In this document: one piece after another, positions 1-64,000 of the stretch
How the letters are laid out: each line of letters starts with the position of its first letter
Position numbering within the stretch: position 1 is the stretch's first letter
Source of the DNA: Methanobacteriota archaeon
Lineage (GTDB): Archaea > Thermoplasmatota > Thermoplasmata > SG8-5 > JAGLSY01
DNA length: 64,000 nucleotides
Direction: 5' to 3'
NCBI GenBank assembly: GCA_020696385.1
Contig: JAEHCQ010000006.1
Location: 96,001 to 160,000 of the forward strand
Made by a program: the position numbers and the translations under genes
Notes under the pieces: model-generated
Databases searched by the model: none
Told to the model about the DNA's origin: nothing
What the model saw: only the letters and a program-made list of their open reading frames with translations

Positions 1-419
1 TGGAGCGAAATTATGCGGATCGTGTGATGCTGGTTGGTGATGCTGCTTGCCAGGTGAAGCCTCTGACAGGTGGTGGGCTTGTCTTTGGCCTCATGTGTGC
101 GAAACACTGTGCGGATACAGCGATCGCATCACTGGAAAGCGATCGTTTGGACGAATCTTCCCTGAAGACCTATGGTGGATCGTGTATGGAATCCATTGGG
201 AAGGAGATCAAACAGGCACTATTACTTCGCAAAATATTCATTGGATTAAATGATAATGAACTAGATGAGATAATTCATATCCTTGGTGATGAGGATCTTT
301 CAAGATTCCTTGTCTCCAGGGGGGATATGGACTTTCCCTCTATCGCGTCTAAAGCGGTGTTTCGCAAGTTTCCTAAACTGATAAAATTTGCCCCACATCT
401 TCTGAAGGCCTTTCTTTAA
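1..419 (+). CDS. Geranylgeranyl reductase-family FAD oxidoreductase, C-terminal part (5'-truncated by the window)
   Basis: Frame is open from position 3 (ERNYADRVML). VGDAACQVKPLTGGG matches the GDAAxxxxPxxGxG motif of the GGR family. Confidence 0.85.
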   Translation, partial: ERNYADRVMLVGDAACQVKPLTGGGLVFGLMCAKHCADTAIASLESDRLDESSLKTYGGSCMESIGKEIKQALLLRKIFIGLNDNELDEIIHILGDEDLSRFLVSRGDMDFPSIASKAVFRKFPKLIKFAPHLLKAFL

Positions 420-1157
420 TTTTACATGTTTAGTATCAGATTCCACGATATATAATGATAAAGCCGCAGCACCAATGAATGTGGTGATGCCAATAAGAAG
501 GTAATAAGGCCACTGTGGTATGTATTTCATCACAGTGAATGACGTATCCGGGATGATGCCATCATAACCCAATGAATTCAGGTATGAGATGTTCACTCCA
601 TTATCATCTGGCTCATTATTGATAAGTGTGTACCATTCTTCATCCGAAAAATAGCCCCTTGATGCCATGGCATAGGAATCATTACCCACTTCGAACTCCA
701 GAAGAAAGCTCACAAAATAAGAGCTCTGGGAGAAGTAGGCGCCATGTGGGGTATCGTCTACTGTGATTATGCTCATATTGATAGTCTCGGATGTATTTGC
801 CTCTAATATGTCCAATTTGATCTCGGAAATAGTAGTTCCCGTATCTGAGAATTCTGGCGCATTCTGAATTTCAGTTGTTGCCATGGCCAATTCTGCTGTT
901 TTGTAAAGATAGATGGACAATGTGAGGGTTATATTGCTCATGGTGGAGTTATCCATGATCGGATTGAATAGTTGGAATTCCAATACTCCATTTTCACCAG
1001 GTGTGATTATTGGTGTTCTGATGTCCTTGATCATCTTATTGACATTGCCTGCGTCTGTAACGGCTATTTGTCCTGTGTCTGTGACCTGGGCTTGGCATGC
1101 GCTGAGATTTATTGCAATAATAAGAATAAAGATCAATCCAGCCTTTGCAACCTTCAT
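300..1157 (-). CDS. Secreted/membrane-anchored hypothetical protein
   Basis: N-terminal hydrophobic signal (AGLIFILIIAINLSA), acidic ectodomain with N-x-S/T sequons, C-terminal TM (WPYYLLIGITTFIGAAALSLYIV) and basic tail. Confidence 0.8.
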   Translation of the reverse strand: MKVAKAGLIFILIIAINLSACQAQVTDTGQIAVTDAGNVNKMIKDIRTPIITPGENGVLEFQLFNPIMDNSTMSNITLTLSIYLYKTAELAMATTEIQNAPEFSDTGTTISEIKLDILEANTSETINMSIITVDDTPHGAYFSQSSYFVSFLLEFEVGNDSYAMASRGYFSDEEWYTLINNEPDDNGVNISYLNSLGYDGIIPDTSFTVMKYIPQWPYYLLIGITTFIGAAALSLYIVESDTKHVKLKKGLQKMWGKFYQFRKLAKHRFRRDRGKVHIPPGDKES

Positions 1158-1373
1158 TGAGGGGCCAATAGGTGTCTATTATGAAATAACTTTTGTTCGT
1201 GATTTCTTCATATTCATCGTGCATTTTTGCTTATATATCCCCATAATAGTATCCAATATGCATATTTATACAAATAGATACCTTATTATGCATGTTCTCC
1301 TTACCGAGTCGAGTTCAAGGGTGTTGGTTATGGATATTTCATTATTATTTTGTTATTTGAGAGGTGTTGATTT

Positions 1374-2411
1374 ATGATACGATACGGCCCTTCAGGCATA
1401 CCTCTGTCATGCAAAGGCAGGACATTGAGAGACGGTATTGAGGATGTTCATATACTGGGACTTACCGCGATGGAGGTCCAGGTATTGCGTACGAATGTGT
1501 ATGAAAGGACCGCCACGGAAGAAGAGGAGAGCATAACTCCCCTTGAATTCCATAATGAAATAATGGTCGAGGTTTTCCGTGGAAGCGGCAAGAAACGAGA
1601 GCCAATTGCCCTGAATGAGGAGATCAAAAAGGGCGATACTATATATTCCATGTCAAACCCGATCGCTCGCGATTACACACACTTGTCCGAGCTTTCAGAG
1701 ATTGCCAGGAACCTCGATGTCGAGTTATCCATACACACTCCTTATTACATGGATCTGGTCGCAGACAATGATCTTCTTTACAAAAGCATTGATAGTATAA
1801 GATGGGCTGGACTGCTTGCAAAACAACTTGGTGCCAGTATGATAGTCACCCACCTTGGAATGTATGGGAATCATTCCAAGACTCAGGCTGCCAAAAATAT
1901 AAAAAATAATCTAATGATGATATCTGATTGGCTTCTGGAAAATGACATTCATGTTCCGATCGGTGTTGAAACAAGTGGAAGACAGGAGATATTCGGAACC
2001 TTCCCTGAGATCATCAAGCTATGCAAGGATGTACCTGGCCTTGTTCCAATTATAAACTTCTCACATATACACGCCAGAGGTAATGGCGCACTGAAGAAGA
2101 AGGAAGATTTCCAGGAATTGTTCGACAAGGCAGATAAGTATTCTGATGGCTTTTTCCATACGCATTTCTCAGGTGTTGAGCATGAAGGTGGAAATGAGAT
2201 AAGATATACTCCTATCAAGAAGGGCGATCTCAAATTCGAACCACTGGCTGAATGTGTCCTTGACAATGATATCGATCTCACTTTGATATGTGGATCTCCA
2301 TTATTGGAACATGATGCGATGTACATGAAGGTCATACTTGAGCGTGTTCTGGCCAAAAGAGAGGCCAAGGCTGAGAGACTGAAAATAAAAGAAAGCACTA
2401 AGAAGAAATAA
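1374..2411 (+). CDS. Endonuclease IV / AP-endonuclease-2-like TIM-barrel protein, divergent
   Basis: MIRYGPSGIP start, LSIHTPYY, VTHLG, GVETSGR, HIHAR and HFSG motifs of archaeal EndoIV-like proteins. SD GAGGTG upstream. Confidence 0.8.
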   Translation: MIRYGPSGIPLSCKGRTLRDGIEDVHILGLTAMEVQVLRTNVYERTATEEEESITPLEFHNEIMVEVFRGSGKKREPIALNEEIKKGDTIYSMSNPIARDYTHLSELSEIARNLDVELSIHTPYYMDLVADNDLLYKSIDSIRWAGLLAKQLGASMIVTHLGMYGNHSKTQAAKNIKNNLMMISDWLLENDIHVPIGVETSGRQEIFGTFPEIIKLCKDVPGLVPIINFSHIHARGNGALKKKEDFQELFDKADKYSDGFFHTHFSGVEHEGGNEIRYTPIKKGDLKFEPLAECVLDNDIDLTLICGSPLLEHDAMYMKVILERVLAKREAKAERLKIKESTKKK

Positions 2412-2421
2412 TGGTGATCTC

Positions 2422-2961
2422 TTGGAAGAGTCTGAAGAATATATCATTAATAAGATCAAGGAAACTCTAGAATCATCCAATCTTGAGAACCGAAGTGAGT
2501 TCATTGATTATATACTGAATTCCAAGAAGGTCTTCATTTATGGTGTTGGGCGATCTGGACTTGTCGCCAAGGCCTTTGCGATACGTCTTGTTCAATTGGG
2601 ACTTAAAGTATTCTTCATAGGTGAGACCATCACACCCATCGTGGAACCCAATGATTTTGTTATCGTGATATCCAAGACTGGCGAGACCATGTCAGCCATA
2701 CAGACTGCCAATATCGTAGGGCGGGTTGGTGCCACGGTCGCGGTCATAACTGCCAAAGGAAGCTCCAAGCTCGCACATGCCTCCAATCTCCTGATCACTT
2801 TGAAAACAGATAGTAATAATACAATATCTGAATTGGCTCCTCTTGGAACTCTATTCGAGGATACCGCACTTATATTTTTAGATGGGATGATATCTGATAT
2901 CATGAAAAGAATGGGCGAGACCGAGAAGAACATGAGAACTCGTCATGCCATATGGGTGTGA
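2422..2961 (+). CDS. hxlB: 6-phospho-3-hexuloisomerase (SIS domain)
   Basis: GVGRSGLVAKAFAIRL, GETITP, ISKTGET, APLGTLFE and the C-terminal RH motif. TTG start after GGTGA. Confidence 0.9.
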   Translation: MEESEEYIINKIKETLESSNLENRSEFIDYILNSKKVFIYGVGRSGLVAKAFAIRLVQLGLKVFFIGETITPIVEPNDFVIVISKTGETMSAIQTANIVGRVGATVAVITAKGSSKLAHASNLLITLKTDSNNTISELAPLGTLFEDTALIFLDGMISDIMKRMGETEKNMRTRHAIWV

Positions 2962-3043
2962 ATTATAAGAACAGGAAGCCTGAATTACTCTACCCAGTAA
3001 ATCAGCATAAATATTAAAACCCTGAAACCTATGTAATCATGCC

Positions 3044-3466
3044 ATGAAGTTCGTAAGGATCTCACAAATGGAATTCGAAAAGATCAGAGGACTCTATGAG
3101 AGTGTGATGTCTCATGCTTGCTACGGACTTTTTTTCAGGGAGGGCTTTGCATTTGGTGAGATTATTGCAAAGATCGCCAAGGCAGACGGCAGTGATTATT
3201 ACACCACTGCCGGTCGTTTGATCAAAGGGCGTGGTTGGATAGACAGTATCGAATTCGATGGCTACAATGTGACAACAACAGGTTCAATTGAAGCCTCCTC
3301 TGACGTGGGTGATGTAACATGCCACAGGGTGCGGGGGATGCTCAAGGCTATTTATGAAGAAGAAACAGGCAAGAAGCTGGCCTGTTTCGAGGATGAATGT
3401 GTGAGTATGGGTGCAGAAGCCTGTAAGTTCAGACTGGTGGAATTGCAATCAAAAGAAAGATCATAG
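3044..3466 (+). CDS. V4R (4-vinyl reductase) domain protein
   Basis: GW...TCHRVRGML...EDECVSMGAEACKF matches the V4R C/E/C/C pattern. Confidence 0.8.
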   Translation: MKFVRISQMEFEKIRGLYESVMSHACYGLFFREGFAFGEIIAKIAKADGSDYYTTAGRLIKGRGWIDSIEFDGYNVTTTGSIEASSDVGDVTCHRVRGMLKAIYEEETGKKLACFEDECVSMGAEACKFRLVELQSKERS

Positions 3467-3517
3467 TGTTATGAATTTGCATAATATGATGATATGAAGT
3501 ATTACCTTATTATTTTA

Positions 3518-3901
3518 TTAAACATCACTTTCTGTTTCAGATGACCTATCCCACATATCATCATCACCCTCATTATATATGTCATATTTGCCCTTTTTTT
3601 CCTCTATTTCTATGCCCCGTGAAAGTTTTATGATATAATCTCTGTTGAGAACCCAGTAATGGATCCTCCATCTTTTGCCTTTTTTGAGGGTAGCTTCTTC
3701 ATTATCTGTCTTGAGCAATTTGACATTTTCCATTTTATAAAATAGATCTCTATCTTTGGAGGTAAGCTTATTGTCAATTATAACCTCTCTGAATCCGAAG
3801 AAGCTCATTATATGCTCTGCCATAGCGCATACTTCTTCGCCATCCATTTCAAATGTTTTTGAAATCGCAATTTTCATGTCTTCCAAAGTTACAATTGCCA
3901 A
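3518..3901 (-). CDS. Conserved archaeal hypothetical protein (DUF6015-like, probable winged helix)
   Basis: FFGF..IIDN.L...DRD.FY..E...L...G..WRIHYW pattern recalled from a Thermoplasmata family. Family name unverified. Confidence 0.65.
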   Translation of the reverse strand: MAIVTLEDMKIAISKTFEMDGEEVCAMAEHIMSFFGFREVIIDNKLTSKDRDLFYKMENVKLLKTDNEEATLKKGKRWRIHYWVLNRDYIIKLSRGIEIEEKKGKYDIYNEGDDDMWDRSSETESDV

Positions 3902-3985
3902 GCTGCCCCTCGACTCCTATAAACACCTATGTAAATAAAATGGTATCTATTGATAATACCATTATTGGCAGTATGGTAGGATGGA

Positions 3986-4009
3986 TTGCCAGGTATTGAG
4001 ACCTGGCAA
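3986..4009 (-). terminator. Hairpin downstream of purC
   Basis: TTGCCAGGT-ATTGAG-ACCTGGCAA, a perfect 9-bp inverted repeat about 20 nt past the purC stop. Confidence 0.5.
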
Positions 4010-4028
4010 CTATAATAGATCCTCGAAC

Positions 4029-4922
4029 TCAGAACTTCTCACCAGTTAGGCGTTCGTGCAATTCTGCATACAATAAGCTGGTATCTTTGATCATTTCCTC
4101 GGTCAATGCAGGTATTGCTGGCTCTTCTTTTCCAGCATCCCTGGCATCCATAAGTTCCTCGTAGTAGCCTGTGTTCGTGTAGTACTTGCGAACGAATTCC
4201 TTGCTTCGATCAACAAGTTCACCTTTTTTGTACTCGTCCATCTCCCAGAACCTGTCCTCATCCGCTGTGCCAAAGGTATCAATGAGCATTATCTTACCAT
4301 CATGGTCCAGTGCGAATTCCTTCTTTCCATCGACATGGATAAGTCCTCTTTTTTCGACCTCTTCCTCTATCTTTTCATCGATGCGGAGAATGATATCATA
4401 GATCTCATCCAATTCCTCTTTTCTTATTCCGAATTCATTCATGGCCTCTTCAATTGTGATAGGGCGATCATATTCCTCGAACTTGGTTGTGATCTCTATG
4501 AATGGAACTGGGATCTTCTGACCATACTTTGGCTCGCCTTCAATGCCAAGGACACTCTTGTCCACCTTGCCTTTTTCCAATCGTCTCCACATTGAGCCAG
4601 CCAGATAGTGTCTGCATATGAATTCCAGAGGTATGATACATCCCTTTCTATCCTCGAGATCCTTCAATGTCAATACCTTCCGAACGCCTTTTACAAGCAT
4701 CTCATTGGGTGAAAGGCTCTTGATGAAGTGGCTGTTGATGTTCATATCCTTCATTAGATTGAACCAGTGCTCAGTCGTTCTGCAAAGACTTTCCCCTTTT
4801 CTTGGTATCATTGAGGGGATGACCTTGTCAAATACAGATATCTGGTCAGTGAACTTGAACATAAGCACACCTGGTTCATAATCATAGACTTCCTTTACTT
4901 TTCCTCTTGCTATCAATTTCAT
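4029..4922 (-). CDS. purC: SAICAR synthetase
   Basis: RGKVKEVY, FTDQISVFD, KGESL, LEFICRHYLAGS, VDGKKEF, DTFGTADEDRFW, SKEFVR. Start placed at ATG 4922. Confidence 0.95.
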   Translation of the reverse strand: MKLIARGKVKEVYDYEPGVLMFKFTDQISVFDKVIPSMIPRKGESLCRTTEHWFNLMKDMNINSHFIKSLSPNEMLVKGVRKVLTLKDLEDRKGCIIPLEFICRHYLAGSMWRRLEKGKVDKSVLGIEGEPKYGQKIPVPFIEITTKFEEYDRPITIEEAMNEFGIRKEELDEIYDIILRIDEKIEEEVEKRGLIHVDGKKEFALDHDGKIMLIDTFGTADEDRFWEMDEYKKGELVDRSKEFVRKYYTNTGYYEELMDARDAGKEEPAIPALTEEMIKDTSLLYAELHERLTGEKF

Positions 4923-5057
4923 GTGGATCACGACAGCTGTATCCTACAACTATATCATAATCTTTTTGTTGAAAACAATTGAGCCCTAAAGAATTCAATT
5001 GTTAAGTATTCGACAATTTTAAGAAGCAATTCGGTTTAGGGTTTGACATAACGGTAG

Positions 5058-6335
5058 GTGAATGAATTGACAGATTATACAACATTATTCTCAAAGAGAG
5101 CGCAGGGAATGAAAGCATCTGAGATAAGGGAATTACTCAAGGTGACCCAGAATAAGGAAATTATTTCCTTCGCTGGTGGATTGCCAAGCCCAAAGGCCTT
5201 CCCGATCGAGGATATTAAAAACATATGCAATAAGGTATTGACTGAGAATGGAGAGACAGCTCTCCAGTATTGTGCCACAGAGGGTGTCACCAAGCTGAGG
5301 GAAGCAATTGCCCAACGCATGAATAGCAAGGGCATGGATGTCACATACAAGAACATCCTCGTGACCACTGGCTCACAACAAGGCCTTGATCTTATTGGCA
5401 AAACCTTTTTGAACACTGGTGATACAGTTATTGTCGGTGCTCCAACATATCTTGGTGGGACCAATGCTTTCAATTCATACAGGGCCAAGATGGAGGGCAT
5501 CAAGCTGGATGATGATGGTATGAACCCAGATCTTCTGGCAGATAAATTGAGAAGCCTCAACCTGCATGGAAGTAATCCAAAATTACTCTACATAATTCCC
5601 AGTTTCCAGAATCCTTCTGGAGTGACATTACCAGAGAACAGAAGGAAGAAGATACTGGACATCGCTCATGAGTACGATGTTCTTATTATTGAGGATAATC
5701 CATATTCCGAGTTGAGGTATGATGGAACTCCTCTCAATACGATATATTCAATCGATAAAGAGAATCGAACTGTCTATCTGGGAACCTTCTCCAAGGTTCT
5801 CTCACCCGGGCTCAGGATCGCCTGGACTGTGGCACCACAGGAGCTCATGAATAAATTGATCATAACCAAACAGGCTTCAGATCTCTGTTCCAATACTTTT
5901 GGTCAGTATATGGCATATGAGTATCTCGCTCAGGGATTGATAGACCCTCATATCGAGACTATAAAAACAATATACCGGGAAAAGAGAGATACCATGCTGG
6001 CCTCGCTGAAGAAGCATTTCCCGAAGGGCACAACATGGACAAAGCCTGAAGGAGGTATGTTCATCTGGGCCACTCTTCCAGAATATATCGATACAAGCTT
6101 GATGATCGAGAAGGCCATTGAGAACAAGGTGGCCTATGTCGCGGGTGCGGCATTCCATGCAGACAGGAGTGGAAAGAACTGCATGAGATTGAATTACACC
6201 TATGCAACCCTGGATCAGATAGACATTGGCATAAAGAAACTGGCTGCCACTATAAAAAGTGAGATCAAGGCACATGAGAAGAAACCCGAGAGTCAGTACA
6301 AGCCAGATGAGAATGGTCTGATAACTGGTGTATGA
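5058..6335 (+). CDS. PLP-dependent class I/II aminotransferase (LysN/aromatic-amino-acid type)
   Basis: ISFAGGLP, TTGSQQGLDL, FQNPSG, IIEDNPY, GTFSKVLSPGLRI (PLP Lys), PEGGMF, RLNY. Confidence 0.92.
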   Translation: MNELTDYTTLFSKRAQGMKASEIRELLKVTQNKEIISFAGGLPSPKAFPIEDIKNICNKVLTENGETALQYCATEGVTKLREAIAQRMNSKGMDVTYKNILVTTGSQQGLDLIGKTFLNTGDTVIVGAPTYLGGTNAFNSYRAKMEGIKLDDDGMNPDLLADKLRSLNLHGSNPKLLYIIPSFQNPSGVTLPENRRKKILDIAHEYDVLIIEDNPYSELRYDGTPLNTIYSIDKENRTVYLGTFSKVLSPGLRIAWTVAPQELMNKLIITKQASDLCSNTFGQYMAYEYLAQGLIDPHIETIKTIYREKRDTMLASLKKHFPKGTTWTKPEGGMFIWATLPEYIDTSLMIEKAIENKVAYVAGAAFHADRSGKNCMRLNYTYATLDQIDIGIKKLAATIKSEIKAHEKKPESQYKPDENGLITGV

Positions 6336-6337
6336 TA

Positions 6338-6703
6338 TTACTGAGACACCAGTTCAGTATCTGATAATGTGGCCGTGTCTATATCGGCCACATTTTCCTC
6401 TATATGATCCTCTTCAAAAATGTAGCTATTAATCCTAATGATGTTTTCATCAACCATTGCTTCATCTTCAATGCTGACAGGAGTTTGCTCATTGACTTGC
6501 TCAGGCTCTGTTGCCAGTATCTTCCACAGCAATATCAATGATATCATTATCAGGATCAGTGATGTTGCTCCAGATACAAGTACCAGCTCTGTTGGCCCAT
6601 ACCGTGATATTATCAGAGCTGAGATAAAAGATATGAACCCCAGGCTCAGTGATAATAACAATGCTATCTGGCCTGTTCTGGATGAGCTGCCTGTGTCTGC
6701 CAC
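6338..6703 (-). CDS. Small membrane protein (2 TM plus acidic tail)
   Basis: Two hydrophobic segments, GTG start after AGGT, 11 nt downstream of the RAD55-type gene. Confidence 0.65.
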   Translation of the reverse strand: MADTGSSSRTGQIALLLSLSLGFISFISALIISRYGPTELVLVSGATSLILIMISLILLWKILATEPEQVNEQTPVSIEDEAMVDENIIRINSYIFEEDHIEENVADIDTATLSDTELVSQ

Positions 6704-6714
6704 GCAATACCTAC

Positions 6715-7416
6715 CTATTCGCTGATAACCCTGGTTGCCTGGAATCTACCCTGGTGATACATCAATGTGTAATAGTCGGTATTATGGGCTGTAGCTCTCA
6801 TCTTTACACATCTTATGCGCCTCTGGATGTTCACATCACCCACTCTTTCCATTTTCAGGTGGATGATACCATCTGCCAGGAAATCCTCGCCGTATTGTGC
6901 ATAATCCAGGTTTGTGGCACTCATCTCGCCCAATATAAGGGTTGTGACCTTTAGATCCCTCAGCCATTCGAAGAAATGGAATAGTTCCTGGCGTGGATTC
7001 TTGAACTCGGCCAGCATGGAAAGGACAGGCATGGAATCTATGACCAGTATCTCATAATCAAGGCTTTCTTTCAGGTTCATGGCATATGTCTTGAATATTT
7101 GCATCCAGGATTGCGGACCTAGTTTGTCAAGGTTCTTTCTTATGAGAGCAAGATCGACTATCGTGACCAACTGGTCGACCTTGTCGTGGTCGAAGCCCAT
7201 TCCTTTCATGTGTATTGCCAGATTGTCCCTGCTCTGTTCCAGGGTGATATATACGCCTTTCTTTCCCTCAACCAGAGCCTGATTGTAAAGGAGCGAGAAC
7301 GCAATGGAACTCTTGTAAGCCCCTGGCTCTCCTGCAATAAGTACGCAGTGTCCTTCTGGGATGCCCTCGCTTATTCTATCATCAAATCCCTGTATGAAAG
7401 TCTTGATCCTTTTCAT
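6715..7416 (-). CDS. Single-domain KaiC/RAD55-family RecA-fold ATPase
   Basis: Walker A GEPGAYKS, YITLEQ, Walker B LVIDS, FLADGIIHL and KMRATAH. Start placed at MKRIKT. Confidence 0.9.
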   Translation of the reverse strand: MKRIKTFIQGFDDRISEGIPEGHCVLIAGEPGAYKSSIAFSLLYNQALVEGKKGVYITLEQSRDNLAIHMKGMGFDHDKVDQLVTIVDLALIRKNLDKLGPQSWMQIFKTYAMNLKESLDYEILVIDSMPVLSMLAEFKNPRQELFHFFEWLRDLKVTTLILGEMSATNLDYAQYGEDFLADGIIHLKMERVGDVNIQRRIRCVKMRATAHNTDYYTLMYHQGRFQATRVISE

Positions 7417-7525
7417 ATTAACCAGGTATGATATACGTTTCATATACGATATAGTTTTCTAATATCCAATCAAAAGGGATGCTTGAGCTAAAGAAATGAT
7501 GTATTAAGATGATCTGGCCAGACAC

Positions 7526-8284
7526 TTATATTTTGAATCGATCTCTGATTATGTCCAGAATTTCTTTTTCTCTATCTGTGGGATCATTTCCCACCACCTT
7601 GGTAATGTCCGTGAAGACCTCTGCAAGCTCCACGCGCCCGTATTTCATATTATTGATAATTTCATCCTCCATCTTGTCATGCTCTTCATCAGAAACACTT
7701 AGATGTTCTTTCAGAGCTCCAATAAGATGTTTTTCAGAGGGTGTAAGCACTCCATTGCGCCAGGCTGTATTAAGTGCCTGGCGATAGATGTCTGTTTTCT
7801 GGGTTCTGGCATCTAGCTCCCTTCTTTTCCTCTCCTCTATGGTTTCCAGAGTTTCTTTTACCAGGTAATTCTCTGCCTTCATGGCCTCGCTGACAATATC
7901 TGATAATGTGAGGTGAACGGAGGTGGCTCCATCTATCTCTGAAAAAAGCATATCAACGATCTCGTCGCCTATCTGCATCTTGATCTTCTTCTTGCCAACA
8001 TGATCTCTAACATCCTTGGCCTTTCTGCGCCCATCCCATGACAGATAATAACATTTCATCCTCTGCTTTGCGCCAACTACATGGCATCTGGTCTCGGAGA
8101 TCATTCCATCATCCATCAGTTTTTTGAGGTATCTGGATATGTGTTTTCTCTGGACATCGACATTCTGTGATATACCTTTCTGGGTAAGGTCCGTGGTGGT
8201 CTCGTAGATGTCCTCCAGGGATTCGAAGTCGGATAGATAAAGAATGATACGCTCCTCGGTAGGTATGGATATCAAAGCAGTCAT
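7526..8284 (-). CDS. Winged-helix protein with C-terminal TerB-like helical repeats
   Basis: LTQKGISQNVDVQRKHISRYLKKL...YYLSWDG (MarR-like wHTH). AWRNGVLTPSEKHLIGALKEHLSVSDEEH resembles TerB-like repeats. Confidence 0.7.
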   Translation of the reverse strand: MTALISIPTEERIILYLSDFESLEDIYETTTDLTQKGISQNVDVQRKHISRYLKKLMDDGMISETRCHVVGAKQRMKCYYLSWDGRRKAKDVRDHVGKKKIKMQIGDEIVDMLFSEIDGATSVHLTLSDIVSEAMKAENYLVKETLETIEERKRRELDARTQKTDIYRQALNTAWRNGVLTPSEKHLIGALKEHLSVSDEEHDKMEDEIINNMKYGRVELAEVFTDITKVVGNDPTDREKEILDIIRDRFKI

Positions 8285-8429
8285 TGAGCCTGGATTGAAT
8301 TAATGATATATATTATTGATTGAAGGTGCAATGAGACTCCCAAGTATAAACAGAGGTCGGTTTGTGATGATCTCTTTCTTTATCAGAAATCATGCAAAGA
8401 TTTTATTTCCTATACAACTATCCAGTATC

Positions 8430-9095
8430 ATGAAGGTAGCCGCACTCTTCTCTGGAGGAAAGGATTCCGTATATGCGATCTACATTGCCCAGCAATGGGG
8501 TTGGGATGTAACTGATCTAATATCTATAATTCCAGAAGAAGGAGAATCCTACATGTTCCATATCCCCAATATCGGGCTCACGGACAAATTGGCGGAATGT
8601 CTCGACATTCCACTTTCCAAGGCATCCACAAAGGGAGAGGAGGAAAAGGAGCTGGATGATCTAAAACAGCTCCTTTCTACCATGGACATCGATGCCCTCA
8701 TAACTGGGGCCATCGCTTCAGACTATCAAACCAGCCGTATAAATCGAATTTGTTATGATCTTGGAATTAAGGTATTCAGCCCCTTGTGGCGATGTGATCA
8801 GCAGATGCTGGTGGAGGATATGATCTCTGCTGGATTCGAGATAATAATTGCCGGGGTGTATGCTGACGGTCTTGGCGAGGACTGGTTGGGTCGGAAATTA
8901 GATGCTGCGGCATTGTCCGAATTAAAGACCATATCTGCCAAGAACAGGATAAATGTGGCTGGCGAAGGTGGGGAGTTCGAGTCACTTGTACTGAATGGGC
9001 CAAATTTCAATAAAACAATGAAGATCATAGGATCCCAAACTGTATGGGAAGGACAGTCTGGTTATTATAGGGTGGATAGAGCAGAGGTAATCTAG
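8430..9095 (+). CDS. dph6: Diphthine--ammonia ligase (PP-loop ATPase)
   Basis: LFSGGKDS, SYMFH, GAIASDYQ, PLW and GEGGEFES. Start placed at ATG 8430. Confidence 0.92.
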   Translation: MKVAALFSGGKDSVYAIYIAQQWGWDVTDLISIIPEEGESYMFHIPNIGLTDKLAECLDIPLSKASTKGEEEKELDDLKQLLSTMDIDALITGAIASDYQTSRINRICYDLGIKVFSPLWRCDQQMLVEDMISAGFEIIIAGVYADGLGEDWLGRKLDAAALSELKTISAKNRINVAGEGGEFESLVLNGPNFNKTMKIIGSQTVWEGQSGYYRVDRAEVI

Positions 9096-9148
9096 TAGAT
9101 GTGCACCTGACCGCAACCATTATTATATGTAATATAATGCACCACCTC

Positions 9149-10693
9149 ATGTTGTGGTTACTAGCGATACTGCCAATGATAGTCGTCCTGATAGGTATAC
9201 TGTACTTTAAGAAGTCCGGCTCTACGATGGCTATAGTCGGCTGGCTAGTTACACTGGCTCTCGCGGTATCTGTGTTTAAAACAGATATCGGTGTTGCTCT
9301 TGGAGCTACAGCATACGGACTTTTGAAGTCATTTGGAATCACTATAGCGGTGGTCGCCACAATGCTGATGGTCTTCCTCATGAAGGAGATCGGAGCACTT
9401 GACACCATATCCGAGGCCATAAAACGTGTTGCTTCCACTATAGAACAACAGGCGATCTTCATCGGTATTGGCTTTGGAAGTTTCGTGACATCACTGGGTA
9501 TCGTCACACCATCGCTTTTCCCACCACTTCTGATGGCCATGGGATTTTCACCATTTGCAGCAGTTTCAGTATCTGTTCTGGGATACAATGCCACAACGAG
9601 TTTCGCTCTGCTGGCCATTCCGATCACTTTGCCTGCTGACATATTTGGTTTTGATGCAACAATTCTCACATACAAGATATCCTTATTCCTGCCTGTTGTA
9701 TCTGTGTTGATATCTTTCGCCATGCTCTGGGTCATCGGAGGAAAGGAATCCATCAAGAAGGGATTCATGGATGCATTGGTAGCAGGTCTGGTAATTGGTG
9801 TCAGCTGTCTTGTCTTCTCCATAATCGGTGTCCCGGTCATGATAATCGGTGTACTCGCTGGTATGATGACCATGATCGTGCTCTATGCCTATAGTAAAAT
9901 GACTGGCAAGCTCCCCACATTCGAGGAGAAGCTGGACATGAAGAAATTATTCACGGCAATGTCTCCCTGGATCATCCTGATCGTACTTGCCCTGGTTGTC
10001 AGCATACCCGCACTTACCACTGCATTGAAGGATATCGATGGTTCATTGTTCAGCATATACGGAAAAGGACTGGATTTCGATGTACTGGCTCAAACCTACA
10101 CTTTGATATTCATATCACTGGCCGCTTCAATTTATTTCCTTAAACCAACAAAGGAGCAATTCACATCAGTTTACAATGTCTGGATAAAGAGAATATGGGG
10201 GCCAGTTATCGCCTATTCATTGTTCTTTTCAATTGCCTACATAATGGCCTGGAGTGCCATGGTATATGTTGGCGGCTCTCTTGTACCTGGTGCGAATTAT
10301 GCAGAATTCAATATGAACAATGTTATTGGAAGTGCTCTTTCTGGCTCATTCGGTAACAACTTCGCTTATGTAGCTGCCTGGCTCGGTCTTTTCGGAGCCA
10401 TGGTGGGTGGATCTGAGACCGGTTCCAATGTTCTGTTCTACAAGATACAGGAGAGGGTTGCAACAGATATCGGAGCATCTGACGCTCAGTTCATGACCAT
10501 GTACGGATCACATGCAAATGCTGGTGGTGTGGCAAGTGCCATTACACCTTCCAAGATTAACAATGCGGTTGCGACTATCAAGGGAGATGCGGAACTGGAA
10601 AGTGCTGTTCTGCAGAAGCATCTGGTGCTTGTTGTTCTGATCACCATCGTTATCAGCTTCATGACGGCTGCTTTCTTTGCATGGAACATATAA
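9149..10693 (+). CDS. lctP: L-lactate permease-family transporter
   Basis: Many TM segments, MGFSPFAA, GGSETGSNVLF and NAGGVASAITPSKI resemble LctP signatures. Start uncertain (9101/9137/9149). Confidence 0.8.
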   Translation: MLWLLAILPMIVVLIGILYFKKSGSTMAIVGWLVTLALAVSVFKTDIGVALGATAYGLLKSFGITIAVVATMLMVFLMKEIGALDTISEAIKRVASTIEQQAIFIGIGFGSFVTSLGIVTPSLFPPLLMAMGFSPFAAVSVSVLGYNATTSFALLAIPITLPADIFGFDATILTYKISLFLPVVSVLISFAMLWVIGGKESIKKGFMDALVAGLVIGVSCLVFSIIGVPVMIIGVLAGMMTMIVLYAYSKMTGKLPTFEEKLDMKKLFTAMSPWIILIVLALVVSIPALTTALKDIDGSLFSIYGKGLDFDVLAQTYTLIFISLAASIYFLKPTKEQFTSVYNVWIKRIWGPVIAYSLFFSIAYIMAWSAMVYVGGSLVPGANYAEFNMNNVIGSALSGSFGNNFAYVAAWLGLFGAMVGGSETGSNVLFYKIQERVATDIGASDAQFMTMYGSHANAGGVASAITPSKINNAVATIKGDAELESAVLQKHLVLVVLITIVISFMTAAFFAWNI

Positions 10694-10775
10694 AGAGTTC
10701 ATGGAGTTCGTGAGATTCATCATGGGTTCGTGGAGTTAACTCTATAAACTCCACAACCCCCATGCTCTATAACTC
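10694..10775. repeat. Imperfect palindrome built from GAGTTCRTG units (REP-like or bidirectional terminator)
   Basis: CATGGGTTCGTGGAGTT (10721-10737) pairs with AACTCCACAACCCCATG (10747-10763). Lies between convergent genes. Confidence 0.6.
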
Positions 10776-10793
10776 CCAGCTGATGTAACTTGC

Positions 10794-11330
10794 CTATTTC
10801 TTGGCCCAGTATTTGAATAACATATAGAACATGATGATCCCAAGTGGCACATAGAATACCAGCTGTGTCCAGATAGTATCACCGAAGATAAGTAGATTGA
10901 TGTTTTGATTTGTGTAATATGGAAATAATATTGGATTGTATACATGCGTGAAAACATCCAGGGTGACATGACTGACCGTTCCTATCAATGCGGAAACAAC
11001 CGCCCAGCCGAGATCTCTGGGCGGTCTCGCTATGTCCACCCCTGCAAAGATGTGCCAGTCCTCTCCCTTTCTGCTTCTCAACCATCTTCCCAATGGCGGC
11101 ACCAATAGATATGCCACAACGAGAGTGATCATCACGTCTATCGTGAAAGCACCAAGGTATGAATGCATCAGGCCCCTTGCATATTCGCGCTCGCCAGTAA
11201 AGGGAGAAAGAAGCAGAACTTCAATATCTGGGATCGCCGAGCCAAGACTGATGCAGACAAAATGCAATTTCCTTTTACCCTTCAGCCATAATGGCCATAC
11301 TGACGCTAGGTGAAATGGGGTTAGAGGCAT
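10794..11330 (-). CDS. DUF4184 / YdjM-like membrane-bound metal-dependent hydrolase
   Basis: MPLTPFH, GSAIPD, MHS and SHVTLDVFTH motifs. Confidence 0.8.
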   Translation of the reverse strand: MPLTPFHLASVWPLWLKGKRKLHFVCISLGSAIPDIEVLLLSPFTGEREYARGLMHSYLGAFTIDVMITLVVAYLLVPPLGRWLRSRKGEDWHIFAGVDIARPPRDLGWAVVSALIGTVSHVTLDVFTHVYNPILFPYYTNQNINLLIFGDTIWTQLVFYVPLGIIMFYMLFKYWAKK

Positions 11331-11390
11331 TAGTAATGATATGAACTTGATATGATATTAATTTATGTTATATGACATAAAATTATCTTA

Positions 11391-12128
11391 TCATTCTATA
11401 TTCAATACAGCTCCATCCAGCTTCGTGGTCTTGCTTCCATCTTCTACATTCACTTCGGTAATTGTGAGCTTGCCATCATCTATATCGATGATATTGAAAG
11501 AGGGATAAGACCTCCCCTTCAGTCTGCGGGAGGTCGATGTGCCAGATGTTATGAAATACGTATCCTGCAATTTCCACATCCATGTCTTGTGCCTGTGTCC
11601 GGATAGCACAAGATGTACCCCAGTTTCTGCAATTATCTTCAGAACATCACCAGCATCAACTGGTATCTGCCTTTCACGACCAGTTCCCGGTATTGGTATC
11701 AGGTGATGGTGAAGCATTATGATCTTCACCTTTCCCTTCACACTCATGCTTTCCTTTATTTTTTCATAATGGTCTCTGCCAATGCCGCCCTCGTCTAGAT
11801 CTGGCTCGCTAGAATCCAACCCCTGTATCTTGACAATATCATTCTCCCATGTGGGAAATCTTGGCCCGACCAGCTCTTCAAAAAGTTCCCAGCCGTCATT
11901 TCTGGCATCATGATTTCCAGGAACGATAATGCAATTATCAACCTCTAACTGGCTAAAGTAATTCTGCCACATCCTGTATTCATGGATGTGCCCCTCGTTT
12001 GTAAGATCTCCTGTTATCAGAAGGAGATCTGGCTTCGTTGTGTTAATGTGATCTCTGACCTTCTTTCCCCATTCTGGATTATAATTCGGACTTGATACAT
12101 GCAGGTCCGATATATGTATTATTTTCAT
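11391..12128 (-). CDS. Calcineurin-like metallophosphoesterase (CpdA/Icc-like)
   Basis: SDLH, TGDLT, PGNHD, LHHH and SGHRH motifs all intact. Confidence 0.92.
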   Translation of the reverse strand: MKIIHISDLHVSSPNYNPEWGKKVRDHINTTKPDLLLITGDLTNEGHIHEYRMWQNYFSQLEVDNCIIVPGNHDARNDGWELFEELVGPRFPTWENDIVKIQGLDSSEPDLDEGGIGRDHYEKIKESMSVKGKVKIIMLHHHLIPIPGTGRERQIPVDAGDVLKIIAETGVHLVLSGHRHKTWMWKLQDTYFITSGTSTSRRLKGRSYPSFNIIDIDDGKLTITEVNVEDGSKTTKLDGAVLNIE

Positions 12129-12290
12129 GTTATTTTCTCCTTATGTTTATTTATCTTATTCGTCTATCCTTATGTTGTCATACATCATAAAATACTGTTC
12201 TCTATAGGCTATATATATTATTGAGAGTAAGTATAGATACGATGGTTTTCTACAAGCTAATGTGACAAGAAAGAGCAAGAGAGGAAACCA

Positions 12291-14282
12291 ATGACCCTGT
12301 CGGAAAAGATATCCGATTTCATATCACGAAAGAAGGTGATCAAGGGTTGGTATGCCTTAGTGATAATCTTTTTCATAATGCTGGTCATAGTTCCCACACT
12401 TTTCGTGCTCACTTATGCTTTCACTGGCTGGGATGAGATCCAGGAAACTGTGATGAAAGCACCTCCCGAGATACAGTATACACCGACCCATTTGCCAGTC
12501 TACAATATTAGATTCACTTCTCAAGACATAATAGATGTGACAGAATCTTATTCCTTAGAGGTCGAATATGACACGGATAGAGATACCACTCTCAATCATA
12601 CTGTTTATCTATTGGATGATGGGGAAAAGGTGATCGAGTTCCAGGAAGAGTTCATTGTGAATGGAACTGGCAGTATTTGGTTCAATGCCAGTGCCAATGA
12701 CACATACAATTATTTCCATCATGTGGGTGACGGATACCAGACGATAAGAGCGGACAATGGCACGGGATTGATAGAGGAATGGGAGAATGAAGTAACCTTA
12801 CGCTCCGGCGACAGACTTCCCTGGGACATGGTGAAAGATGCCCTGATAGTATCTTTCACGATCGCTACCATTGTCACGATCATTGATTTCACGGCAGGTC
12901 TTCCAATGGCCTGGCTGATGGTTCGGAAAGATTTCAGAGGAAAGAAGTACATTGATACTCTGATCGATATGCCACTGGCAATACCCACAGCGGCACTTGG
13001 TTTCTCGACTGCTATGTTCTGGGCTGTCACACCTGGCCTAAACCCATACGGCTCGCTGAGCCTCACATCATCGCCTTTTATCCTTGTGATATTGCTTCAC
13101 ATCGTATTTTCATATCCTTACATGGTGCGTTCATTATCTGCCATACTTCATGAGATCGATATAAATTATGAGGTTGCGGCTTCCACATTGGGAGCACCTC
13201 CATTGACAGTTGCCAGAACTATCACCCTGCCTCTTTTCAGAGCTGGACTCGTGACCGGTATCATCCTCTGTTTTGCCAGAAGTCTGAGCGAAACAGGTGG
13301 AACAATGGCCGCACTCGCCATGATGTCACCCGCAATGGGGGAACTGGCATACCCCATGAAAACCGGGCCAACCCTTATCGGAGCCTGGAAGCATGCGGGA
13401 GGATTTGAACCACATCTGGCCTTCACTGCCATGATTCTGGTCATTATCACTCTTATATTGCTGGTCATCATTAAGATAGTGATAATGAAGTTCAAGATGC
13501 CCCTCAGAAAGGTATTCCCAGGACCCGAGAGGCTTCTCAGCAAAGGTGTCTTTCCAAAGATGAAAGATGCTCTATCTTTCATATTCATGTTCCTGGTATT
13601 GCTCATACCTTCCTTCTTCATATTCAGTTTTGTTCTGACGGGGGAGCCATCCCCGGTCGATTGGGGTGGCTTCTGGGGCGCCATGAGATTTTCCTTCCTG
13701 GTGGCCGGGGTCATTACAGTTATAAATCTGATATTCGGAGTGCCACTGGCTATCTACATAGTTAGGGGAACCAATAAGATAATGACAAATATCCTGGATG
13801 TGCTGGTAAATGTCCCGCTTATTGTCCCGACCTCCGCCCTGGGTATATCTCTGGGAATGTTCTGGGGTTCGATGGATCTGGGAATGACCACACTTCTGGT
13901 CATATCCGCTCATCTGGCCTTCACATTTCCACTAGTCGTTAGAAATGTGGCAGGCGCGATGGAGGAACTGGATCCCACATACGAGGAAACAGCCAGAACA
14001 TTGGGAGCAAAACCAATGTTCGTCTTCAGAAAGATCGTGTTCCCATCCATCAAGTTCTCTGTGTTAGCAGGAGCGATAATGGCCTTCACAAGAAGTCTTG
14101 GAGAGACCGGTGCAACTCTGGCGGTTGTCAAGGAAGCCAATACTGTGCCAGTCTATATTGTCGGACTGGTCAAGGCCGGCAATTATTATCCCGCGGCTCT
14201 GGCATGTATCGCTCTGATATTCATTTCATTCATAACCATGATGGCCATGCGCTATATGACGAAAAAAGCAGGTGATAATTGA
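12291..14282 (+). CDS. ABC transporter permease with two fused TM domains (CysT/W-ModB-FbpB class) and an extracellular insertion
   Basis: Two EAA-type loops (YEVAASTLGA, YEETARTLGA), two P(L/I)xxPT segments and two RSL(S/G)ETG motifs. Confidence 0.9.
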   Translation: MTLSEKISDFISRKKVIKGWYALVIIFFIMLVIVPTLFVLTYAFTGWDEIQETVMKAPPEIQYTPTHLPVYNIRFTSQDIIDVTESYSLEVEYDTDRDTTLNHTVYLLDDGEKVIEFQEEFIVNGTGSIWFNASANDTYNYFHHVGDGYQTIRADNGTGLIEEWENEVTLRSGDRLPWDMVKDALIVSFTIATIVTIIDFTAGLPMAWLMVRKDFRGKKYIDTLIDMPLAIPTAALGFSTAMFWAVTPGLNPYGSLSLTSSPFILVILLHIVFSYPYMVRSLSAILHEIDINYEVAASTLGAPPLTVARTITLPLFRAGLVTGIILCFARSLSETGGTMAALAMMSPAMGELAYPMKTGPTLIGAWKHAGGFEPHLAFTAMILVIITLILLVIIKIVIMKFKMPLRKVFPGPERLLSKGVFPKMKDALSFIFMFLVLLIPSFFIFSFVLTGEPSPVDWGGFWGAMRFSFLVAGVITVINLIFGVPLAIYIVRGTNKIMTNILDVLVNVPLIVPTSALGISLGMFWGSMDLGMTTLLVISAHLAFTFPLVVRNVAGAMEELDPTYEETARTLGAKPMFVFRKIVFPSIKFSVLAGAIMAFTRSLGETGATLAVVKEANTVPVYIVGLVKAGNYYPAALACIALIFISFITMMAMRYMTKKAGDN

Positions 14283-14323
14283 TGAAACGATCTCGCATTT
14301 TCCAGAAGGCAGGTGATAATTAA
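14282..14323 (+). CDS. 13-codon mini-ORF MKRSRIFQKAGDN
   Basis: Has its own SD (GCAGGTGA). ATG overlaps the permease stop (TGATG) and its TAA overlaps the next ATG (TAATG). Confidence 0.4.
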   Translation: MKRSRIFQKAGDN

Positions 14324-15432
14324 TGCCTGAAATACACATCAAGAATCTGAAAAAGGCCTTCGGAGATCTGGTGGCCATCGATGATCTTACCATCGATGTC
14401 AAGGATGGCGAATACCTTACCATACTTGGCCCCACAGGTGCTGGAAAGACCACACTTCTCAGACTTATTGCTGGACTGACCGATCAGACATCTGGTAGCA
14501 TATTTATTGATGGAAAATGCGTTGATGATCTTCCCCCAGAGAGGCGGAAGGTCGCTTTCCTCAGTCAAACCTATTCATTATTCCCACACATGGATGTCTG
14601 GGAAAATACCACTTTCGGCCCCATAGCCAGAGGCTGGAACCCCGAGCAGGTGGAGATAATTGGCCGTGAGATGCTGGAGATGGTTCACCTATACGATAGA
14701 AAGGATGCCTACCCGAGTGAACTGAGTGGTGGGATGCAGCAGAGAAATGCTCTGGCACGTGCTCTTTCTGCGGATGCCAAGATACTGCTCCTTGATGAGC
14801 CCCTCAGGGCTCTAGATGCTCGCCTTAGGCTTGATCTGAGGTATGAGCTGAAGCAATTGTCAAAGGACATGGGCATGACCACCATCCATGTCACCCATGA
14901 TCAGGAAGAGGCTCTGACCATATCCGACAGAATACTTGTGCTTCGTGATGGGAAGGTGATACAATCTGGCACACCAAAGGAGATATTCAATAAGCCAGCT
15001 ATTCCATTCATACATCACTTTGTTGGTGAGGCGAATTTCATAAGTGGCAAGCTGTTAGAAGTGGGTGATGAATACTCGATCATTGTGGATGATGATGGTC
15101 ATAAATATAGGACCCAGAAAACAGATATCAAACCAGGATCGCGTGTGGTGACCGGCATCAAGACCGAATTCACACTTATGACCAAGGATATATGGGAAAG
15201 TGAGGACATAAACAATTTTACTGGCAGTATTGAGAGAATACTTTTCCTTGGTAGATTCTCTGATTTCGAGATCAAATTGGACAATGGAGAGATCGTGCAT
15301 GCCAGGCTTCCAGGATATCAGGCCAATAAGTTCGAGGATGGCGATAAGGTCAATATTCATTATTCACCACAGAGATTACTGGTATTTCCCGAACCAGAAG
15401 GCGGGATAAAGAAAGCACTGGAGATGGTTTGA
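14323..15432 (+). CDS. ABC ATP-binding subunit (PotA/CysA/MalK-like, C-terminal TOBE)
   Basis: GPTGAGKT, LSGGMQQR, LLLDEP, HVTHDQEEA. Confidence 0.95.
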   Translation: MPEIHIKNLKKAFGDLVAIDDLTIDVKDGEYLTILGPTGAGKTTLLRLIAGLTDQTSGSIFIDGKCVDDLPPERRKVAFLSQTYSLFPHMDVWENTTFGPIARGWNPEQVEIIGREMLEMVHLYDRKDAYPSELSGGMQQRNALARALSADAKILLLDEPLRALDARLRLDLRYELKQLSKDMGMTTIHVTHDQEEALTISDRILVLRDGKVIQSGTPKEIFNKPAIPFIHHFVGEANFISGKLLEVGDEYSIIVDDDGHKYRTQKTDIKPGSRVVTGIKTEFTLMTKDIWESEDINNFTGSIERILFLGRFSDFEIKLDNGEIVHARLPGYQANKFEDGDKVNIHYSPQRLLVFPEPEGGIKKALEMV

Positions 15433-16535
15433 TGCCTGAGATCGAAATGAAAGGCATAACAAAGCGTTTTGGCAAAGTTACCGCCGCCGCCAATATCAAT
15501 CTCAAAATTAAGGAAGGCGAGTACGTGACAGTGCTTGGACCATCCGGATGTGGCAAGACCACTCTCGTCAAGATATTATCCGGAATATGGGAACCTACGG
15601 AGGGCGATTGCTTCATTGATGGCAAGAAAGTAACTGGCATACCCACTTTCGAGCGTGATCTCGGATATATATTCCAGAATATCGCTCTATTCCCACACAT
15701 GACCGTTTGGCAGAACACATCCTATGCTCCAATTGTAAAGGATCGAGACCCAGAGGTCATAGAGAAGTCCACTACCGAGAACCTGGAATTGGTGAATCTG
15801 CTTCAGAGAAAGGGATTCAAACCCTTCGAGCTCAGTGGTGGTGAACAACAGAAGGCAGGTATTGCCAGAGCCCTATGCTCGGGTTCCAAGCTTCTCATAC
15901 TTGATGAACCACTTTCTGCACTGGATGCTCGTGTGCGCCTGGATCTTAGATATGTGATCAAGAACCTTGTAAAAAGCAAGGGTCTAACTGCCATTCATGT
16001 TACACATGACCAGGAAGAGGCCATGTCCATATCCGACCGCATAGTTCTAATGAGAGCTGGTGGTATTGTTGAAATTGATACTCCCGAGAACCTGTACAAT
16101 AGGCCAAAGAACATCTTCACTGCCAACTTCATCGGCGAGGCCAGCTTCATAGAGGGCAGGATAATCAAGAACAATGAAGATAATTGCTGCACCATGAAGG
16201 CGAGGAATGGCTACAAGCTGAAGATCAGGAACGACAGTTGCATGATGAAGGGAGCTGGTGTGGTCATCGCAGTAAGGCCAGAAAATCTTTTCATTTCCAG
16301 AGAAAAGGAGAATAATTCCATACCTGGGGAGATCGAGGATAAGATATTCATGGGCTCTTTCATGAGGTACAGGATAATGCTGGCCACACATGATCTCGTC
16401 CAGGTGGAGATCGCAGAGGCCGTTGACAAAACCTTTAATATCGGTGATAATGTTAATGTAATATTCAAATCAGAGAAGCTTTTGGTCTACCCCAGACCAA
16501 AAGAGGGATTACAGGAGGTGCTTAGCCTTGAGTGA
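15432..16535 (+). CDS. Second ABC ATP-binding subunit (PotA/CysA/MalK-like, C-terminal TOBE)
   Basis: GPSGCGKT, LSGGEQQK, LILDEP, HVTHDQEEA. TGATG-coupled to the previous gene. Confidence 0.95.
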   Translation: MPEIEMKGITKRFGKVTAAANINLKIKEGEYVTVLGPSGCGKTTLVKILSGIWEPTEGDCFIDGKKVTGIPTFERDLGYIFQNIALFPHMTVWQNTSYAPIVKDRDPEVIEKSTTENLELVNLLQRKGFKPFELSGGEQQKAGIARALCSGSKLLILDEPLSALDARVRLDLRYVIKNLVKSKGLTAIHVTHDQEEAMSISDRIVLMRAGGIVEIDTPENLYNRPKNIFTANFIGEASFIEGRIIKNNEDNCCTMKARNGYKLKIRNDSCMMKGAGVVIAVRPENLFISREKENNSIPGEIEDKIFMGSFMRYRIMLATHDLVQVEIAEAVDKTFNIGDNVNVIFKSEKLLVYPRPKEGLQEVLSLE

Positions 16536-17199
16536 AGAAAAATATGCCAATTGGTTTGCCAGGAGAAGGGAAGAGAACGTCATGGACGGAGTGAAGGAAC
16601 ATATCCTCAAAATTGTAGACACATGTGAGGAATTGAACACATCCATCAAGGCCATCATGAATGATGAGGAAGAAAAGGCATTACAGGCAATAGCCAGGCT
16701 TTTCCTGAATGAAAAGGCCGCGGATAATATCGAGGTCTCACTCAATGAACAGCTTTCCACTGGCAGCCTTCCATCAAAGGAAAGGGAAGACCTCATGCAC
16801 CTTGTCAAAAGAATGGATGGGATTGCTGACTGGACAAAGAGCGCGGCAAGAAATATCGAAGTTCTCATAGATGCCGAGATAGAGGTTCCTGAAAAGATCT
16901 GGAAGTATTATGGAGTACTCGCCGGACGAGTACTAGACACCTCAAAGGAAGTCAAGCTTTGTATAGACTTTCTCGGCGAGGATGATGACCAGTTCAAGGT
17001 TCACAAGGGCAATGTAGAGAGGATAGAACATGAAATTGACGATCTCTATTTTAAGATCAAAAAGAAGGTCATGCTGTCCGATATAGACCCCAGGGTCATC
17101 TTCATACTCAGGGATATAGTTCATGCCCTAGAGAACGCGGCAGACAGCTGTAAAGCATCAGCAGACCTGATGCAGATCATCATGGTCGCGCATAAATGA
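16528..17199 (+). CDS. DUF47 / PhoU-like phosphate transport regulator
   Basis: EKAADNI, REDLMHLVKRMDGIAD, IEHEIDDL and LENAADSC, the paired E..AD / D..AD motifs of DUF47. Confidence 0.88.
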   Translation: MSEEKYANWFARRREENVMDGVKEHILKIVDTCEELNTSIKAIMNDEEEKALQAIARLFLNEKAADNIEVSLNEQLSTGSLPSKEREDLMHLVKRMDGIADWTKSAARNIEVLIDAEIEVPEKIWKYYGVLAGRVLDTSKEVKLCIDFLGEDDDQFKVHKGNVERIEHEIDDLYFKIKKKVMLSDIDPRVIFILRDIVHALENAADSCKASADLMQIIMVAHK

Positions 17200-17209
17200 G
17201 CGCAAAATG

Positions 17210-17236
17210 ACAGGCAGGTCTTGAAAACCTGCCTGT
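17210..17236 (+). terminator. Hairpin after the ABC-DUF47 operon
   Basis: ACAGGCAGGT-CTTGAAA-ACCTGCCTGT, a perfect 10-bp stem 10 nt after the stop. Confidence 0.65.
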
Positions 17237-17405
17237 ATATTTACCTCTGGCCATCTCTATCTATTTTGCCCATCCATATATAAATATCTCTATTGTCAGA
17301 TCTGGCCAGTATCTCATATGATTGTGTGATTATATATCTATATTCAAATCTCTATATACCTATAGAAAACATTATACCGTATAATCAAATTCATGCCTGA
17401 TACAC

Positions 17406-18413
17406 ATGGAAACTCGTAAAGTACAGGTAACAGGCGGCTCGTCCTTCGTCTTAACATTGCCCAAGGAATGGATAAATTCTGCAAATATAAAGAAAAATGA
17501 TCCACTTGGCGTGATCATCCAGACAGATGGAACTCTCCTGATAACAACACAAGAAACTGGAGAGAAGGCCAGTCTCACAAAGAACTTTCATGTAGATGAT
17601 ATTAAGAATTCATCTCATCTATTTCGACTACTTATTGGAGCCTACATCATGGGTTACACCAACATCGTGGTGTCATCAAAAAGCAATATCGATGGCATGG
17701 TGAGGGACACTGTGACCGAATTTACTCAGATCGCAGTCGGGCCAGAGATAATCGAAGAGGATGCGCATTCCATCACGGTAACTGATTTTCTCAGCCCTAC
17801 GGAGATGCCCTTTAACAAGACCATTCGCAGGATGCATCTATTGGTTCAGACAATGCACAAGGATGCTATGAGAGCCCTGCTGGAGCAGGATCTCACGATC
17901 GCGGAGAATGTCATCAAGAGGGATCAAGATGTAGACCGCCTTGAATGGCTGGTGGCCAGGCAGTCCAATATCGTGATAAGGAATATCAGTATCGCGAAGA
18001 AAATAGGTGTCATGCCGGAAGAGGCCAGCAATTATTATCTTATAAGCCGGGCGATAGAAAGAATTGGGGACCATGCTGTCAAGATCGCGGAGAACATTGA
18101 ACCTCTCACAGATAAGAAGGTCGATCAAAAGCTCATAGCCAAGATAAGCCAGGCCGCGGAGATGGCCCTGGACATATTCAATGGATCAATCAAGGCCTGG
18201 ATCAATAGGGATCTTGACCTGGCTAACAAGAATATAGATGAGAAGAAACATCTGGTCGAGCTGTGTGAGAATATCACCGACCATCCGATAAAGAGCAAAG
18301 GCAGGACATACATCGCGGTAAGCTACATTGCGGAGTCCATCAGAAGGACTGGTGAGTATTCTGGTGGTATATCGGAGATCGTGATAAACAATCTGATAAA
18401 GGATTCGGATTGA
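17406..18413 (+). CDS. phoU: Archaeal phosphate uptake regulator (AbrB-PhoU-PhoU)
   Basis: METRKVQVTGGSSFVLTLPKEW (AbrB/SpoVT domain), RDQDVDRL, IERIGDHA and SIRRTGEY. Confidence 0.92.
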   Translation: METRKVQVTGGSSFVLTLPKEWINSANIKKNDPLGVIIQTDGTLLITTQETGEKASLTKNFHVDDIKNSSHLFRLLIGAYIMGYTNIVVSSKSNIDGMVRDTVTEFTQIAVGPEIIEEDAHSITVTDFLSPTEMPFNKTIRRMHLLVQTMHKDAMRALLEQDLTIAENVIKRDQDVDRLEWLVARQSNIVIRNISIAKKIGVMPEEASNYYLISRAIERIGDHAVKIAENIEPLTDKKVDQKLIAKISQAAEMALDIFNGSIKAWINRDLDLANKNIDEKKHLVELCENITDHPIKSKGRTYIAVSYIAESIRRTGEYSGGISEIVINNLIKDSD

Positions 18414-18451
18414 TTCTGATAGGTTCATATTTATTCGAATGCATTCAGAAT

Positions 18452-18606
18452 AGAGCAGAATACATCAATGTATATGCAGGATGTATTCGAACATGCCCCG
18501 TCTGATTGACCCGATAGCACAAAGGAGGGCGGGGTACTGGATTCGATGAATATTCAAGTGACAGTTCTCTATTCGAAACCCCGTCAGAATGGCGGGGAGG
18601 TCAATC
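18452..18606 (+). repeat. Structured intergenic element, family AB, copy A (IS200/IS605 right-end or omegaRNA-like)
   Basis: Shares CGAACATGCCCCGTC, CGGGGTACT, AGTGACAG, AAACCCCGYCA and GAGGTC in order with the reverse complement of 46981-47152. Ends in GAAACCCCGTCA..TGGCGGGGAGGTCAA. Confidence 0.7.
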
Positions 18607-18674
18607 TCTCTAAAACCCTAAACACCCTCAAAGATAGAAATTTACAACATTTACAACATTAAAATAGAAAAGGG

Positions 18675-18701
18675 ATGCAGGCCGCTTCAAACGGCCTGCA
18701 T
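18675..18701 (-). terminator. Terminator-like hairpin of the por operon
   Basis: ATGCAGGCCG-CTTCAAA-CGGCCTGCAT, followed on the minus strand by a T-rich run. Confidence 0.75.
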
Positions 18702-18724
18702 ATTCTTTGTTTTGATGGCCTGGC

Positions 18725-19663
18725 TTATTCTTTCTTATCCTCTGAAAAGGCCTCGACGAACTTCAGGTCCATCTCGTTTTTCTTGTAGGCCCATCCCTGG
18801 ATGATCTTTATCTGCTCATCCGTCAGATGGCGGAAACGACCTTGCATTTTCAGATAATCATCGACTGGCTCCATCTTTGGCTTCACACTGAGGGTGATTA
18901 CCCCATCCACCATCTCGAAGAGGGTCCACATGCCTGAGTTGACCGCTTTCTTTGCGACCTCCACAGTTTTGGCGGTGTCCATTCTCCAGCCTGTTGGGCA
19001 TGGTGCAAATATCTGCAAGTATCGGAAACCTTTCATGTTCTTGGCCTTCTCGATCTTCCTTAGCATATCTGCGGGGTGACCGACACTGGCTGTAGCAACA
19101 TAAGGTACATTGTGAGCCATCATGATCTTTGGGATGTCCTTCTTGAACAATTCTTTTCCACCGATCTTTGTTCCTGCCGGTGTAGTTGTTGTCCAGGCTC
19201 CGAAAGGTGTACTTCCACTCCTCTGGATACCAGTGTTCATGTAAGCCTCATTATCATAGCAGATGTAGAGGATGTCCTCGTTTCTCTCAGCAGCTCCAGA
19301 AAGAGCCTGGAAACCGATATCTCCGGTTCCACCATCTCCTGCAAAGGCCACCACATTGACGTCCTCTTTGCCCTGCTTGTTAAGAGCCTGCTTGATACCA
19401 GCCGCGCATATTGCCGAATTCTCGAACAATACGTGCAGATAAGGGACCTTGAATGCATTGTGTGGATATGTTCCACCGAAGACAAGCAAACAACATGCTG
19501 GGAAGTACGTGACCGTATTTGGTCCAAGTATCTTCATTGCCGCTCTTACAACAATTGGAGCTCCGCATCCGCCACAAGCAGTGTGACCACTTGTGAATAG
19601 TTCTTCTTCTGGTAATGTCTTTATTGTGATACCTATGGTTTCACCCCCCTGGTGCCTATCCAT
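18725..19663 (-). CDS. porB: Pyruvate/2-oxoacid:ferredoxin oxidoreductase beta subunit
   Basis: GHTACGGCG, GDGGTGDIG, YDNEAYMNTGIQRS, APCPTGW. Start uncertain, possibly ATA at 19636. Confidence 0.93.
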   Translation of the reverse strand: MDRHQGGETIGITIKTLPEEELFTSGHTACGGCGAPIVVRAAMKILGPNTVTYFPACCLLVFGGTYPHNAFKVPYLHVLFENSAICAAGIKQALNKQGKEDVNVVAFAGDGGTGDIGFQALSGAAERNEDILYICYDNEAYMNTGIQRSGSTPFGAWTTTTPAGTKIGGKELFKKDIPKIMMAHNVPYVATASVGHPADMLRKIEKAKNMKGFRYLQIFAPCPTGWRMDTAKTVEVAKKAVNSGMWTLFEMVDGVITLSVKPKMEPVDDYLKMQGRFRHLTDEQIKIIQGWAYKKNEMDLKFVEAFSEDKKE

Positions 19664-20814
19664 ACAATCTCATTCTCTGCTTCACCCTTCTCGGCTGCTT
19701 CCAGTACCTTATCGAACATCAAGCGAATATCTGGTTCTGTGACATCTCTGCCACCCAGACCTGCCAGAACATTGATGACTGGTATGGTGTAGCCGTATAG
19801 AGCATTCCTGGCCTCTATCCATGATGGTCCGCCAGCGCTGAAACTCACAGCCCTGTCATAGACTCCGATCGCCTTGCATTTGCTGGCGACCTTCCTGATG
19901 GCCTCGGTTGGGTATGGCCTGAAGAATCTCAGTTTGACCAGACCGACCTTTTTGCCTGCTGCCCGGTATTCATCGACTATATCACGAGCCGTGGATGTAA
20001 CTGTACCCAGTGTGATTAGGATAGCATCCGCGCCTTCTGTTTTGTATTCCTCAATAAGTCCACCGTAGTCGCGGCCAAACTCCTTGGCCCATTCTGCATT
20101 AACTTCCTCAACGACCTCAAGGGCATTCCTCATGGTCTCATCGGTCTGATATCTTACTTCCTGAATGTATTCTGGAGGTGAGAAGGAACCGATGATCATT
20201 GGATCCTTAGGATCCAGAACTGCGTGATCCGGTCTGTATGGTGGTAGGAATTTGTCCACTTTGTCCTGATCTGGGAAGTCGACTGGCTCGACAGTATGCG
20301 AAAGGATGAAAGCATCCAAGCACACCATGATAGGCAGAAGAACGCGTTTGTCCTCTGCGATCTTGAAAGCCTGGATGGTCATATCCATCACTTCCTGGTT
20401 ATCTTCAACGTAAACTTGCATCCATCCAGTATCTCTTTGAGGCATGGTGTCATTGTGCTCTGCCCAGATACCGATTGGTCCTGCGACTGTACGATTAACG
20501 ACGGGCATGACCACTGGAAGGTGAGCTGATCCTGCAATGAAAAGAACTTCATGCATGAGTGCCAGTCCCTGTGATGCTGTCGCCGTGTATGTTCTAACAC
20601 CTGTTGCACTGGCTGCGACACAAGCGCTCATAGCGCTGTGCTCGCTCTCGCACCTCATGAAGGCCGAGTCCAAAAGTCCATCATTTACGAATTCCGAAAG
20701 GTGCTCGACAATGAAGGTCTGTGGTGTTATTGGGTAGGCCGCGATAACGTCCACCCTTGCAAGCATGGCCGCAAATGCAGCCGCATAATTACCTGTAACT
20801 ACTCTTTTAACCAT
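19633..20814 (-). CDS. porA: Pyruvate/2-oxoacid:ferredoxin oxidoreductase alpha subunit
   Basis: AAYPITPQT, ESEHSAM, TATASQGL, NR, LRFFRP and GLGGRD. ATG at 20814 after GGAGG. Confidence 0.93.
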   Translation of the reverse strand: MVKRVVTGNYAAAFAAMLARVDVIAAYPITPQTFIVEHLSEFVNDGLLDSAFMRCESEHSAMSACVAASATGVRTYTATASQGLALMHEVLFIAGSAHLPVVMPVVNRTVAGPIGIWAEHNDTMPQRDTGWMQVYVEDNQEVMDMTIQAFKIAEDKRVLLPIMVCLDAFILSHTVEPVDFPDQDKVDKFLPPYRPDHAVLDPKDPMIIGSFSPPEYIQEVRYQTDETMRNALEVVEEVNAEWAKEFGRDYGGLIEEYKTEGADAILITLGTVTSTARDIVDEYRAAGKKVGLVKLRFFRPYPTEAIRKVASKCKAIGVYDRAVSFSAGGPSWIEARNALYGYTIPVINVLAGLGGRDVTEPDIRLMFDKVLEAAEKGEAENEIVWIGTRGVKP

Positions 20815-20884
20815 ATCGAATCCCTCCATTCTGTTCCGGGCTTTTCTGATGCTCTGCCATATTCAAATTTAAACGCATCAGAAA

Positions 20885-21781
20885 TCACCGCTCCATCTTT
20901 ATTGCATCTTTTGGACATTCATTGGCGCATATTCCGCAACCTTTGCAGTATTCCAGGTGGAATTCCAGGGTCTTGGCATCGCCTTCGCCGACCTCTTTGA
21001 TCGCTCCGTCTGGACAGTAGAACCAACACATTCTGCACATGATGCATTTGTCAGGATCATGTACCGGAGCGAAGGTCTTCCAGCTTCCAGTTTTGTTATC
21101 TACAAAACTGCCTGGGCCAACGAGCCCCTCTGGTGTTTTCATGGGCCTGGTGGCTAATCCTAGTGGGAGCTCCTTATAATCTGGAAGCCATTTACCGCCT
21201 TTTTCATAGGTCATGGTTCCCTTGCAGGTTCCTACACTTGTTCTTTCGTAGGCGACCTTTGCGGCATTGGCATTCTTGGCAGCCAGTTTCTCTCCGATCC
21301 TGCTACCGAAGATATCCATGATACCTGCGACGATCGAATCAATAGAAACAAGACCAGTAGCCTTTGCAAAAGCACCCAGGATCGCACTGTTAGTGATAGG
21401 CTGACCCAGTGTTTCCAATGCCACTGTGGTTGCGTCAACTGTTGCACATTTGACCGATTTTCCCAGCTCGATATCCTCTGGCTTTGCATTGGAATTGATA
21501 ATGGCCATTCCGTCATCCTTCAATCCATCTGCAACATCCACAAGACCTGTCAGCTTGTCATCCAGGACCACGATATAATCTGGCTCGTAAATGAGCGTCT
21601 TGGAGAATATCTTGTCCTTATCTACCCTTGTAAAGGCCATTACCGGGGCACCTCTTCTCTCTGCTCCAAAGTAGGGGAACGCGACTGCGTAATTACCTTC
21701 CTGGAAAGCAGCGGAAGCAAGTGCCTGGGCTGCCATTACGGCTCCCTGGCCTCCTCGACCATGAAATCTTACTTCAAACAT
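20885..21781 (-). CDS. porG: Fused gamma-delta subunit of a 2-oxoacid:ferredoxin oxidoreductase
   Basis: HGRGGQG and FGAERRGAP (gamma), then [17 protein letters not shown] and [12 protein letters not shown] (delta, 2x[4Fe-4S]). Confidence 0.92.
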
Positions 21782-21984
21782 TTTCTATCTCCTTTTTTAT
21801 TACGTAAATACGGTTATGTGGGCGAGTATGGAAATCATGATAATAAGGGTTGTGATTAATTATAGAATGAAGAATGTCAAAAATGATAAAATCAAACTCA
21901 TTACGCAAATAATTTACAAACATGTTTTATAAAATAAATGCGTGCACATCAAAGAGAGAATGTGCATTTAAAAATTGGAAAGAT

Positions 21985-22010
21985 TGGGAAGGCTTTTTAC
22001 AGCCTTCCCA
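21985..22010 (-). terminator. Terminator-like hairpin after nifJ
   Basis: TGGGAAGGCT-TTTTAC-AGCCTTCCCA, a 10-bp stem with T-rich sequence beyond it on the minus strand. Confidence 0.7.
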
Positions 22011-22039
22011 TTATTCTTTATTTTGGCTTGACAGCTATC

Positions 22040-25000
22040 CTAGCATTCTTCTGCTGCCATGGCCTTGTACTTGAGATATTTCTCTTTCTGGCTCACGGCA
22101 AGGTGTGCATGCAGTTTCTTGGCGTCCTCGGGGAACTGGAGAGTGAGTGTGTGATACCTTACCTCTCCCATCAGGAATTCCTGCATGTCTCCGGTTGGCT
22201 CTTTGGAGTCCAGCTGGAATGGGTTCTTTCCCTCTTCCTTGAGCCTTGGGTCATACCTGTAGAGGAACCAGTAACCGGCCTCGACAGCCTTCTTCTCCTC
22301 TGACTGGGTCTTGGTCATGCCACCAGCTTTTATTCCATGGTTGATGCATGGCGCATAAGCAATTATCAGGGATGGTCCAGGGTAAGATTCTGCTTCCTTG
22401 ACAGCTTTTAGGTACTGATTCTTGTTGGCTCCGATCGCCACCATTGCCACATAGATATAACCATAGGACATTGCAATGACTCCCAGGTCCTTCTTCACGG
22501 TCTTTTTCCCGCTGGCTGCGAACTTCGCAACCGAACCTACGGGTGTCGCCTTGGAAGCCTGGCCGCCGGTATTGGAGTAAACCTCGGTGTCCATAACGAG
22601 AACGTTCACGTCATGTCCCATAGCCAGCACATGGTCAAGACCTCCATATCCTATATCGTAGGCCCAGCCGTCTCCACCGAATATCCAGTGTGATGGTTTG
22701 GTGAACATATCTTTCTCATCATACATTCCTGCAAGGATCTTGTCCTCCGAGCGCTCTTTGAGGAACTCCTGGATCTTTAGAGATACTGGTTTACAATCAT
22801 CACCGATGTGCATTACTTCGAGCCACTTGGTCAGAAGTTCTTTGAATTCACCCTCAACTTTGTTCTCGTCAAGTGCGATCCTGACATAGCTTGCAAGCTT
22901 GTCTCTCCTGGCAGATGTAGCCAACTGCATTCCGAAACCGTATTCGGCATTGTCCTCGAAGAGGGAATTGGCCCATGCAGGTCCATGTCCCAGTTCGTTC
23001 ACAGTGTATGCTGTTGATGGTGAATATGCGGCCCAAATGGATGAACAGCCAGTTGCATTGGCTATCATCATTCTGTCACCGTAAAGCTGTGTGATGGCCT
23101 TAACATAAGGTGTCTCTCCACAACCTGCACAAGCACCCGAGAATTCAAGCAATGGTCTGCGGAACTGGGAACCCTTGACAGTGTACTTGCTCATTCCACC
23201 ATCGCGGACCGGCAATGAATTCAGATAGTCCCAGAGTGCTTCGCCACCTTTTTCCCTCTGGCCTTCCATGGATGTCATCTCCAGTGCCTTGCCCTTGGTT
23301 GCCGGGCAGACATCAACACAGTTTCCACAGCCCTGGCAGTCCATAACAGATACTGCAAGGGTGAACTCGTATTCTCCCATATCTTTACCCATAGCTAGCA
23401 ATCCGATGTAACCCTCAGGGGCCTTCTCGGCTTCCTGCTTCTTGAGAAGGACTGGCCTTATGACCGCATGCGGGCAGACGAATGCACATTGATTACACTG
23501 GATACAGTTCTCGGAGATCCATTCGGGAACAGTGATAGTTGTTCCACGCTTCTCGTATTTGGAAGTCCCTGGTGGGAAGAAACCACTTGGTGTGAAATCA
23601 GAGGTCTTGAGGTCATCGCCCTTGAGATTACCCATGGTGTCCACGACCCTTCTGATGAACTCTGGCCGGCTCTCGTCAACATGAGCAGGAGCATCAACAG
23701 CATTCTTCCATGATTCAGGATATTCGATCTTCTGGAGCTTGGCCAAGGCCGCATCAACAGCGTCGAAGTTCATCTGAACAATCTTATCACCCTTTCTACC
23801 GTATGTCTTCTTGATAGCACCCTTCAAAAGAGCGAATGCGTCATCGACTGGCATGATCTTTGCCAGTTTGAAAAAGACAGACTGCATGATCATATTGATC
23901 CTCTGGCCAAGGCCAAGTTCCTGTGCGAGTGCAAAAGCATCGATATTGTAAAATTCCAAATTATTCAGGGCTATGTCTCTCTTTAGCTTACTGGGGAACC
24001 TTTTCTCCATATCCTCAAGGGTCATTGGTGAGTTCAAAACGAAAGTTCCTCCTTCCTTGATGCCCTCCAGTACGTCATATTTCTCGACATACGTGGTGCT
24101 GTGAACCGCGATATAATCGGCAGTATCCAGATTGTATCTTGCCTTAATGGCCTCATCGCCGAATCTCAAGTGAGAGCGAGTAACACCGCCGGATTTCTTT
24201 GCATCATACTCAAAGTAACCCTGGACGAACTTGTCCGTATTGTCTCCGATTATCTTTATAGCTTCTTTATTGGCACCAACGGTTCCGTCACCGCCTATTC
24301 CCCAGAACTTGCATCTGACCGTGGATGCTGGTTCTGTGTCTATCTTCTCGGACAGCTCCAGGCTTGTGTGTGTAATGTCGTCAGTTATACCGATCGTGAA
24401 GTGATTTTTCGGTGTATCCAGTGCAAGATTGTCAAATACAGTCTTGGCCATCGTGGCCGTGAACTCCTTGGAGCTCAAACCATACCTTCCACCGACAATG
24501 GTCCTCATGTCACCCTTCTGTTGGAATATGGTACAGATATCCTCGAAAAGCGGTTCACCGTAAGCACCTGGCTCCTTTGTCCTATCGAGAACAGCGATCG
24601 CCTTCGCGGTCTTTGGAATTGCATTGTATATTTCCTCGACTGGCAATGGCCTGTAAAGTCTGAGATTGACGACACCGATCTTCTCACCCTTCGAGCAAAG
24701 ATGTTCAACAACTTCACATGTGGTCATCGCACCTGCACCCATCGCGATGATGACTCTCTCGGCATCCGGGCTTCCAAAGTAATCAACAAGGTGATACTGT
24801 CTTCCGGTGAGCTTTGCGACGCGATCCATCTCTTCCTGAACTATCTGAGGGACTCTGTCATAATACTCATTACTCCTCTCTCTTATCTGGAAATATGTGT
24901 CTGGTCCAGCAGCAGCCATTCTGATGTGTGGGTGCTCGGGGTTGAGTGCCCGAGCCTTGAACTTCTCGACGCAGTCCCAATCGACCAGATTGGCCATATC

Positions 25001-25570
25001 ATCATAGTCCAATACATTGATTTTCTGTATCTCGTGGGAGCTTCTGAATCCCTCGAAAAAGTGTATGAAGGGCACAGATGACCTCAAAGTGGCGAGGTGA
25101 GCAACAAGCCCCAGATCCATTATCTCCTGGATAGAAGATGAGCATATCTCGGCGTACCCGGATGGTCTAGCGGCCATCACATCGGAGTGGTCTCCGAAAA
25201 TTGAGAGAACCTCCATTGCCAGGGAACGAGCTGAAACATGGAATACTGTAGGCATCAATTCGCCGGATATTTTGAACATGTTGGGAAGCATCAAAAGAAG
25301 TCCCTGGGATGCCGTGAATGTCGTAGTAAACGCACCCGCGGCAAGAGAGCCATGAATAGCGCCTGCGGCACCTCCCTCTGACTGCATTTCAGCCACTTTC
25401 AAGACCTGGCCGAAAATATTCTTTCTTCCGTGCGCGGCCCATTCATCTGCGATCTCACCCATGGTGGAAGACGGTGTGATGGGATATATCGCTGCCACAT
25501 CACTGAACGCGTACGCCACATGCGCCGCGGCCGTATTGCCATCCATTGATTTCATTTTATCTTTTGACAT
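22040..25570 (-). CDS. nifJ: Single-chain pyruvate:ferredoxin (flavodoxin) oxidoreductase
   Basis: DGNTAAA, IYPITPSS, MQSEGGAAG, GDGTVGANK, CIQCNQC..CP, CQGCGNC..CP, EFSGACAGCGET, GGDGWAYDIG and YSNTGGQ. Confidence 0.97.
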   Translation of the reverse strand: MSKDKMKSMDGNTAAAHVAYAFSDVAAIYPITPSSTMGEIADEWAAHGRKNIFGQVLKVAEMQSEGGAAGAIHGSLAAGAFTTTFTASQGLLLMLPNMFKISGELMPTVFHVSARSLAMEVLSIFGDHSDVMAARPSGYAEICSSSIQEIMDLGLVAHLATLRSSVPFIHFFEGFRSSHEIQKINVLDYDDMANLVDWDCVEKFKARALNPEHPHIRMAAAGPDTYFQIRERSNEYYDRVPQIVQEEMDRVAKLTGRQYHLVDYFGSPDAERVIIAMGAGAMTTCEVVEHLCSKGEKIGVVNLRLYRPLPVEEIYNAIPKTAKAIAVLDRTKEPGAYGEPLFEDICTIFQQKGDMRTIVGGRYGLSSKEFTATMAKTVFDNLALDTPKNHFTIGITDDITHTSLELSEKIDTEPASTVRCKFWGIGGDGTVGANKEAIKIIGDNTDKFVQGYFEYDAKKSGGVTRSHLRFGDEAIKARYNLDTADYIAVHSTTYVEKYDVLEGIKEGGTFVLNSPMTLEDMEKRFPSKLKRDIALNNLEFYNIDAFALAQELGLGQRINMIMQSVFFKLAKIMPVDDAFALLKGAIKKTYGRKGDKIVQMNFDAVDAALAKLQKIEYPESWKNAVDAPAHVDESRPEFIRRVVDTMGNLKGDDLKTSDFTPSGFFPPGTSKYEKRGTTITVPEWISENCIQCNQCAFVCPHAVIRPVLLKKQEAEKAPEGYIGLLAMGKDMGEYEFTLAVSVMDCQGCGNCVDVCPATKGKALEMTSMEGQREKGGEALWDYLNSLPVRDGGMSKYTVKGSQFRRPLLEFSGACAGCGETPYVKAITQLYGDRMMIANATGCSSIWAAYSPSTAYTVNELGHGPAWANSLFEDNAEYGFGMQLATSARRDKLASYVRIALDENKVEGEFKELLTKWLEVMHIGDDCKPVSLKIQEFLKERSEDKILAGMYDEKDMFTKPSHWIFGGDGWAYDIGYGGLDHVLAMGHDVNVLVMDTEVYSNTGGQASKATPVGSVAKFAASGKKTVKKDLGVIAMSYGYIYVAMVAIGANKNQYLKAVKEAESYPGPSLIIAYAPCINHGIKAGGMTKTQSEEKKAVEAGYWFLYRYDPRLKEEGKNPFQLDSKEPTGDMQEFLMGEVRYHTLTLQFPEDAKKLHAHLAVSQKEKYLKYKAMAAEEC

Positions 25571-25867
25571 ATTAATACCTCGTCAATTCCAATCCCTTGC
25601 CCGTATGGCTTGAGGAATGAATTTCAATCCATTTCTGGATGGGGAGCGGTAATATGTTATCTACTTTAATGTTATTGTATAGTTAGTATATAGATATGAT
25701 AATTTTCAATGTATTTTGTGCCATAAATACTATTTTTCGAAATATTTTGATATCTTTAGACAAAATAAATTTCCGAGAAGATATGGAAATATGCAATAAA
25801 ATCCATAGTGTAGAACAAAATTCCAGGCATAAGACTTATATTACCAAGATATATACCTAGTGAACAA

Positions 25868-25985
25868 TGAGGGCTCCCAAAGCTGAAGCATTGGGATATC
25901 CTATCTGGATATGAGCCCTTATTGAATTCAACCCAAGCCGATATTGTACATATTGTCCTGCTTCGACTTGGGGATGATTCAATAA
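25868..25985 (+). repeat. Structured intergenic element, family CD, copy C
   Basis: TGAGGGCTCCCAA...TGAGCCCTTAYTGAA...TTCARTAA frame shared with 30548-30770. Three-way junction plus a second arm. Confidence 0.7.
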
Positions 25986-25991
25986 AAGGTC

Positions 25992-26375
25992 GTGATTACT
26001 TTGCCATCTACAATAGGTAAGAAAAAACCACATGCGAAAGGCTCCGCCAGAGAAGAACAATATCTTGATCTCGGGGCGATGGGATATGAAGATGAAAGTC
26101 TAGCAAAATTTGCAGGCTCATCTATCAAGATAGCTGAGATCTATCGTTTTGAGGATCTTAAGAACCTTACCAAATACCTATATGAGGGTCACACGATCAT
26201 TATAGATTATTCATCCTTGGCCAATGATGAGCTGATCATGAGAAGGATCACAAATGAGCTGAAAGCCATCACCGATGATACGAACGGTGATGTTGCAGGT
26301 ATTGGTCATCATATGTTATTGGCTACATCTAATGGCATAATGGTGGACAGGAACAAGATACGCGGTTCCTATTGA
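25992..26375 (+). CDS. sepF: Cell division protein SepF (archaeal)
   Basis: YLDL near the N-terminus, IKIAEI..FEDL, G.TIIID, GDVAGIG and LLATSNGIMVDR match the SepF core. Start could be TTG 26001. Confidence 0.8.
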   Translation: MITLPSTIGKKKPHAKGSAREEQYLDLGAMGYEDESLAKFAGSSIKIAEIYRFEDLKNLTKYLYEGHTIIIDYSSLANDELIMRRITNELKAITDDTNGDVAGIGHHMLLATSNGIMVDRNKIRGSY

Positions 26376-26469
26376 TCATCGTGACAACCCAGATTATATT
26401 TATTGAATAGTGTGAACGCTGTAAATATTCTGCATTATCTCATCTATGGAATGATTTATATTGATCATT

Positions 26470-27141
26470 CTATTGCGATTTCATCGAAAGCAGTTTGACA
26501 CTTATCTTATCGCCATATTCTATCAATGCCGCATAGCCATCCTTTGCGGCCCCGGGATTGACATATGTGCACCCCTTCTTCTCGATGGAACCTCTTGCAT
26601 CTGACACATGCCCAGATATCACAAGCCTCGGCTTCACCATGCGTATGTATTCTCGGATATCTCGATTACCCACATGCTTACCCTCTGCCTTGTCATTGAA
26701 GCCGAATGGTGGGATGTGAGTGATTAGAATATCAATGGTCTTCTCATTGATATCCTCCATACCCTGGATATCCTCAACTGTCTCCAATCTAGGAAGGCTC
26801 AGCTCTGCCACTTTCTCATGCACTTCTTCCTTCTTGAAAAGATCAAAGGGGTACACGATGCCATGAAATTCCACGCCCCTGAAGGACATGTGTGTGTCAG
26901 CATCCATGTACTCTTCTTTCAATATCTCGCCGATCATCTCTTTGGGATCCGAATTACCATTAACAAAAAGTATGGGGAGGTCAATGTTCCTTATGAACTC
27001 CGTCGCCCAGGATGTTGGTCCAAAGTGTGTTATATCTCCAGCCAGCACGATGATGTCGGGATGATGTTCTGAAATAAGGTCAACAAGAACTTTCTCTCCA
27101 GTTCTTGTTCCGTGTATGTCACTGAGAGCCAGTATTTTCAA
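26470..27141 (-). CDS. Metallophosphoesterase
   Basis: SDIHG, AGDIT, GNSD, THIPP, SGHV and VNPG. TTG start at 27141 after GGAGGTG. Confidence 0.85.
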   Translation of the reverse strand: MKILALSDIHGTRTGEKVLVDLISEHHPDIIVLAGDITHFGPTSWATEFIRNIDLPILFVNGNSDPKEMIGEILKEEYMDADTHMSFRGVEFHGIVYPFDLFKKEEVHEKVAELSLPRLETVEDIQGMEDINEKTIDILITHIPPFGFNDKAEGKHVGNRDIREYIRMVKPRLVISGHVSDARGSIEKKGCTYVNPGAAKDGYAALIEYGDKISVKLLSMKSQ

Positions 27142-27184
27142 GGTTCCACCTCCATCATACAATAATGCATTACTCATATATCAT

Positions 27185-28129
27185 TTATATTGTGAATATC
27201 AGGACAGCTACGGCGAATCCAAGTATGGCGCCTGTATTCAGCAATGGCAATCCAGCTTGAGGATTCCCTCTCATGACGAACTTCATCAAGGCCATGAAGC
27301 CGATCAGGCCTCCGATTATTGTTGCCATGGCCACCATTGTACTTTCAAATGTTGGTCCACCATTGGAGAAGAAAGTATAGGCCGATACAGCGAGACTGCC
27401 CGGGATGATTATATCACCCAGACCCATGAACATCGCCTCTATCTTCTTTTTCTTCTTCAAAGAGGATTTAATACCTTTCTGGTCCCTGAAGGAATAGTTC
27501 TTTGATTTGGGAACCACCAGGAGCACTGGTAAATGCTGTTCAGTGACCGCATCTGCCAATGCTATCATGTGTTTTGTCTTGTAGACTGCTATGGCGTCAT
27601 AGATCGCCAGACCTATCAGAAGTATGAGGATCGGGTATAGTCCAAGTGAGATACCCAATATCGCGGTAACTCCTGCTCCAATGATTATACCCAGGGTGTT
27701 AACGACATACCATTCAGGAAATTTGTAAAGGATATATGTCAGGATAACTGAGATCACAAAGGCAAGTAGATTGATGAAGGCTATCAGTGAATCCTGAGAC
27801 CATGCTGGCGGTGGATTTCCTCCAATATACCACACTATGTAAAATAGAGGTAATAGAAGTACGGAATACAGGGCAAGGCATGATGCGAAAAGGATCAGCA
27901 ACTGAACGAAATTCTTTTTGCCAGCCTTGATTAATAAGAGAATAACACCCGTGAAAAGCAGTATGATGACCATGTACATGATGGGGTTCATGGGATCTTC
28001 TGGATCCTCGAAGGCCTGATAGCCCGCATCGGACATCGGGCCCGAAATAAGAAGAGCCAGTATCTGGGTGAATACAAAAATAGCTCCCATCCCGATGATG
28101 GAATATATCTCGCCTTTGGACAGGGCCAT
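27185..28129 (-). CDS. Presenilin-family intramembrane aspartyl protease (PSH)
   Basis: IYDAIAVYKTKHM (YD), MGLGD (GxGD), PQAGLPLLN, multiple TM segments. Confidence 0.93.
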   Translation of the reverse strand: MALSKGEIYSIIGMGAIFVFTQILALLISGPMSDAGYQAFEDPEDPMNPIMYMVIILLFTGVILLLIKAGKKNFVQLLILFASCLALYSVLLLPLFYIVWYIGGNPPPAWSQDSLIAFINLLAFVISVILTYILYKFPEWYVVNTLGIIIGAGVTAILGISLGLYPILILLIGLAIYDAIAVYKTKHMIALADAVTEQHLPVLLVVPKSKNYSFRDQKGIKSSLKKKKKIEAMFMGLGDIIIPGSLAVSAYTFFSNGGPTFESTMVAMATIIGGLIGFMALMKFVMRGNPQAGLPLLNTGAILGFAVAVLIFTI

Positions 28130-28133
28130 GTGA

Positions 28134-28757
28134 TCACTCTGTGTGCAATACGGCGAAGGCCATTTTTCCCATGACCTTGGTGACCTTTATCTTGACAATG
28201 GAACCCTTTGCAGTTCCTGGCACATATATTATGAAATCGTCTATTTTGGCGATACCGTCGCCTTTCTTTCCAACATCCTGGATCATGACCTCATAGACAC
28301 TGTTTGCAACAACTGCCTTGACATCCCGTGCTGCCGTGGTGCTCTTTCTCACACCAATTGGTCTTCTTGCTCCGCATGCCTCACATTCAAGAACATCCAC
28401 CCTGCCTTCCTTGACAATGTGGGTATCTGGTCGCTTGCATTCGGTGCATAGAACAAAAGAATTCACATAGGCTTTTAATCTAGTTTCTACCTGTTTTGGT
28501 ATAAGACGGCTCTTGAAAACAGCCCTCTTACCATCCAGAACACCTGGAGTTCCAAGCTCTCTCTGGAAATATGCGAGTAGATCAGTAGGCTTGCGCCTTA
28601 TTGTCTCAGCTATGTCTCCGAAGTTCCTGAAAACAGTTGATTTACCCTCTACGAAAAGATCAACTTCCGGAACTTGGAACCTTTCTTCCTTTGTGATCCC
28701 CTTAGGCAATTTCTCCTTAGCGGATTTCAATAGCTCAGAATAATCGTATTCGGTCAT
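28134..28757 (-). CDS. eif2b: Translation initiation factor aIF-2 beta with C-terminal TRAM domain
   Basis: YSELL, ERFQVP, ELGT, CTECKRPDT..CEACGA zinc ribbon and TRAM (GKKGDGIAKIDDFIIYVPG). Start placed at ATG 28757. Confidence 0.93.
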   Translation of the reverse strand: MTEYDYSELLKSAKEKLPKGITKEERFQVPEVDLFVEGKSTVFRNFGDIAETIRRKPTDLLAYFQRELGTPGVLDGKRAVFKSRLIPKQVETRLKAYVNSFVLCTECKRPDTHIVKEGRVDVLECEACGARRPIGVRKSTTAARDVKAVVANSVYEVMIQDVGKKGDGIAKIDDFIIYVPGTAKGSIVKIKVTKVMGKMAFAVLHTE

Positions 28758-28797
28758 GCAGACCCGATTATTCTGGCATTGAATATATAATATTCGG

Positions 28798-28952
28798 TTG
28801 AAACAACCCGCTGTAGCGGTATGTTTCAATTGTAGGCCATAACCTCGACCTCTCGAAGCTTTATCCAGCTTCGAGTCCAGTTAAAAAAATAATGATGAGG
28901 TTACGGCGGTATAATATGTCCAAACCCGCAGAGAAAATCATACTCTGCGGTT
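28798..28952. other. Cluster of three hairpins downstream of rtcB
   Basis: TTGAAACA..CCGCT/AGCGG..TGTTTCAA; GCCATAACCTC..TCGAAGCT/AGCTTCGA..GAGGTTACGGC; CCGCAGAG/CTCTGCGG. Confidence 0.55.
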
Positions 28953-28994
28953 ATTCATGTTGATGCCAGGCCTCAGTGTGGTGGTGTGTTTCCA

Positions 28995-30449
28995 TTATCC
29001 TTTCATAACACCCATCGGCACCAGTTTAGCAACCAGTTTGGAAATGCCAGCTCCATCCGCGACACCAACAACATCATCAACTGATTTGTAGGCTCCAGGT
29101 GCTTCTTCGGTCAGCACCTGTCCGCTTGCGGCCCTGACATAGATGCCATCCTTTGCCATATCGCTCTTTATTTGATCTGGATTGAAGGAGTTTATAGCCT
29201 TCTTTCTGGACATCATACGTCCCGCACCGTGGCATGTTGACCCAAAGGTCTCTTCCATCGCGGTCTGGGTGCCTGCAAGCACATAGCTCGCAGTTCCCAT
29301 CGTGCCAGGTATCAGAACTGGCTGTCCCACATCGCTGTATACATTTGGAATATCACTCATGCCAGGCCCAAATGATCTTGTGGCTCCTTTGCGGTGCACC
29401 ATGACCTTCCTGCGCTTTCCATCCACAATGTGTTCTTCTTTCTTCGCGATATTGTGGCATACATCGTAGACGAGCTTCATGTCCATATCTTCTGCCTTCT
29501 GCTTCATCACATTCTCGAATGACTCACGCACCCAGTGAAGGATCATCTGGCGGTTGGCCCATGCATAATTTGCTCCACTGGCCATAGCACCGTAATAATT
29601 CTGTGACACCTTGGATGATATTGGAGCACATGCAAGTTGTCTGTCTGGCAGGGATATGTTGAATTGCTTGATGGCGGATTCCATTTCGCGGAGGTAATCC
29701 GTTGCTATCTGATGGCCAGCACCTCTAGAGCCCGTGTGTATCATGACCGTGATCTGGCCTTCGCCAGTGATCCCGAAGGCCTTGGCAGCTTCCTGATCAT
29801 ATATCTCTTCCACTTTCTGTATCTCCAGAAAGTGATTGCCAGCACCCAGGCTTCCCAATTGTGGGGCTCCTCTTTTCTTCGCTTTGTCGCTGACCTTGGA
29901 AGAATCTGCGGCTCCCATGTTTCCATTTTCTTCTGTAAATTCGAGGTCAGATTCCCAACCATATCCATTCTTTACAGCCCATTCGGATCCATTGTCCAGA
30001 ACATCTGAAAGTTCATTTGGTGATAGTTTCACCTTGCCTTTTGATCCCAGGCCAGATGGCACATTATGGAATATTTCATCAACAAGGTTTCTGACCTTCG
30101 GTCTGACTTCCGCCTCGGTCATATTGGTCCTGACCAGCCTAACACCGCAATTGATATCGAACCCAACTCCTCCTGGAGAAATTACGCCTTCATCGATATC
30201 TGTAGCGGCCACACCACCAATTGGGAATCCATATCCCCAGTGGATATCTGGCATTGCCAAGGACTTGCCGACAATGCCTGGCAGAGCAGCTACATTGGCA
30301 ACCTGTTCTGGAGCATTGTCCTGCTTCACCAGTTCAATTAAATTGTCATCTGCATATATGATACCAGAGGTGTTCATCTCCTGTTTGTGAGTTTGCGGTA
30401 TCTCGTATCTGAAGTCATCTATCTTTTTCAGTTCGCCTTGCCATTTCAT
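28995..30449 (-). CDS. rtcB: tRNA-splicing/RNA repair ligase RtcB
   Basis: MPDIHWGYGFPIGGV, GFDINCG, GNHFLE, HTGSRG, HNIAK, HRKGAT and STCHGAGR. No intein. Start at ATG 30449 after GAGGTGA. Confidence 0.97.
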   Translation of the reverse strand: MKWQGELKKIDDFRYEIPQTHKQEMNTSGIIYADDNLIELVKQDNAPEQVANVAALPGIVGKSLAMPDIHWGYGFPIGGVAATDIDEGVISPGGVGFDINCGVRLVRTNMTEAEVRPKVRNLVDEIFHNVPSGLGSKGKVKLSPNELSDVLDNGSEWAVKNGYGWESDLEFTEENGNMGAADSSKVSDKAKKRGAPQLGSLGAGNHFLEIQKVEEIYDQEAAKAFGITGEGQITVMIHTGSRGAGHQIATDYLREMESAIKQFNISLPDRQLACAPISSKVSQNYYGAMASGANYAWANRQMILHWVRESFENVMKQKAEDMDMKLVYDVCHNIAKKEEHIVDGKRRKVMVHRKGATRSFGPGMSDIPNVYSDVGQPVLIPGTMGTASYVLAGTQTAMEETFGSTCHGAGRMMSRKKAINSFNPDQIKSDMAKDGIYVRAASGQVLTEEAPGAYKSVDDVVGVADGAGISKLVAKLVPMGVMKG

Positions 30450-30547
30450 TATCTCACCTCTGGTCGCACATGCATACACACATGCAATTACTATCTCTGA
30501 TATTACATCATGTACTTAAGATTGATACCTGGAAAACGATAAATTAG

Positions 30548-30770
30548 TGAGGGCTCCCAACCCTAAAGGGTGGGGCATCCCACGCTATTTTCTGAGAGAA
30601 CAGCGAGAGGATTGAGCCCTTACTGAAGCAAACACCAAATTGTGTTTGCTCTTCTAATTGCGCTTATGCACAATTAGAAAATTCGCACCATTGCCTACAA
30701 TTTAATGAACATCGCCTTTCATCCGTAAGCCTAAAGGCTACGGCATTCAGGCGTGGTACGAATTCAGTAA
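30548..30770 (+). repeat. Structured intergenic element, family CD, copy D (IS200/IS605-end-like CTAAAG hairpins)
   Basis: Same frame as 25868-25985. Contains ACCCTAAAGGGT and CCGTAAGCCTAAAGGCTACGG hairpins plus two further stems. Confidence 0.7.
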
Positions 30771-30785
30771 AACTGGCTCAGTTCA

Positions 30786-32084
30786 TCAGATAATTTTCTC
30801 CCACTTGAACAGATCGAGGACCTGTGAGAGCGTGCTACCACGTTTTATCTCTTCTCTAACACGATTCTCTCTCTCAAATACATCCAGTGCCCGGTTGGCT
30901 ATCTCGACTGCAACATGCTTTGGAATGACGACAATACCTGTTTCATCACCCACTATCCAGTCGCCAGTTCTTACCTTCTGACCACCACAAACAATGTCAA
31001 TTCCAATCTCGCCATGTCCTTTTGGCTCGCCTGCACATGGTCGTAGATGTCTGGCAAAAGCAGGGAAATCCATATTCTGGATCTCGTCAATGTCTCGAAT
31101 TGCTCCATCAATGACCACTCCTGAAAGCTTTCTCTGTTTACAACTCCATGATGCCAATTCTCCCCAGACAGCTATCTTTCCACTTCCTGCATCGATCACA
31201 AGAACATCGCCTTCATTTGCTCCGTCAATGGCCTCAACTGGCTTTGCCCAATCACCGTCAATGGTCCTGACGGTGAAGGCTCTTCCGATCATCTTTCCAT
31301 TCCTCTTGATATATGGCTTGATGTTGACCATGGCTCCTTCTTTGTGCATGGCATCTGATATGTTAGGCGTGGATACCTTTTCCAGTGCCTCCCTTATGCT
31401 CTCCGCACTGTATTTCTTGAAAAGATCTGTACTGACTGGTATCATCTCATCAATGGCCTTCTGAATGTCTGCAGTTGCCTTTGTTACATCATTCGCTTTG
31501 ATGATCGCTCCTCCGACAATGATGATCGAAGCACCATTGGCGATGGCTGTTGACGCGGTCTCTGAATTTATCCCGCCTGCAACCGCGATAGGTAATTTCG
31601 TGATCTGATAAAGCATCTTGACAAGATCAAATGGTTCTCCGCCAGTCATTTGATGATCAATGCTCGCGTGCACGCAGAGAATGTGCACGCCGAAGCCTTC
31701 CAGCTGTCTAACACGCTCCTCCATATTGTCCACGTTCATCAGGTCCGCCATTACAAGTGAACCGTACTGGCTGGCAGATTTTACAGCTTCCGTGATAGTC
31801 CCGTCATCTGACAATCCCATGATTGCCACGACATCCGCGCCAGAGCGTGTGGCCATCTCGACCTCCACTCCGCCGACATCCATCGTCTTCATATCCGCGA
31901 CGATGGTCTTGTCCGGGAACTCGGCTTTTAATCTTCTAATAATATTCATGCCCTCGCTCTTTATCAGGGGAGTTCCAGCTTCTATCCAATCGGCTCCGCC
32001 TGCAACGGCTTCCCTGGCTATCTGTATCGCGCGATCTCCTTGAATAAGGTCCAGGGCTACCTGGAGCTTGACCTTTGATGTCAT
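30786..32084 (-). CDS. hxlA: 3-hexulose-6-phosphate synthase fused to an RraA/HMG-aldolase-like domain
   Basis: LQVALD, WIEAGTPLIKSEG, ADMKTMD and AVAGGI (HPS). STPNISDAM, AVWGEL, DGAIRD and GDWIVGDETG (RraA). Start at ATG 32084. Confidence 0.93.
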   Translation of the reverse strand: MTSKVKLQVALDLIQGDRAIQIAREAVAGGADWIEAGTPLIKSEGMNIIRRLKAEFPDKTIVADMKTMDVGGVEVEMATRSGADVVAIMGLSDDGTITEAVKSASQYGSLVMADLMNVDNMEERVRQLEGFGVHILCVHASIDHQMTGGEPFDLVKMLYQITKLPIAVAGGINSETASTAIANGASIIIVGGAIIKANDVTKATADIQKAIDEMIPVSTDLFKKYSAESIREALEKVSTPNISDAMHKEGAMVNIKPYIKRNGKMIGRAFTVRTIDGDWAKPVEAIDGANEGDVLVIDAGSGKIAVWGELASWSCKQRKLSGVVIDGAIRDIDEIQNMDFPAFARHLRPCAGEPKGHGEIGIDIVCGGQKVRTGDWIVGDETGIVVIPKHVAVEIANRALDVFERENRVREEIKRGSTLSQVLDLFKWEKII

Positions 32085-32214
32085 TGATAACATGTAGAGA
32101 AGATGAGAGATAAAAGTTTTGCGTAGTATCTCAATAACCAAATTCCTGCATAAACAATATATGAAAGATTGGATATAGCGGCTTCCAGAGACCAATAATA
32201 ACACAGGTGATACA

Positions 32215-33621
32215 ATGACCTTGATGGTTCAAAACACACTATCCGGCAAGCTAGAAGAATTCGTACCAGTTAGAGAAGACCAGGTCGGCATGTACGTATG
32301 TGGTATCAACACATACGATGACTCCCACATGGGGCATGCGAAGGCCGCGGTGACCTTCGATATTATCCGAAGGCATGTGGAAAAGAAGGGCTACAATGTG
32401 AAATATGTTATCAATTTCACAGATATCGAGGATCACTGTATCGAGAGGGCGATCAAACTCGACTGGCCCTTGGATAAGCTTACCGATAAATACATTGCCG
32501 AATACCACAAGGACATGTCCGCCCTGGGTGTGAGAAAGGCAGATGTATATCCTGTAGCCAGCCATCACATGGGGGACATAATCGATGCCATTCAAAAACT
32601 GATAGACAAGGGTATGGCCTATGAATCCGGCGGGGATGTTTATTTCAGAGTTGCAAAGGTCAAGAACTACGGCGTGCTATCCAAGCAAAAGCTTGAAGAC
32701 ATGCAGGCCGGAGCCCGTATCGATATTGATGAAAAGAAAGAAAATCCAATGGACTTCACGCTCTGGAAAGTGAAGAAGGAAAATGAGCCATTTTGGAGCT
32801 CTCCATGGAGCGAGGGAAGACCCGGCTGGCATATCGAGTGCTCGGTGATGTCGATGAAGTATCTTGGCGAGACCTTCGACCTTCATGGCGGAGGGACCGA
32901 ACTGGTATTTCCACATCATGAAAATGAGATCCTGCAATCCGAGGCATTGTCCAGCAAGCCATTTGTCAAATATTGGCTTCATGGTGGTCTGATGAACGTG
33001 GGCAGTGAGAAGATGTCCAAGTCCCTCAATAATTTCTTCACCATCAAGGATGTGCTGAAGGAGTTCGATCCGCTTGTTGTTCGATTTTTCCTGCTGAACA
33101 CCCATTACAAAAAGCCGATAGATTTCAATGATACTGCCCTGGAAGAAGCAAAGCGCTCTCTTAGCAGGCTCCAGAACACACTGGACAATACCAGGAACGC
33201 ACTTGCAAAGGCCGATGATACGATAACTGATGGCCTGGTAGGTATTGCCGAGCAAGCGATCAAGAACTTCGACAAGGCCATGGACAATGATTTCAATTCC
33301 AGGGATGCAATCGCATCCATGTTCGATTTTGCAAAAGAGGTAAACAAATATCTCGAATCCACTTCAATAAGCAAGAACAGCATCGAAGCAATATTGAGAA
33401 GCTTCGATGAATTCGACGACCGCCTCACGATCTTCAGAGAATCCTCTGGAGGACTGGACAATGAACTGGTCGATGATCTCATGCAGGTGCTTATCGATAT
33501 CCGCAAGGATGCGAGGGCCAGTAAGAACTTTGAATTATCTGATAAGATAAGGGATAAGCTGAAGGAACTGGGCATCACCATCGAGGATACTGCCGATGGT
33601 GTTAAGTGGAAAATGTCCTAA
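32215..33621 (+). CDS. cysS: Cysteine--tRNA ligase
   Basis: YVCG, HMGH (HIGH), DFTLWK, GRPGWHIECS, FPHHENE and KMSKS. Confidence 0.97.
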   Translation: MTLMVQNTLSGKLEEFVPVREDQVGMYVCGINTYDDSHMGHAKAAVTFDIIRRHVEKKGYNVKYVINFTDIEDHCIERAIKLDWPLDKLTDKYIAEYHKDMSALGVRKADVYPVASHHMGDIIDAIQKLIDKGMAYESGGDVYFRVAKVKNYGVLSKQKLEDMQAGARIDIDEKKENPMDFTLWKVKKENEPFWSSPWSEGRPGWHIECSVMSMKYLGETFDLHGGGTELVFPHHENEILQSEALSSKPFVKYWLHGGLMNVGSEKMSKSLNNFFTIKDVLKEFDPLVVRFFLLNTHYKKPIDFNDTALEEAKRSLSRLQNTLDNTRNALAKADDTITDGLVGIAEQAIKNFDKAMDNDFNSRDAIASMFDFAKEVNKYLESTSISKNSIEAILRSFDEFDDRLTIFRESSGGLDNELVDDLMQVLIDIRKDARASKNFELSDKIRDKLKELGITIEDTADGVKWKMS

Positions 33622-33688
33622 ATATTGATATCTACATTACTGTAAAATATTATAGTGTCTGTTATTACATAGTATAGACTGGGTTAGT

Positions 33689-34759
33689 TTATACTCCTTC
33701 GCTTTCGTATTTTCTTACCAGCCTGCGCAAAACTTCAACGCTGAAGCTCTCTTCCTCGAAGGGCTGCTTCCTCATCCTGTGGGGTAGAGCCATTTCCGCG
33801 GCCACGATAACATCGTCCGCAGTGGATTCCAGATGGCCTTCAAGAGCGGCATTGGTCCTCGCTGTCTTCTCAATTATTATATCGCCTCTGTGGCCATCTA
33901 TATTGAAATCAATTCCCAGTCTTGTGATTATCGAGAGTATGTGGTCAGGAGTGGTTACGTTGGCAAGAATTTCCCTCGCTTCCACTATGGTCTTCTTCAA
34001 TTCCTCTATATCGTCCTTGAATTCTTCTCTGAAAAGCCATGGATCACTGGCAAAGGCCTTTGTCTTTTTGATTATCTCCACCCTCTGCTCGACATTGTCA
34101 ATGCCCTTTACCTCTGCCTGAAGTGCCAGACGGTCAAGCAACTGTGGTCTCAATTCTCCTTCTTCAGGGTTCATACTTCCGATAAGAATGAACTTGGATG
34201 GGAAGTTAAGACTTATTCCCTCTCTCTCAACGGTAACAACGCCCATTGCTGCTGCATCCAGAAGCACATCGACTATATTGTCCTCAAGTAGATTTATCTC
34301 ATCCACATACAGGATGCCTCTGTGAGCCTCTGCGAGTATTCCCGGTTCAAAGGCCTTAACACCCTGTGACAGAACTTTTTCGATGTCTATGCTGCCTACA
34401 AGCCGGTCCTCCGTGATATTAAGCGGAAGATCTACCACATTGATCGGAACCCAAGTCTCTTGGATTTCTCCTTTTTCATGCTTGGCCTTACATTCAGTAC
34501 AGTATTTTTCAGGATCCTTTGGGTGACAATTCAATTTGCACCCATCCACGATCAAGATCTCCGGGAGAATATCCAATAAAGCTCTAACAGCGATGGATTT
34601 GGCCGTGCCTTTTTCGCCCCTGATCAATACACCGCCCACATTTGGATTGATGATATTCAGCAAAAGGGCTTTTTTCAAAACTTCCTGGCCAACTATGCCA
34701 TTGAATGGGTATACAACCCTTTTCGGTTGAGCTTTGGATCCACTTTGTTCAGTATCCAT
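33689..34759 (-). CDS. ChlI/BchI-type AAA+ ATPase (soluble)
   Basis: [68 protein letters not shown] and ALPHR. Confidence 0.92.
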
Positions 34760-34772
34760 TTTGCACACCCGC

Positions 34773-37700
34773 TTATTCTAGATCGGCTTCCCTCTTATCA
34801 ATAAGCCTTCTTAGCATTTCTTCACTGAATTCTTCATCATCTTCGAATGCCCTTCTCTTCATCCTGTGTGGCAGGGCCATTGAGGCAGCTACGATAATAT
34901 CTTCTGTGGATGTTTCCATTCTACCTTCAAAGGCCGCGTTTGCACGTGCCGCCCTCTCTATTATGATATCCGCTCTGTGGCCATCGACATTGAAGTCCAT
35001 GCACACCTGAGCAATTAGCTTGAACATCCTTTCTGGAGTGGTCACCTTGGATAGAAGTCCATTCGCTCTTTCTATCTTATCGACCAGTTCTTTCCTCGAT
35101 GCCTCGAACTTCTCCCTGAATTTCAATGGTTCCGAGGTGAACTCTTCACGACGTCTCACAATATCTATCCTCTTACCAACATCTTTGATACCGATAACAT
35201 CAGTCTGTAAAGCGATCCTGTCCAATATCTGTGGTCTCAATTCACCTTCTTCAGGGTTCATACTTCCCACGATCAAGAACCTTGATGGATGGCTCAGACT
35301 GATTCCTTCTCTTTCAATAGTGACAATGCCAGAACCTGCTGCATCAAGTAAAATATCAACTATATAATCATCCAGCAGGTTTATCTCATCAACATACAGG
35401 ACACCTCTATGAGCCTCGGCAAGTATGCCCGGCTCGAAGGATTTCACACCTTCTGTAAGAACTTTCTCGATGTCTATACTTCCAACGAGACGATCTTCAG
35501 TAACATTCAATGGCAGATCAACGACCTGGACCTGTCTCGTGTGGACCTTTAAATTACCTGCCTTGTGTCTGGCCGCACATTCTGTACAGAATTTATCTTC
35601 TTCCTTTGGATCGCAATTGAACTTACATCCTGTGACCTCGATATCTGGAAGGATCTCAGATAGCCCTCTGACCGAAACAGATTTTCCGGTTCCTTTCTGT
35701 CCTCTGATTAGAACCCCGCCGATCTCGGGATAAATTGCATTGAGAGTAAGTGCGCTCTTCATCTTTTCCTGGCCAACCATGGCGGTGAATGGGAATAGAA
35801 CACGCTTCTGCTTACCTCTGTCAAGCATCTTGTTTGCAGCCTCTTTAAGCTTCAGCTTGTCTTCCTCATCCATTCTGTGTCTCATCTGACTTTCCAGCTC
35901 AGTTCGGAGATTCATCATCTCCTGCTCTTTCATTCTTAATTTTTCTCTATTGTCATCGAGCAGGTTCTTCTGAATGTCCAGTTCACTTCTTGAATGGATC
36001 AGTTCCTCTTCCTTCATCTTGAGCTTCTCTTCCTCCTCCATCATCATGTCATCCGCACGTTTCTCCAGCTCTGTCTGGATGAGACTTTCCATCTCTTCTT
36101 CCTTCATACGTAGCTTTTCTTCCTCTTCAGCCATGTGCTGGGTCTTGAGCTCCAATTCTGAACGTATGGCAGAGACCTCTTCCTCCTTCATTCGGAGTTT
36201 CTCTTCTTCCATCTGGATCTGGTCTGAAAGTGATTCTAATTCTGTCTTGATCTCATTGATCTCTTCATCCTTGAGGCGTAATTTCTCTTCCTCTTCCTGG
36301 ATCATCTGTTCATAATTTTCTTCCAGCTTCTGCTGTATCTCCTCAATTTCCTCTTCCTTTTCTAGATAAAGTTCAAGCTCATCTCTTGAATTATCTGCAA
36401 GGACATCTGGGTATTTGAAAAAGATCAGGTAGAAATCAAGGATAATTACCATAATAAGAATGATGAGAGTTATCGTTATAAGGATCAAGTCACCTTGAAG
36501 GAATTGGGAGCTATAGGCCACATCCATACCAAGACCAATGGCCATGAGGCTTGATGGGATCAGTGATATTACGAGATTGGCCTTTCGATCCCAGAAATGA
36601 AGTATGGCGGAGCTCATTGATAATAACATGGCGAGAAGTAGGATCGATATGCTTGAGATATTACCAAAGGTCGGAACAAGGCTGAATGATACGGACGGTA
36701 CTCCCGTATCATTAATCATATTGGTCACTATAAGTATGAATTCGACCAGAACGAATATGGCAAGGAATATGTAGAAAAATAATGTTATCAAACTCATATT
36801 GTAATAATTGAAGAAACCGTCCTTCTTCTTTTCTTCATCAAGTATCTCATCGATCTCTTTCTTCTTTTTTCGATCCCTGATCTTTGCCTCTATCTTGTCT
36901 TTTTTCATCTCGGCCTTTGGATCATATTCATCTTCAAGTCCATCAGAGTCGGGATCTGCATCCATATCTTCTGGATCGTCAATGTCGCCAGCTTTCTTTT
37001 TGCCTTTCTTACCCCATCTGGATGCCTTTTTCTCTTTTGCTTTTGTATCTTCTTTTGGTTCTTCATCCACTTCTATTTGATCGTCATCTGGTGTTTCTTC
37101 CACTTCCTCGTCTGAGACTGTTTCATCTTCAACACCGTCCTCTTCAACAACATCTTCAGTGGTCTCTTCTTCGACCTCTTCTTCATCAATAGTATCTGGC
37201 TCAAATGTTGTAAGGTCTGTATAACAATTAGAACATATCTCGGCTGTTTTATCGATGCCCTTTGCACATGATGGGCATCTCTTTGAATGGGTTAGGTCAT
37301 AGTCACAGATCGGGCACTTTTCACTGTCTGTGTTGATAACATCATCACACGATGGACAGAGCATCTGATCATCCTCTATTATGATTTCCTCGATCTCCTC
37401 ATCTGGATCACTGTCCTCTTCTTCTATGATCTCTTCTTCCTCTTCCACAACCTCATCTTCGGTTATGTCCATTTCCTGGCCAGGATCATCATCATCTGTT
37501 TCATCATCCTCATCAACTGTTAAGGACTCATCTGGAGAATCTCCTCCGATCGTTCCAAGATCCCATTCGCCAGAGCTCTCATCTGATTCTTCTGATGCAA
37601 CCTCTTCTTCCTCTGGGTTTTCTTCGATCTCTTCATCTCCAAGATCAAGGTCTAGCTCTTCTATGGTTGAATCTACATCATCATCAAGATCCAGATCACT

Positions 37701-37847
37701 TAGATCAAGGCTGTTAGAATTATCTTGCTCTTCTTCTATGATCTCTTCTTCTTCATCAACAGGCGGCAGGTCAGCTCCACAATTGCTACATTCGGTTGTC
37801 GAATCGTCGTATGTCAGTGCTTGGCACATGAGGCATATTCTATCCAT
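34773..37847 (-). CDS. Membrane-anchored ChlI-type AAA+ ATPase with zinc ribbons, acidic tracts, 4 TM and coiled coil
   Basis: Six CxxC motifs (three ribbons), D/E-rich tracts, four hydrophobic segments, [11 protein letters not shown] repeats and a C-terminal AAA+ with GQKGTGKS and LYVDEINLL. Confidence 0.88.
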
Positions 37848-37863
37848 TTTTAACCTACCATTC

Positions 37864-38544
37864 TTATTTTCCTGTTTCTATCAATTTTGCTAATTTATTA
37901 CTGTTCAATCGCCTGTATACGATAAAGCCAGCTCCGAGCAATGCAGCCATGAATGAGATACCTATTGGCACGTTCACATCCTCGTCGAAATATGGTGGGA
38001 TCTCATAATCTGCCGAGAACGGCCCCTGATAACCACATCTGGCCTCTTTCATATCATAGGCATCGATCTTGATGACATCTCCTGAGAATTGGGTTAATGC
38101 AAAGCTAACATTCAGTCCAATGGGGTCAATTGAATTATCCTCCCACTCGCCTATATGATATGGGAGATACACTGAATTATCTTCATCCAGGTAATTCCCG
38201 GTAGTCTCAACCCAATCAATGACAGCAATTCTTGCATTCAAGTCCGTGTACTGCTTATAGGTTATATTGCAGATCTCATGGCCATTTCCATCCAGAACGA
38301 CCAAAGTTATGTTGTAAATGTCACTCCAGCCATTCAGATCCCTCAATGAGATATGAACCATTATTAGACCATTGTGATCATCCACAAATACATCGACCAT
38401 TGAGGGTGGATCATTGGATACACCAATACCACCGGCCTGAGCATCAACAATGTCTGGCAAATAGACAAAAGCAAGGCTGAACACTAACAACAAACTGAAT
38501 ATTTTTCCAATTGTGATTGGATTCATCCTCCTCCCGTTTGACAT
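37864..38544 (-). CDS. Secreted, C-terminally membrane-anchored hypothetical protein
   Basis: Signal peptide (IFSLLLVFSLAFVYL..VDA), beta-rich acidic domain, C-terminal TM followed by RR. Confidence 0.8.
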   Translation of the reverse strand: MSNGRRMNPITIGKIFSLLLVFSLAFVYLPDIVDAQAGGIGVSNDPPSMVDVFVDDHNGLIMVHISLRDLNGWSDIYNITLVVLDGNGHEICNITYKQYTDLNARIAVIDWVETTGNYLDEDNSVYLPYHIGEWEDNSIDPIGLNVSFALTQFSGDVIKIDAYDMKEARCGYQGPFSADYEIPPYFDEDVNVPIGISFMAALLGAGFIVYRRLNSNKLAKLIETGK

Positions 38545-38619
38545 AGATACCCCTCTGAACATTTAAAATCGGGTTTGTATAACATATACTTTATTATATA
38601 TATTAATTATCCATAGAAC

Positions 38620-40041
38620 TCAAACCCATTTTTTCTTCTTTCGTCGCTTGTAGCCTGAACCTCCTTTTTTCTCGGCTTTCTCTTCTTCTTCCTTTCTTTT
38701 TCTTTCTTTCTCTGATTTGTGACCTTGATATGCCATTATCAGGAATGCCAATACAATTCCTACAATGATCAATGATATTGCCAATATGTTCATTGGGCCA
38801 AGTCCGACATCTTCTTCCTCCTCCAGAAAGGTCTTGGCCTTGACCACAATGGTTGTTGTGAATTGGCCGGAGTTTGCGAAATCATCGGTCTCAGCCATGA
38901 AATTAACGTAGGCCAGCATAGATGGCTGACCTCTTGGTGGGGCAATTGAACAATTAATAGTTACAAGCATATGGGTCTCTGTATCTGAAGATACCTGTGC
39001 ATACACTGGCTGTGTTACTTCAATATCATTTTGAAGTATATTGACAAGGGAGAGTTTATCTACCTCTGTAGATAGATGGCTATCCTTTGTTCCAGTTAAG
39101 TAAAGATCGAGCCCCAGCTCATCATTGTAATCTGCGATCAACCTGCTTTTGTATTGGACCACCAAACCAGACATTTGGAAGATATCATATCCGGGTCTAG
39201 CCACCTTGACGATCACATTGAATGCAGATTCTGGTGCAAGTATGAATGATATCATGGTCGGTGTCACCAACATCTTTGGCTCCCCATGTATCCTACCTTT
39301 TACAGTGAATTCTCTTGGACTCCATTTCTCTGCTCTGAATGCTATATGATGAACTCTCTCCTCACCCAGGTGACTTATGCCAGTGGAGTTGGTAGTTGTG
39401 AATAACTCATCATAATCATCATATGATATATCAAAGTCCATAGGAACGTTGCCTGAGTTCTTTGTTGTGAAATAAGTGGTATTCTGTGGATCATCTTGCA
39501 TGTATGAATCGATCGAATCCGTTTGGAAAGGAGACACATTGAAATAGAAATTCGGACCTGAAAATGCTATGCCAGACACTGGTGCTTCCACTATGAAGGT
39601 CTCATTCCATTCTTGAATTGCCTGGTCATCAACGATTATCGAAAGGATCCATTGTCCTGGCGTGGCGTTCCCAATCATACCAAGATAAAAGCAATATGTA
39701 TTTTCATAGACACTGGACAGGTCGGAATTTATGAAATCAGTGTACAAATGATCAGTCCAGATAGAATTATTGTAGGACCAATGATAGTAATTCGTTATAT
39801 CCGTGTTATTATGTTTTATGGAATAGGCGTACACATCAATAGTATTGGCTGGCGAGTTCAATTCAATGGTCAGATTGTGCAAAACACCCGCAACTGTGAT
39901 ATCCATTCCATCACGCTGTCTTAACACCTCTCCCGATATGCGAAGCTCCACCGAATCGACCAGCTGGGCCTCGGCAAATGTTGGAATAATGGATATTAGA
40001 AATAATAGACTCAATATTATAGCCAAAGGTTTCTTGATCAT
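38620..40041 (-). CDS. Secreted, C-terminally membrane-anchored surface protein
   Basis: MIKK plus hydrophobic segment plus AEA signal, sequon-rich beta ectodomain, C-terminal TM and highly charged tail. Start at ATG 40041 after GGTGA. Confidence 0.82.
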   Translation of the reverse strand: MIKKPLAIILSLLFLISIIPTFAEAQLVDSVELRISGEVLRQRDGMDITVAGVLHNLTIELNSPANTIDVYAYSIKHNNTDITNYYHWSYNNSIWTDHLYTDFINSDLSSVYENTYCFYLGMIGNATPGQWILSIIVDDQAIQEWNETFIVEAPVSGIAFSGPNFYFNVSPFQTDSIDSYMQDDPQNTTYFTTKNSGNVPMDFDISYDDYDELFTTTNSTGISHLGEERVHHIAFRAEKWSPREFTVKGRIHGEPKMLVTPTMISFILAPESAFNVIVKVARPGYDIFQMSGLVVQYKSRLIADYNDELGLDLYLTGTKDSHLSTEVDKLSLVNILQNDIEVTQPVYAQVSSDTETHMLVTINCSIAPPRGQPSMLAYVNFMAETDDFANSGQFTTTIVVKAKTFLEEEEDVGLGPMNILAISLIIVGIVLAFLIMAYQGHKSEKERKRKEEEEKAEKKGGSGYKRRKKKKWV

Positions 40042-40216
40042 CAATTCACCCATTATGCTCAGAGATGCTATATACATATATGCATGGCTAACATAGCTAA
40101 GCAACTTACTCAGATAAAGTTGGTTAAAGTATATATTATTTATGCGCGTGTGTTATATAATATTACGTTTTAGATCACAAGATCCTGCTCATTGTACGCA
40201 TCCCGTAATAATTTGA

Positions 40217-41230
40217 TCATATCAGATACATATCATCATCTATCTTGATGATCGTGGTCTCCTGACCTTCTGAAATATAATCCTGAGGCTTTTTTATCGT
40301 AATTGGCTTAAAAGTCACTGGATCCATGATCTGGATCTCTTTTTCCCCTTCATGAATTATGACTGCTTTGGAGATAGTATAACCTCCCATGTTCACAGTG
40401 AACTTATTGAACTCATCATATCTGATCTTCTTCTTTCCCCAGGTGTTCAGATCTTTTAAGAATGCAAAATTCTTCGATACAGAAGTAACAATATATGTAT
40501 CCTTTTTATCTGACACGATATCATCCTTTCTCATCTTCGGGAGCCTTAACGAGTAAGTATAACGGAATACATCCTTTCCATCATTTTGCCCGAATATTCT
40601 GGATGTCTCTGTGACCTTGCCCCCAAAACGGCTCTGAAGATCCCGCACCTGGGACTTTGATAATCCCGATGAGCCCATGTAATAATCTGTCCCGCCCTTT
40701 ACCTTTGATTCCTTTGTCAGAAAGGCCTGCCTATCTGATTTATTCTCATCAAGACTTTTATTGAGGAATCTGCTGATACCTTCCATATCTGAATCTGATG
40801 GATCTCTTCCATCACCTCTTATCTGGATGATGGCTTCAAAATATCCGCCTCTCTTTCTGCTACATACGTCACAGACCTGTTTCTTTGTTCTCAATTTGAA
40901 GCTCAATGGGATCTCAAGAAATAATTCCTCTATGTTTATCTCAACAGATAATTCGATCTGGAATTCATTCGTTCCCTCTGGGAATTCATCAAAATCTATG
41001 GACGGATCACTCACAAGTTTATCAAATTCCAGATTATTCTCTACTATTGTCTGCATCCCATCGAATGGCCTGACCCAGGACGAGCTTCCGATAAGGTAAT
41101 CTCCACATTCTGGACAAATAATGCGCTTGACATAAGGGGGAACCTTCACAAGCTCCCTGTCATCTATAAGGCATTTCTCGCAAAGATTTCCGTATGTTCT
41201 TTCATCAGAACCACATTTTATGCAATACAT
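40217..41230 (-). CDS. nmd3: NMD3-family ribosome biogenesis protein
   Basis: CIKCG..LCEKC, CPECG, CDVCSRKRGGYFEAIIQIR, GGTDYY and IQIMDP. Confidence 0.9.
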   Translation of the reverse strand: MYCIKCGSDERTYGNLCEKCLIDDRELVKVPPYVKRIICPECGDYLIGSSSWVRPFDGMQTIVENNLEFDKLVSDPSIDFDEFPEGTNEFQIELSVEINIEELFLEIPLSFKLRTKKQVCDVCSRKRGGYFEAIIQIRGDGRDPSDSDMEGISRFLNKSLDENKSDRQAFLTKESKVKGGTDYYMGSSGLSKSQVRDLQSRFGGKVTETSRIFGQNDGKDVFRYTYSLRLPKMRKDDIVSDKKDTYIVTSVSKNFAFLKDLNTWGKKKIRYDEFNKFTVNMGGYTISKAVIIHEGEKEIQIMDPVTFKPITIKKPQDYISEGQETTIIKIDDDMYLI

Positions 41231-41251
41231 ATCAAAACCTATCAATAACAC

Positions 41252-41551
41252 CTAACAGTAATATATCTGGACATGCGGAATGCCTGCTATCTCGATGACA
41301 GCATCTTCATCCACATACCCCAGCTTGATCCCCAGAGATATGGTCTCTTTTCCAAAGAGATTCATTGTCGATGCCTGAGAGAATAATACCTCCAGATCCT
41401 CTTCATCAACTGGCTGTATGCCATAAAACCCCTCCGATAATGATAATTTTAAATCTCCATCATTCAATGTGGTTCCGATCAGTTCCTGGTCACAAGCTGC
41501 GAGAAGAGCAGTACTATCTTGTCTGTGCATTCGTGCAGTTATCATAATCAC
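41252..41551 (-). CDS. DUF424 family protein
   Basis: LLAACDQELIG, GFYG, NLFG and IAGIPHVQ. Directly downstream of mcm. Confidence 0.88.
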   Translation of the reverse strand: MIMITARMHRQDSTALLAACDQELIGTTLNDGDLKLSLSEGFYGIQPVDEEDLEVLFSQASTMNLFGKETISLGIKLGYVDEDAVIEIAGIPHVQIYYC

Positions 41552-43686
41552 AACTCATGGACCAATCTATATAATGGCTTTCCATCGAACAATCCCGACT
41601 GATATAGCTCGCCACCTCGGCGCATCTTATCAAAGATCTTAGTTGCTTCAGAATCCATTATACCATGTTCGAATGCAGAATCCACAAAGTCCTTTTCACT
41701 GAAGCCATTTGCATCATCCTTCAGGAGCTCTGTTATTATCATTCGCACTTCTTTCATCTTGTCTCGCTGGGCTTTGGGATTTCCAGTATTGATCACATCC
41801 GTGTCCCAATTTTCGAATGAACCACGGCCAAGTACACGCCTGAAGAATTCCTGAGATATTCGTTTGGCCCTTTCTGCATCATCGATCGTCACTTCTTCGC
41901 TCATCCTTCCTCTTGCACTTGCCTCTGCCAATCTAACAAAAGCCTCCAATTGCCTGGCAGTTATCGGGACAGTTCCCTCCTCTCCCATTTTTCTGACCTC
42001 AAGGTAGTAATTCTTGAGGGTTTCCATCGCTGAATCCGTCATTACAGGGGATATTTTCTTTGCAACAAAAACGTATTTTCTCAGTATCTTCTGCTCGATC
42101 TGGGGTTTGTGTATGGCTCTAAGGTCATCCAGTTGTTTTGTTGTGCTAATTCCTGTCTCGCCCCCGGATGCTTCATTGCTCATTGTCATTTCACCTAAAA
42201 GGTGAGAACGAAGGATGTGGGAAGCTATCTTAGCATCATTCATTTGATCAGGTTTGTCAGATATAGGGAATATCATATCGAACCTGGACAATAATGTGGT
42301 CGGTATATTGATCTGAGAGAATATGTAATCATTCTGGTCGAACCTGCCTTCTTTAGGGTTTGCAGCTGCGAGGACCGAGCATCTTGATTGAAGTGTGGCT
42401 GTAATTCCAGCTTTGGCGATGGATATCGTCTGTTGTTCCATTGCTTCGTGCATACTGCTACTATCTTGCTTGCTCATCTTATCAAGTTCATCAACACAAG
42501 CGAGACCCTTATCTGCCAGCACAAGAGCTCCAGCCTCCAGGGTCCAACGTCCATCACCGCTCTCATCTTTTACCGCTGCAGCTGTCAACCCCGCACTTGT
42601 GGATGATTTTCCAGAAGCATAGATGCCTCTGGGTGTGATATTGGACATATAATTCAGCAATTGCGACTTTGCAGTTCCAGGATCTCCAACCAATAATATG
42701 TGTATATCTCCTCTTAACTTCGTCCCATCTGGCATCTTCTTACTGAGGCCACCAAACAATTGAAGGATAAGAGCCTCTTTCTCGACCTCCAATCCATATA
42801 TGGTGGGGGAAACAGATTGGACCAATTTCGCATAGATATCTGGATCTGAAGCAAGCCTCTGAATTTCTGCATGCTCTTCCTCAGATATCTCGATCTCATC
42901 GAACTCCGCCTCTATGACATCTATACTGTTGACATCCAGGTATATGTCAAAAGTGGTCATCTGATTCTGCCCCTTCCTCTGCATCCTTGTCTTGAGGATA
43001 CCATTGATTACGATCCTGTCGCCAGGATATGTCTCTCCAGTTAGATCATCCTCAACTATCGAAAATAGAAACTGTGCCAATGCGCCACCACGAAGTTTTT
43101 CGGGTCTTTCCTGTATCTCGATCTTCTGAGTATCTATGAATGTCGAGTCTGAAATATTAGGTATGAATCTTGTAGCTCCACGAGCTCTCCCACATCCCCC
43201 AATATCATTGGGGCATTCCATTGGTTCGTGTAGGATAGTATCCTCCTGATGAACTATCTGTTTTGTATGGCATCTTGCACATTCGAAAACAGCTCTCTGA
43301 ACTCTTGGTCTTACATCGGAAGCTCTCTTGACCACTCCCTCTATCGATAAAAAATTACCAAGATGTTTGCTCCTAATCTTTCGAACCTCTGTTCTGAGAT
43401 CCTTTGGGATATTCATTATTCTGAGCTTTAGTTCCACACCTTCTGAGGTTGGAGGTATGAACTCTTTTATGGCCTGTTCTCCAGATGATATTATCCTATT
43501 TGGGTCGGTCAATAGCGATATTGCCATCTCATTATCATATCTATCAATATCTTCAAACTTAACCTTGAGACTTTTTTCCTCTGGATAGATATCACTGAGG
43601 GATTTGATCTTAGGTACGTAGTTTGATTCTTCGAGGATCTCTCCCCATTTCTGAACCAGTGTTTCCTGGGTCTGTTCTGCGGCCAT
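41548..43686 (-). CDS. mcm: Replicative helicase MCM
   Basis: C4 zinc motif, IQERPE, GDPGTAKSQ, GLTAAAV, LEAGALVLAD, VDELDKM, SRFD and ITARQLE. No intein. Start at ATG 43686. Confidence 0.97.
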   Translation of the reverse strand: MAAEQTQETLVQKWGEILEESNYVPKIKSLSDIYPEEKSLKVKFEDIDRYDNEMAISLLTDPNRIISSGEQAIKEFIPPTSEGVELKLRIMNIPKDLRTEVRKIRSKHLGNFLSIEGVVKRASDVRPRVQRAVFECARCHTKQIVHQEDTILHEPMECPNDIGGCGRARGATRFIPNISDSTFIDTQKIEIQERPEKLRGGALAQFLFSIVEDDLTGETYPGDRIVINGILKTRMQRKGQNQMTTFDIYLDVNSIDVIEAEFDEIEISEEEHAEIQRLASDPDIYAKLVQSVSPTIYGLEVEKEALILQLFGGLSKKMPDGTKLRGDIHILLVGDPGTAKSQLLNYMSNITPRGIYASGKSSTSAGLTAAAVKDESGDGRWTLEAGALVLADKGLACVDELDKMSKQDSSSMHEAMEQQTISIAKAGITATLQSRCSVLAAANPKEGRFDQNDYIFSQINIPTTLLSRFDMIFPISDKPDQMNDAKIASHILRSHLLGEMTMSNEASGGETGISTTKQLDDLRAIHKPQIEQKILRKYVFVAKKISPVMTDSAMETLKNYYLEVRKMGEEGTVPITARQLEAFVRLAEASARGRMSEEVTIDDAERAKRISQEFFRRVLGRGSFENWDTDVINTGNPKAQRDKMKEVRMIITELLKDDANGFSEKDFVDSAFEHGIMDSEATKIFDKMRRGGELYQSGLFDGKPLYRLVHEL

Positions 43687-43864
43687 GCTACTAACTCCCC
43701 CTTTTAAAGGACTGGACACGAGAATATCCGTGGCCATCTGCCCAAATCAAGGTAACCACTTGGTAAATCATAAGTGGTATAAATAATCCATTAATATTTT
43801 TCATTTAAGTCATCTGGATCGGGTAATTAAAATATTTTAGCTTTCTCACTTAGTGTGATAAAAA

Positions 43865-45652
43865 CTACTCGACTGTAACGCTCTTCGCCAGATGCCTTGG
43901 TTTGTCTATTTCGCAATTCCTTGCATCCGCGACATAGTAAGACAGCAACTGCATGACCACACTTGTCAATACTGGTGTGAAAAGATAATGCACATCCGGT
44001 ATAGGAATGACCTCATCAACATACCGCTTCAGCTCCTTATCGCTCTGATTGCCGATACCAACAACTGGAGAACCTCTTGCAGCCACTTCCCCTATATTTC
44101 CAAGCATTTTCTCATAAGTGTAATCCTTGACAGCGACCGCGATCACAGGGGTTTTCTCGGTTATAAGGGCGAGAGGCCCGTGCTTCAATTCACCACCAGG
44201 GTATCCTTCTGCATGGATGTAGGATATCTCCTTCATCTTCAATGCCCCTTCCAATGCAACAGGATAATTTATGTTGCGGCCGAGGAAGAACATGCTCTGT
44301 GAATCCGCGATCTTCTCAGCGATCCTTTTGATGTTATCTGCATTGTTGAGGATGGTCTTAACTTGCTTTGGCAGATCTCTCAATCTATTGATCATCCGCC
44401 TTGCTCTGTCCGGGCTGAGCGAACCATTTGCCCGGCCGAACCTTATTCCAAGTATGTACATGGCGATTATCTGTGTGATGTAGGTCTTTGTAGCCGCAAC
44501 ACCTATTTCCAGATCCGCCCTTGTGTAAAATGTCTCATCAGTTTCTCTTGTCAAAGTACTGCCCACGATATTCACGATGCTCATGGTCCTGAGACCGCGT
44601 CTTCTCGCCAATCTTACCGCGGTCATTGTGTCAAGTGTCTCACCACTTTGACTTATCGCGATTACCAATGGCCTTTCACCTGCATCTGCCAGGAATCTGT
44701 ACTCAGATGCTAGCTCAACAGTTACAGGGATCTTCGCAAGATTCTCGATAATATGTTTGCCCACAAATCCTGCATGGTATGATGTGCCGCAGGCGATTAT
44801 CTTGATATTGGAAATATGATTGCTATTGGCGTAGCTGTCGAAGTTCAACACTTCTCCCAAAAGCGTATTATGAATTGCTTTTGGTTGTTCGAATATCTCC
44901 TTCAACATGAAATGCTCATATCCCCCTTTCTCGGCTCCATCAAGGGTCATGTCAACCTTTTGCCAATCCCTTTCTACCGGATCTCCATCAAAGGTTTGGA
45001 TCTCAACACCTTTGCTCGTGATGGCGACGATCTCCTCGTCAAGAAGATAGATCATTTTGTTAGTATATTCGAGAACCGCGGGTACATCCGACGCTATGAA
45101 ATTTTCATTATGTCCTACACCGACGATCAATGGACTTATCATCCTTGCTCCGACAACTTTATCTTTTTCGAAAGTTGTTATTGCAACAATTGCATAACTT
45201 CCTCGCAATCTTTTGACCACTTTTTTCATGGCATCTTCGAGATTATCCTCATAATAATTTTCCAAAAGATGCACGATGACTTCTGTGTCAGTTTCGGATG
45301 AGAAGATATGCCCTTCTTTCATTAGCTCGTCCTTTAATTCATTGAAATTATCGATGATACCATTGTGCACAATTGCAAATTTTCCTTTGCAACCCTTGAA
45401 CGGATGTGAATTATTTTTGATGGGCTTACCATGTGTTGCCCATCGAGTATGTCCGATACCTTGTGTACCTTTAAAATCTGGTGTGATATTGATAAGATGA
45501 TCGATGTCTCCCTTGTCCTTGAAGACATTTAGCTCATCATTGATGACAGCGATACCTGCGGAATCATAACCTCTGTATTCGAGTCGCTTTAGGGCATTCA
45601 ATAAGATGTCCTTTGCCGCTTTTGGCCCGGTATATCCAATTATTCCACACAT
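43865..45652 (-). CDS. glmS: Glutamine--fructose-6-phosphate transaminase
   Basis: MCGIIG, LEYRGYDSAG, GHTRWATHG, SQSGET, EGALKMKE and DKPRHLAKSVTVE. Confidence 0.98.
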   Translation of the reverse strand: MCGIIGYTGPKAAKDILLNALKRLEYRGYDSAGIAVINDELNVFKDKGDIDHLINITPDFKGTQGIGHTRWATHGKPIKNNSHPFKGCKGKFAIVHNGIIDNFNELKDELMKEGHIFSSETDTEVIVHLLENYYEDNLEDAMKKVVKRLRGSYAIVAITTFEKDKVVGARMISPLIVGVGHNENFIASDVPAVLEYTNKMIYLLDEEIVAITSKGVEIQTFDGDPVERDWQKVDMTLDGAEKGGYEHFMLKEIFEQPKAIHNTLLGEVLNFDSYANSNHISNIKIIACGTSYHAGFVGKHIIENLAKIPVTVELASEYRFLADAGERPLVIAISQSGETLDTMTAVRLARRRGLRTMSIVNIVGSTLTRETDETFYTRADLEIGVAATKTYITQIIAMYILGIRFGRANGSLSPDRARRMINRLRDLPKQVKTILNNADNIKRIAEKIADSQSMFFLGRNINYPVALEGALKMKEISYIHAEGYPGGELKHGPLALITEKTPVIAVAVKDYTYEKMLGNIGEVAARGSPVVGIGNQSDKELKRYVDEVIPIPDVHYLFTPVLTSVVMQLLSYYVADARNCEIDKPRHLAKSVTVE

Positions 45653-45670
45653 ATAATATCTCTTTATTAA

Positions 45671-46870
45671 TCAGATAACTGAGGAGTTGTCAGGTATCTC
45701 CTTTGATATTATCTTTTGTGATGAAATATCACAATTGGAACCTATAATTGTTCCACCGATAACACTGACTTGATCTCCGATCATTGTCCTCTCACCGATC
45801 AAAGCACCGATGTGTTCTACTTTATGAAGTTCATTATCCATTTCAATGTTTCCCGATCTTGATGTCGAACAAAATTGTGGTCCTATCTCTACCCCATCTC
45901 CAATTACGGAATTAGAAATATGACATGTTGCACCGATCCTCACGTCACTCATGATCACACTGTGCTCTATGACGGAGTTAGGTCCTATCCTAACATTATT
46001 GCCGATACTTGTTGATGGATAAATTGTAACATTTGGTCCGATTTCACAACCCTCCCCGATCTTTGTTGGTCCAACAATGTAAGCACCAGATCGGATTATG
46101 GTTCCTTTTCCTATCGAGACAGATCCTTTCAATGTAACATTCCTTTCGATCCTTCCCGATGTATGAGATTCATTATTGTTCAATGCCATAGAATTGACAT
46201 TTATGATGTCCCACGGATAAACGATATCTTGCCATGTTCCCTTTGTGGTGACAGCGATGATCTTTTTCTTCGCAAGGATGGATTGTAGAACACTTGTCAT
46301 GTCATAACGACCATCTTTCATGACCTTCTCAATATCATCAAATATGCTGACAGGCAATTTGTATATTCCCGTGCTGATGAGATTGCTTATCTCCTCTTCG
46401 GGTTTTTCAATTATATTGCGAACAACATTACTCGACAGTTCTACTACACCATATTTGGAAGGTATGTCGCTCTGCACTATCACTACCTTATGCTTTTGAT
46501 TTCCTTTTATCGCATCCGATACGGTCTGAGCATCTATCAGGTTATCCCCTGGTAGGAGAATGAAATCATCCTTGATCTTATTCTTCGCCATGCTCAATGC
46601 ATAGGCAGTGCCGATCTTGCCCACTCGTCTTTTCTGAACTATATAAGATATTTTCACATCAAAGTCCTTGCCATCCTCAAAATAGCTCATTATACGTTCC
46701 TTATGATAACCCACAACAATGACAATATCCCTTATCTTGTTCTGGGCCAGGGCTTTGATCACATATTCCAGTATCGGGCGGTTGGAAATGGGCAACATTC
46801 CTTTTGGCTCAGAATTCGTAAAAGGTCTGAGCCTTGTTCCCTCTCCAGCAGCAAGTATCACGGCTTTCAT
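45671..46870 (-). CDS. glmU: Archaeal bifunctional sugar-1-phosphate nucleotidyltransferase/acetyltransferase (GlmU-like)
   Basis: AVILAAGEGTRLRPFT..PK, YGVV, EKP, WQDIVYPWD and C-terminal hexapeptide repeats. Adjacent to glmS. Confidence 0.85.
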   Translation of the reverse strand: MKAVILAAGEGTRLRPFTNSEPKGMLPISNRPILEYVIKALAQNKIRDIVIVVGYHKERIMSYFEDGKDFDVKISYIVQKRRVGKIGTAYALSMAKNKIKDDFILLPGDNLIDAQTVSDAIKGNQKHKVVIVQSDIPSKYGVVELSSNVVRNIIEKPEEEISNLISTGIYKLPVSIFDDIEKVMKDGRYDMTSVLQSILAKKKIIAVTTKGTWQDIVYPWDIINVNSMALNNNESHTSGRIERNVTLKGSVSIGKGTIIRSGAYIVGPTKIGEGCEIGPNVTIYPSTSIGNNVRIGPNSVIEHSVIMSDVRIGATCHISNSVIGDGVEIGPQFCSTSRSGNIEMDNELHKVEHIGALIGERTMIGDQVSVIGGTIIGSNCDISSQKIISKEIPDNSSVI

Positions 46871-46980
46871 ATACTCACATACCTCCTTAGGTCTGCTATT
46901 TTATAAAGGTTTGGTTTGATTTCATTTGATAAATGGGGTGTGGATGTGTGTAGTGTTCATTTGTTAGATCGTTGGAGAAT

Positions 46981-47152
46981 AAGGACCTCGCCCATCGTTG
47001 AACTCTTGGCGGGGTTTGATTAAAACCACTCGCTTTGAACACGAGTGGTTTAATTATTTACTGAGATATTGCTGTCACTCACTGAGAAATCAAATATAGT
47101 ACCCCGGCCCTGCGTCACTCGGGACGGGGCATGTTCGCATAATCATTGCTCT
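46981..47152 (-). repeat. Structured intergenic element, family AB, copy B
   Basis: The reverse complement carries the same ordered blocks as 18452-18606, with an extra palindrome AAACCACTCG..CGAGTGGTTT (about 47020-47053). Confidence 0.7.
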
Positions 47153-47171
47153 GCTAACACATTGAATTCGA

Positions 47172-48251
47172 TTATTCAAGTGCCTCGTCAAGAAGTTCCC
47201 AAAGACTCATCACCTTAACTCTCTTTTTATATTCTTTACGGGCAAGCATTGATCCTGTTAGGAGTGTGGATTCACAGGTCGGACAAACTGTAACAAGAAC
47301 ATCAACACCAGTGTCTATGGCCTGCTTCATTCTCTGCTTCGACATGTCTTCCACAAGCTCTGGATCTGTGATCAGCATACCACCACCGGCTCCACAACAC
47401 ATGCTGAACTCCTTATTGTTCTCCATTTCATGGACACGCACTCCCATGGCCTCAAGTATCTCTCGGGGTTCTTCAATGACACCGAGCTTCCGTCCAAGAT
47501 CGCATGGATCATGATATGTTGCATCCATGTCCAAGTTCTTTAGCTTGACCTTTCCTGACATTATCAGCTCATGAACTCGCTTGACCACGTGGGTGGAATT
47601 AAGGTCCATCTCTTCCTGTGTGAACATAGTACATGACGGACAGAGAGTGATGAAATCATCATGCGGATATGCTTCTTTGAATTTACTTACTATTTCGGGC
47701 ATTTCATCTTCATAGCCAAGAACATGAGCGATGTAACCACAACATGATTCATCATCTGTTATCTTGGCCTTTATTCCCATCTTATCGAGAACTTTTATGA
47801 TGAGTTTAACTTCATTCTTATTGCCCTTGTACTGACAACCAAGATAAACAGGAACCTCACCATCAGCAGTTTCCTCAAATATCTTGCTTGTTTCAATACT
47901 TCTACCAAAGACATCACCTGTTCTCTTGATGCTTTCAATAGCCAGATCATATTCAGGTCTTATCAATCCTTCTTTAACAAGTTTTCTTCTCAGTTCAATG
48001 AACCTTTCTGTGTTCGGCAGGGCGCAATGAGCATCGCAAGCACCGCAAAGCGTGCAAGTAAAGGCTACTTCGGCCAATGCCATGCTTGCATCATAATGGC
48101 CATCTATCAATCCGAGCATGGCTCTGTTCTTTCCCTTGCTCGTGTATGTCTTTATCCTCAATATCTTGTAAACTGGACAATTCCTTTCGCAGAAATTACA
48201 TGAGGTTCCGAAACATGTCTCTATATCATCCCTATGTTCTTCAATGGACAT
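47172..48251 (-). CDS. Fe-S oxidoreductase with CCG domains (GlpC/GlcF/HdrD-like)
   Basis: CNFCERNCP, CTLCGACDAHC, YLGC, CCG, CPSC, YHDPCDLGR, CCGAGGG and CPTC. Start at ATG 48251. Confidence 0.9.
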   Translation of the reverse strand: MSIEEHRDDIETCFGTSCNFCERNCPVYKILRIKTYTSKGKNRAMLGLIDGHYDASMALAEVAFTCTLCGACDAHCALPNTERFIELRRKLVKEGLIRPEYDLAIESIKRTGDVFGRSIETSKIFEETADGEVPVYLGCQYKGNKNEVKLIIKVLDKMGIKAKITDDESCCGYIAHVLGYEDEMPEIVSKFKEAYPHDDFITLCPSCTMFTQEEMDLNSTHVVKRVHELIMSGKVKLKNLDMDATYHDPCDLGRKLGVIEEPREILEAMGVRVHEMENNKEFSMCCGAGGGMLITDPELVEDMSKQRMKQAIDTGVDVLVTVCPTCESTLLTGSMLARKEYKKRVKVMSLWELLDEALE

Positions 48252-48253
48252 GT

Positions 48254-49711
48254 TCACTCCTCCTTTTCCAGTACTTTTTCCCTGGTGAACTTCTTTCCGG
48301 GATTCATGATGCATTTTGGATCGAATATACGTTTAATTTCCAGCATGTATTGTGCTCCGGCACCATGCTCGTATTCGAAATAGGGAACCTTGAGGTCTGT
48401 ATCCGACATATAGGTGGACATTGTACCTTCAAGATCGACAGCTCTCTTTGACATTTCCTCAAAGTACTTGCGGAAGCGATCAACTTCATCCTGATCGCGA
48501 TAGTTCACGAACAATGCGCATGAAAGTGAGAATCCTATACTTCCAGGATGTTCAAGATATGCATTCATTCCGAGTATGTCTAGCTCATACTTTTCTGCGG
48601 TCTCGATAAATATATCATAATATTCTTCCAATCGCCCCATGGGTATTCCAGGATCTGCAGCTCCGAACTTTTTCACCTTTTGGGATGCTGGCCATTTCTG
48701 TTTGAAGGCAGGGAAATCAAGTGTGTGCTTGCTTATCCACCAATTGTCTATTATCTCCCTTTCCTGGATCAATTGTCCACCCATCTCATCCGCCATGGCA
48801 TAGGCTTTCTTCAATGAGAAATCAACGACATCCTTATCGCCTGCAAATATTATTGCCAACAATGATCCGGCCCAATCGGGTATCTTTGGATCATGGCCAT
48901 GTTTTTCCTTGTAAGCATGGGTGTAAAACTTCAATCTTCTTTTACAATTTATGTGGGCTCCTTCAGGAACCAATCCCATGCGCAAAAGGTTGTCAAGGTA
49001 ATCAACAGCCTTGCTCATTGAATCGAATATTATCATATCCACATGCCTGTGTTCTGGTACAGGCTCGAGTTTGACAGTTGCGCCAGTGATCACTCCAAGT
49101 GTACCTTCACTGCCAATAATTAAATCCTTAAGCTTGTATCCTGAGGCTGAAAACCGGGCTTTTCTGTGTCCTGCTTCAATAACCTCACCTCTACCGGTCA
49201 CCATTTCAATAGAAAGAACCTGATTGAGGGGTTTTCCATATTTCATTCCAAAAGTTGAATCATTATCGCAGGCTATTGCAGATGCGATGGTGCAACTCCA
49301 CTTGCTCTCTGGAAGTATGGGAAACCAGAGACCGTGAGACTTTCCAGCATCCACCAGTTCCTGGAGAGTGGCTCCCGATTGTGTGCGAATTGTTTGATTC
49401 TCCACATCAACCTCCACTATCTTGTTCATGCAAGCTCCGTCGATGTATATTCCACCATGGATGGGGACTGCTCCACCAGCCATACCAGTCAATCCACCGC
49501 CTGCCGTGACAGGTATACCATACTTGTATGCGATCTTGACAGTCTCGACAACATCTTCTGTGCTTCGTGGACATATCACAACATCTGGTGGCATTATCTC
49601 TTTTTGCGTTCGGGGTGACCAATCCGCCCCGAATATGAATCTTTCAAAATCCTCTGTCAGAACCTTGTCTCCAAGTGCAGCTTTCAGCTCCTCAATATAC
49701 TCCATGGTCAT
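48254..49711 (-). CDS. FAD-binding oxidoreductase (GlcD / D-lactate dehydrogenase family)
   Basis: PDVVICPRSTEDV, GGGLTGMAGGA, IIGSEGTLGVIT and IKRIFDPKCIMNPGK. Confidence 0.9.
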   Translation of the reverse strand: MTMEYIEELKAALGDKVLTEDFERFIFGADWSPRTQKEIMPPDVVICPRSTEDVVETVKIAYKYGIPVTAGGGLTGMAGGAVPIHGGIYIDGACMNKIVEVDVENQTIRTQSGATLQELVDAGKSHGLWFPILPESKWSCTIASAIACDNDSTFGMKYGKPLNQVLSIEMVTGRGEVIEAGHRKARFSASGYKLKDLIIGSEGTLGVITGATVKLEPVPEHRHVDMIIFDSMSKAVDYLDNLLRMGLVPEGAHINCKRRLKFYTHAYKEKHGHDPKIPDWAGSLLAIIFAGDKDVVDFSLKKAYAMADEMGGQLIQEREIIDNWWISKHTLDFPAFKQKWPASQKVKKFGAADPGIPMGRLEEYYDIFIETAEKYELDILGMNAYLEHPGSIGFSLSCALFVNYRDQDEVDRFRKYFEEMSKRAVDLEGTMSTYMSDTDLKVPYFEYEHGAGAQYMLEIKRIFDPKCIMNPGKKFTREKVLEKEE

Positions 49712-49979
49712 TGCCTCGAAGGGACATATATTTCATGATGATAAAGATATTGGATTTTTCTCTTGTATTATTAACTATATATAACAATAGTCTAACACAC
49801 TATACTAATTAAAAAAATGATAAATATAGATATTATCCGCTTATTTTCTTAAACCTGAAAACGTTTTGATTCTATCGAGATCGACTTCACTATCCATTAA
49901 TGCATGATCTTACTTCGTAGATCATAAAAAGACCGCAAAACCTTCGGTTATGCAGTTAAAAATATAAAAAGTTAAAAGG

Positions 49980-50001
49980 GAGAGAGCCCGAAGGCTCTCT
50001 C
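49980..50001 (-). terminator. Terminator hairpin of the large subtilase gene
   Basis: GAGAGAGCC-CGAA-GGCTCTCTC, a cUUCGg loop on the minus strand followed by a T-rich tract. Confidence 0.8.
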
Positions 50002-50020
50002 ATTTTGCTTAGGTTCTTGC

Positions 50021-53000
50021 TTACCAGTTGACTGTCCAGGTTCCGCCTACTGCGACATAGACCCAGTACGCTTCGCCACGCTGGAGGACATAATTGTCCG
50101 CCAGGGTCACGATATCGTATGGTCCAGCACCGTAGCCTTCAACCATGGATGCACCAGTTGCCAGCTTCAGATCACCTACATCGTAGGTTGAATCATCCTG
50201 TGCAGGGTAACCGACAAGATTCCAACCGGAGCTCAGAGTAATATCTGTGCTTGTTGGCTCATATCCGTCTCCAACAGACAGGAGTGCTCCTGCTGTTGTG
50301 AGTTTCACCCACATACCCATTGCGTTACTAACGCTTGGCATGTCCTGTGTGATTCCTGCTGCTGCCTGTGCTTTGTCATAGGTCTTCCAGTGGTCGACTT
50401 CAATTGGGTTGTACCAAGTGATGATCTCCCATGTGGTGTCACCATTGCCCCAGTTCGCATCATCGAGAACTGTTAGAACATCGCCGGATGCAGTTATTGG
50501 GAAGGATACGAATATCCAGTCTCCTGCTCCTGCTCCACCAGTGTCTATATCATATGGCACTGCTGGTGCTCCGCCTGGTTCCTGCACTTCATTGGTGTTT
50601 GTGTCCTCATTGGATGATGTATCAACTGCTCTAACAACATACCACCAAAGTGTGGCGTCTGCCTGGCCTCTACCCATGTCCACATAGCTTGTTGTTCCAT
50701 ATGGAACAGAACCTATTAAGGACCATGGGCCGCCTGGGTTTGCGTCACCAGATCTGTAGATGTTGTAAGACATGGTGTCTGGAGATACCGAGTCAGTCCA
50801 GCTGATTGTATTGTGGTCTGCAGGGTTTCCAGCAATAGACCAGCTGAAGCCGGCTATGTTGGAGTTTGCTGCTGCTGATCCCCAATCCAAGTGACTGCCA
50901 CCCTGACCTCCACCGGATACCGTACAATCATAGCTGACGGTCCACTGGGATGCATCAAGCTGTGTAGCTCCAAGAACTTCTGTTGTGAAGGTTGCTCTGA
51001 GTGTTCCTGGTGGGTTGGTTGCTGCTGCATATAGTTCAACAACTATTGAGTCGCCTGCATCTAATATGGTTAGAGGTGGTGTCCATGTTCCAGAGTGTAA
51101 TCCGGTAGTGGTGCCACCGCCGACAGCCGATACTGCTGTTGTCAGTTGTGTCTGTACACCGGCGCTGTTCCTCTGGTACACCCTTATTCCACCGTACACT
51201 GGCTGCCAGTTTCCGAGGGAAGGTGTCTCAATTGTTGTAGATGACTGGGTAGTTCCAAGTGAGTAGGCTGTCAATGAATTGACAGTTACTTCATTGGCCA
51301 CACCTCTGAAGAACCTCTGTTCTGTTGTCATGGAACCTGCTGGCCCATCCTGTACAACTGTAAGTCCGGTCACCGGTGTTGGTGGTGTGGTGTCAACAGT
51401 TGTGAAGGTCCAGGTAACCGATTGTGTTGATCCTGTTCCATCAGTTGCTATTGCATACCAGTTGTATACGGTTGCTGAGGTCAGTCCTATTGCACCTGTT
51501 GTGGCTGTGGCACCGCTTGCAACTCCATTCACTGTTGCGAATGGGGTTCCGCTGTCCCAGTAGAACACAACATCCATCGAATCTGATTCATAATCTGAAA
51601 CATCTACGCTGAATGCCTTGCTTACTGCTACATCAAGCTCACCATCGAATGGGTCTGGGTTCATAGGTTCGTATGGACGTCTTGGTGAATCAATGAAGAT
51701 CTGAGTCTCTGCCCAGGCTCCCCAGTTGTTTGCTGCATCCATTCCTTGTACCCAAATCTTGTGCCATCCACCAGCCCAGCCAGTAGTGTCTATTGAGGTA
51801 GTACTCTCAACAGCCTCTGCTGGTGAGTTGAATGAACCATCCATTGTGTCCATGCCAACTGGTGTTGGGTTCACATCGGTCTTGTACTGAGCATCTGCGA
51901 CATTGCTACCGCCAGTTGTCCATTCGTGTACATTACCTACGACTACGACAGTGTCACCTGGAATACAGAGAACCTTGTCTGTTGAGACATATTCTGTAAT
52001 TGGTCCAACGGTGTCCGTTGCTGATTCCCAGCCATTGTAAACATGCATGGCTATGATATCATGACCGCCTTCCTTGGTGAACTGGTTCTGTGCTATCAAC
52101 ACTGTGTTGGAGTTCTCCCATGATGCAGATCGCTGCTTGCCCTTGACAAAACTGTCTAGAGTCAAGTACTGTATCTTTGTAGCTGCTCCACCTGTGTAAT
52201 CGTCGTCATAGAACATCAGCATGTTGGTCTGACCGTATGGGTCGTACCTTATGTTTCTGTGCATGAACACGTAGATGTAGTCATCTGCTGTGTAATCCAA
52301 GTCCAGAAGGAACCTTGTTCCATAATCGTGGTCACTTGCTACAGGTCCGTATGGTCCGTATCCAGCATTTCCATTGTTCTCAAAGCTGACACCATTATCA
52401 TCGGAGTACATAACAACGACACTTCGGTCGCCATCTGTGTTCGCACCCTTGAGGTAAGCTCCATACTGCCTGTTATTGGAGGCACCCTGGTTTGCTGCTA
52501 CACCCTGTGGGAACATCATGTTATCTGGTGAATCCAGAGCCATTCTTACTGCGCTCCATGATCCATCGTAGTACTGGAATGTTGCATCCCTGTCCTGTGC
52601 TGCATCTCCACTGTCTCTCTCATAATACCAGAGAGCTATGTTACCTGCAAGGTCTGTGTATGCATGCGGGAAGAAATAGAACATACTCGCGACACCTGGA
52701 TCGATCTGCGTGAATGCAGACCAGGTAGCTCCTCCATCTGAGGATGACTTTCCAGTAGTAGATATCGATACCTGTGTAGCTGTCATCAGATCAGTACCTG
52801 AATATCCAAAGTCCTCTACAACAAGGTAGAATTGTTCTCCGTTTGGATACCATACTATGTTGACAGTTCTGTAAGTATCCCTGCCGCCACCTTCAACTCC
52901 TTCACCAAGTGCGTATGCATCTGATTCAGTCCATGATGTGTATGGGAAATCTGCATAATTCACCTTGATGTAAGAACATCTTGTATCGGCTGTACTACCA

Positions 53001-55999
53001 CCATATCCATCGGGATTCCATGCATTGTACGCTATTGCTATCCTGCCTGCATTAGGTCCATTTGAAGCCCTTGCTATTCCTAAATAGCCTGGTGTCCATG
53101 AATCCTGAGATATTGGTATTGGGGTACTCCATGTAAGACCACCATCGCTGGATAATGTGAAGTATGCCTTGTCACCGAAGTTCTCATCCTGCCTGTAGGT
53201 ACATGCAACATAATCATTACCGCCTGATTCCCAGGAGGTAAATGCTGGTGCGTCCTCGTGCACTGGCGCGTCAGCTATCTTCCACTGTGTGGGTGTCTTC
53301 TCTGTGACCACATCCACTTGGAAAGCTATAGTTGACTGTGCGATAGGTGCGGATGCATCATTGTTGGATGTTGCAGTTAGTGTAACAGTGTATGTTCCAG
53401 CTGCGACTGCTCCGACATTGATCCTTGCATATCCGTGTACCCTCTCATTGACTCCTACTGAAAGACCAGATGCTGGGAAGTAAGCTGCTGTGAAACCACC
53501 TGGGACAGATGATGTGATCGTGTAAGAATCTGCTGTTGATCCACCATTGTTAATCCAGTATGGCACAATTACGCTACCACTTGGAGCACACTTGAACACT
53601 CCTTCTCCGTATCCATCTGTTTCAGGAACCACTCTTGGTGTGTCCAGGTTCATGCTTACCTTGTAAACATTGTCTCCTGCGTTCACATCAGAAGCTGTGT
53701 TCATTCCACCAGTCATAGCAATTGACCATGGGAATGCTGCGCCAGCCTTTAGGATGATATCTATGTCCCATGTTCCTACCCTTGGCTCAGCGATGGTAAA
53801 GACCTCTACGTTGTTTATATCGTCACCGCCGTCATCGGCTGTGTCGAAGTCGTAGCTTGCCCCGCCCATCCAGGTTGGATAAGCTGCATTTGACCAGTCA
53901 CCGGCAGTTGGTACAGGGGTGGACTTTCCTTCTTTGAAAGCATTTCCTTCATACCTTGTTCCATCTGGAGCGGTAACAACCAGGTCATAGTCTGTTGACA
54001 ATGCACCTGCGGAAGTTGTGTCCCAGTGTGAGAAGGTGATCTTCAATGGTACGCTCTCATCTGTAACGACCATGTCGAATCCCATTGTTGAGTCATCTGT
54101 TGTACCTGTTGTTCCACTGGAGTGGTACCACTGCAATGTGTTTGGTGCAGGTGGACAGATCGAGTTCCTCACATTGACACGTCCCCATCCCTGATCGTTG
54201 CTTGGGTATCCGTGTCCCATGTCAACGGCTCCGTGGATAAGGAGAGTCTTCAAAAGGTTACCGTGTGGTGTGATGCCAACGACATCCACCAGGTAGTCCC
54301 TTATAAGGGCTGTGTCACCAGCTGCTGCTGGGCAAGCCATTGAGGTTCCCTGAAGTGAAGCGTAGTCACCTATGCCATCACCGTCTTCATCCATGATCGT
54401 TATCAGATCATACAAACCTGGAAGTTCGGCTTCTGCTGTGTCATCAGATTTGACAGAGTAAACAGCTGTTCCGGACTCGACAATATCTGGTTTGATCCTG
54501 TCATCGCCTGGACCTGCTGGACCTCTGCTACTGAAACTGGCCATCTGGCCGTAGTTATCAGATGAATCGAAGTCGATAGCACGCATGTTCTCTGCTGCAC
54601 CCACTGAAACTGCAAGTTTACCGTTTCCGGATCCGCTTGCTGTCAATGTCCTTGGACCGTCGTTTCCGGCGGCGAACAGAACAATGGAGTTTGCATTTGA
54701 TTCCATGAAGTTGTCTGCTGTCTGGTCATATCCTGAAGACATAGTAGCTGGTCCCCAACTGTTGGTGAAGATCCTTGCACCAAATGTATAACCTGATGAC
54801 CACTCTGTGCTGACCAAGCCAGCTCTGAAGTAGATTGTTGCCTCTGGAGCCCTACCTGCAAATCCTGCCCTGTCTGGGCGGCCTGCGGGGTTGGTTGCGG
54901 CTAACTCATTGTAAAGCCTGTCTGTAGAGCTTAGACCGAGGTATTCCTCCATCATTCCACCGTCTCCAGCAACTGTACCTGTAACGTGAGTTCCATGGTA
55001 CTCTGCATCGGATGTTGAATCTGGGTTCTCAAGCCTGTCGCCTAATGGACCCTGGATGAAATCCGCATGAGTTGAGTCTATTCCAGAATCCTGGACGTGG
55101 ACGATCTGACCCTGACCTGCTATGTCCTGTGGTAGATTGGATATGTCACGGTCCCACAGATCCCATGCCTGAGATATTCTTCCTCCTACGTTGTTAAGGA
55201 GTTTCATCTCTGGCAGGTACCATACCTGATCGACAGATTCCAGTTGTGCAACATCGGCTATCAATGAAGCGTCAACTGTACACAGTACATCACCATAGTT
55301 GGTGTCTGTAACGTCCCATGCACCGAGGCTGCTCAGTTCATTCATGATCTGTGCGGCACTAATGCCTGGGAATGGGTTGATGGTCATCTGGATAGTTCCG
55401 ACCTTTCCATTGAGTTTTGCATCTACTTTGAATGCTGGCTCGTATGGTCCGACCCACTGAACATAGTCCAGATTCTCTACATTGGCCTTCTCGGCAGAGT
55501 TCATCTTGGCGACGACTGCATTGTCGTTGATGTATCTCCTGATACCGCCTGTGTTGGACTCTATTCCATCAAACCAGACCTGATTGCCTGGTGTGACGAA
55601 CTGTACGATGTAGTTCTGTGTTCCAGTGTTCTGGAATCTTGCTGGAACATTGTATCCAGTCTCTGTGTTGAAACTGATATCCTGTTCCAGGAATTTCATC
55701 TGTGTCCTTTCCTGAAGGTCCACGACGCTCATTCTGTTTGAGAGTGCTCCTCTCTGGGAATTTGTTACTTTAACATAGGCTCCCCATTCGTTCAAGCTCA
55801 CTATTTCGGTTCCACTGTCCTGTAATTCTCTGGCTTGTTCTGGTGTATCAAAAGTCACCAGGACAAAATCTGTGGATTCTACTGCATCGACCGAATTATC
55901 GCCAAGATTTGACGCTAATATCGACCAAGACATAGAGACCATAGAGATTACAACAATCATAGAAACCACTGTTGATAATTTCTTGTTTTCATTGCCCAA
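50021..55999 (-). CDS. Large secreted S8 subtilase with Asp-box repeats, Ig/FN3-like domains and a C-terminal GWNLVGYP repeat domain
   Basis: Signal peptide and prodomain, VQDSGID, HGTHVTG, AAGNDG, SSRGP, KPD and GTSMACP all intact. SxDGGxTW repeats. TTG start after GGAGG. Confidence 0.93.
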   Translation of the reverse strand: MGNENKKLSTVVSMIVVISMVSMSWSILASNLGDNSVDAVESTDFVLVTFDTPEQARELQDSGTEIVSLNEWGAYVKVTNSQRGALSNRMSVVDLQERTQMKFLEQDISFNTETGYNVPARFQNTGTQNYIVQFVTPGNQVWFDGIESNTGGIRRYINDNAVVAKMNSAEKANVENLDYVQWVGPYEPAFKVDAKLNGKVGTIQMTINPFPGISAAQIMNELSSLGAWDVTDTNYGDVLCTVDASLIADVAQLESVDQVWYLPEMKLLNNVGGRISQAWDLWDRDISNLPQDIAGQGQIVHVQDSGIDSTHADFIQGPLGDRLENPDSTSDAEYHGTHVTGTVAGDGGMMEEYLGLSSTDRLYNELAATNPAGRPDRAGFAGRAPEATIYFRAGLVSTEWSSGYTFGARIFTNSWGPATMSSGYDQTADNFMESNANSIVLFAAGNDGPRTLTASGSGNGKLAVSVGAAENMRAIDFDSSDNYGQMASFSSRGPAGPGDDRIKPDIVESGTAVYSVKSDDTAEAELPGLYDLITIMDEDGDGIGDYASLQGTSMACPAAAGDTALIRDYLVDVVGITPHGNLLKTLLIHGAVDMGHGYPSNDQGWGRVNVRNSICPPAPNTLQWYHSSGTTGTTDDSTMGFDMVVTDESVPLKITFSHWDTTSAGALSTDYDLVVTAPDGTRYEGNAFKEGKSTPVPTAGDWSNAAYPTWMGGASYDFDTADDGGDDINNVEVFTIAEPRVGTWDIDIILKAGAAFPWSIAMTGGMNTASDVNAGDNVYKVSMNLDTPRVVPETDGYGEGVFKCAPSGSVIVPYWINNGGSTADSYTITSSVPGGFTAAYFPASGLSVGVNERVHGYARINVGAVAAGTYTVTLTATSNNDASAPIAQSTIAFQVDVVTEKTPTQWKIADAPVHEDAPAFTSWESGGNDYVACTYRQDENFGDKAYFTLSSDGGLTWSTPIPISQDSWTPGYLGIARASNGPNAGRIAIAYNAWNPDGYGGSTADTRCSYIKVNYADFPYTSWTESDAYALGEGVEGGGRDTYRTVNIVWYPNGEQFYLVVEDFGYSGTDLMTATQVSISTTGKSSSDGGATWSAFTQIDPGVASMFYFFPHAYTDLAGNIALWYYERDSGDAAQDRDATFQYYDGSWSAVRMALDSPDNMMFPQGVAANQGASNNRQYGAYLKGANTDGDRSVVVMYSDDNGVSFENNGNAGYGPYGPVASDHDYGTRFLLDLDYTADDYIYVFMHRNIRYDPYGQTNMLMFYDDDYTGGAATKIQYLTLDSFVKGKQRSASWENSNTVLIAQNQFTKEGGHDIIAMHVYNGWESATDTVGPITEYVSTDKVLCIPGDTVVVVGNVHEWTTGGSNVADAQYKTDVNPTPVGMDTMDGSFNSPAEAVESTTSIDTTGWAGGWHKIWVQGMDAANNWGAWAETQIFIDSPRRPYEPMNPDPFDGELDVAVSKAFSVDVSDYESDSMDVVFYWDSGTPFATVNGVASGATATTGAIGLTSATVYNWYAIATDGTGSTQSVTWTFTTVDTTPPTPVTGLTVVQDGPAGSMTTEQRFFRGVANEVTVNSLTAYSLGTTQSSTTIETPSLGNWQPVYGGIRVYQRNSAGVQTQLTTAVSAVGGGTTTGLHSGTWTPPLTILDAGDSIVVELYAAATNPPGTLRATFTTEVLGATQLDASQWTVSYDCTVSGGGQGGSHLDWGSAAANSNIAGFSWSIAGNPADHNTISWTDSVSPDTMSYNIYRSGDANPGGPWSLIGSVPYGTTSYVDMGRGQADATLWWYVVRAVDTSSNEDTNTNEVQEPGGAPAVPYDIDTGGAGAGDWIFVSFPITASGDVLTVLDDANWGNGDTTWEIITWYNPIEVDHWKTYDKAQAAAGITQDMPSVSNAMGMWVKLTTAGALLSVGDGYEPTSTDITLSSGWNLVGYPAQDDSTYDVGDLKLATGASMVEGYGAGPYDIVTLADNYVLQRGEAYWVYVAVGGTWTVNW

Positions 56000-56333
56000 T
56001 TTACATTCCTCCTTCCTTATATCTTATTTTAGAAGCAAAGATTTCTCCTCTTTTCCTCACTTGTTTCAGTTTGTTTAAAATCTAAGCTGTTGCTATATCC
56101 TATGATGTTTGTATTATATAAAATATTCGCAATATACTGTATGTTTAATTAGTATAAATATTATTATTAATAGGTAATAGTTGTGACAAGCTATATATTT
56201 TATTCAAAACTTCTTGATAAAGTTTTAGATTATCTGTTTGTTATCGGGGATATGCAAATTTATATAAAGGTCTAAACAATAAACATCCGTAAGACCTCTC
56301 ATATCGAGAGGAATCGAGGACGGAGGATTGTAA

Positions 56334-59300
56334 ATGCCAGTTGATAAGACAGTTAAGACAATAAGTTTACTGTTAGTTATGGCTCTTGTGCTAGGTCCAT
56401 TGGGCGGCGTAAGTGTCAAAGAAAGCTATAATGGAGTTTTAAACCCATCTACCCCAGATTCAGGTGATATTACAGATGCACCCGACATCTTAAATAAGGA
56501 TATTGCAGGCAAGAATCTGCCCAATACCCAAGCATCTTCGAAGCGTACGAACTTTGGAGATCTTACTGAGATGAATGGTGTGTATTCCACCAGTGGGATC
56601 AAGCCATCCCAGGCAGCCTGGGGTAATTGGAGTTACAGAGATGCCCATAATGTTCCAATGGTTGCGAACATGGGCTATGAGGGTGCAGGTGTATCTGTGG
56701 CTCTCGTTGATACCGGAATTGATTTCGGTAATATCAATCTGGCAGACAAGTACATGACCGTGGATGACCCCACGTCACCGTATTATGGCTGGCCAATGGC
56801 ATTTGATCCTTTGGCATTGTCATCTTACTTACAAGCTAAAGAGGTCCGAGTAGGGAATGGATGGTACGCAAATACATCCATAAATGGAACTGGTCCATTT
56901 GATGTTAACCATGAAATAAAGGTTGATGGAAAGAATGATTTCTCCCAAACAGAATTGGTTGGTAAGGACAGATATTCAGATGTCAGAGTTAATGGAACTT
57001 CTACGAAAGCAGAGTTCGATCTGAATGAATTATTCATTACAAGAGATGATACATATTGGTATGGTGGTGTCAATACTCGATATGCTGAAATGAACAGAAC
57101 TTTTGGATTTGCCCTTGACTTTGATGGGGCTGCGAGTGGTGGATTGACCGATCCTCGTGGTAATTACCTCCATTTCAAAGCATCACATTCTGCACCTGTC
57201 GAACAAGTAGCATACAGTCCAGATAATAACCTCATTGCCTCCTGTGCTGCATCTGGTACTACTGATGCGCCAACATCATCTTACAGCGTAAATTCTGTAA
57301 AGATCTGGGGTGTAGATGGTAGCCTCATTGAGACTCTACCAAGTGAGGTGAGCAATGTCTTCACAATAGCATGGTCTTCGGATGGTAGCTATTTGGCATA
57401 TCAGACATTGAAAGAGGTTATTGTCTATGAAACATCTGGCTGGACAGAAGTGTGGAGAGTGGAAACCATATCCGAATCAGACGGATATAGAGAATCCATG
57501 ACCTTCAGTCCTGATAACTCGATATTATACTTCGGAATGAAGCTACCAAGATTAGGTTTCTTGTTCATGAACAATGGGACTCACATGGCTAAAAGCATAG
57601 GTGGAAAGGCTTTTTCATTGGCTTTCAATCCGATATCTGGAGATAAGATCGCCGTCGGTCTTGGGGATGGATACGCAAAGATTCTTGATAGCACCTTCCC
57701 ATACTCTGAGATATTACAATTCAAAGACCCTATCTTAAGCAGTAATATTGAAACTGTCGCATGGAGCCCAGATGAGACCAAGATCATCACTGGCATAGGC
57801 AGCTTAGGTACAAGTATCATGCAGATATGGGATGCAAGTACTGGGGCTTGGATAGCCAATATTACCGGTGGGCATGACCCCGACTCAACTGTAAATACAA
57901 TAAAATGGCTAAGCACAGGTGAGATCATCACAGGAGCAGATGATGGTAATATGATTGTATGGGATGATACTACTTATAGCATTATTGACACAAAGGTTAG
58001 TATAAATAATGAACCAATATACTCTTTTGATATCAATGACGTCACTGGTGAATATTTCCTAGGTACAGCGGACTGTCTTGTTACAAAATTCAGCAGTGAT
58101 TGGGGTACAACAACGCCATTTGCAGCCCAGAGACCTGATGTCATGATATATATTGATTATGAGAGAGAATACTATACCTTCGGAGCCGATGGGCAGAAGT
58201 TGACGACCCGCGATCAGATATTCAATCCTGATGTTTATAAATGGGATGAATCTTCCTCCTCATGGGAATCCACCAACCTTTCTGCAATTGGAGGAGAATA
58301 CATTTACAAAGGATCTTTGGCAGGAGAGTTCACAGAGGTTGGCTTTGTCGAATGGAGCATACCAAGGAACTACAGTGATTGGCCAGGATCAAATGACCTG
58401 TATGTCAGTTCATTTATCTGTGATTGGGAACCATCCCGACCACAGGATACTATCCCAATGGATTGTAATGTCCCGTCACCTCCAACTTCTGTTTGGGTGG
58501 ATTTCACAAATACTGAGCCCGTAGGTATCAGTGCATGGGGACATTCATACATTCCTAAGACAACTGTCGATCACGCTAAAGTTACTAGTGTGAGCCCAGA
58601 TGATACTTATCACTTTGGATACCACCCAAGTAAGTCACTTACAAAAATGCTGGGTCCTGTATCTATCCTGGTTGTAGAATCAACAACATTAGGAGAATGG
58701 GATCAGGTATACATTGATATGAATACAGATTATATAATTGATGACAACGACATTGTTGTCGATATCAATAATCCTCTGGCAGTATGGGATGCCTGGAATG
58801 GCAGCCAGCCTGGTTCAGATGGATACCCTGACATATCTGGTGGTCTTCTTTACTTTATTGCAAATGGAACCAATAAATTACCGTATTCTGACAGAATGGG
58901 AGAGCTATTAGAGCTCACATGGAATGAAGACAGCCCAATGCCGATACCAGGTAATGGAGAACTTGTCGCTTTCTATGGTGAATTCGATTATGATGATCTA
59001 AATGGAGAAATAGTAACACATGGAACACAGATGGCGTCAGTTATCGCATCTGAAGGAGTAATCAATGGACAGAATGGACCTATCGAGGGTGTAAGCCCAG
59101 ATATCAAATTCCTTCCAATGTGTAATGCCCAGTATGATCTTGAGAATTCCCTGTACTTTGCAGTAGAGGGATATGATGGTATACCAAACACTGGTGATGA
59201 AGCAAACATAGTATCAACGGGCCAGTATTCATCTGGCTATGACAATGGTTTGGATTCAACTTCAAGTGTTATTGAATCACTTGTAAACTATACCAACTCA

Positions 59301-62300
59301 AATGTTACTTTCATTGCCCCATCTGGAAATGATGGAAGTGGCTATGGAACTATAGCCTCACCTTGCGGACCAAGCACTCTTGTTGTTGGTTTTGCTGAGG
59401 ACAATACATTTGTTTCTGGCGGAGGAGATGTTCATCATTATGGATCAGTTGGAGAAGCATCATCACGAGGGCCAACTGCTACTGGTCTGATTAAACCGGA
59501 CATCATAGCTCTTGGCAGTGGTGAAACCGATATGCCTATTGGTTTCAGTGGATCATTTATTGGTACAGATGGATCAAAGGAGTTCTGGACGTGGACATCA
59601 TCAAGTGAGTTTGCAACCGCAACTGCAACTGGCGTGATGGCTCTTATATACCAAGCTTACGAAGATACCTATGGAAATTACCCAACTATTGAGACCGCCA
59701 TGAGCCTGATTAAATCATCCGGTAGGGATCTTGGACACGATCCGTACACACAGGGAAGTGGATTCATTGATGCTTATACCGCAATACTGGCTGCAACAGG
59801 AGCTACAGGTTTGACAATGGATGTTCCGGATTCAACATTTGGAGATTCATATGGGTCAAGCTACACAGGATTCATAGATGTTATGGATCGCGGAGATTCC
59901 GCTGAATTGTCTATAGACATCGAGAACCTTGGAAGTGGCACAGAGGATGTTGTATACTCTATGGAATATCTTAGAAGAATAGATGTCTCTGAGTTTAATA
60001 TCACAATGGCAACAGGAACTTCTGAATTTGAAGGTGAATTGTCTAGTTACATACCATTGGAAGCCCAGGTCATTAAAGTTGTTGCTCAAACACCATATGT
60101 CGGGTTCAGCATAGGATATGGAGATTATTCAATAACACTATGGGATTGGGAAGATGCCCAGGGCCCAGGTGAGACAAATTATGGTATTATAGATGATTCT
60201 GATGACATAAGCTATCTCATATCCACTCATCAAGAATCGGTTAACTCACTTGTTTGTACCTATGCATTACCCTATGGAGGACTTGCAGGTAAGCTTATTA
60301 TGGATATTATCCCATCAAATGATGTCGGAGCTCTTTTAGATAGGAACTGGACAATAACTGTAGAATCCTTTGCACTTGGAGAATGGGACTGGTTGGAGAT
60401 GTCTAAATCAACCGATGCAATACCTACTGGTGGCACAAGCACATTGGATCTTACCATGACTATTCCGGACAATGCATTGCCTGGAACATATGGAGCATCT
60501 ATAGTTGCATCATATGATGAAATAGCAGGTAGTTTCAATGATGTGTATGGCCCGACCTTAGAAGGAGATACAAGCTACTTGGATGTTGATCTTGATACAA
60601 CACATTGGGATGATGGAGCTATTGGTAACTACTGGGATGATTATGGCGGAGCGGGAACATATGCTCTACCTGATGGAGACAATGCAGATAGGTTCCCACA
60701 GATGACACCATTTAGATCCACATACACAGCCCATAATCCGATTGCGATAAATGGCAATGGAGGTTTCTCTTCTGTTGCAAACAGTGGAGCTGGAACTGCC
60801 ATGAACCCATGGGTCATAGAAGGCTATGAGATCGATGGAACAGCTTTCTCACAGGCAGGTATCAGTATCGAGAACACGGATGCCTATTTCATCGTCAGAA
60901 ACTGTTACATCCACGATGCACAGGGCAGTGCAGGAGTATACCTTGATAATGTTGAGAATGGTGCATTCATAAGCAATAATGTATCAGCCAATGCCCAGCA
61001 AGGTTTCTATGTCACTAATTCCGACAATTTGTATATAGCAGATAATGATATCATGGATAATTTAGCAGATGGAATAGACCTGAGTGTATCTGAATATGTC
61101 ACTATTGCTTACAATGATATATTCAATAATGCAGGTAATGGCTTTGCATCAATTGCTATAAATATGAATGATGATAATTATTGTAATATTATAGGTAACT
61201 ATATGGTAGGTAGACCACTGGATGCTGGCTTTGGATGTACCCTTGGCTTGTATACATCACACTACAATGTGATCTCGGGCAATAACATGACTGACGAAGA
61301 CCAGCTAATTGATGCATGGAGTGCTACCAACAATGAGGTCACTTACAACACCTTTGTAAGGGCAAATGAATTCACAGCTGTGGCATTCTGGACAGCCGCA
61401 TCAAACAACAATGATATACACCACAATGCATTCTACGACATTGACATATCTGGCTGGCCTAATGCAGAAGCTTATGATGATGATGCATCAAACAACTGGG
61501 ATGATGGAGCTGAAGGAAACTTCTGGGACATCTACACAGGCCCAGATGCAGATGTTAACGGAATTGTGGATGCACCATTTGCAATTGGTGGAGGTGTTAA
61601 CCAGGATAATTTCCCATTGGTCACACCAAACACAGATATGCAAGGTTATCTACCTGCACATGCACCGATAGTCATCGATGGTGATGCAGACTTTACAGCA
61701 CCAAACGGCGTGGTTAGCGGAACTGGAACCTCAGCAGACCCATACATTATCGAAGGGTGGTCAATAGTCGGGCCTGGAAACGCGATTCAAATAATGAACA
61801 CAACTGAGTACTACGTTATCAAGAACTGTCAGCTGATTGGCAATGGAACTGACTTCGGTATCTTCATCACAAACTCAACAAATGGAGTAGTGAGGTTCAA
61901 TGATATATCTGGATTCAATGCTGGAATCGGCATAGGATCCACAGACATATCTGTGTCCCACAATATGTTATACTCTAACATAGTAGGTGTAACATTGGGA
62001 ATGTCCACAGATGTCACATTGGAACACAATGTTGTAGATGCTGGTATGTTTGGATTCTATGTGTCTATGTCTGAGGACTGCTATATTATGAACAATGATA
62101 TCAGTGGTAGCGCAGTTTATGGGATACAGCTGAACAGTTCAAGCGGTATCAACTATGTGTACTACAACAATCTGATGTCAAACACAGGCCAGGCTTTCGA
62201 TGATACACTTGGAGACACAGTAGATGACTTCGAGCTATTCGCAGCCCATGGTGTTCCAGCAGACCTCATTGATGTATATGATGTGGCCTGGTGCAATATC

Positions 62301-64000
62301 TCAGTTGATGGTGTTCCTCTTGTGGTGGATATTGATTACACATTGGATATCGACACTGGTTATATCATGTTCACACCAACTTTGAACGGTCTCCCAGGTG
62401 GCTCGAATGTTCTCATTGATGCCAATCTAATATACACTGAATCAATACCAACTGGCTTCAGTCTGGATGACAAGAGATTGGTCGATGCAAGTGCTGTTGT
62501 GGATATATACCACAAGAGATTGAATGGAACAATGGAACAGATCGCAGATAGCCAGATAAATGTGAACTACGCTGTAGGGACTGTTGCATTGAACTATTCT
62601 GCAAATCTTGAACTTGGTCTGTATATATTCGCAAACTACACATATTACAACAGAACTGTAATGCAGTCATTCTCTGTGAATGTGCAACCTCAGATAACAG
62701 ATACAGGATCATTCACATATGGAGATTCAAATTCCACTGAAGAACCTGGCGTCATGCCAACATGGGGTATGAGACCAGGACAGGGCTCAACACTACAGAG
62801 TGGTGATAGAAGATACTTCCACCTGTATGTACCTGCACAGGGATTGTATGCAACATCACAATTGGACGACTATTATCTGTTCAATGAGTTGTCATGGGGT
62901 ATGAATGCCACTGATCTCAACTTTGTGATATATGGAAAGGGTGACGCCGGTATCATGCCAAGTGCAGCACCTTACTACGCATCTTCACTCGGTGCTAGTG
63001 AAGAAAAGGCTGACTTCAGCTTCTTTACTGCAACAGAGGGTCCGAAAGAAGTTCTTGTTACACCATTCGCAAATGAGATAATAACGATCGTGGTATCTGC
63101 AAAGAGCTTTAATGGAACTGGAGACTCGGTCGAGATGCTTGAAGGAAGCAGTGGATGGCTGAAACTTAGTAGCAAGAATCCAAAGACATGGACAGATAAT
63201 CAGGTAGGTCACATGAATGTTTCAATGTTCTCCAACCTTAACCTGGACTCTGGTATCTATGCATCTATTGTGGGCCCTGCTCAGGGGCAGAGAACAACAG
63301 AGGATGTGTATGTGGATGACCTTTCCAATGATGATGGAACAATGGAGGGTTGGCTTACACTTTTGACATCTGGTGCATACACAAAGGTTGTCACAGTGGA
63401 AAATGCTCTTAGCTGGGATGTTCATATATGGGGTGACCCAACATGTCCTGATCTTGATCTGGCTGTGTTCCTGGATGGACTTAATGGCCAGCCAAAAGAT
63501 GGTGAAGCTCAATGGCAGGAAATAATTACGAAGAATGATATTGAGTTCGATGCTTATGCTAGTTTATATGGGACTGGATCCTATGCATATTGTGCAGACA
63601 TGGATGCGGATGAGGCTCTGAAATTCATAAGCCCGCCAGATGGTGATTATATCATCAAGGTTCTTGGATACACCGTCATGGGAAATCCAAGTCACTTCGA
63701 TCTTGAATTGAAGACCATCTTCTCTGGTGTAGAAGGATATAAGATCATGCCTAATGAAGCAGAATTTGCTGATGAGGACACAACAAGTAATGGATACCTC
63801 AATGAAACATCAATACCATCATTCACAGAAAGATCATTCAGTGTTCTTTGGAACTTCCCAGAGGGAACTGTGGATAATGTATATGGTGGAATCTACGTGC
63901 TTGGAATTCCAGAAGCGAACAAGCTCATTGTGATATCCACTGATATCTCACTTGACAGGGAAGCTCCTACCATAATACCACAATATACTGGACCAGGTAC
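56334..64000 (+). CDS. Giant secreted subtilase-like multidomain protein (>2500 aa, runs off the window); WD40 insertion, NosD-like beta-helices, degenerate catalytic Ser motif
   Basis: ATG after GGAGG. Manual translation: MPVDKTVKTISLLLVMALVLG, VALVDTGIDFG, THGTQMASVIA, PSGNDGSG, SSRGP..KPD and SSSEFATA. In frame at every spot check through 64000. Absent from the ORF track, consistent with no stop inside the window. Confidence 0.88.
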   Translation, partial: MPVDKTVKTISLLLVMALVLGPLGGVSVKESYNGVLNPSTPDSGDITDAPDILNKDIAGKNLPNTQASSKRTNFGDLTEMNGVYSTSGIKPSQAAWGNWSYRDAHNVPMVANMGYEGAGVSVALVDTGIDFGNINLADKYMTVDDPTSPYYGWPMAFDPLALSSYLQAKEVRVGNGWYANTSINGTGPFDVNHEIKVDGKNDFSQTELVGKDRYSDVRVNGTSTKAEFDLNELFITRDDTYWYGGVNTRYAEMNRTFGFALDFDGAASGGLTDPRGNYLHFKASHSAPVEQVAYSPDNNLIASCAASGTTDAPTSSYSVNSVKIWGVDGSLIETLPSEVSNVFTIAWSSDGSYLAYQTLKEVIVYETSGWTEVWRVETISESDGYRESMTFSPDNSILYFGMKLPRLGFLFMNNGTHMAKSIGGKAFSLAFNPISGDKIAVGLGDGYAKILDSTFPYSEILQFKDPILSSNIETVAWSPDETKIITGIGSLGTSIMQIWDASTGAWIANITGGHDPDSTVNTIKWLSTGEIITGADDGNMIVWDDTTYSIIDTKVSINNEPIYSFDINDVTGEYFLGTADCLVTKFSSDWGTTTPFAAQRPDVMIYIDYEREYYTFGADGQKLTTRDQIFNPDVYKWDESSSSWESTNLSAIGGEYIYKGSLAGEFTEVGFVEWSIPRNYSDWPGSNDLYVSSFICDWEPSRPQDTIPMDCNVPSPPTSVWVDFTNTEPVGISAWGHSYIPKTTVDHAKVTSVSPDDTYHFGYHPSKSLTKMLGPVSILVVESTTLGEWDQVYIDMNTDYIIDDNDIVVDINNPLAVWDAWNGSQPGSDGYPDISGGLLYFIANGTNKLPYSDRMGELLELTWNEDSPMPIPGNGELVAFYGEFDYDDLNGEIVTHGTQMASVIASEGVINGQNGPIEGVSPDIKFLPMCNAQYDLENSLYFAVEGYDGIPNTGDEANIVSTGQYSSGYDNGLDSTSSVIESLVNYTNSNVTFIAPSGNDGSGYGTIASPCGPSTLVVGFAEDNTFVSGGGDVHHYGSVGEASSRGPTATGLIKPDIIALGSGETDMPIGFSGSFIGTDGSKEFWTWTSSSEFATATATGVMALIYQAYEDTYGNYPTIETAMSLIKSSGRDLGHDPYTQGSGFIDAYTAILAATGATGLTMDVPDSTFGDSYGSSYTGFIDVMDRGDSAELSIDIENLGSGTEDVVYSMEYLRRIDVSEFNITMATGTSEFEGELSSYIPLEAQVIKVVAQTPYVGFSIGYGDYSITLWDWEDAQGPGETNYGIIDDSDDISYLISTHQESVNSLVCTYALPYGGLAGKLIMDIIPSNDVGALLDRNWTITVESFALGEWDWLEMSKSTDAIPTGGTSTLDLTMTIPDNALPGTYGASIVASYDEIAGSFNDVYGPTLEGDTSYLDVDLDTTHWDDGAIGNYWDDYGGAGTYALPDGDNADRFPQMTPFRSTYTAHNPIAINGNGGFSSVANSGAGTAMNPWVIEGYEIDGTAFSQAGISIENTDAYFIVRNCYIHDAQGSAGVYLDNVENGAFISNNVSANAQQGFYVTNSDNLYIADNDIMDNLADGIDLSVSEYVTIAYNDIFNNAGNGFASIAINMNDDNYCNIIGNYMVGRPLDAGFGCTLGLYTSHYNVISGNNMTDEDQLIDAWSATNNEVTYNTFVRANEFTAVAFWTAASNNNDIHHNAFYDIDISGWPNAEAYDDDASNNWDDGAEGNFWDIYTGPDADVNGIVDAPFAIGGGVNQDNFPLVTPNTDMQGYLPAHAPIVIDGDADFTAPNGVVSGTGTSADPYIIEGWSIVGPGNAIQIMNTTEYYVIKNCQLIGNGTDFGIFITNSTNGVVRFNDISGFNAGIGIGSTDISVSHNMLYSNIVGVTLGMSTDVTLEHNVVDAGMFGFYVSMSEDCYIMNNDISGSAVYGIQLNSSSGINYVYYNNLMSNTGQAFDDTLGDTVDDFELFAAHGVPADLIDVYDVAWCNISVDGVPLVVDIDYTLDIDTGYIMFTPTLNGLPGGSNVLIDANLIYTESIPTGFSLDDKRLVDASAVVDIYHKRLNGTMEQIADSQINVNYAVGTVALNYSANLELGLYIFANYTYYNRTVMQSFSVNVQPQITDTGSFTYGDSNSTEEPGVMPTWGMRPGQGSTLQSGDRRYFHLYVPAQGLYATSQLDDYYLFNELSWGMNATDLNFVIYGKGDAGIMPSAAPYYASSLGASEEKADFSFFTATEGPKEVLVTPFANEIITIVVSAKSFNGTGDSVEMLEGSSGWLKLSSKNPKTWTDNQVGHMNVSMFSNLNLDSGIYASIVGPAQGQRTTEDVYVDDLSNDDGTMEGWLTLLTSGAYTKVVTVENALSWDVHIWGDPTCPDLDLAVFLDGLNGQPKDGEAQWQEIITKNDIEFDAYASLYGTGSYAYCADMDADEALKFISPPDGDYIIKVLGYTVMGNPSHFDLELKTIFSGVEGYKIMPNEAEFADEDTTSNGYLNETSIPSFTERSFSVLWNFPEGTVDNVYGGIYVLGIPEANKLIVISTDISLDREAPTIIPQYTGPG

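Follow-up and report, generated by a model that had tools for sequence, protein, structure and literature searches.

The window analysed here, a 64,000-nt stretch of DNA from the 2.28-Mb genome of an uncultured seafloor archaeon, contains a conspicuous structured sequence between two genes, and the question is what kind of element this is. The first-pass annotation placed it at 18452..18606, described it as an orphan with an IS200/IS605-like right end and a loop-to-3'-end pseudoknot, and named three options, namely, a stand-alone omegaRNA-like guide scaffold, a non-autonomous element, or a new ncRNA class. The second option is favoured by copy number, by anatomy and by the presence of a TnpA transposase in the genome: the sequence, here referred to as copy A, is probably a non-autonomous, transposase-less derivative of IS200/IS605 type, i.e., a palindrome-associated transposable element (PATE), which resembles HgcC RNA and belongs to a diverged family of 46 loci kept in co-oriented 3'-UTR-like positions.

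Copy A begins past the stop of an upstream PhoU/AbrB-domain gene (17406-18413, + strand) and is followed by a convergent TPP-enzyme gene (18725-19663, - strand). Its parts, and a second copy in the window, are as follows.

18439..18625, + strand: copy A, whole element, about 187 nt; limits set where likeness among 21-24 copies ends and, on the left, by information content measured ahead of the left arm, accurate to roughly +/-5 nt
18439..18494, + strand: left arm, about 55 nt; family consensus TGCATATGC-CAGCAGA-GCATATTCTCAACAATGTATATGC-GGATCAATGCGAGCATG
18495..18535, + strand: hairpin 1, CCCCGTC.../...GGCGGGG, 9 pairs (G18495-T18535 to T18503-G18527), three of them G-T wobbles
18504..18511, + strand: GATTGACC in the hairpin 1 loop, the proposed pseudoknot partner and exact complement of GGTCAATC at 18599-18606; not conserved in the family
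18536..18578, + strand: central region ACTGGATTCGATGAATATTCAAGTGACAGTTCTCTATTCGAAA, with AGTGACAG at 18557-18564 and an invariant TGAC at 18559-18562
18579..18597, + strand: terminal hairpin CCCCGTC-AGAAT-GGCGGGG, 7 pairs with one G-T wobble, stem identical to that of hairpin 1
18598..18625, + strand: conserved 3' tail AGGTCAATCTCTCTAAAACCCTAAACAC, 28 nt, with TCAA at 18601-18604; conserved in most copies of subfamily 1
46962..47167, - strand: copy B, second subfamily; nhmmer match C47:142984-143167(-), covariance model match C47:142962-143100(-)

Each motif reported earlier is present at its place, but conservation extends about 13 nt further to the left and 19 nt further to the right than the limits first given. 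The left arm of copy A forms a 9-bp hairpin of its own, GAATACATC/GATGTATTC (18458-18466 / 18480-18488), which is specific to this copy. The motif TATTCGAA stands directly before hairpin 1 and recurs in the centre, ahead of the terminal hairpin. The hairpin 1 loop (18504-18526 in copy A) differs among copies in sequence and in length (13 to 110 nt), and the centre carries GTGAC in 19 of 21 copies and TTGAC in the other two; a small extra hairpin, CAGAG-TG-CTCTG, is found in the centre of most copies and is missing from copy A. All inverted repeats within 18425-18640 are internal and none links both termini, i.e., there are no terminal inverted repeats. Copy B shares the left arm, hairpin 1 and GTGAC centre of copy A, after which it has an extra hairpin (CACTCG/CGAGTG), a terminal hairpin and a tail unlike that of copy A (TCCTTAT...). 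The central CGATGA...GAGTGA was not taken for a K-turn or C/D box, because GATGA occurs in only about half of the copies.

Copy A is no orphan. Its family gave 52 nhmmer matches in the genome, which resolve into 46 intergenic loci with members of 150-290 nt, and the further copies and covariation that the first-pass annotation had proposed to look for, and whose absence it would have counted against the element, were both found. Loops, centre and tail vary freely between copies, insertions of 60-110 nt occur, and modules are arranged as mosaics; the long inserts in hairpin 1 loops were found only within elements and are not independent repeats. No two paralogues share more than 92% identity, copy A and its best paralogue share 82.8%, and there is no sign of recent transposition. 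For family searches, a covariance model with a structure set by hand (R2) was used in place of a model built from a cut alignment (R1), the false consensus of which joined hairpin 1 (3' arm) to the terminal hairpin (5' arm). R2 matched 30, 16, 30 and 8 times in the four genomes of the genus, once in each of two genomes of a sister family, and not at all in 35 other relatives. The simple pattern CCCCGYC-N3-30-GGCGGGG reaches wider: 15 genomes belonging to two families of the order (f1 and f4) contain it 16-133 times each, where a reversed control gave 0-2, and it stays at background level in other orders. In the sister family f4, a long-loop hairpin is followed about 65 nt on by a short hairpin, which is the design of copy A's family.

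The two CCCCGYC/GGCGGGG hairpins are far above chance expectation, and the structure is strand-specific. The fold of the + strand of copy A beats its shuffles (z -2.45, 0/200 shuffles equally good), and that of the - strand is no better than shuffles (z -0.26); because the stems contain G-T wobbles, the two hairpins form on the + (top) strand only. Among 21 aligned copies, 98.9% of the cells in the hairpin 1 stem and 98.6% of those in the terminal stem are paired; the terminal stem has two pairs changed on both sides, and the hairpin 1 stem exists in the compensatory haplotypes CCCCAGGGC/GACCTGGGG, CCCCGGGGC/GACCCGGGG and CCCCGACCC/GGGTCGGGG. In five orthologous pairs (8 of the 13 pairs were left out for poor alignment), stem positions had changed in 8/171 cases compared to 160/1082 elsewhere (p about 1e-4), i.e., the stems evolve about three times slower, which suggests that the hairpins are still used. 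The pseudoknot does not share this conservation. Its complementarity is exact in copy A, but only 2 of 21 subfamily copies, which have the same loop type, show an exact 8-nt loop-to-tail match, and the pseudoknot helices are 54-70% paired, compared to 46-59% for the whole structure with shifted 3' partners; it is not a feature of the family.

Strand-specific structure of this kind would also be expected of a multi-copy family of structured RNA genes unrelated to transposons, e.g., a small regulatory RNA whose promoter would lie in the left arm. The conserved left arm is in line with this, as are AT-rich boxes (GCATAT / TGTATATG) about 20-45 nt before hairpin 1, which are possibly archaeal TATA-like elements, and the fact that the HgcC relatives have been entered in Rfam as RNA genes. 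At gathering thresholds, no Rfam family was matched in the window, and no tRNA or tmRNA genes were found there; the only lead was the HgcC family (RF00062), which aligned with copy A over the full model length at 17.6 bits (E 0.06; gathering score 50). HgcC matches were obtained in 2 of 21 scanned copies, namely, copy A and a single one among the remaining 20 (with E allowed up to 10), and in f4 elements at 23-30.5 bits, the upper value being the best in the order and below the gathering score of 50; one locus was matched by both HgcC and R2. All links to HgcC and to tnpB right ends lie at 13-30 bits, under curated or conventional thresholds. The earlier suggestion of a new ncRNA class is weakened by this likeness, which is sub-threshold yet full-length. 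Against an RNA gene family stand the mosaic modules, the differences in presence between species, the lack of an Rfam family at threshold in the window, and the use of one stem twice per element, conserved across the order while the rest drifts, which points to a hairpin recognised by a protein. A transposon-unrelated RNA gene family is the least probable of the readings weighed here.

The right-end-like terminal hairpin followed by TCAA raises the possibility of a stand-alone omegaRNA-like guide, the 3' flank of which would direct a TnpB-like nuclease or repressor that belongs to a family not yet recognised or is encoded elsewhere, e.g., in an unassembled region, a plasmid or a virus. Such a guide was first assumed to start near 18605. 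However, this position lies within the conserved part of the element: the 21-nt tail (at up to 4 mismatches) has genome sites only directly behind terminal hairpins (8/8). The sequence after TCAA is conserved among copies and occurs nowhere else in the genome; it has no exact match in viral contigs either. The proposed search of the 3' flank against viral and host sequences was carried out for the 20 nt beyond the tail (18626-18645), which turned out to be locus-specific, as a guide should be, but without a second genome site at up to 3 mismatches or an exact match in viral contigs. Copy A also has a left end and a left hairpin, for which an omegaRNA has no need. The TnpB domains PF07282 and PF01385 had no match in the genome holding copy A (94.5% complete), and since no TnpB domain was detected, there is none next to any of the 46 loci. 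Its three congeners likewise contain no TnpB above the cut-off, only two sub-threshold zinc-ribbon matches; one of these, in G001, lies in an ORF of 462 aa that looks coiled-coil-like from its translation, and was rejected. Since all assemblies are incomplete (74-94%), the absence of TnpB from them is not proof, and TnpB does occur in other orders of the class, above the cut-off in 8 of 41 genomes; within the archaeon's own order only a 108-aa fragment was found. The search for copies at tnpB 3' ends, another of the earlier proposals, gave weak matches in genomes of the same class and nothing stronger: HgcC gave a match at 19.7 bits (E 0.89, sub-threshold), and R2 gave one at 13.2 bits (E 0.6) on GAAGCACCGTC-ACTTGG-GGCGGTG-TAG-TTCAC, two copies of which diverge directly after TTCAC. 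With no TnpB above the cut-off in the genus and a conserved sequence after TCAA, the guide scaffold of the first-pass annotation is not favoured and is very unlikely; copy A is best read as not being a working omegaRNA.

A protein partner of another kind is present. The assembly contains one Y1 transposase, an IS200-type TnpA with intact HUH and Y...Q motifs, which scores 119.5 bits on NF033573 (IS200/IS605) and 28.2 bits on NF047646 (REP_Tyr_transpos; cut-off 80). This protein of 143 aa is encoded on a contig other than that of copy A (C50, 1965-2396, - strand), and the earlier statement that the window holds neither tnpA nor tnpB is correct. One Y1_Tnp match each was found in this genome and in two congeners (G001 and G002), and 1-3 in most genomes of the order; orthologues of the TnpA (54-80% amino acid identity) occur in 10 relatives. 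A CCTCGTCTGnnAGGGCGGGG hairpin is located within 1.4 kb of tnpA in 6 of 11 orthologue loci, that of the present genome included, and a variant hairpin is found in G002 besides. These tnpA genes are not bracketed by element ends: there is a single family-type hairpin on one side, 0.05-1.4 kb away and on a variable strand. The association is incomplete in both directions, as two genomes of family f3 have a TnpA orthologue and few or no hairpins, and no orthologue was found in six hairpin-rich genomes (70-92% complete); three tnpA loci of a further genome, G020, have no shared DNA similarity and belong to other TnpA lineages. An autonomous copy with the same ends was not found in the assembly, the congeners, 185,579 species genomes, or metagenome and viral contigs. 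The pattern scan for such a parent in genome contigs matched same-genus MAGs only, and that of metagenomes gave two short contigs with AAA_23 and MgtC as neighbour genes. A loose viral scan returned 120 loci, and because R2 matched none of the 80 examined, these are regarded as chance GC-rich hairpins.

The placement of the copies is biased. By spacer type, 21 of the 46 loci are convergent, 18 tandem and 5 divergent, with 2 at contig ends. In tandem spacers the element is co-oriented with the genes in 15 of 18 cases (p 0.0075), and of the 21 elements in convergent spacers, 16 have their 5' end closer to the stop of the gene that runs in their own direction (p 0.027). A replication-strand bias is typical of IS200/IS605 elements. 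No bias of this kind was seen here, because orientation follows neither the wider gene strand (27/45) nor GC skew (26/45); the position bias is local. Because a co-oriented gene ends directly upstream of most copies, their transcription is probable, either as structured 3' UTRs or as small RNAs. Among sequencing runs, one DNA run was listed for the locus of copy A, with a small share of its words, and no RNA run. Turnover between species was also observed. Copy A is absent from the orthologous site in G002, three G002 elements are absent from the corresponding sites in the genome holding copy A, and these differences could be deletions; at least 13 of 22 G002 elements are at sites that are occupied in both. 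Because of this sharing, and because there are no near-identical paralogues, the copies appear to be old and retained. No 4-5-nt target motif was found in the left flanks of 15-19 copies, and in the four filled/empty site pairs that were aligned, the spacers are too diverged to fix the element ends to the base.

These placement data bear on a rival that partly overlaps with the preferred reading, namely, that the copies are domesticated REP-like 3'-UTR elements, the hairpins of which work in the RNA and serve the upstream gene by stabilising its transcript end, by terminating it or by binding a protein, irrespective of a transposon origin. The predominance of convergent and tandem spacers, the local co-orientation, the retention of old copies and the slow evolution of stems at orthologous sites are all consistent with such a role. 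The search for copies via their stems makes these look more conserved among paralogues than they are, an effect that does not touch the orthologue test, and rarity in divergent spacers is expected of any tolerated insertion. Copy A would be inside the upstream transcript, because it is located between the stop codon and a terminator-like hairpin (18676-18700) 3' of it; this hairpin belongs to the flanking gene pair and is retained in the empty G002 site, and because the pair thus keeps its own terminator, copy A is not needed for termination. The free variation of loops, centre and tail, with insertions of 60-110 nt, also argues against this rival. A 3'-UTR role as the full explanation is considered unlikely.

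For the reading of copy A as a PATE-like derivative, a mechanism can be outlined on the basis of its anatomy. We infer that a Y1 HUH transposase would recognise hairpin 1 at the left end and the terminal hairpin at the right end, and that the single TnpA would bind them on single-stranded DNA and would have mobilised the elements in trans, by excision and insertion. The majority of copies would then be transcribed as structured 3' UTRs or as small RNAs of the HgcC kind, and any benefit to the host is equally putative.

A conspicuous structured intergenic sequence may in this way be explained as a member of a family derived from mobile elements, which removes the idea of a lone guide RNA; the kind of element is already known from haloarchaea, i.e., the PATEs. 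For annotation, the 46 loci are better masked as repeats than called one by one as novel RNA genes. An order in which a genome may hold as many as 133 copies of a fixed-stem hairpin, with about one IS200-type transposase and without TnpB, represents a natural case of IS200/IS605 ends persisting without the RNA-guided nuclease, and it bears on an archaeal equivalent of bacterial REPIN-RAYT systems and on the nature of HgcC RNAs. A more far-reaching idea, doubtful at present, is that the order has kept by descent a REPIN-RAYT-like partnership with an ordinary IS200-type TnpA, in which tnpA neighbours a partial and degraded duplicate of its 3' end and keeps tens to more than 100 fixed-stem two-hairpin elements in 3'-UTR positions, expressed as HgcC-type RNAs. 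If true, no earlier long-term system of this sort would be known from archaea, and the HgcC RNAs of 2002 would gain an origin and a partner protein.

Compared to known systems, copy A shares with TnpB omegaRNAs and IS200/IS605 right-end RNAs a terminal hairpin of right-end type followed by TCAA, and same-class tnpB 3' hairpins are weakly similar to it, including a compensatory CACCGTC/GGCGGTG version. It differs from such RNAs (sotRNAs of IS1341-type tnpB, PMC4615843) in that it neither overlaps nor adjoins a tnpB; it also has a left end, and its post-TCAA sequence is conserved and not locus-specific. The HgcC RNAs are small RNAs of Methanocaldococcus and Pyrococcus with unknown function. The elements resemble them in GAAC-CUGCCC... 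and in the full-model alignment, and have the same stem in the terminal hairpin CCCCGCCC-UUUA-GGGCGGGG, followed by GAGGUCA and a U/A-rich tail; they differ in that every score remains under the gathering score of 50 bits. HgcC itself bears the right-end-like tetraloop of IS1341-type tnpB 3' RNAs (PMC4615843). From MITEs, which have terminal inverted repeats and a target duplication, copy A is distinguished by the lack of terminal inverted repeats.

Bacterial REP/REPIN and RAYT systems (PMC3116915, PMC5581495, PMC3733652, PMC6006769) have several features that are also found here: tens to more than 100 extragenic hairpins with a fixed stem alongside about one Y1 HUH transposase per genome, long persistence with orthologous copies common to species, a family-type hairpin near the transposase gene, and copies at the 3' ends of genes. 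In contrast to those systems, the transposase is an ordinary IS200-type TnpA and not a RAYT, the hairpins are direct on one strand and do not form an inverted REP doublet, and the elements, at about 190 nt, have the greater length and possess both a left arm and a tail. A 2018 survey reported RAYT and REP classes from bacteria only (PMC6006769).

PATEs were described in haloarchaea as derivatives of IS605/IS1341-type transposons (Haloquadratum walsbyi, PMC3119063), and VNG_R0052 of Halobacterium is a PATE-derived RNA (PMC4615843). By definition (PMC3119063), PATE criteria include insertion beside a 4-5-nt target, no target duplication, and palindromes related to IS605-type transposons. Copy A resembles PATEs, as defined there, in having no terminal inverted repeats, in being too short to code, in the two similar palindromes close to its ends (hairpin 1 and the terminal hairpin), and in the distance from the start to the palindrome, which is longer at the 5' end (about 55 nt) than at the 3' end (28 nt). 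The family likewise has heterogeneous copies, variable ends past the palindromes, extra DNA inside a near-terminal palindrome, and copies that differ in presence between close genomes, all of which are reported for PATEs. It differs from them in its uncultured Thermoplasmata host, in which there is a single tnpA, no TnpB detected in the genus and no parent insertion sequence with the same ends found, and in having a stem that is conserved across two families of an order, with a strong local bias to co-oriented sites behind genes.

Copy A, the two-hairpin element on the + strand, is read here as a non-autonomous IS200/IS605-type element of an HgcC-like kind. It occupies a 311-nt spacer between two convergent genes, and each motif named there by the first-pass annotation was present at its coordinates; among them, the 8 nt GATTGACC (18504-18511) are exactly complementary to GGTCAATC (18599-18606). 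The annotated limits, 18452-18606, were drawn too narrowly: the family-conserved stretch spans about 18439-18625, with element ends placed to about +/-5 nt only. The site and the second family copy in the window are as follows:

17406-18413, + strand: left neighbour, PhoU/AbrB-domain gene
~18439-18625, + strand: copy A
18676-18700: terminator-like hairpin TGCAGGCCG-CTTCAAA-CGGCCTGCA, then TATTCTTTGTTTT, between the convergent genes
18725-19663, - strand: right neighbour, TPP-dependent enzyme gene
~46962-47167, - strand: copy B

The + strand RNA fold of copy A beat 200 of 200 shuffles (z -2.45), and the - strand fold was not better than shuffles (z -0.26). No Rfam family matched the window at curated thresholds, and no tRNA genes were found in it. 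In the orthologous spacer of the congener G002, copy A is absent and the terminator-like hairpin is kept, so this hairpin does not belong to copy A but marks the transcript end of the gene pair itself. The corresponding spacer of a second congener (L050, G003:C163, 2180-3065) contains ~890 nt of unrelated DNA, in which open frames lie on the opposite strand. Elsewhere in the window, a 300-nt direct repeat (34074-34373 and 35161-35460, 72% identity, 1087 nt apart) sits where CT-repeat units are abundant (35917-36296) and is unrelated to the element.

Copy A had been described as an orphan, a status refuted by 46 family loci in its own assembly (G000, 2.28 Mb). A DNA search gave 26 matches; nhmmer, iterated, raised the count to 35 and finally to 52 hits, which merged into these 46 loci. 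Alignments of 21-24 copies define the following anatomy:

left arm, ~55 nt: consensus TGCATATGC-CAGCAGA-GCATATTCTCAACAATGTATATGC-GGATCAATGCGAGCATG
hairpin 1: CCCCGTCTG ... AGGGCGGGG, variable loop of 13 to 110 nt
centre: invariant TGAC, GTGAC in most copies
terminal hairpin: stem identical to that of hairpin 1
3' tail: conserved

Copies fall into two subfamilies with a common left half and distinct right halves. Two types of 100-110-nt insertion are present in the hairpin-1 loops of the elements below, and neither was found outside elements:

L023 C44:52430-52680; L026 C46:18599-18835; L027 C22:159657-159890
L024 C48:120276-120566; L025 C2:13241-13505

Two elements with different left arms and centres share the 110-nt insert at 100% identity, which suggests exchange between copies or a contig-end assembly effect.

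Both hairpins are real. In a 21-copy alignment, hairpin 1 is paired at 98.9% and the terminal hairpin at 98.6%. A regex count over G000 and 20 G002 loci (68 matches, of which ~8 are unrelated sequences) gave the commonest hairpin-1 stem, CCCCGTCTG/AGGGCGGGG, 28 times, alongside the compensatory forms CCCCAGGGC/GACCTGGGG (4), CCCCGGGGC/GACCCGGGG (2), CCCCGACCC/GGGTCGGGG (1), and CCTCGACCC/GGGTCGGGG (1). The G-T wobbles of the common stem are C-A mismatches on the other strand, so the hairpins are assigned to the + (top) strand, whether in DNA or in RNA. The proposed pseudoknot did not hold up as a family feature: the 8-nt complement is exact in only 2 of the 21 copies, both with one loop type, and three pseudoknot helices are 54-70% paired versus 46-59% for the structure as a whole once the 3' partners are shifted.

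The first-pass annotation had also suggested, as one of three options, a stand-alone omegaRNA whose guide would follow TCAA. The 21 nt that come next are conserved, and allowing up to 4 mismatches every genomic occurrence (8/8) lies behind a terminal hairpin, which does not bear out a guide. The locus-specific flank at 18626-18645, searched against host and viral sequences, gave no second genomic site and no exact viral-contig match. A stand-alone omegaRNA is unlikely because no TnpB domain (PF07282, PF01385) was found in G000, an incomplete MAG like all compared assemblies. The congeners, likewise incomplete, gave no TnpB beyond two sub-threshold zinc-ribbon hits, one of which, judged by translation, lies inside a 462-aa coiled-coil-like protein. 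TnpB exceeded the cut-off in 8 of 41 genomes, all outside the host order save for one 108-aa fragment.

The sole Y1 transposase of G000 (tnpA, C50:1965-2396, 143 aa) carries HUH (DHVH) and Y...Q motifs and would be the likely partner of copy A, which is a non-autonomous element in our reading. Its score is 119.5 bits against the IS200/IS605 model, compared with 28 bits against the RAYT model (cut-off 80). Of 41 relatives, 22 have Y1 transposases, mostly at 1-3 per genome inside the order, and orthologues of the G000 enzyme (54-80% aa identity) occur in 10 relatives over three families of the order (f1, f3, f4). Element ends do not bracket tnpA; a family-type hairpin adjoins it in G000, and a CCTCGTCTGnnAGGGCGGGG hairpin lies within 1.4 kb in 6 of 11 orthologue loci, G000 among them, besides a variant in G002. 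A partial second copy of the tnpA 3' end is found just downstream in 4 of the 11 loci (G000, G011, G014, G015), and a 176-aa neighbour gene is tied to tnpA in G000, G001, and G014. Downstream of tnpA in G000 (L048, C50:1-2400), a duplicated segment of ~320 nt contains two tRNA genes of 87-88 nt (tRNA-Phe GAA according to ARAGORN) as well as a repeat of the final ~60 nt of tnpA. A separate short repeat family, roughly CAATTGAT-CTCCCCCACC...CTCCTGCGCTGG...CCCCCTGCTCGGAG (G000 C11:572400-572520, C44:137920-138010, C50:520-610), was seen near this tRNA/tnpA locus and beside two elements.

By crude ORF calls, the 46 loci comprise 21 convergent spacers, 18 tandem, 5 divergent, and 2 contig ends. Elements are co-oriented with the genes in 15 of 18 tandem settings (p 0.0075), and in 16 of 21 convergent ones the element 5' end is closer to the co-oriented stop codon (p 0.027); no tie was found to wider gene strand (27/45) or GC skew (26/45). 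Copy A is predicted to be co-transcribed, probably, with its upstream gene. Stems change slowly, at 8/171 positions versus 160/1082 elsewhere (p about 1e-4), in the 5 of 13 orthologous pairs aligning at ≥75% identity, the 8 poorly aligned pairs being excluded. This local orientation bias and the slow stems make a REP-like, host-used element a serious rival, one that overlaps with our main reading. The available text of PMC6006769 assigns archaeal Y1 transposases to the ordinary IS200 subclass only, the REP-linked subclasses being bacterial, and literature on RAYT/REPIN in archaea and on sotRNA/IS1341 yielded no such archaeal system, which does not prove absence.

Identity between paralogues does not exceed 92% (copy A at best 82.8% over 134 nt), so the family is old, and presence/absence differences may be gains or losses. 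Among 22 G002 elements, 13 share their site with a G000 element, 3 clearly have no counterpart there, and 6 are not classed either way. At several co-occupied sites (L064 / G000 C44:245396-245601, and others) the elements are 50-70% identical and the flanks 88-92%; species can thus differ in which version of the element a fixed site carries, via replacement, conversion, or large indels.

R2, a covariance model built on the right half of the element and run on 40 relatives, matched 30, 16, 30, and 8 times in the four genomes of the genus, once each in two sister-family genomes, and never in 35 other relatives. The bare pattern CCCCGYC-N3-30-GGCGGGG reaches much wider: 55, 21, 42, 26, and 45 in family f1, 16 to 133 in ten f4 genomes, and 0-9 in f2/f3, against 0-2 per strand for the reversed-pattern control. 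Other orders of the class are at background (GC-rich G030, 28 versus control 18). In f4, a short hairpin (CCCCGCCTGTGAGGGCGGGG) comes ~65 nt after a long-loop one, the design of copy A. Exact-pattern scans retrieved only two MAG records from 185,579 species genomes, and two short contigs from metagenomes.

With thresholds relaxed, the top-scoring Rfam family for copy A was HgcC (17.6 bits, E 0.06, full model), with the terminal hairpin stem and subsequent GAGGUCA in common; only 1 of 20 other copies matched at E up to 10. Elements of f4 reach 23-30.5 bits (8 matches at E up to 0.01, below the gathering score of 50), and one such locus is also matched by R2 (17.7 bits). In tnpB-bearing genomes of the same class, an HgcC match lies just behind the tnpB zinc ribbon (19.7 bits, E 0.89), and an R2 match (13.2 bits, E 0.6) at the extreme 3' end of a tnpB fragment reads GAAGCACCGTC-ACTTGG-GGCGGTG-TAG, then TTCAC. 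Compensatory changes distinguish the GAAGCACCGTC/GGCGGTG stem from the family stem, and two copies of this sequence diverge right after TTCAC. Each of these links is weak; they agree in place and strand. HgcC, in the part of PMC4615843 available, has a right-end-like tetraloop as in RNAs from IS1341-type tnpB 3' ends, and Halobacterium expresses an RNA derived from a PATE, the palindrome-associated transposable element of haloarchaea.

As defined in the accessible portion of PMC3119063, PATEs resemble copy A in that terminal inverted repeats are absent, near-terminal palindromes are of similar sequence, the 5' distance exceeds the 3' distance, and coding capacity is lacking. Their copies are heterogeneous, foreign insertions occur within the palindrome, and close genomes differ, all as in the present family. 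It is because its anatomy fits this definition that copy A is read as a non-autonomous IS200/IS605-type element.

Follow-up and report, generated by a model that had tools for sequence, protein, structure and literature searches.

We describe a cassette of four genes, S1-S2-A1-A2, whose chelatase-type motor probably controls cell-surface proteins rather than inserting metals into pigments. The best reading is a Thermoplasmatota-specific cell-surface module, of which the cassette is the ATPase-equipped form. We put the probability that the cassette is an ATP-driven, membrane-spanning actuator of surface-protein anchoring at roughly 0.5: its mechanism, contacts, ring composition, client and direction of action are what we infer from observed or computed gene order and conservation, domain architecture, motif status, predicted topology, and phyletic co-occurrence. 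We found no published description of the cassette system.

A Conserved Cassette of Surface-Protein and ATPase Genes

The cassette consists of four ORFs, all on the minus strand, at positions 33689-40041 of the window (the whole 64,000-nt stretch of DNA that was analyzed). Its features, with the evidence for each in brackets, are as follows:

38620..40041, minus strand: S1, secreted, C-terminally anchored protein, 473 aa (ORF, hydropathy, AF2, Foldseek, sequons, orthologues)
37864..38562, minus strand: S2, secreted, C-terminally anchored protein, 232 aa (ORF, 16-orthologue alignment, AF2, Foldseek)
34773..37847, minus strand: A1, whole gene (ORF)
37779..37835, minus strand: A1 residues 5-23, first CxxC...CxxC zinc ribbon, cytoplasmic (sequence; kept in orthologues by tblastn with A1 residues 1-30)
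37359..37778, minus strand: A1 residues 24-163, D/E-rich tract (71 D+E and 0 K+R in 140 residues)
37224..37358, minus strand: A1 residues 164-208, double zinc ribbon, DZR (PF12773 and PF13248, below cut-offs; precomputed Pfam matches in orthologues)
36378..36827, minus strand: A1 residues 341-490, four-helix membrane domain TM4 (hydropathy, alignments, homologues)
35808..36377, minus strand: A1 residues 491-680, coiled coil of 190 residues (sequence repeats, alignment)
34773..35807, minus strand: A1 residues 681-1024 plus stop, ChlI-type AAA+ module (Pfam, NCBIfam, motif table, tree)
33689..34768, minus strand: A2, soluble ChlI-type AAA+ paralogue, 359 aa (Pfam, NCBIfam, structure match, motif table, tree)

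S1 begins with the ATG at 40041. If the longest ORFs are taken, the intergenic gaps are 57, 16, and 4 nt. A previous sequence-only reading of this DNA had proposed four co-oriented genes separated by 75, 16, and 13 nt; the ORFs are indeed there, and the two sets of gaps agree, since the earlier figures result when the ATG at codon 7 is taken as the start of S2 and the ATG at codon 4 as that of A2. The order S1-S2-A1-A2 is complete in 22 loci of 22 genomes from nine families of uncultured Thermoplasmata, which is far beyond chance, and another five such loci are interrupted by contig ends. Among loci with readable upstream sequence, none has an A1 gene without S1/S2, making the four genes a conserved unit with zero counter-examples. 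Linkage to the surface-protein genes is thus kept in relatives and CobN was found in none of the cassette families, rather than the surface-protein genes being unlinked and the ATPases consistently accompanied by vWA/CobN subunits. In our class sample of 301 genomes, the A1 membrane module (TM4) is present in 35 and the ATPase form in 32; all cassette hosts are uncultured. The flanks are housekeeping genes common to the same genus, and in the AAA+ tree A1 and A2 fall into two distinct clades, both well supported, that branch internally in mirrored fashion: the cassette is inherited vertically.

Architecture of the Surface Proteins and the Tethered ATPase

Both surface proteins bear the signal peptides, C-terminal TM anchors, and charged cytoplasmic tails expected from the sequence-only reading, as seen by hydropathy, alignment, and tail composition. 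In S1, a hydrophobic N-terminal signal and its AXA-type cleavage site are followed by an ectodomain of three to four tandem Ig-like (CARDB/NEW3/ASH-like) beta-sandwich domains with nine N-X-S/T sequons, a single C-terminal TM segment, and a 32-aa cytoplasmic tail of which 16 residues are K or R; orthologues occur in 23 of 41 relatives. S2 is built on a smaller scale: a signal peptide and AXA site precede a single Ig-like beta-sandwich and a TM helix, and the motif YRRxxNNKLARxVE in its cytoplasmic tail is conserved across an alignment of 16 orthologues. AlphaFold (AF2) models computed from alignments predict an all-beta Ig-like ectodomain and a terminal helix for each (pLDDT 86.4 for S1 and 82.2 for S2). 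Foldseek matches of S1 are tandem Ig-like domains, and structural look-alikes in the Atlas were obtained for the S1 homologue P0166. The top Foldseek matches of S2 are archaeal type IV pilins/archaellins, at a weak TM-score of 0.25-0.33 and E of about 1e-3; pilins and archaellins have a class III signal peptide, cut ahead of the hydrophobic helix, and lack a C-terminal anchor, and the hydrophobic core followed by an AXA-type site, conserved mature N-terminus GIGVxNxxPxF, and C-terminal TM helix of the S2 orthologues rule out this identity. S1, S2, and TM4 match no Pfam family, and no metal-binding family was detected in any of the three.

A1 is, as anticipated, an AAA+ module tethered through four TM helices and a long coiled coil. 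Hydropathy places four hydrophobic segments within residues 348-483, and alignments show a Pro, a His (in an LH motif), and an Asp of TM4 to be invariant in all forms of the family. The coiled coil, which is more conserved than the membrane domain, contains six EE(E/D)KL(R/K)(M/L)K repeats spaced by 28-30 residues; if extended, it would place the putative ATPase ring far from the membrane, an arrangement equally compatible with a tether and with a force-transmitting stalk. The D/E tracts have a net charge of about -104, so that the strongly acidic cytoplasmic parts of A1 contrast with the strongly basic tail of S1. The C-terminal AAA+ module has canonical Walker A and B motifs, an arginine finger, sensor II, and a CxxxC...CxxC insert.

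A ChlI-Type Motor without a Chelatase

The AAA+ module of A1 and A2 are 59% identical, and profile scores place both in the ChlI family (TIGR02030: E 1e-118 and 396 bits for A1, E 2e-121 and 405 bits for A2) as family members rather than certified equivalogs, both being under the 467-bit equivalog cut-off. Mg_chelatase (PF01078) and AAA_lid_2 (PF17863) score above the Pfam cut-offs, A2 is about 60% identical to methanogen ChlI, and the solved ChlI structures 8osf, 6l8d, and 1g8p are matched at E 1e-97 to 5e-87 (8osf with A2: E 1.3e-97). No AAA_3/MoxR match (COG0714/PF07726) is among the matches listed, the best of which are to ChlI, ChlD, and Cob-chelatase models. The two modules had been described as closely similar with intact motifs, and this stands for their similarity and for A1, whose orthologues have the Walker B DE in 25/25 cases and the Walker A GK in 21/25, with arginine finger and sensor II conserved. 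It holds for A2 with deviations: the Walker A of A2 in this genome reads GEKGTAKS, with Ala in place of the usual Gly before Lys (GK is kept in 20/23 orthologues), and Walker B is DE in 15/23, including this genome, and DQ in the other 8/23.

The sequence-only reading further held that the ATPases lack a vWA/MIDAS partner. Locally this is so, as the 64,000-nt window contains no vWA or CobN gene; for the system it is not borne out. On the same contig, 61 kb upstream of the cassette, lie V, a ChlD-like protein with a MIDAS vWA and two dead ChlI modules, and I3, a degenerate third ChlI-like protein; the motif table shows I3 and both ChlI modules of V to be degenerate. Of 32 genomes with the ATPase form, 30 also have V and I3, and in eight genomes of six families they adjoin the cassette or lie within about 20 kb of it. 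V has no signal peptide, carries a ChlD-type pre-vWA segment, and keeps its MIDAS (DxSxS, T, and D) intact in 8/8 orthologues; its domain order is reversed relative to ChlD, with the vWA preceding the two AAA modules.

The cassette is not a tetrapyrrole chelatase. As claimed before, the window search yields no chelatase large subunit or tetrapyrrole gene nearby: a Pfam scan of 41 window ORFs turned up no tetrapyrrole gene, and another three (those for CysRS and MCM and the ORF at 43865-45652) were named by eye only. The genome search extends this result, CobN/ChlH/BchH (PF02514) not being found in the cassette's own genome (94.5% complete) with positive controls in five genomes; McrA was not found either. 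Across the 301-genome class sample, CobN occurs in 40 genomes, all in families without the cassette, and in none of the families holding the 35 genomes with the A1 membrane module. The true CobN-ChlD-ChlI loci of other Thermoplasmata encode a ChlI 45-49% identical to A2 and a ChlD of normal AAA-linker-vWA order.

A Wider Module with Varied Cytoplasmic Parts

The cassette belongs to a wider module, of which it is the form with an ATPase; the module comprises secreted BigC proteins, S1, S2, and a 4-TM protein. We identified S1-S2-TM4 without an ATPase in six loci whose TM4 is followed either by an acidic tract and a Zn ribbon or by a TPR-like tail, in two minimal loci with no cytoplasmic domain, and in three loci of a second class. 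Two of these three have a PAS domain at the end of TM4, and the other gave no Pfam family. Homologues in the second class cover the TM part only. Hence the same membrane and ectodomain core bears different cytoplasmic modules, the ATPase being one of several. Genes for DUF835-TPR proteins lie near the cassette in some families only.

BigC proteins are secreted; they have in common a C-terminal domain of about 290 residues, and their heads vary (Kelch, FG-GAP, beta-helix, MAM). BigC genes, which form variable multi-copy arrays, flank S1-S2-TM4 in the ATPase-free loci and, in families f5, f15, and f18, in loci of the ATPase form as well. Of the 301 class genomes, 49 have the C-terminal domain, among them 33 of the 35 that carry TM4, and it was not found in any of the large families lacking TM4. 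TM4 was not detected in 16 of the 49 BigC-positive genomes; several of these are incomplete, and in some a divergent TM4 may be present. In its own genome the cassette adjoins neither V-I3 nor a BigC gene, and a 12-gene BigC array lies on a different contig; with V-I3 61 kb away, both are linked to the cassette through relatives. Compared as profiles, S1 and BigC show no resemblance (probability 0.4%), and S2 aligns with BigC only weakly, over 35 columns (45%).

Proposed Mechanism and Alternatives

In the actuator that we propose, S1 and S2 would be glycoprotein-like Ig-fold proteins outside the cell, held in the membrane by their C-terminal helices, where they may sit together with the four-helix domain of A1 and dock the secreted BigC proteins. 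Inside the cell, the 190-residue coiled coil would carry the ChlI-type module of A1, catalytically intact as judged by its motifs and probably joined with A2 in a ring that, on the model of ChlI-ChlD, might work with the separately encoded V and I3. ATP hydrolysis could then be relayed via coiled coil and membrane domain to change the state of the anchors, resulting, for example, in loading, release, or rearrangement of surface proteins: an inside-out actuation. The core works without an ATPase in other lineages, which counts against an actuator, and the motor may be regulatory or dispensable. A more specific and tentative version, which we consider possible but doubtful, has the chelatase-type ring of A1-A2 with I3 and the MIDAS adaptor V performing mechanical work across the membrane, pulling or twisting the six-repeat stalk so as to move TM4 and switch S1/S2, as Ig-fold surface receptors, between states that hold or release the large, adhesin-like BigC proteins. 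If true, it would combine design features of integrin inside-out activation and the dynein stalk and be the first non-chelatase role for ChlI/ChlD.

Known pairs of AAA+ and vWA proteins, such as RavA-ViaA, CbbQ-CbbO, NorQ-NorD, and CoxD-CoxE, are maturation factors, and the cassette could accordingly encode a biogenesis or quality-control chaperone: a MoxR-vWA-like motor that assembles S1-S2-TM4-BigC once, or extracts damaged tail-anchored S1/S2. The intact MIDAS of V fits this, as do the anchors of S1 and S2, whose conserved tails could be gripped by a cytoplasmic machine. We think it rather unlikely, as the core lacks any ATPase in at least 11 loci and its assembly hence needs none in general, although only timing distinguishes such a chaperone from the actuator. 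Information might also flow the other way, with S1, S2, and BigC detecting a contact or ligand and TM4 relaying it inward to a ChlI motor and V that act on a cytoplasmic target. The fusion of TM4 elsewhere to PAS, Zn ribbon, or TPR-like tails is variation typical of signaling membrane proteins, and the BigC heads are binding-type domains; the neighborhood, however, yielded no output domain or conserved regulator gene (DUF835-TPR being restricted to some families), and AAA+ motors of this clade are not known to serve as signal outputs, so that an outside-in sensor appears unlikely.

The remaining explanations take the chelatase or conflict-system likeness at face value. A chelatase-derived machine that handles a divalent metal at the membrane, moving or inserting it on behalf of surface proteins, would make use of the invariant TM4 His and Asp and the polyacidic tracts, and would account for the closeness of A2 to true ChlI and the ChlD-type MIDAS vWA of V. 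It is very unlikely given that no CobN/ChlH or other chelatase partner was found, that S1, S2, and TM4 contain no detected metal-binding family, and that other members of the TM4 family carry PAS or lack a cytoplasmic domain altogether. The combination of vWA, AAA+, TPR, and Zn ribbon is a recurrent theme in conflict systems, and the variable BigC arrays could be diversifying surface receptors of an anti-virus system. Yet none of the seven proteins scanned matched a PADLOC-DB 2.0 defense system model; only A2 gave any match, a weak one (E 5.2e-05) to the AAA+ portion of RtcR--CARF_AAA_HTH, which we take for general AAA+ resemblance. No effector domain turned up, and vertical inheritance between housekeeping flanks makes such a system highly improbable. 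Finally, strong ChlI matches and a ChlD-like partner in the genome are what a conventional class I Mg/Co chelatase with an overlooked large subunit would show. That idea is close to untenable, with neither CobN/ChlH nor McrA found in the 94.5% complete genome and CobN/ChlH found in no cassette family of the class sample, and in view of the limited identity of A2 to CobN-linked ChlI and the different order of their ChlD, the membrane tether of A1, and the constant adjacency of the cassette to surface-protein genes.

Comparison with Known Systems

According to its account in Makarova, Galperin and Koonin (2015; PMC5898192), the predicted archaeal surface or secretion system around arCOG01314 combines a MoxR/GvpN (COG0714) ATPase, a secreted vWA protein, and pfam07760 membrane proteins. 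As far as that account goes, it resembles the actuator proposed here in pairing the same broad AAA+ clade and a vWA protein with membrane and Ig-like surface/S-layer-type proteins, and in being predicted from gene neighborhoods only; it differs from the cassette, whose ATPase is ChlI-type and itself membrane-anchored, whose V has no signal peptide, and whose S1, S2, and TM4 match no Pfam family. With class I chelatases (ChlI-ChlD(-ChlH), BchIDH, CobNST) the cassette system shares the ChlI-type modules of A1 and A2 and, in V, a ChlD-type pre-vWA segment, MIDAS vWA, and inactive AAA+ modules. In contrast to them, it has no CobN/ChlH, a permuted V, five distinct ChlI-type modules instead of two, one of which is fused to Zn ribbons, four TM helices, and a long coiled coil, a four-Cys insert in all of these modules, and surface-protein rather than tetrapyrrole genes as neighbors.

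FtsEX, MacB, and LolCDE actuate extracytoplasmic domains through four TM helices from a cytoplasmic ATPase, without substrate transport, much as the proposed actuator would; their ATPases are of the ABC type and their outer domain belongs to the TM protein, unlike here, and we found no sequence relationship. Midasin/Rea1 unites a helix-2-insert AAA+ ring with a D/E-rich region and a MIDAS domain, and dynein has a helix-2-insert AAA+ ring whose long coiled-coil stalk carries a conformational change to a distant binding site. Both are single giant eukaryotic chains that act on ribosome precursors or microtubules, whereas the parts here are encoded as individual proteins, with a membrane domain at the far end. 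The likeness of the cassette system to midasin and dynein, in a putative ring with D/E-rich and MIDAS regions or with a stalk, is an analogy of design rather than membership.

The cassette and its surroundings

The four genes of the cassette lie co-oriented in a genome of 2.28 Mb (50 contigs; 94.5% complete), in which the window spans G000:C47:96001-160000, as follows:

Open reading frames of the cassette (window coordinates)
38620-40041, minus strand: ORF of S1, Ig-fold surface protein
37864-38562, minus strand: ORF of S2, Ig-fold surface protein
34773-37847, minus strand: ORF of A1, membrane-tethered ChlI-type ATPase
33689-34768, minus strand: ORF of A2, soluble ChlI paralogue

Using the longest ORFs, the intergenic gaps are 57, 16, and 4 nt; the gaps of 75, 16, and 13 nt reported in the sequence-only reading are recovered when its internal ATG starts are used. 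The flanking genes are housekeeping genes, namely NMD3 and DUF424 (both by Pfam) and MCM (by eye) upstream, and a convergent CysRS, named by eye from its ORF, downstream, and the GC content of the cassette resembles that of its neighbors. No tetrapyrrole gene was found among the 41 window ORFs scanned with Pfam, a set to which CysRS, MCM, and ORF 43865-45652, all named by eye alone, do not belong; this agrees with the earlier statement that no such gene is nearby.

Elsewhere in the window we observe a SepF homologue (25992-26375, plus strand), a presenilin-type signal-peptide peptidase (27185-28129, minus strand), and an OMP-decarboxylase/HUMPS-type domain fused to an RraA-like domain (30786-32204, minus strand). 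Two divergent giant genes are also present: a secreted subtilase of 1992 aa (50021-55999, minus strand) and a secreted ORF of >2555 aa running past the window edge (56334-63998, plus strand), which combines a WD40 propeller with a subtilase domain and beta-helix repeats. Neither of the two proteins is matched by the profiles of S1, S2, TM4 (the four-helix membrane domain of A1 and its protein family), or BigC (secreted proteins sharing a C-terminal domain). For the ORF-poor window end, we rejected the presence of an rRNA or another known RNA, because the Rfam search was empty and the stretch is one giant ORF.

Conservation of gene content and order

S1 was matched in 23 of 41 relatives. We collected 36 loci and mapped all cassette parts in them by tblastn, which identified 22 loci from 22 genomes (the window included) where S1-S2-A1-A2 is complete and in identical order, across nine families (f1-f5, f12, f14, f15, and f18). 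Five more loci run into contig ends and agree with this order, and none of the A1 genes having upstream sequence in the 36 mapped loci lacks S2 and S1. The earlier proposal that the four genes form a linked unit is thus upheld: the surface-protein genes stay linked to the ATPases in relatives, without a counterexample.

Of 301 genomes sampled from the class, 35 carry the membrane and coiled-coil part of A1. This architecture is confined to 40 protein clusters out of 5.8 billion, whose most specific annotations are Mg-chelatase subunit I and ATP-binding protein. Among the matches listed, the carriers of the TM4 and coiled-coil part are uncultured Thermoplasmata or Methanomassiliicoccales MAGs; a search of the own genome gave no McrA.

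Surface proteins S1 and S2

By hydropathy, each of S1 and S2 is predicted to have a hydrophobic N-terminal signal, a single C-terminal TM segment, and a cytoplasmic tail. Alignments of 16-19 orthologues show that an AXA-type site closes the signal in both and that the S2 tail keeps the motif YRRxxNNKLARxVE; in the S1 tail, 16 of 32 residues are K or R. The ectodomains contain nine (S1) and three (S2) N-X-S/T sequons.

Alignment-based AlphaFold models predict three to four beta-sandwich domains and one long terminal helix for S1 (pLDDT 86.4), and a single beta-sandwich flanked by two helices for S2 (pLDDT 82.2). The Foldseek matches of S1 are tandem Ig-like domains (ASH/hydin-type, integrin legs, and chaperone-usher pilins), with low TM-scores throughout, and in the Atlas the S1 homologue P0166 resembles archaeal surface proteins with CARDB, NEW3, or FixG_C domains. 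Archaeal type IV pilins top the Foldseek list of S2 with weak matches; we place S2 outside the type IV pilin family, since its signal peptide type and its C-terminal anchor do not fit.

Neither protein has a Pfam or NCBIfam match. Scanned in full with an HMM, 1.84 billion representatives yielded 254 S1 relatives, 107 of them at E <1e-30, the few named ones being hypothetical proteins of Thermoplasmata. The first domain of S1 (approximately residues 5-152) is also seen at the N terminus of proteins of 814-1977 aa (P0302, P0305-P0308, P0311, P0312, and P0315).

ATPases A1 and A2

A1 (1024 aa) is built of the following parts:

Domain organization of A1 (residues)
5-23: Zn ribbon
D/E-rich tract of 140 residues: 71 acidic, 0 basic
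164-208: double Zn ribbon, followed by a second charged tract
348-483: four TM helices
about 490-680: coiled coil with six EE(E/D)KL(R/K)(M/L)K repeats, spaced 28-30 residues
685-1024: ChlI AAA+ module

In the alignment of A1, the coiled coil is more conserved than the membrane domain. A2 is a soluble ChlI of 359 aa with 59% identity to the A1 module; both match ChlI/BchI models strongly, with scores below the equivalog cut-off, and against solved ChlI structures A2 reaches E 1e-97. A module alignment across all loci reveals a canonical Walker B in 25/25 A1 sequences, with arginine finger and sensor II kept, and a Walker B reading DE in 15 and DQ in 8 of 23 A2 sequences. In the A2 of the own genome, Ala replaces the Gly preceding the Walker A Lys.

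A quick maximum-likelihood tree groups the A1 modules (24 of 25 rows) with support 99 and places the A2 modules in a second clade (support 97). The two clades mirror each other in internal branching and stand apart from methanogen ChlI and from the ChlI/ChlD that accompany CobN in other Thermoplasmata; the tree gives no firm deep order for the A1, A2, and methanogen ChlI clades. Outside the cassette, A2 has its closest named relatives in Methanococcoides and Methanolobus, whose ChlI proteins of 374 aa share ~60% identity with it.

Other archaeal ChlI modules (P0081, P0084, P0154, and P0159) carry different N termini, either a Zn ribbon with TM helices or three double Zn ribbons without TM helices; these different fusions suggest that tethering of ChlI, by Zn ribbons or to the membrane, is more widespread.

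Chelatase partners

The sequence-only reading held that no chelatase partner is encoded nearby. For CobN this extends to the whole of the own genome (94.5% complete), where none was found; for the vWA subunit it is true only of the window: a ChlD-like protein (V) is encoded 61 kb upstream of the cassette, outside the window, together with a third ChlI-like protein (I3) and a membrane protein:

Locus upstream of the cassette on the same contig
G000:C47:65101-70372 (L013:5102-10373): V, I3, and a single-pass Zn-ribbon protein

V (921 aa) contains a ChlD-type pre-vWA segment, a MIDAS vWA domain, and two ChlI-like modules with dead Walker motifs; it has no signal peptide, and its MIDAS residues are intact in 8/8 orthologues. 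I3 (365 aa) is ChlI-like with degenerate Walker A and B, and the third gene encodes a membrane protein of 312 aa with a single TM pass and a C-terminal double Zn ribbon, which may serve the system as a second membrane tether. A CxxxC...CxxC insert is common to all five ChlI module types in the alignment.

Of the 32 genomes with the ATPase form, 30 have a V orthologue, either whole or truncated by a contig end; the other two are 83% and 64% complete. V is also present in 9 further genomes, mostly incomplete, of the same or neighboring families. V-I3 lies close to or adjoining the cassette in 8 genomes from 6 families: immediately upstream of S1 on the same strand in two (G006 and G009), and within ~20 kb in six (G005, G022, G029, G041, G043, and G065).

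We find CobN in 40 of the 301 class genomes, in families f9, f20, f10, and f30, plus one weak match in f25, and in this sample none of these families carries the cassette. Their CobN loci are conventional, with CobN, a ChlD of 612-664 aa in the order AAA-linker-vWA, and a ChlI of 341-349 aa that is 45-49% identical to A2. A conventional chelatase, weighed also as one that had been missed, is rejected because CobN was not found in the own genome or the cassette families and because true CobN loci differ.

Pairs of DUF835 and TPR proteins adjoin the cassette or V-I3 in several families (L034:6032-9084, L038:10489-13936, L062-L065, and L085); the own genome has such a pair elsewhere (G000:C22:96500-99635), and also a vWA domain (G000:C11:126775-127101) inside a giant protein whose open frame spans 8676 aa.

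A wider S1-S2-TM4 module and the BigC proteins

The S1-S2-TM4 trio is also found without any ATPase. Six such loci (L033 and L069-L073) encode a TM4 protein of ~300 aa ending in an acidic tract and Zn ribbon or in a TPR-like tail, and two (L042 and L043) encode a bare TM4 protein of 160-200 aa. The TM part also has matches in a further class of the phylum, where 18 of the 53 genomes in family f46 contain it; the three loci read there (L089-L091, from G551, G614, and G406) encode S1, S2, and then a TM4 protein of 380-430 aa, with a C-terminal PAS domain in two (L089 and L091) and no Pfam match in the third, and in L089 and L091 the trio is beside two archaellin-family genes. One Pro, one His, and one Asp are invariant in the alignment of all TM4 forms.

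The order at the ATPase-free loci is a small BigC, S1, S2, and TM4 with varying cytoplasmic ends. The BigC proteins flanking the trios are secreted, range from 345 to >1400 aa, and combine variable heads (FG-GAP, Kelch, MAM, beta-helix, or laminin-G) with a common C-terminal domain of ~290 residues ending W..(D/N)IP.G...G.Y....TYTI. At loci of the ATPase form, BigC genes are located between V-I3 and S1 (f5 and f15) or upstream of S1 (f18). The own genome has a co-oriented array of 12 BigC genes (G000:C11:425030-466576; L086-L088) encoding secreted proteins of 736-1783 aa, with Kelch, MAM, beta-helix/NosD, or no recognized heads and the common C-terminal domain; a LonB-like gene comes after it.

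The BigC domain occurs in 49 of the 301 class genomes, including 33 of the 35 with TM4, and was not found in any large TM4-free family of this sample. Against the BigC profile, S1 shows no similarity and S2 a weak match over 35 columns only.

Proposed mechanism

Gene order, architecture, motif status, predicted topology, and co-occurrence are the observed basis for the following proposal. S1, S2, and TM4 would form a membrane complex anchoring BigC-type surface proteins, and in the lineage of the own genome the TM4 subunit would have gained a ChlI motor on a coiled-coil stalk. A1, catalytically intact throughout by its motifs, would form a ring with A2, and V and I3 could fill the role of ChlD, the MIDAS site of V gripping an acidic ligand, for which the acidic tracts of A1 or the anchor tails are candidates. 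With these parts, ATP hydrolysis would power actuation of the surface complex from the cytoplasmic side.

The same parts may be read in other ways: as a chaperone for one-time assembly, or for extraction; as an outside-in sensor; or as a metal-handling device. A defence system was weighed with these and is rejected as a reading on a scan of seven proteins against defence-system models. The TM4 series (no tail, Zn ribbon, PAS domain, and AAA+ module) offers natural built-in comparisons.

If actuation of a surface complex is the true reading, the cassette shows re-use of an AAA+/MIDAS motor for archaeal envelope biology, defines three protein families without a Pfam entry (S1, S2, and TM4) and a new surface-protein anchor domain (BigC), and provides a testable handle on surface organization in wall-less or poorly known Thermoplasmatota.

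Comparison with known systems

To our knowledge, ChlI/ChlD motors are known solely as Mg and Co chelatase engines. The engine here appears to have lost the chelatase subunit and to have multiplied into five module types, by their motifs two apparently active and three dead; one ChlI copy is fused to a membrane domain constantly beside surface-protein genes. The cassette appears to be a form of AAA+/MIDAS motor with an undescribed envelope module attached.

Our literature search retrieved no description of a membrane-tethered ChlI or of the cassette; the supplements of PMC5898192 may list related arCOGs. In theme, the cassette comes nearest to a predicted archaeal MoxR-vWA-Ig-like system (Makarova et al. 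2015; PMC5898192), which is built from other families. By homology, its nearest known counterpart is the motor that ChlI and ChlD form in class I chelatases, from which the cassette system differs in having no defining large subunit, a permuted ChlD-like partner, and the cell envelope as its context.

Follow-up and report, generated by a model that had tools for sequence, protein, structure and literature searches.

Four consecutive genes lie on the minus strand of the window (the whole stretch of archaeal DNA that was analysed, 64,000 nucleotides in length) and are predicted to form a conserved operon in the order P3, P2, fusion, P4. The features are given below in the direction of transcription, with residue numbers referring to the fusion protein.

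40105..40216 (-): AT-rich intergenic stretch upstream of P3, with TATA-like runs
38620..40053 (-): P3, operon gene 1
37864..38562 (-): P2, operon gene 2
34773..37847 (-): fusion protein (P0001), 1024 aa, ATG start, operon gene 3
37758..37847 (-): N-terminal zinc ribbon, residues 1-30 (Cys 5, 8, 20, 23)
37368..37757 (-): acidic tract 1, residues 31-160 (54% D+E)
37212..37367 (-): double zinc ribbon, residues 161-212 (four CxxC pairs)
37062..37211 (-): acidic tract 2, residues 213-262 (56% D+E)
36813..37061 (-): Lys-rich segment preceding the membrane, residues 263-345 (27% K)
36393..36812 (-): four-helix membrane domain, residues 346-485 (hydrophobic segments at about 348-478)
35820..36392 (-): helical stalk, residues 486-676 (six repeats of 28-30 residues)
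34776..35819 (-): ChlI-type AAA+ module with lid, residues 677-1024
33689..34768 (-): P4 (P0004), soluble 359-aa ChlI paralog, operon gene 4

Intergenic gaps within the operon are 57, 16 and 4 nt in the window, and start and stop codons overlap within the operon in loci L057 and L059. The same gene order was found in L001, L003, L005 and L007, with L004 ending inside the fusion gene, and also in L057, L058, L059, L061, L062 and L063, with L060 incomplete. The ORF finder starts P3 at a TTG codon (40104); the ATG at 40053 (MGELMIKK...) suits the signal peptide better. GC content is 0.34 at 40000-40499, and the AT-rich stretch upstream of P3 is the likely promoter region of the operon.

The fusion is a genuine and conserved archaeal gene that ties a ChlI-type ATP motor to the cell membrane. 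A preliminary description of 34773..37847 from the sequence alone, in which the minus strand was unstated, had listed zinc ribbons, acidic tracts, four membrane segments, a coiled coil and an AAA+ ATPase, and every listed feature is present in the sequence, with the coiled coil as a plausible assignment. The possibility that the gene is an assembly chimera or a fused pseudogene has negligible probability: orthologs in many independent assemblies carry the same fused frame without internal stops, which refutes it and establishes a single ORF, and no point was found in its favour. The architecture is a conserved lineage trait and more than a one-off. Searches of domain architecture with Pfam and NCBIfam name the AAA+ module and weak zinc ribbons only, and PDB relatives cover the AAA+ part alone. 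In line with the preliminary description, no characterised ChlI-family protein with such a layout was found in Pfam, NCBIfam, the PDB or the openly available full-text literature. More informative than the gene first described are two features outside its coordinates, an operon of four genes and a membrane domain whose cytoplasmic head can be exchanged, both described below. The conserved core of the protein comprises the four-helix membrane domain, the helical stalk and the full ChlI-type AAA+ module.

By comparison of sequences, the N-terminal ribbons and tracts are a variable addition to this core. A CxxC pair at about positions 5 and 20 is found in 31 of 50 relatives (P0005-P0054), and the acidic tracts are missing from forms of the protein of 627-669 aa. 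The CxxC pairs of the double zinc ribbon lie at 164 (CPSC), 178 (CPIC), 191 (CPSC) and 205 (CSNC); Pfam DZR and Zn_ribbon_3 both match this region below their cut-offs. The net charge of the whole N-terminal arm is -109. Charge pairing of this acidic arm with the basic tail of P3 was considered and rejected, as no consistent relation was seen over 15 loci.

Four membrane segments had been placed at 36415-36810, and they were found at about residues 348-478, corresponding to nt 36414-36806. Lysine and arginine residues occur in the N-terminal flank, the loop 417-424 and the C-terminal flank, and are missing from loops 373-394 and 445-452. This distribution fits the positive-inside rule, so both ends of the fusion are predicted to be cytoplasmic, in agreement with the topology proposed earlier. 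On the outer side the two loops are short, with about 22 and 8 residues. In an alignment of 14 membrane-domain sequences that includes motor-less forms (A3), residues P392, L403, H417, S428 and D471 are invariant, and H417, S428 and D471 would lie near the cytoplasmic face according to the predicted topology.

The membrane domain has no match among PDB sequence profiles, and only 109 relatives were found among 1.84 billion representatives. It is a small unnamed family and the constant element of the system. The fusion shows the features of this family, namely four hydrophobic segments, the invariant Pro, Leu, His, Ser and Asp residues, and P3-like and P2-like genes directly upstream, the family (profile A3) having been defined from these same sequences. 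The cytoplasmic head attached to the domain is exchangeable: among 72 relatives scanned, 30 carry PAS domains, 5 DUF4332/HHH, 4 TPR and 4 zinc ribbons only, with no known head domain in the other 29. Motor-less forms keep P3 and P2 upstream in 18 of 19 loci of another family; the motor-less locus L066 also has both, and L065 has P3 only. In 8 of those 19 loci the motor-less cassette has archaellin genes beside it. A link to the archaellum was rejected as a requirement for function because the source genome has no archaellin.

The stretch between the membrane domain and the ATPase (residues 486-676, 191 residues) contains no proline and no glycine and is 28% glutamate. Each of its six repeats is built on a conserved motif of 12 residues. 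Its hydrophobic residues follow a 7-residue period whose strength was matched in 19 of 2000 shuffles; the 3.5-residue harmonic that a classic coiled coil should show does not reach significance, being matched in 327 of 2000. Assignment of this stretch as a coiled coil, as reported previously, is therefore plausible and unproven. The distance from the last membrane helix to the start of the AAA+ module is 170-217 residues in 48 of 50 relatives, and the length of the stalk is thus near-constant.

The fusion has the full ChlI-type AAA+ core and lid, with Walker A (GQKGTGKS) and Walker B (VDE) motifs and a Cys4 cluster (C741, C745, C754, C757). Residues 680-1003 align end to end with cyanobacterial ChlI (8osf) at E 2e-99, and Pfam assigns Mg_chelatase at 51 bits (cut-off 20.3) and AAA_lid_2 at 58.7 bits (cut-off 22.7). 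The equivalog cut-off of TIGR02030 (466.95) is missed by both the fusion (396.4 bits) and P4 (405.2 bits). The best NCBIfam match of the fusion, TIGR02442, scores 458 bits over model positions 1-328 and is also below its cut-off, and the ChlD/BchD model TIGR02031 gives 241.8 bits against a cut-off of 499.55. No VWA family in Pfam matches the fusion or its three operon neighbours. No Pfam peptidase family matches the fusion, in which Pfam finds no protease or nuclease domain, and the LonB model TIGR00764 scores 24.6 bits against a cut-off of 516.6. A distant PDB match is the DNA helicase ComM (E 3e-5).

P4 begins 4 nt past the stop codon of the fusion and is 59% identical to fusion residues 677-1022. 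It has the soluble single-module form of about 350 aa, from which the fusion departs with its 1024 residues and four membrane segments. Standalone AAA+ copies form one clade (SH-aLRT 100) and 12 of 13 fused copies form another (99), with mirrored topologies, and by these trees P4 has co-diverged with the fused AAA+ copy. The DE of Walker B is kept in all 13 fused copies, whereas DQ is found in 3 of 11 standalone copies, a pattern that would fit one partner becoming regulatory. None of 22 genomes of the order gave a match to CobN/ChlH (PF02514), nor did the source genome, which is 94.5% complete, while control genomes were matched; it is therefore unlikely that the fusion and P4 act as a classical chelatase. 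A vWA-AAA+ protein with its own ChlI-like partner is present in the source genome, and a pair of similar kind adjoins the cassette in L064. Related soluble ChlI proteins of Thermoplasmatota (P0060-P0067) carry many zinc ribbons and, in some cases, HHH_5.

Both upstream genes encode predicted single-pass surface proteins. P3 has a signal peptide, three tandem Ig-like beta-sandwich domains, a C-terminal membrane helix and a basic cytoplasmic tail. Its AlphaFold2 model (pLDDT 85.0) retrieved tandem Ig arrays in Foldseek (Hydin, integrin alpha legs and titin) with TM-scores of only about 0.2, and sub-threshold Pfam Ig-like families were seen in 6 of 17 members. Searches of PDB sequence profiles gave only a weak match to Hydin (E 0.0019). 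The nearest clusters in the ESM Atlas carry Ig-like families at 0.86, a value that serves as a lead only. P2 has a signal peptide, one Ig-like beta-sandwich, a C-terminal membrane helix and a conserved cytoplasmic tail (RR..NKLAR, read from alignment A1). Its model (pLDDT 77.4) gave generic Ig-like matches only in fold searches (best Z 9.2), it has no match among PDB sequence profiles, and its own ESM Atlas cluster is annotated 'hypothetical protein'. Archaellins matched P2 at E about 1e-3 with TM-scores of 0.3-0.4. P2 was considered as a pilin and this was rejected on account of its ordinary signal-peptide cleavage site (VDA/Q), the archaellin matches reflecting a helix followed by a beta-sandwich. 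The modelled folds of P2 and P3 thus appear to be generic Ig-like ones without a functional lead. A complex prediction with the membrane domain, P3 (30-477) and P2 (42-232) scored 0.60, and the control with chain 2 replaced scored 0.63.

Of 22 genomes belonging to the same order, 18 have a match to the membrane and stalk part of the fusion, as do 7 of 7 high-quality ones; the four genomes without a match are 59-77% complete. Elsewhere, 49 cluster representatives span 58-100% of the fusion, and strong matches (E <= 6e-47) were obtained in 31 of 401 genomes of the class sample, in open frames of 549-1114 aa.

The cassette is linked, both in genome position and in phyletic distribution, with family 5, a group of multi-copy secreted proteins sharing a C-terminal domain of about 200 residues. 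Outside the order, family 5 adjoins the cassette at 9 of 9 loci for which the upstream DNA is present. In the class sample it occurs in 35 of 39 cassette-positive and 17 of 362 cassette-negative genomes, counts in which related genomes are not independent; 4 cassette-positive genomes are without family 5 and 17 genomes have family 5 with no cassette detected. In the window's own order it is adjacent in 0 of 8 loci, and the 13 copies of the source genome are on a different contig, where 12 form a single array. Homology of the family 5 C-terminal domain to P2 or P3 was rejected, with hhalign probabilities of 0.2-0.3%.

Several known systems resemble the fusion in part. ChlI/BchI (PDB 8osf, 6l8d, 1g8p) shares with it Walker A, Walker B, the SMNPEEG segment and the lid; in contrast, ChlI is soluble, of about 350 aa, and partners ChlD and ChlH, whereas in the fusion the module is preceded by 676 residues that comprise the ribbons, acidic tracts, membrane domain and stalk, in an order where the ChlH/CobN partner was not found (0 of 22 genomes), and 8osf has no cysteine in the loop that holds the Cys4 cluster. 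The pairing of a decorated AAA+ paralog with a plain ChlI paralog is common to ChlD/BchD and the archaeal 'putative cobaltochelatase' (TIGR02442, TIGR02031). ChlD has an acidic linker, but its extra parts are C-terminal and end in a vWA domain, whereas those of the fusion are N-terminal, include a membrane domain and have no vWA. FtsH and archaeal LonB are ring ATPases whose own membrane helices anchor them to the cytoplasmic side of the membrane, as would be the case for the fusion motor according to its predicted topology; they belong to other AAA+ clades and carry a protease domain, whereas the fusion has no protease and places a long stalk between ring and membrane. A LonB gene is present in the source genome. 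FtsK/SpoIIIE shares the gross layout, with four N-terminal membrane helices, a long linker and a C-terminal hexameric motor, but that motor is a RecA-fold DNA pump, whereas the fusion has a ChlI-type AAA+ and no link to DNA was found in the operon. In MacB/FtsEX and integrins, a cytoplasmic energy or signal input alters extracytoplasmic domains. P3 is like an integrin leg in having Ig-like domains, one membrane helix and a short tail, and integrin alpha legs were among its Foldseek matches at the low TM-scores given above; there is no sequence or family relationship with these systems, and the analogy is one of working mode and not of membership. In MoxR-vWA metal-insertion systems such as NorQD (PMC13036017) and CoxD (PMC3471820), AAA+ motors serve remodelling or metal loading, and CoxD is described as a membrane protein (PMC3471820). 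Their AAA+ motors are related to that of the fusion but belong to a different subfamily and work with vWA partners, which the fusion operon does not have.

Taken with its neighbours, the fusion is probably part of a hitherto undescribed machine of the cell surface and not of a pigment-making enzyme. The best reading, we infer, is an ATP-driven complex spanning the membrane and acting in the cell envelope. Our preferred proposal, held tentatively and at somewhat less than an even chance, is that the fusion is the membrane-embedded motor subunit of a four-protein envelope complex and has no metal-chelatase role. The AAA+ module of the fusion and soluble P4 would come together in the cytoplasm as a ring, either mixed or two-tiered, in the manner of ChlI and ChlD, and the helical stalk of about 190 residues would tie each fused subunit to its four-helix membrane domain. 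The latter would associate with the membrane anchors of single-pass P2 and P3, its short outer loops limiting direct contact with their ectodomains. By inside-out mechanotransmission, ATP-driven movements of the ring could then pass through the stalks and the membrane domain and shift into another state the ectodomains of P2 and P3, which may hold or organise the secreted family 5 proteins. The zinc-ribbon and acidic N-terminal arm may be a lineage-variable regulatory or recruiting appendage. The domain make-up and its conservation, the operon, the co-divergence of both ATPases, the exchangeable head and the link to family 5 are shown by the sequences; the mutual binding of the proteins, the direction of action and the biological role are what we infer in this scheme. 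A wider form of it is doubtful but worth stating: an otherwise unrecognised archaeal surface system in which the P3/P2/four-helix complex holds, sorts or organises secreted proteins and carries an exchangeable head, the ChlI form of which transmits ATP hydrolysis from a six-stalk ring to the surface.

Several observations weigh against an envelope motor. Its AAA+ module is near to genuine ChlI (E 2e-99) and could serve metal insertion with an unrecognised partner, and PAS, TPR and HhH heads would suit a receptor or a scaffold equally. The short outer loops, the generic Ig-like folds of P2 and P3, the non-significant 3.5-residue harmonic, the distance of family 5 from the cassette in the window's own order and the genomes that have one without the other also count against it. 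Signalling in the opposite direction, with P2 and P3 sensing the exterior, the four-helix domain relaying inward, the head as output and the ChlI motor pair remodelling a cytoplasmic target, is unlikely. It would account for exchangeable heads that are mostly binding or sensor modules, for Ig-like ectodomains such as many receptors have, and for archaellin genes beside the module in 8 of 19 loci; however, the PAS heads have no further output domain and so look like inputs, no conserved cytoplasmic target gene is found in the operon, the source genome has no archaellin, and the link to secreted family 5 points outward.

Membrane-tethered metal insertion, in which the motor pair would drive metal loading as in ChlI/ChlD, CobST and MoxR-vWA systems, is improbable. 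Metal would be loaded into a protein of the membrane or surface, or into a tetrapyrrole-binding partner that has escaped recognition, with the acidic tracts and the membrane domain's invariant His, Asp and Ser residues handling cations. The closeness of the AAA+ module to ChlI speaks for this, as do H417, S428 and D471, the very acidic tracts, and the vWA-AAA+ proteins with ChlI-like partners in the genome and beside the cassette in L064. Against it, CobN/ChlH was found in none of the 22 genomes of the order, the operon has no vWA protein, the membrane domain carries non-ATPase heads with the same invariant residues, and forms of 627-669 aa do without the acidic tracts. Very improbable is a membrane-anchored unfoldase or translocase working on cytoplasmic substrates, comparable to FtsH or LonB for proteins or to FtsK for nucleic acids, with the membrane part serving localisation only. 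The layout of four helices, linker and ring motor, the soluble relatives P0060-P0067 with their zinc ribbons and occasional HHH_5, and the distant match to ComM are consistent with it, but a protease or nuclease domain is missing, ComM (E 3e-5) is a much more distant match to the AAA+ module than ChlI (E 2e-99), and localisation leaves unexplained the strict coupling to P3 and P2, which extends to the motor-less forms.

A near-canonical ChlI module is kept in duplicate across an order of sediment-type Thermoplasmatota in whose genomes CobN/ChlH was not found. ChlI-type motors are otherwise known as parts of tetrapyrrole metal chelatases, and if the envelope-motor proposal is true it would widen the range of the clade; its wider, doubtful form would mean a first non-chelatase job for the clade and integrin-like inside-out control in archaea. 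The four-helix domain with two Ig-like single-pass proteins, none of which has a Pfam family above cut-off, would then be a new membrane module, and would offer a handle on how surfaces are built or controlled in uncultured archaea with many giant secreted proteins.

A role in anti-phage defence was rejected: no PADLOC-DB family was found for P0001, P0002 or P0003, and nearly all members of the order carry the gene as part of their core genome. P0004 gave only a weak AAA+ match to an RtcR model (E 5e-5). A bacterial sigma-70 promoter and terminator scan, which is not applicable to an archaeon, gave numbers near those of shuffled sequence, with 23 promoter-like sites against a mean of 17.2 (sd 3.8) and 7 terminator-like sites against a mean of 4.6.

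The fusion was found to be encoded by a single 1024-aa ORF with an ATG start, and inspection of its sequence located all of the features named in the preliminary description.

Features of the fusion (window 34773-37847, minus strand)
Cys 5, 8, 20 and 23: N-terminal zinc ribbon
Residues 31-160: acidic tract 1, 54% Asp+Glu
Residues 164-208: four CxxC pairs (Pfam DZR and Zn_ribbon_3 matches, both below cut-off)
Residues 213-262: acidic tract 2
Residues 263-345: Lys-rich segment
About residues 348-478 (nt 36414-36806): four hydrophobic segments
Residues 486-676: long helical segment
Residues 677-1024: complete ChlI-type AAA+ module with lid

Lysine and arginine residues of the membrane region lie in its N-terminal flank, the 417-424 loop and the C-terminal flank, with none in the other two loops. 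By the positive-inside rule, this distribution predicts that both termini are cytoplasmic, in agreement with their earlier placement. The helical segment lacks proline and glycine across 191 residues and is built from six repeats, each 28-30 residues long, that share a 12-residue motif. Its hydrophobicity has a period of 7 positions (matched by 19 of 2000 shuffles), but the 3.5-residue harmonic that a canonical coiled coil would show was not significant (327 of 2000 shuffles). The coiled coil proposed earlier is therefore retained only as probable, and the segment is referred to as a helical stalk.

Besides the query, 49 cluster representatives, 627-1101 aa in length and covering 58-100% of the fusion, came up in a word-indexed search of 5.8 billion proteins. 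Those with a named source are Thermoplasmata or Thermoplasmatota MAG proteins, listed simply as 'ATP-binding protein' or 'Mg-chelatase subunit ChlI'. Whole genomes were searched with the membrane-plus-stalk part (residues 340-680). Within the window's order, 18 of 22 genomes have it, including all seven of high quality; the four misses are genomes 59-77% complete. In the class sample it was matched in 39 of 401 genomes, 31 of them strongly (E <= 6e-47) and in open frames of 549-1114 aa. An assembly chimera was rejected, as orthologs from many independent assemblies bear out the single ORF. Comparison of 50 relatives shows a constant core in which the four-helix membrane domain is followed by the stalk and the AAA+ module. 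In 48 of them 170-217 residues separate the last membrane helix from the beginning of the AAA+ module, and the stalk repeat motif itself is kept. The N-terminal arm varies in ribbon count and acidity; the extreme N-terminal zinc ribbon is found in 31 of the 50, and forms of 627-669 aa have no arm at all.

The fusion is flanked by three genes on the same strand, separated by gaps of 57, 16 and 4 nt.

Genes flanking the fusion
38620-40053, minus strand: P3, signal peptide, three tandem Ig-like domains, C-terminal membrane helix and basic tail
37864-38562, minus strand: P2, signal peptide, one Ig-like domain, membrane helix and conserved short tail
33689-34768, minus strand: P4, soluble 359-aa ChlI paralog

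NMD3, DUF424 and MCM genes lie upstream of the operon, and a convergent Cys-tRNA ligase gene lies downstream. The order P3-P2-fusion-P4 recurs in related loci L001, L003, L005 and L007 (L004 ends inside the fusion) and, in more distant families, in L057, L058, L059, L061, L062 and L063 (L060 is cut). At L064 the fusion is preceded by a 462-aa protein with a P2-like C-terminal half (9035-10423); a separate P3-like gene was not detected at this locus, and a standalone ChlI is absent after the fusion.

A profile of the four-helix domain matched only 109 proteins among 1.84 billion representatives (E <= 1e-3), 7 of which were ChlI fusions already known from the full-length search. A Pfam scan of 72 of the other matches identified a C-terminal PAS domain in 30, DUF4332, HHH_5 or TfoX_C in 5, TPR in 4, zinc ribbons only in 4 and nothing known in 29. 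In another Thermoplasmatota family, 18 of the 19 loci place the PAS form immediately after a P3-like and a P2-like gene, and P3 is likewise kept upstream of the motor-less forms in L065 and L066. P3, P2 and the four-helix protein are thus the conserved trio, and the predicted cytoplasmic head is exchangeable. Five positions (P392, L403, H417, S428 and D471) do not vary among the 14 members compared, fused and unfused alike; H417, S428 and D471 are placed near the cytoplasmic face by the predicted topology. The PAS cassette adjoins one or two archaellin-family genes (PF01917) in 8 of the 19 loci L025-L043, and also at L055:10654-12491; one such protein carries an extension of about 80 residues ahead of its hydrophobic helix, at the N-terminus.

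Aligned end to end with cyanobacterial ChlI (8osf; E 2e-99), the fused AAA+ module retains both Walker A and Walker B. A CxxxC-x8/9-CxxC cluster (window 35628-35678, residues 741-757) occupies a loop of the module and the matching loop of P4. Every Thermoplasmatota and Asgard-type copy examined has it, three bacterial outgroups do not, and the corresponding loop of 8osf has no cysteine; the cluster is possibly a structural zinc site. P4 shares 59% identity with the fused module. When 40 AAA+ modules were placed in a tree, the standalone copies grouped in a single clade (SH-aLRT 100) and 12 of 13 fused copies in another (SH-aLRT 99), with the remaining one unresolved beside them. The two clades are jointly nested among Thermoplasmatota ChlI proteins that carry zinc ribbons, and their mirrored internal topologies indicate one old duplication followed by co-divergence. 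Walker B reads Asp-Glu in all 13 fused copies and Asp-Gln in 3 of 11 standalone copies (L058:4971-6038, L059:9142-10182 and L062:9353-10402), whose fused partners still carry Asp-Glu. Asp-Gln at this site classically stops hydrolysis but not binding, which suggests that these standalone partners are hydrolysis-dead regulatory subunits. Such a pattern would be expected of a hetero-oligomer with one regulatory partner, a likeness to the motor pair of ChlI and ChlD.

Outside the window's order, one to four genes for secreted proteins, termed family 5, flank the cassette of P3, P2 and the four-helix protein; these proteins have no Pfam match. Common to them is a C-terminal domain, about 200 residues long, with an end motif resembling W-x-V-x-I-P-x5-G-x-Y-x3-I-x-Y-x-I. 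Where a locus outside the order includes upstream DNA, family 5 adjoins the cassette (9 of 9); within the order it does so in none of 8 loci. The window's own genome encodes 13 paralogs on another contig, C11: 12 in a tandem array (424994-466573; 736-1783 aa each) and a single copy at 356263-358461. A LonB protease gene comes next after the array. In the class sample family 5 is present in 52 of 401 genomes: 35 of the 39 with the cassette (not found in 4) and 17 of the 362 without it (not found in 345). Both occur only within the same GTDB families. The genomes include relatives, which do not count independently, and a single protein served as the cassette query; the co-occurrence therefore amounts to a strong lead but not to a test.

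We tentatively favour an envelope machine working from the inside out. Fused and free ChlI-type subunits would form a ring, suspended by helical stalks beneath a complex in the membrane that comprises the four-helix domain, P2 and P3. Movements of the ring driven by ATP would reach the P2 and P3 ectodomains, which would hold or organise family 5 proteins. A receptor signalling in the opposite direction, from outside in, is unlikely. A membrane-tethered machine for metal insertion is quite improbable, and a localised unfoldase or translocase slightly more so. By sequence the AAA+ part is a relative of chelatase ChlI, but the fusion differs from it in equivalog score, in having no ChlH/CobN partner in the genomes searched and in not being soluble. 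The module scored below the NCBIfam equivalog cut-offs of TIGR02030 (396 vs 467 bits) and TIGR02442 (458 vs 779). CobN/ChlH (PF02514) was found neither in this genome (94.5% complete) nor in any of 22 genomes of the order, although control genomes gave matches in both searches, and a Pfam scan detected a vWA domain in none of the four operon proteins. A classical chelatase is thus unlikely. A second ChlI-family pair lies on the same contig, outside the window and about 62 kb from the cassette (C47:65101-68956); it consists of a 921-aa protein with an N-terminal vWA domain followed by a ChlI-like AAA+, the reverse of the ChlD domain order, and a ChlI-like protein of 365 aa. At L064:11282-15032 a similar pair (946 and 307 aa) is found 2 kb away from the cassette, and a ChlI-like pair (322 and 310 aa) lies near that of L058.

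For the membrane domain, P2, P3 and family 5, Pfam gave no match above cut-off. A sequence search of solved structures yielded no relative of the membrane domain or P2, and only a weak Hydin match for P3. Full-text literature searches turned up no description of this architecture or module, in line with the preliminary description. The entire module may be a categorically new surface system, though this is less likely than not.

The window also encodes a 231-aa protein with an eIF-5/eIF-2B (aIF2-beta) domain and a C-terminal TRAM domain (28134-28829, minus strand), and a 472-aa protein in which an OMPdecase/HUMPS-family domain is fused to an RraA-like aldolase domain (30786-32204, minus strand). 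A giant 1992-aa ORF (50021-55999, minus strand) carries a subtilase (Peptidase_S8) domain; a second, of more than 2555 aa, runs off the window (56334-63998, plus strand) and adds WD40-like, beta-helix and NosD repeats. We take these two to be large secreted proteases, of the kind typical of sediment archaea that degrade protein.

What the first reader, a model, noticed from the sequence alone, without database searches (positions are those of the whole stretch)
56334..64000. Hidden >2500-aa subtilase-like protein with Glu in place of the catalytic Ser
Not in the ORF track. Asp (DTG, codon at 56709), His (HGT, 59019) and oxyanion Asn (SGND) motifs are present. Where GGTSMATP is expected the sequence reads SSSEFATATATGVMALIYQAY, placing Glu (59607) at the nucleophile position. 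The N-terminal pro-region is short. Downstream are NosD-like beta-helix modules (HNPIAING..NPWVIEG, HAPIVIDG..DPYIIEG, GN(Y/F)WD). Inference: a catalytically dead protease scaffold reused as a receptor, adhesin or structural surface protein.
Basis: partly seen in the sequence, partly recalled or inferred. Interest (0 to 1): 0.8.

Follow-up and report, generated by a model that had tools for sequence, protein, structure and literature searches.

The report
Giant archaeal surface protein, serine-less subtilase
This is a 3096-residue membrane-anchored surface protein of a Thermoplasmatota archaeon whose subtilisin-like domain carries glutamate where the catalytic serine should be, so it is most likely a binding module that no longer cuts protein and works beside a normal protease encoded next to it.

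Summary
The frame from 56334 is open, runs past the window and ends at 3096 residues. D126, H896 and N999 are at the reported codons. E1092 takes the catalytic Ser column in alignments to solved subtilases and across 195 relatives.

- A seven-bladed WD40 propeller and further beta domains (about 675 residues) lie between the catalytic Asp and His.
- The Ser-to-acid change is old. A well-supported clade of 45 proteins has D or E there in 39, His in 39 and Asp in 41 of 42.
- The substrate cleft is remodelled as well. Seven of the nine changed canonical-conserved columns lie at the catalytic or cleft motifs.
- The gene sits head to head with a canonical S8 protease of about 2000 residues. I read this pairing in 9 of 11 genomes.

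His is lost in 6 of 12 species-representative loci while the acid is kept in 11 of 12. Sister lineages have lost the whole triad. I therefore read the domain as a pseudo-subtilase, most likely a binding or scaffold module (confidence 0.62). Altered chemistry remains possible (0.13). This is a new variant of a known kind.

The parts
50021..55999 (-). Divergently transcribed neighbour. It is a canonical S8 protease of 1992 aa with a full triad (D304, H336, N446, S553 in GTSMACP), a long N-terminal region before the S8 domain, BNR/Asp-box motifs, and by eye no hydrophobic stretch at its C-terminal end.
   Evidence: Pfam Peptidase_S8 scores 109.8 bits over profile positions 1-288. Motifs were read. 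Orthologous neighbours are 52% identical over the full length in G010 and 58% in G015.
56000..56333 (.). AT-rich 334-bp divergent intergenic region with TATA-like runs. GGAGG at 56322-56326 lies 8 nt before the ATG.
   Evidence: Sequence read. The promoter assignment is inference.
56334..64000 (+). First 2555 codons of the 3096-codon gene. The gene ends at contig C47:161624, which is L002:9624.
56349..56420 (+). N-terminal hydrophobic segment (residues 6-29), read as a signal peptide or anchor.
   Evidence: Kyte-Doolittle scan. It is one of only two segments above threshold.
56628..56933 (+). N-terminal piece of the split subtilase fold (about residues 99-200), holding catalytic Asp D126 (codon 56709-56711).
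   Evidence: The VIA alignment to Vpr 8jmw_A spans model residues 15..1084. D follows strand 37-41 of the model. D is conserved in 41 of 42 clade members. Domain boundaries are approximate.
57174..58106 (+). Seven-bladed WD40 beta-propeller (residues 281-591), inserted between catalytic Asp and His.
   Evidence: Pfam WD40 scores 43.6 bits against a cut-off of 27. VIA gives Z 36.5, rmsd 1.9, 285 aligned to 2ymu_B. Foldseek TM up to 0.89 to seven-bladed propellers.
58107..58958 (+). Further beta-rich insert domains (residues 592-875) with no Pfam family. Part of this region resembles residues 1555-1690 of the neighbour protease.
   Evidence: Secondary structure. No Pfam family over its cut-off. 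BLASTP shows 30-39% identity between the neighbour and residues ~140-805 of the giant orthologs in other genomes; this gene itself gave no hit.
58959..59843 (+). C-terminal piece of the subtilase fold (residues 876-1170), with H896 (59019-59021), N999 (59328-59330) and E1092 at the nucleophile position (59607-59609, GAG).
60729..61613 (+). Right-handed parallel beta-helix module 1 (about residues 1466-1760).
   Evidence: Pfam Beta_helix 88.3 bits, best stretch 1497-1604. TIGR04247 scores 50.5 bits, far under its cut-off of 300.
61656..62213 (+). Right-handed parallel beta-helix module 2 (about residues 1775-1960).
   Evidence: Pfam NosD 85.7 bits, best stretch 1802-1956.
62658..63158 (+). Beta-sandwich resembling pre-peptidase C-terminal and collagen-binding domains (residues 2109-2275).
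   Evidence: AF2 model 2 has pLDDT 76.9. VIA gives Z 9.4 to 5sv5_A and Z 8.8 to 1nqd_A. These are middling scores.
63276..63725 (+). Beta-jelly-roll like the C-terminal domain of Tk-SP and KP-43 subtilases (residues 2315-2464).
   Evidence: VIA gives Z 10.6, rmsd 2.1, 98 aligned, 19% identity to 9ues_B residues 418-518. 3afg_B gives Z 10.5 and 1wmd_A gives Z 8.6.

Best explanation
The gene encodes a 335-kDa, very acidic, single-pass surface protein of a Thermoplasmatota archaeon. Its order of parts is: signal sequence, a subtilase (S8) fold split by a WD40 propeller and further beta domains, beta-sandwich linkers, two parallel beta-helices, PPC-like and Tk-SP-like jelly rolls, Ig-like repeats, one membrane helix, and an acidic cytoplasmic tail. 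The subtilase module is a pseudo-protease. It keeps the fold, the catalytic Asp, the His and the oxyanion Asn, but Glu sits at the nucleophile position and the substrate-binding strand is remodelled. It therefore cannot carry out serine-protease acyl-enzyme chemistry. I infer that it serves as a non-cleaving binding or scaffold module, with the acidic residue kept either to cap the active-site helix and pair with His or to bind a cationic ligand. I also infer that it works together with the secreted canonical S8 protease encoded head to head with it. The model for this is the way the CspC and CspA pseudoproteases partner the active CspB in Clostridioides difficile. Shown here: the sequence features, the predicted fold, the conservation pattern and the gene pairing. 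Inferred: loss of activity, binding, and any partnership with the neighbour.
For: (1) E1092 occupies the Ser column. The helix starts at S1091 in the model. (2) The split fold is intact: Vpr 8jmw_A gives Z 32.4, rmsd 2.7, 293 aligned, spanning model residues 15..1084. (3) I took 41 columns conserved in at least 88% of the 121 canonical relatives. The clade of 45 keeps the canonical residue in at least 80% of members at 32 of them. Seven of the nine changed columns lie in or beside the catalytic and cleft motifs (963, 965, 999, 1090, 1091, 1092, 1096). (4) A starred clade of 62 proteins has a single Ser at the nucleophile column, in a member that has lost His, and none with both His and Ser. 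Seventeen of them have lost the whole triad yet remain giant proteins of similar build (15 of the 17 are 1569-3725 aa), so the architecture persists without catalysis. (5) His is dispensable: it is lost in 6 of 45 clade members and in 6 of 12 species-representative loci, while the acid stays in 39 of 45 and 11 of 12. (6) No I9-type prodomain was found at the short N-terminus. (7) A divergent pairing of a giant weak-S8 gene with a canonical full-profile S8 gene was read in 9 of 11 genomes. G008 and G046 could not be judged or showed none. (8) The genome has at least six other S8 genes with an intact H-N-S site or the parts of it covered by the alignment, so proteolysis does not depend on this one. 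(9) Precedent: pseudo-subtilases that regulate an active, co-encoded subtilase (PMC7200643, passages read).
Against: Asp, His and an acidic residue are kept together in most clade members (36 of 45 have both His and D/E). D and E exchanged at least 5 times without loss of charge. This is more order than simple decay predicts and could mean a working site. No activity, ligand or interaction was tested. I could not see model coordinates, so side-chain geometry at E1092 and H896, and the position of the propeller relative to the cleft, are unknown. The nucleophile column is not unusually conserved at residue level: 10 parsimony changes against a column median of 12. Neighbouring genes need not interact.
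Confidence: 0.62

Rival explanations
1. Altered chemistry. The Asp-His-Glu/Asp site, with Asn or Asp at the oxyanion position, is a working active site or metal site. The carboxylate would act as nucleophile or general base, or as a metal ligand together with His and residue 999. The substrate would be something other than a standard peptide in the canonical cleft. An analogy, recalled, is the Asp nucleophile of haloalkane dehalogenases and epoxide hydrolases within the serine-hydrolase alpha/beta fold.
For: 39 of 45 clade members keep D or E, 39 of 45 keep His, and 41 of 42 keep Asp. There were at least 5 D/E exchanges against 4 acid-to-other changes. Half the clade also has Asp at the oxyanion position (N 22, D 21), which gives a carboxylate-rich pocket. 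Fully degenerate sister lineages lose Asp, His and the acid together (13 of 15 lack Asp), which suggests the three are kept as a set where they are kept. Cleft remodelling (G127-equivalent to N/Y) could reflect a new substrate.
Against: His is replaced by S, T, Q or R in 6 of 12 species-representative loci while Glu stays. True catalytic residues are invariant in the canonical relatives (121 of 121), whereas here they reach only 87%. The acid column changes about as often as an average column. An acidic residue at a helix N-terminus is also favoured for purely structural reasons (recalled). No metal or substrate evidence exists.
Confidence: 0.13
2. It is still a serine protease. One of the serines just before E1092 (S1090 or S1091) acts as nucleophile through a one-residue register shift.
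For: Three serines precede E1092 (SSSEF). Ser is the commonest residue at position -1 in the clade (30 of 45).
Against: Position -1 is the Thr220-equivalent (T in 119 of 121 canonical relatives). In the clade it is S 30, T 9 and G, D, A, V or C in 6, so it is not kept as Ser. No gap separates the column from the conserved Gly eight residues later in any of the 195 aligned proteins. The model starts the helix at S1091, which puts E1092 at the canonical spot. Ser125-, Gly127- and Pro225-equivalents are also lost.
Confidence: 0.05
3. The subtilase module has no function of its own. It is a decaying remnant carried along in a surface protein whose work is done by the propeller, beta-helices and Ig-like domains. 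The acid survives only as a helix cap.
For: Sister lineages tolerate complete loss of the triad. His loss is frequent. The acid column is of average variability.
Against: 32 of 41 canonical-conserved columns, mostly Gly, Pro and Asp, remain conserved in the clade, and 15 columns in this region are invariant across all 45 members. The module is 46-61% identical among the 16 nearest relatives found. The model is confident (pLDDT 84.5). So the fold itself is under selection.
Confidence: 0.15

Closest known systems
CspC and CspA pseudoproteases of Clostridioides difficile (S8 family)
   Same: They have a subtilase fold with catalytic residues substituted and no protease activity. They act with an active subtilase (CspB) that is co-encoded, and fused in the case of CspBA. 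Pseudoactive-site residues are conserved within a lineage (PMC7200643, passages read).
   Different: They are bacterial spore proteins of ordinary size with prodomains. CspC's pseudoactive-site residues are Thr170 and Gly485 (restored to His and Ser in the paper), not an acidic residue at the nucleophile position. They have no propeller insert, beta-helices or membrane anchor. Sequence relationship is only at family level.
Tk-SP, KP-43 and Vpr type S8A proteases
   Same: They are the best sequence and fold matches: 9ues and 3afg at E 7e-10 to 9e-10, and Vpr 8jmw_A at Z 32.4. The Tk-SP-type C-terminal jelly roll is also present (Z 10.6).
   Different: Those are active Asp-His-Ser enzymes of 400-800 residues with prodomains. 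Here Ser is Glu, the cleft is remodelled, about 675 residues are inserted between Asp and His, and the jelly roll lies about 1150 residues downstream, behind two beta-helices.
Canonical WD40-bearing S8 proteins of Thermoplasmatota MAGs (for example P0029-P0043, named 'S8 family serine peptidase' by NCBI)
   Same: They share the giant architecture, with precomputed WD40-type Pfam families and an Asp-to-His spacing of roughly 750-1300 residues where I measured it. They are the nearest canonical clade on the tree.
   Different: They keep H-N-S and the GTSLASP motif. The clade holding this gene has no member with both His and Ser.
Tripeptidyl peptidase II and prolyl oligopeptidase (recalled, not tested)
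   Same: TPP II is an S8 enzyme with a large insert between the catalytic Asp and His. Prolyl oligopeptidase uses a seven-bladed propeller to gate access to a hydrolase site. Both are possible analogies for the propeller here.
   Different: Both are active cytosolic serine peptidases. The insert in TPP II is not a WD40 propeller. The position of the propeller relative to the cleft could not be examined here.
Sedolisins (S53; recalled)
   Same: They have a subtilase-like fold with acidic residues introduced at the active site, including Asp in place of the oxyanion Asn, as in half of this clade.
   Different: Sedolisins keep the Ser nucleophile and replace His by Glu. Here His is mostly kept and the Ser is replaced.

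Membership tests
Peptidase S8 (subtilase) homologous family | Subtilase alpha/beta fold and a profile match | tested here: met
   Pfam PF00082 scores 58.4 bits against a cut-off of 21.8, over profile positions 46-260. VIA gives Z 32.4 to Vpr 8jmw_A, spanning both halves of the fold.
Peptidase S8 (subtilase) as an active serine peptidase | Catalytic Asp in the D[TS]G motif | tested here: met
   D126 sits in VALVDTGID. D is present in 41 of 42 clade members.
Peptidase S8 (subtilase) as an active serine peptidase | Catalytic His in the HGT motif | tested here: met
   H896 sits in THGTQ. His is lost in 6 of 12 species-representative relatives.
Peptidase S8 (subtilase) as an active serine peptidase | Oxyanion-hole Asn | tested here: met
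   N999 sits in SGNDG. The clade has N in 22 and D in 21.
Peptidase S8 (subtilase) as an active serine peptidase | Nucleophile Ser in the G-T-S-x-A-x-P motif | tested here: not met
   E1092 sits in S-S-E-F-A-T-A. The column is Ser in 121 of 121 canonical relatives and D or E in 39 of 45 clade members. Pro is replaced by Ala in 42 of 45.
Peptidase S8 (subtilase) as an active serine peptidase | N-terminal I9-type prodomain | tested here: inconclusive
   Pfam found no family in residues 1-280 at E up to 0.05. Only about 70 residues lie between the signal sequence and the fold. Some S8 enzymes lack I9.
Pseudo-subtilase of the Csp kind | Substituted triad together with a co-encoded active subtilase | tested here: met
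   Glu is at the nucleophile position. A canonical S8 gene lies head to head at 50021-55999, and I read the pairing in 9 of 11 genomes.
Pseudo-subtilase of the Csp kind | Shown lack of protease activity and a regulatory interaction with the active partner | not testable with these tools
   This needs biochemistry. No prediction of the complex was attempted, because the split S8 module of 1091 residues exceeds the size limit.
WD40 beta-propeller | Seven-bladed propeller fold and repeat profile | tested here: met
   PF00400 scores 43.6 bits against a cut-off of 27. VIA gives Z 36.5, rmsd 1.9, 285 aligned. Foldseek TM is 0.87-0.89 to seven-bladed propellers.
NosD (nitrous oxide reductase maturation protein) | Equivalog-level match to TIGR04247 | tested here: not met
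   The score is 50.5 bits against a cut-off of 300. Only the generic parallel beta-helix repeats match: PF13229 at 88.3 bits and PF05048 at 85.7 bits.

The most novel reading that the evidence does not exclude
The clade-wide Asp-His-(Asp/Glu) arrangement, often with Asp at the oxyanion position, is a working site. That would make it a subtilase fold converted from serine to carboxylate or metal-dependent chemistry, gated by the inserted WD40 propeller and acting on a non-peptide or unusual polymer at the archaeal cell surface. This would be a new catalytic type within clan SB.
Probability: 0.12. Interest if true: 0.85.

Novelty: new variant of a known kind. Interest (0 to 1): 0.55.

Why it matters
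Pseudo-proteases are recognised regulators, but few are described in the subtilase family, and I found none in archaea in the library searched. This case adds three things:
- A deep archaeal clade in which the nucleophile was replaced by a conserved acidic residue rather than lost at random.
- A subtilase fold split by a WD40 propeller.
- A recurrent head-to-head pairing of a giant serine-less subtilase gene with an intact protease gene.

These Thermoplasmatota are known only from metagenome-assembled genomes, and their cell surfaces are poorly understood. Such proteins are among their largest genes and are likely major surface components. The paired layout gives a concrete, testable model for how an anchored pseudo-enzyme and a secreted enzyme might cooperate. 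Annotation pipelines name the close relatives only 'parallel beta-helix repeat protein', so the feature is currently invisible in databases.

Tried and rejected
- The search for related loci in genome contigs with the 321-aa segment found no confirmed relative. I used the genome search instead.
- The look-up of sequencing runs: none was listed and no RNA holder was listed. Read laying was therefore not used, and expression is untested.
- The search of earlier findings was not open.
- Foldseek against the PDB returned only WD40 hits for the 1091-residue model. The subtilase match came from pdb_via_wide.
- Pfam found nothing in residues 1-280, 1961-2560 or the cytoplasmic tail, even at E up to 5 for the last two. 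A SHOCT-like look of the conserved C-terminal motif (recalled) got no support.
- My first regex scan for catalytic motifs in the paralogs was too crude. I replaced it with profile alignment.
- BLAST-based extraction of the N-terminal Asp block was confused by an extra insert in some homologs. I redid it with an N-terminal alignment and a small HMM.
- A 55-sequence alignment was too large for structure prediction, so I used 28 sequences.
- No model coordinates are available, so I could not measure distances at the site or judge whether the propeller covers the cleft.
- Complex prediction was not used. The split S8 module exceeds the 1000-residue limit, and I had no specific domain pair to justify a job.
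- GC content (giant gene 0.427, neighbour 0.486, genome 0.455 with SD 0.022 over 6-kb windows) lies within the genome's range and gives no sign of recent transfer.
- Literature searches found no description of this archaeal family. These were listings only, except for passages of PMC7200643.
Full report
**Observation.** The frame opening at ATG 56334 has no stop to the window end (2555 codons). A GGAGG lies 8 nt upstream, in a 334-bp AT-rich intergenic region. The window is contig C47:96001-160000 of a 2.28-Mb genome in 50 contigs, 94% complete. An MCM helicase gene in the window and the source names of homologs ('Thermoplasmatota archaeon', 'Thermoplasmata archaeon') place the organism in the archaeal phylum Thermoplasmatota.

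**Is Glu really at the nucleophile position?** Four lines of evidence say yes.
- phmmer against solved structures aligns residues 873-1172 to Tk-SP (9ues and 3afg, E 7e-10 and 9e-10). SSSEFATATATG lies over PGT(A)MATPHVAG without a gap, and E1092 falls on the position between the conserved GT and M, where canonical subtilases carry the nucleophile Ser (recalled); both deposited sequences read Ala there.
- In an alignment of 195 relatives, the column holds Ser in every one of the 121 proteins with His, Asn and Ser.
- An AF2 model of residues 85-1175 (28-row alignment, mean pLDDT 84.5, pTM 0.79) starts the helix at S1091, so E1092 is in the first turn. H896 opens a helix, and D126 and N999 follow strands, as I recall for subtilisin.
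- The three preceding serines do not rescue the site. Position -1 is the Thr220-equivalent (T in 119 of 121 canonical relatives; BPN' numbering recalled). In this gene's clade it is S 30, T 9 and other residues in 6.

**Anatomy.**
- Pfam finds Peptidase_S8 only from residue 886, because the fold is split.
- In the model, a seven-bladed WD40 propeller occupies residues 281-591 (VIA Z 36.5, rmsd 1.9, 285 aligned; Foldseek TM up to 0.89). Further beta domains follow up to about residue 875.
- The two flanking pieces together align to Bacillus Vpr (8jmw_A: Z 32.4, rmsd 2.7, 293 aligned, model 15..1084).
- Downstream lie two parallel beta-helix modules (PF13229 at 88.3 bits, PF05048 at 85.7 bits). 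They are not NosD itself: TIGR04247 scores 50.5 bits against a cut-off of 300.
- A second model of residues 1960-2560 (pLDDT 76.9) shows a PPC or collagen-binding-like sandwich (Z 9.4) and a jelly roll like the C-terminal domain of Tk-SP (9ues_B: Z 10.6, rmsd 2.1, 98 aligned).
- Beyond the window come Big_13, Big_6 and three Glucodextran_B-type Ig-like domains.
- Only two hydrophobic segments exist, at residues 6-29 and 2909-2940. A 158-residue tail with 44% Asp plus Glu follows the second one.
- The whole protein is 335 kDa, with pI 4.05 and 33 N-glycosylation sequons.
- This is the layout of a type-I anchored surface protein.

**Relatives and history.**
- A word-seeded search gave 58 proteins and an exhaustive representative search gave 936 hits at E up to 1e-3, of which the best 150 were listed. 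Nearly all are proteins of 1000-3700 residues.
- I built a FastTree of 187 rows with the three catalytic columns removed. The gene falls in a starred clade of 62 proteins that has a single Ser at the nucleophile column, in a member without His, and none with both His and Ser.
- A starred subclade of 45 has, at the nucleophile column, D 30, E 9, H 2 and Y, A, M, V once each. At the His column, 39 are H. At the oxyanion column, N is 22 and D is 21. At the Asp column, 41 of 42 are D.
- The other 17 are fully degenerate: 13 of 15 lack the Asp, none has His, and the nucleophile column is mostly A or G.
- Asp-to-His spacings of 750-1300 residues occur throughout. The nearest canonical clade also carries WD40 families, so the insert predates the loss of Ser.
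- On the 45-clade, the nucleophile column needs 10 changes. Five of these are D/E swaps and four are acid to non-acid. The median column needs 12 changes.

**The site was remodelled, not merely mutated.** I took the 41 columns conserved in at least 88% of the 121 canonical proteins. In 32 of them the clade of 45 keeps the canonical residue in at least 80% of members. The nine changed columns are:
- 921 and 1037, away from the catalytic motifs;
- 963 (Ser125-equivalent, now G or A);
- 965 (Gly127-equivalent, now N or Y; Y in this gene);
- 999 (Asn155);
- 1090, 1091 and 1092 (Gly219, Thr220 and Ser221);
- 1096 (Pro225, now Ala in 42 of 45).

Seven of the nine lie in or beside the catalytic and cleft motifs. 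The mapping to subtilisin numbering is recalled, not computed.

**Evidence that cuts against a working triad.** I examined twelve species-representative loci from the same order and class. Eleven have D or E at the nucleophile column, but only six keep His. The replacements are S, S, T, Q, R and R. In this set and the 45-clade, every member that lost His but kept the acid carries Glu (5 of 5 and 3 of 3; the sets overlap and the cases are not independent). Catalytic residues in the canonical relatives are invariant, whereas here they reach 87%. An acidic residue at the N-terminus of a helix is also structurally favoured (recalled). The conserved charge therefore has a non-catalytic explanation.

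**Genomic context.**
- The genome holds nine S8 genes: this one, a 3405-residue fully degenerate paralog (E, A, G, A at the four positions), a 422-residue canonical enzyme, a tandem set of four on C11 (two with H-N-S, one with Asn and Ser but the His stretch not covered, one degenerate), and two canonical giants.
- One canonical giant is the head-to-head neighbour at 50021-55999. It has 1992 residues with D304, H336, N446 and S553 in GTSMACP, BNR/Asp-box motifs, and by eye no hydrophobic stretch at its C-terminal end.
- The same divergent arrangement holds for the orthologs in G010 (neighbour 52% identical over its full length), G015 (58%) and G007.
- It also holds for more distant giants in G006 (two pairs), G017, G020 (two pairs) and G032, and for a giant weak-S8 gene in G012.
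- For the degenerate paralog in this genome, one 738-residue ORF lies in between.
- In G008 and at G012:C61 the contig ends prevent a call. In G046 no partner was listed.
- I read this pairing in 9 of 11 genomes examined.
- No close ortholog (over 50% identity) was found in the three genomes of the same genus, which are 74-93% complete. The nearest orthologs, at 56-59% identity, are in other families of the order.

**Interpretation.** The module cannot perform serine acyl-enzyme chemistry. Fold-level conservation, a remodelled cleft, dispensable His, fully degenerate sister lineages of the same build and a constantly adjacent intact protease together fit a pseudo-protease that binds rather than cuts. 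The C. difficile Csp system is the closest precedent: pseudo-subtilases CspC and CspA act with active CspB, and their pseudoactive-site residues are lineage-conserved (PMC7200643, passages read). The surface-protein role and the partnership are inferred. The conserved carboxylate leaves room for a bolder reading, a carboxylate- or metal-based site, to which I give about one chance in eight.

**Limits.**
- No coordinates, activity, expression or interaction data were available.
- The tree is FastTree only.
- The protein sets are cluster representatives and are partly redundant with the genome loci.
- Pairings were read from coordinates of profile hits. Full ORF maps were checked for six loci.
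- Six literature searches of the held library listed no paper on this archaeal family. Papers outside that library were not searched.

Noticed in passing
G000:C47:71673-81890 (-), outside the window; locus L028:1676-11890: A second giant paralog of 3405 aa has a fully degenerate subtilase site: Glu for the Asp, Ala for His, Gly for Asn and Ala for Ser. It lies divergent to another canonical S8 gene (1602 aa), with one 738-aa ORF in between.
   Followed up: partly
G000:C11:275194-291972: Four tandem same-strand S8 genes of about 1300-1400 aa each. Two show H-N-S, one shows Asn and Ser with the His stretch not covered, and one has a degenerate site (SGSGGSAAI at the nucleophile motif).
   Followed up: partly
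window 50021-55999 (-), residues 1555-1690 of the neighbour; giant orthologs in other genomes (L024, L025, L026, L027), residues ~140-805: The neighbour protease shares a module of about 135-230 residues (30-39% identity) with the giant orthologs in other genomes; this genome's own giant gave no hit in that BLASTP run. This hints at domain exchange or a common interaction module between the paired genes.
   Followed up: no
loci L013, L014, L016, L017, L020, and P0009, P0010, P0012: Every relative that lost His but kept the acidic residue carries Glu, never Asp. The Asp-bearing loci (4 of 4) all keep His. This may be phylogenetic inertia or may mean that Asp needs His as a partner.
   Followed up: partly
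window 56334-64000 versus 50021-55999; also C47:71673-81890 versus C47:84632-89440: In both divergent pairs the giant serine-less gene has lower GC (0.427 and 0.435) than its canonical partner (0.486 and 0.491). The genome mean is 0.455.
   Followed up: no
L002:9094-9621 (residues 2921-3096, beyond the window): The cytoplasmic tail is 44% Asp plus Glu and ends in a motif conserved across homologs (consensus EDPR...L..A...GKIS.E.YE.NL). It has no Pfam match.
   Followed up: partly
window 41548-49711 (-): Upstream genes on the minus strand are MCM helicase, a GlmS-like amidotransferase, a GlmU-like nucleotidyl/acetyltransferase, a CCG/4Fe-4S protein and an FAD-linked oxidase. The sugar-nucleotide genes could relate to surface glycosylation.
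   Followed up: no
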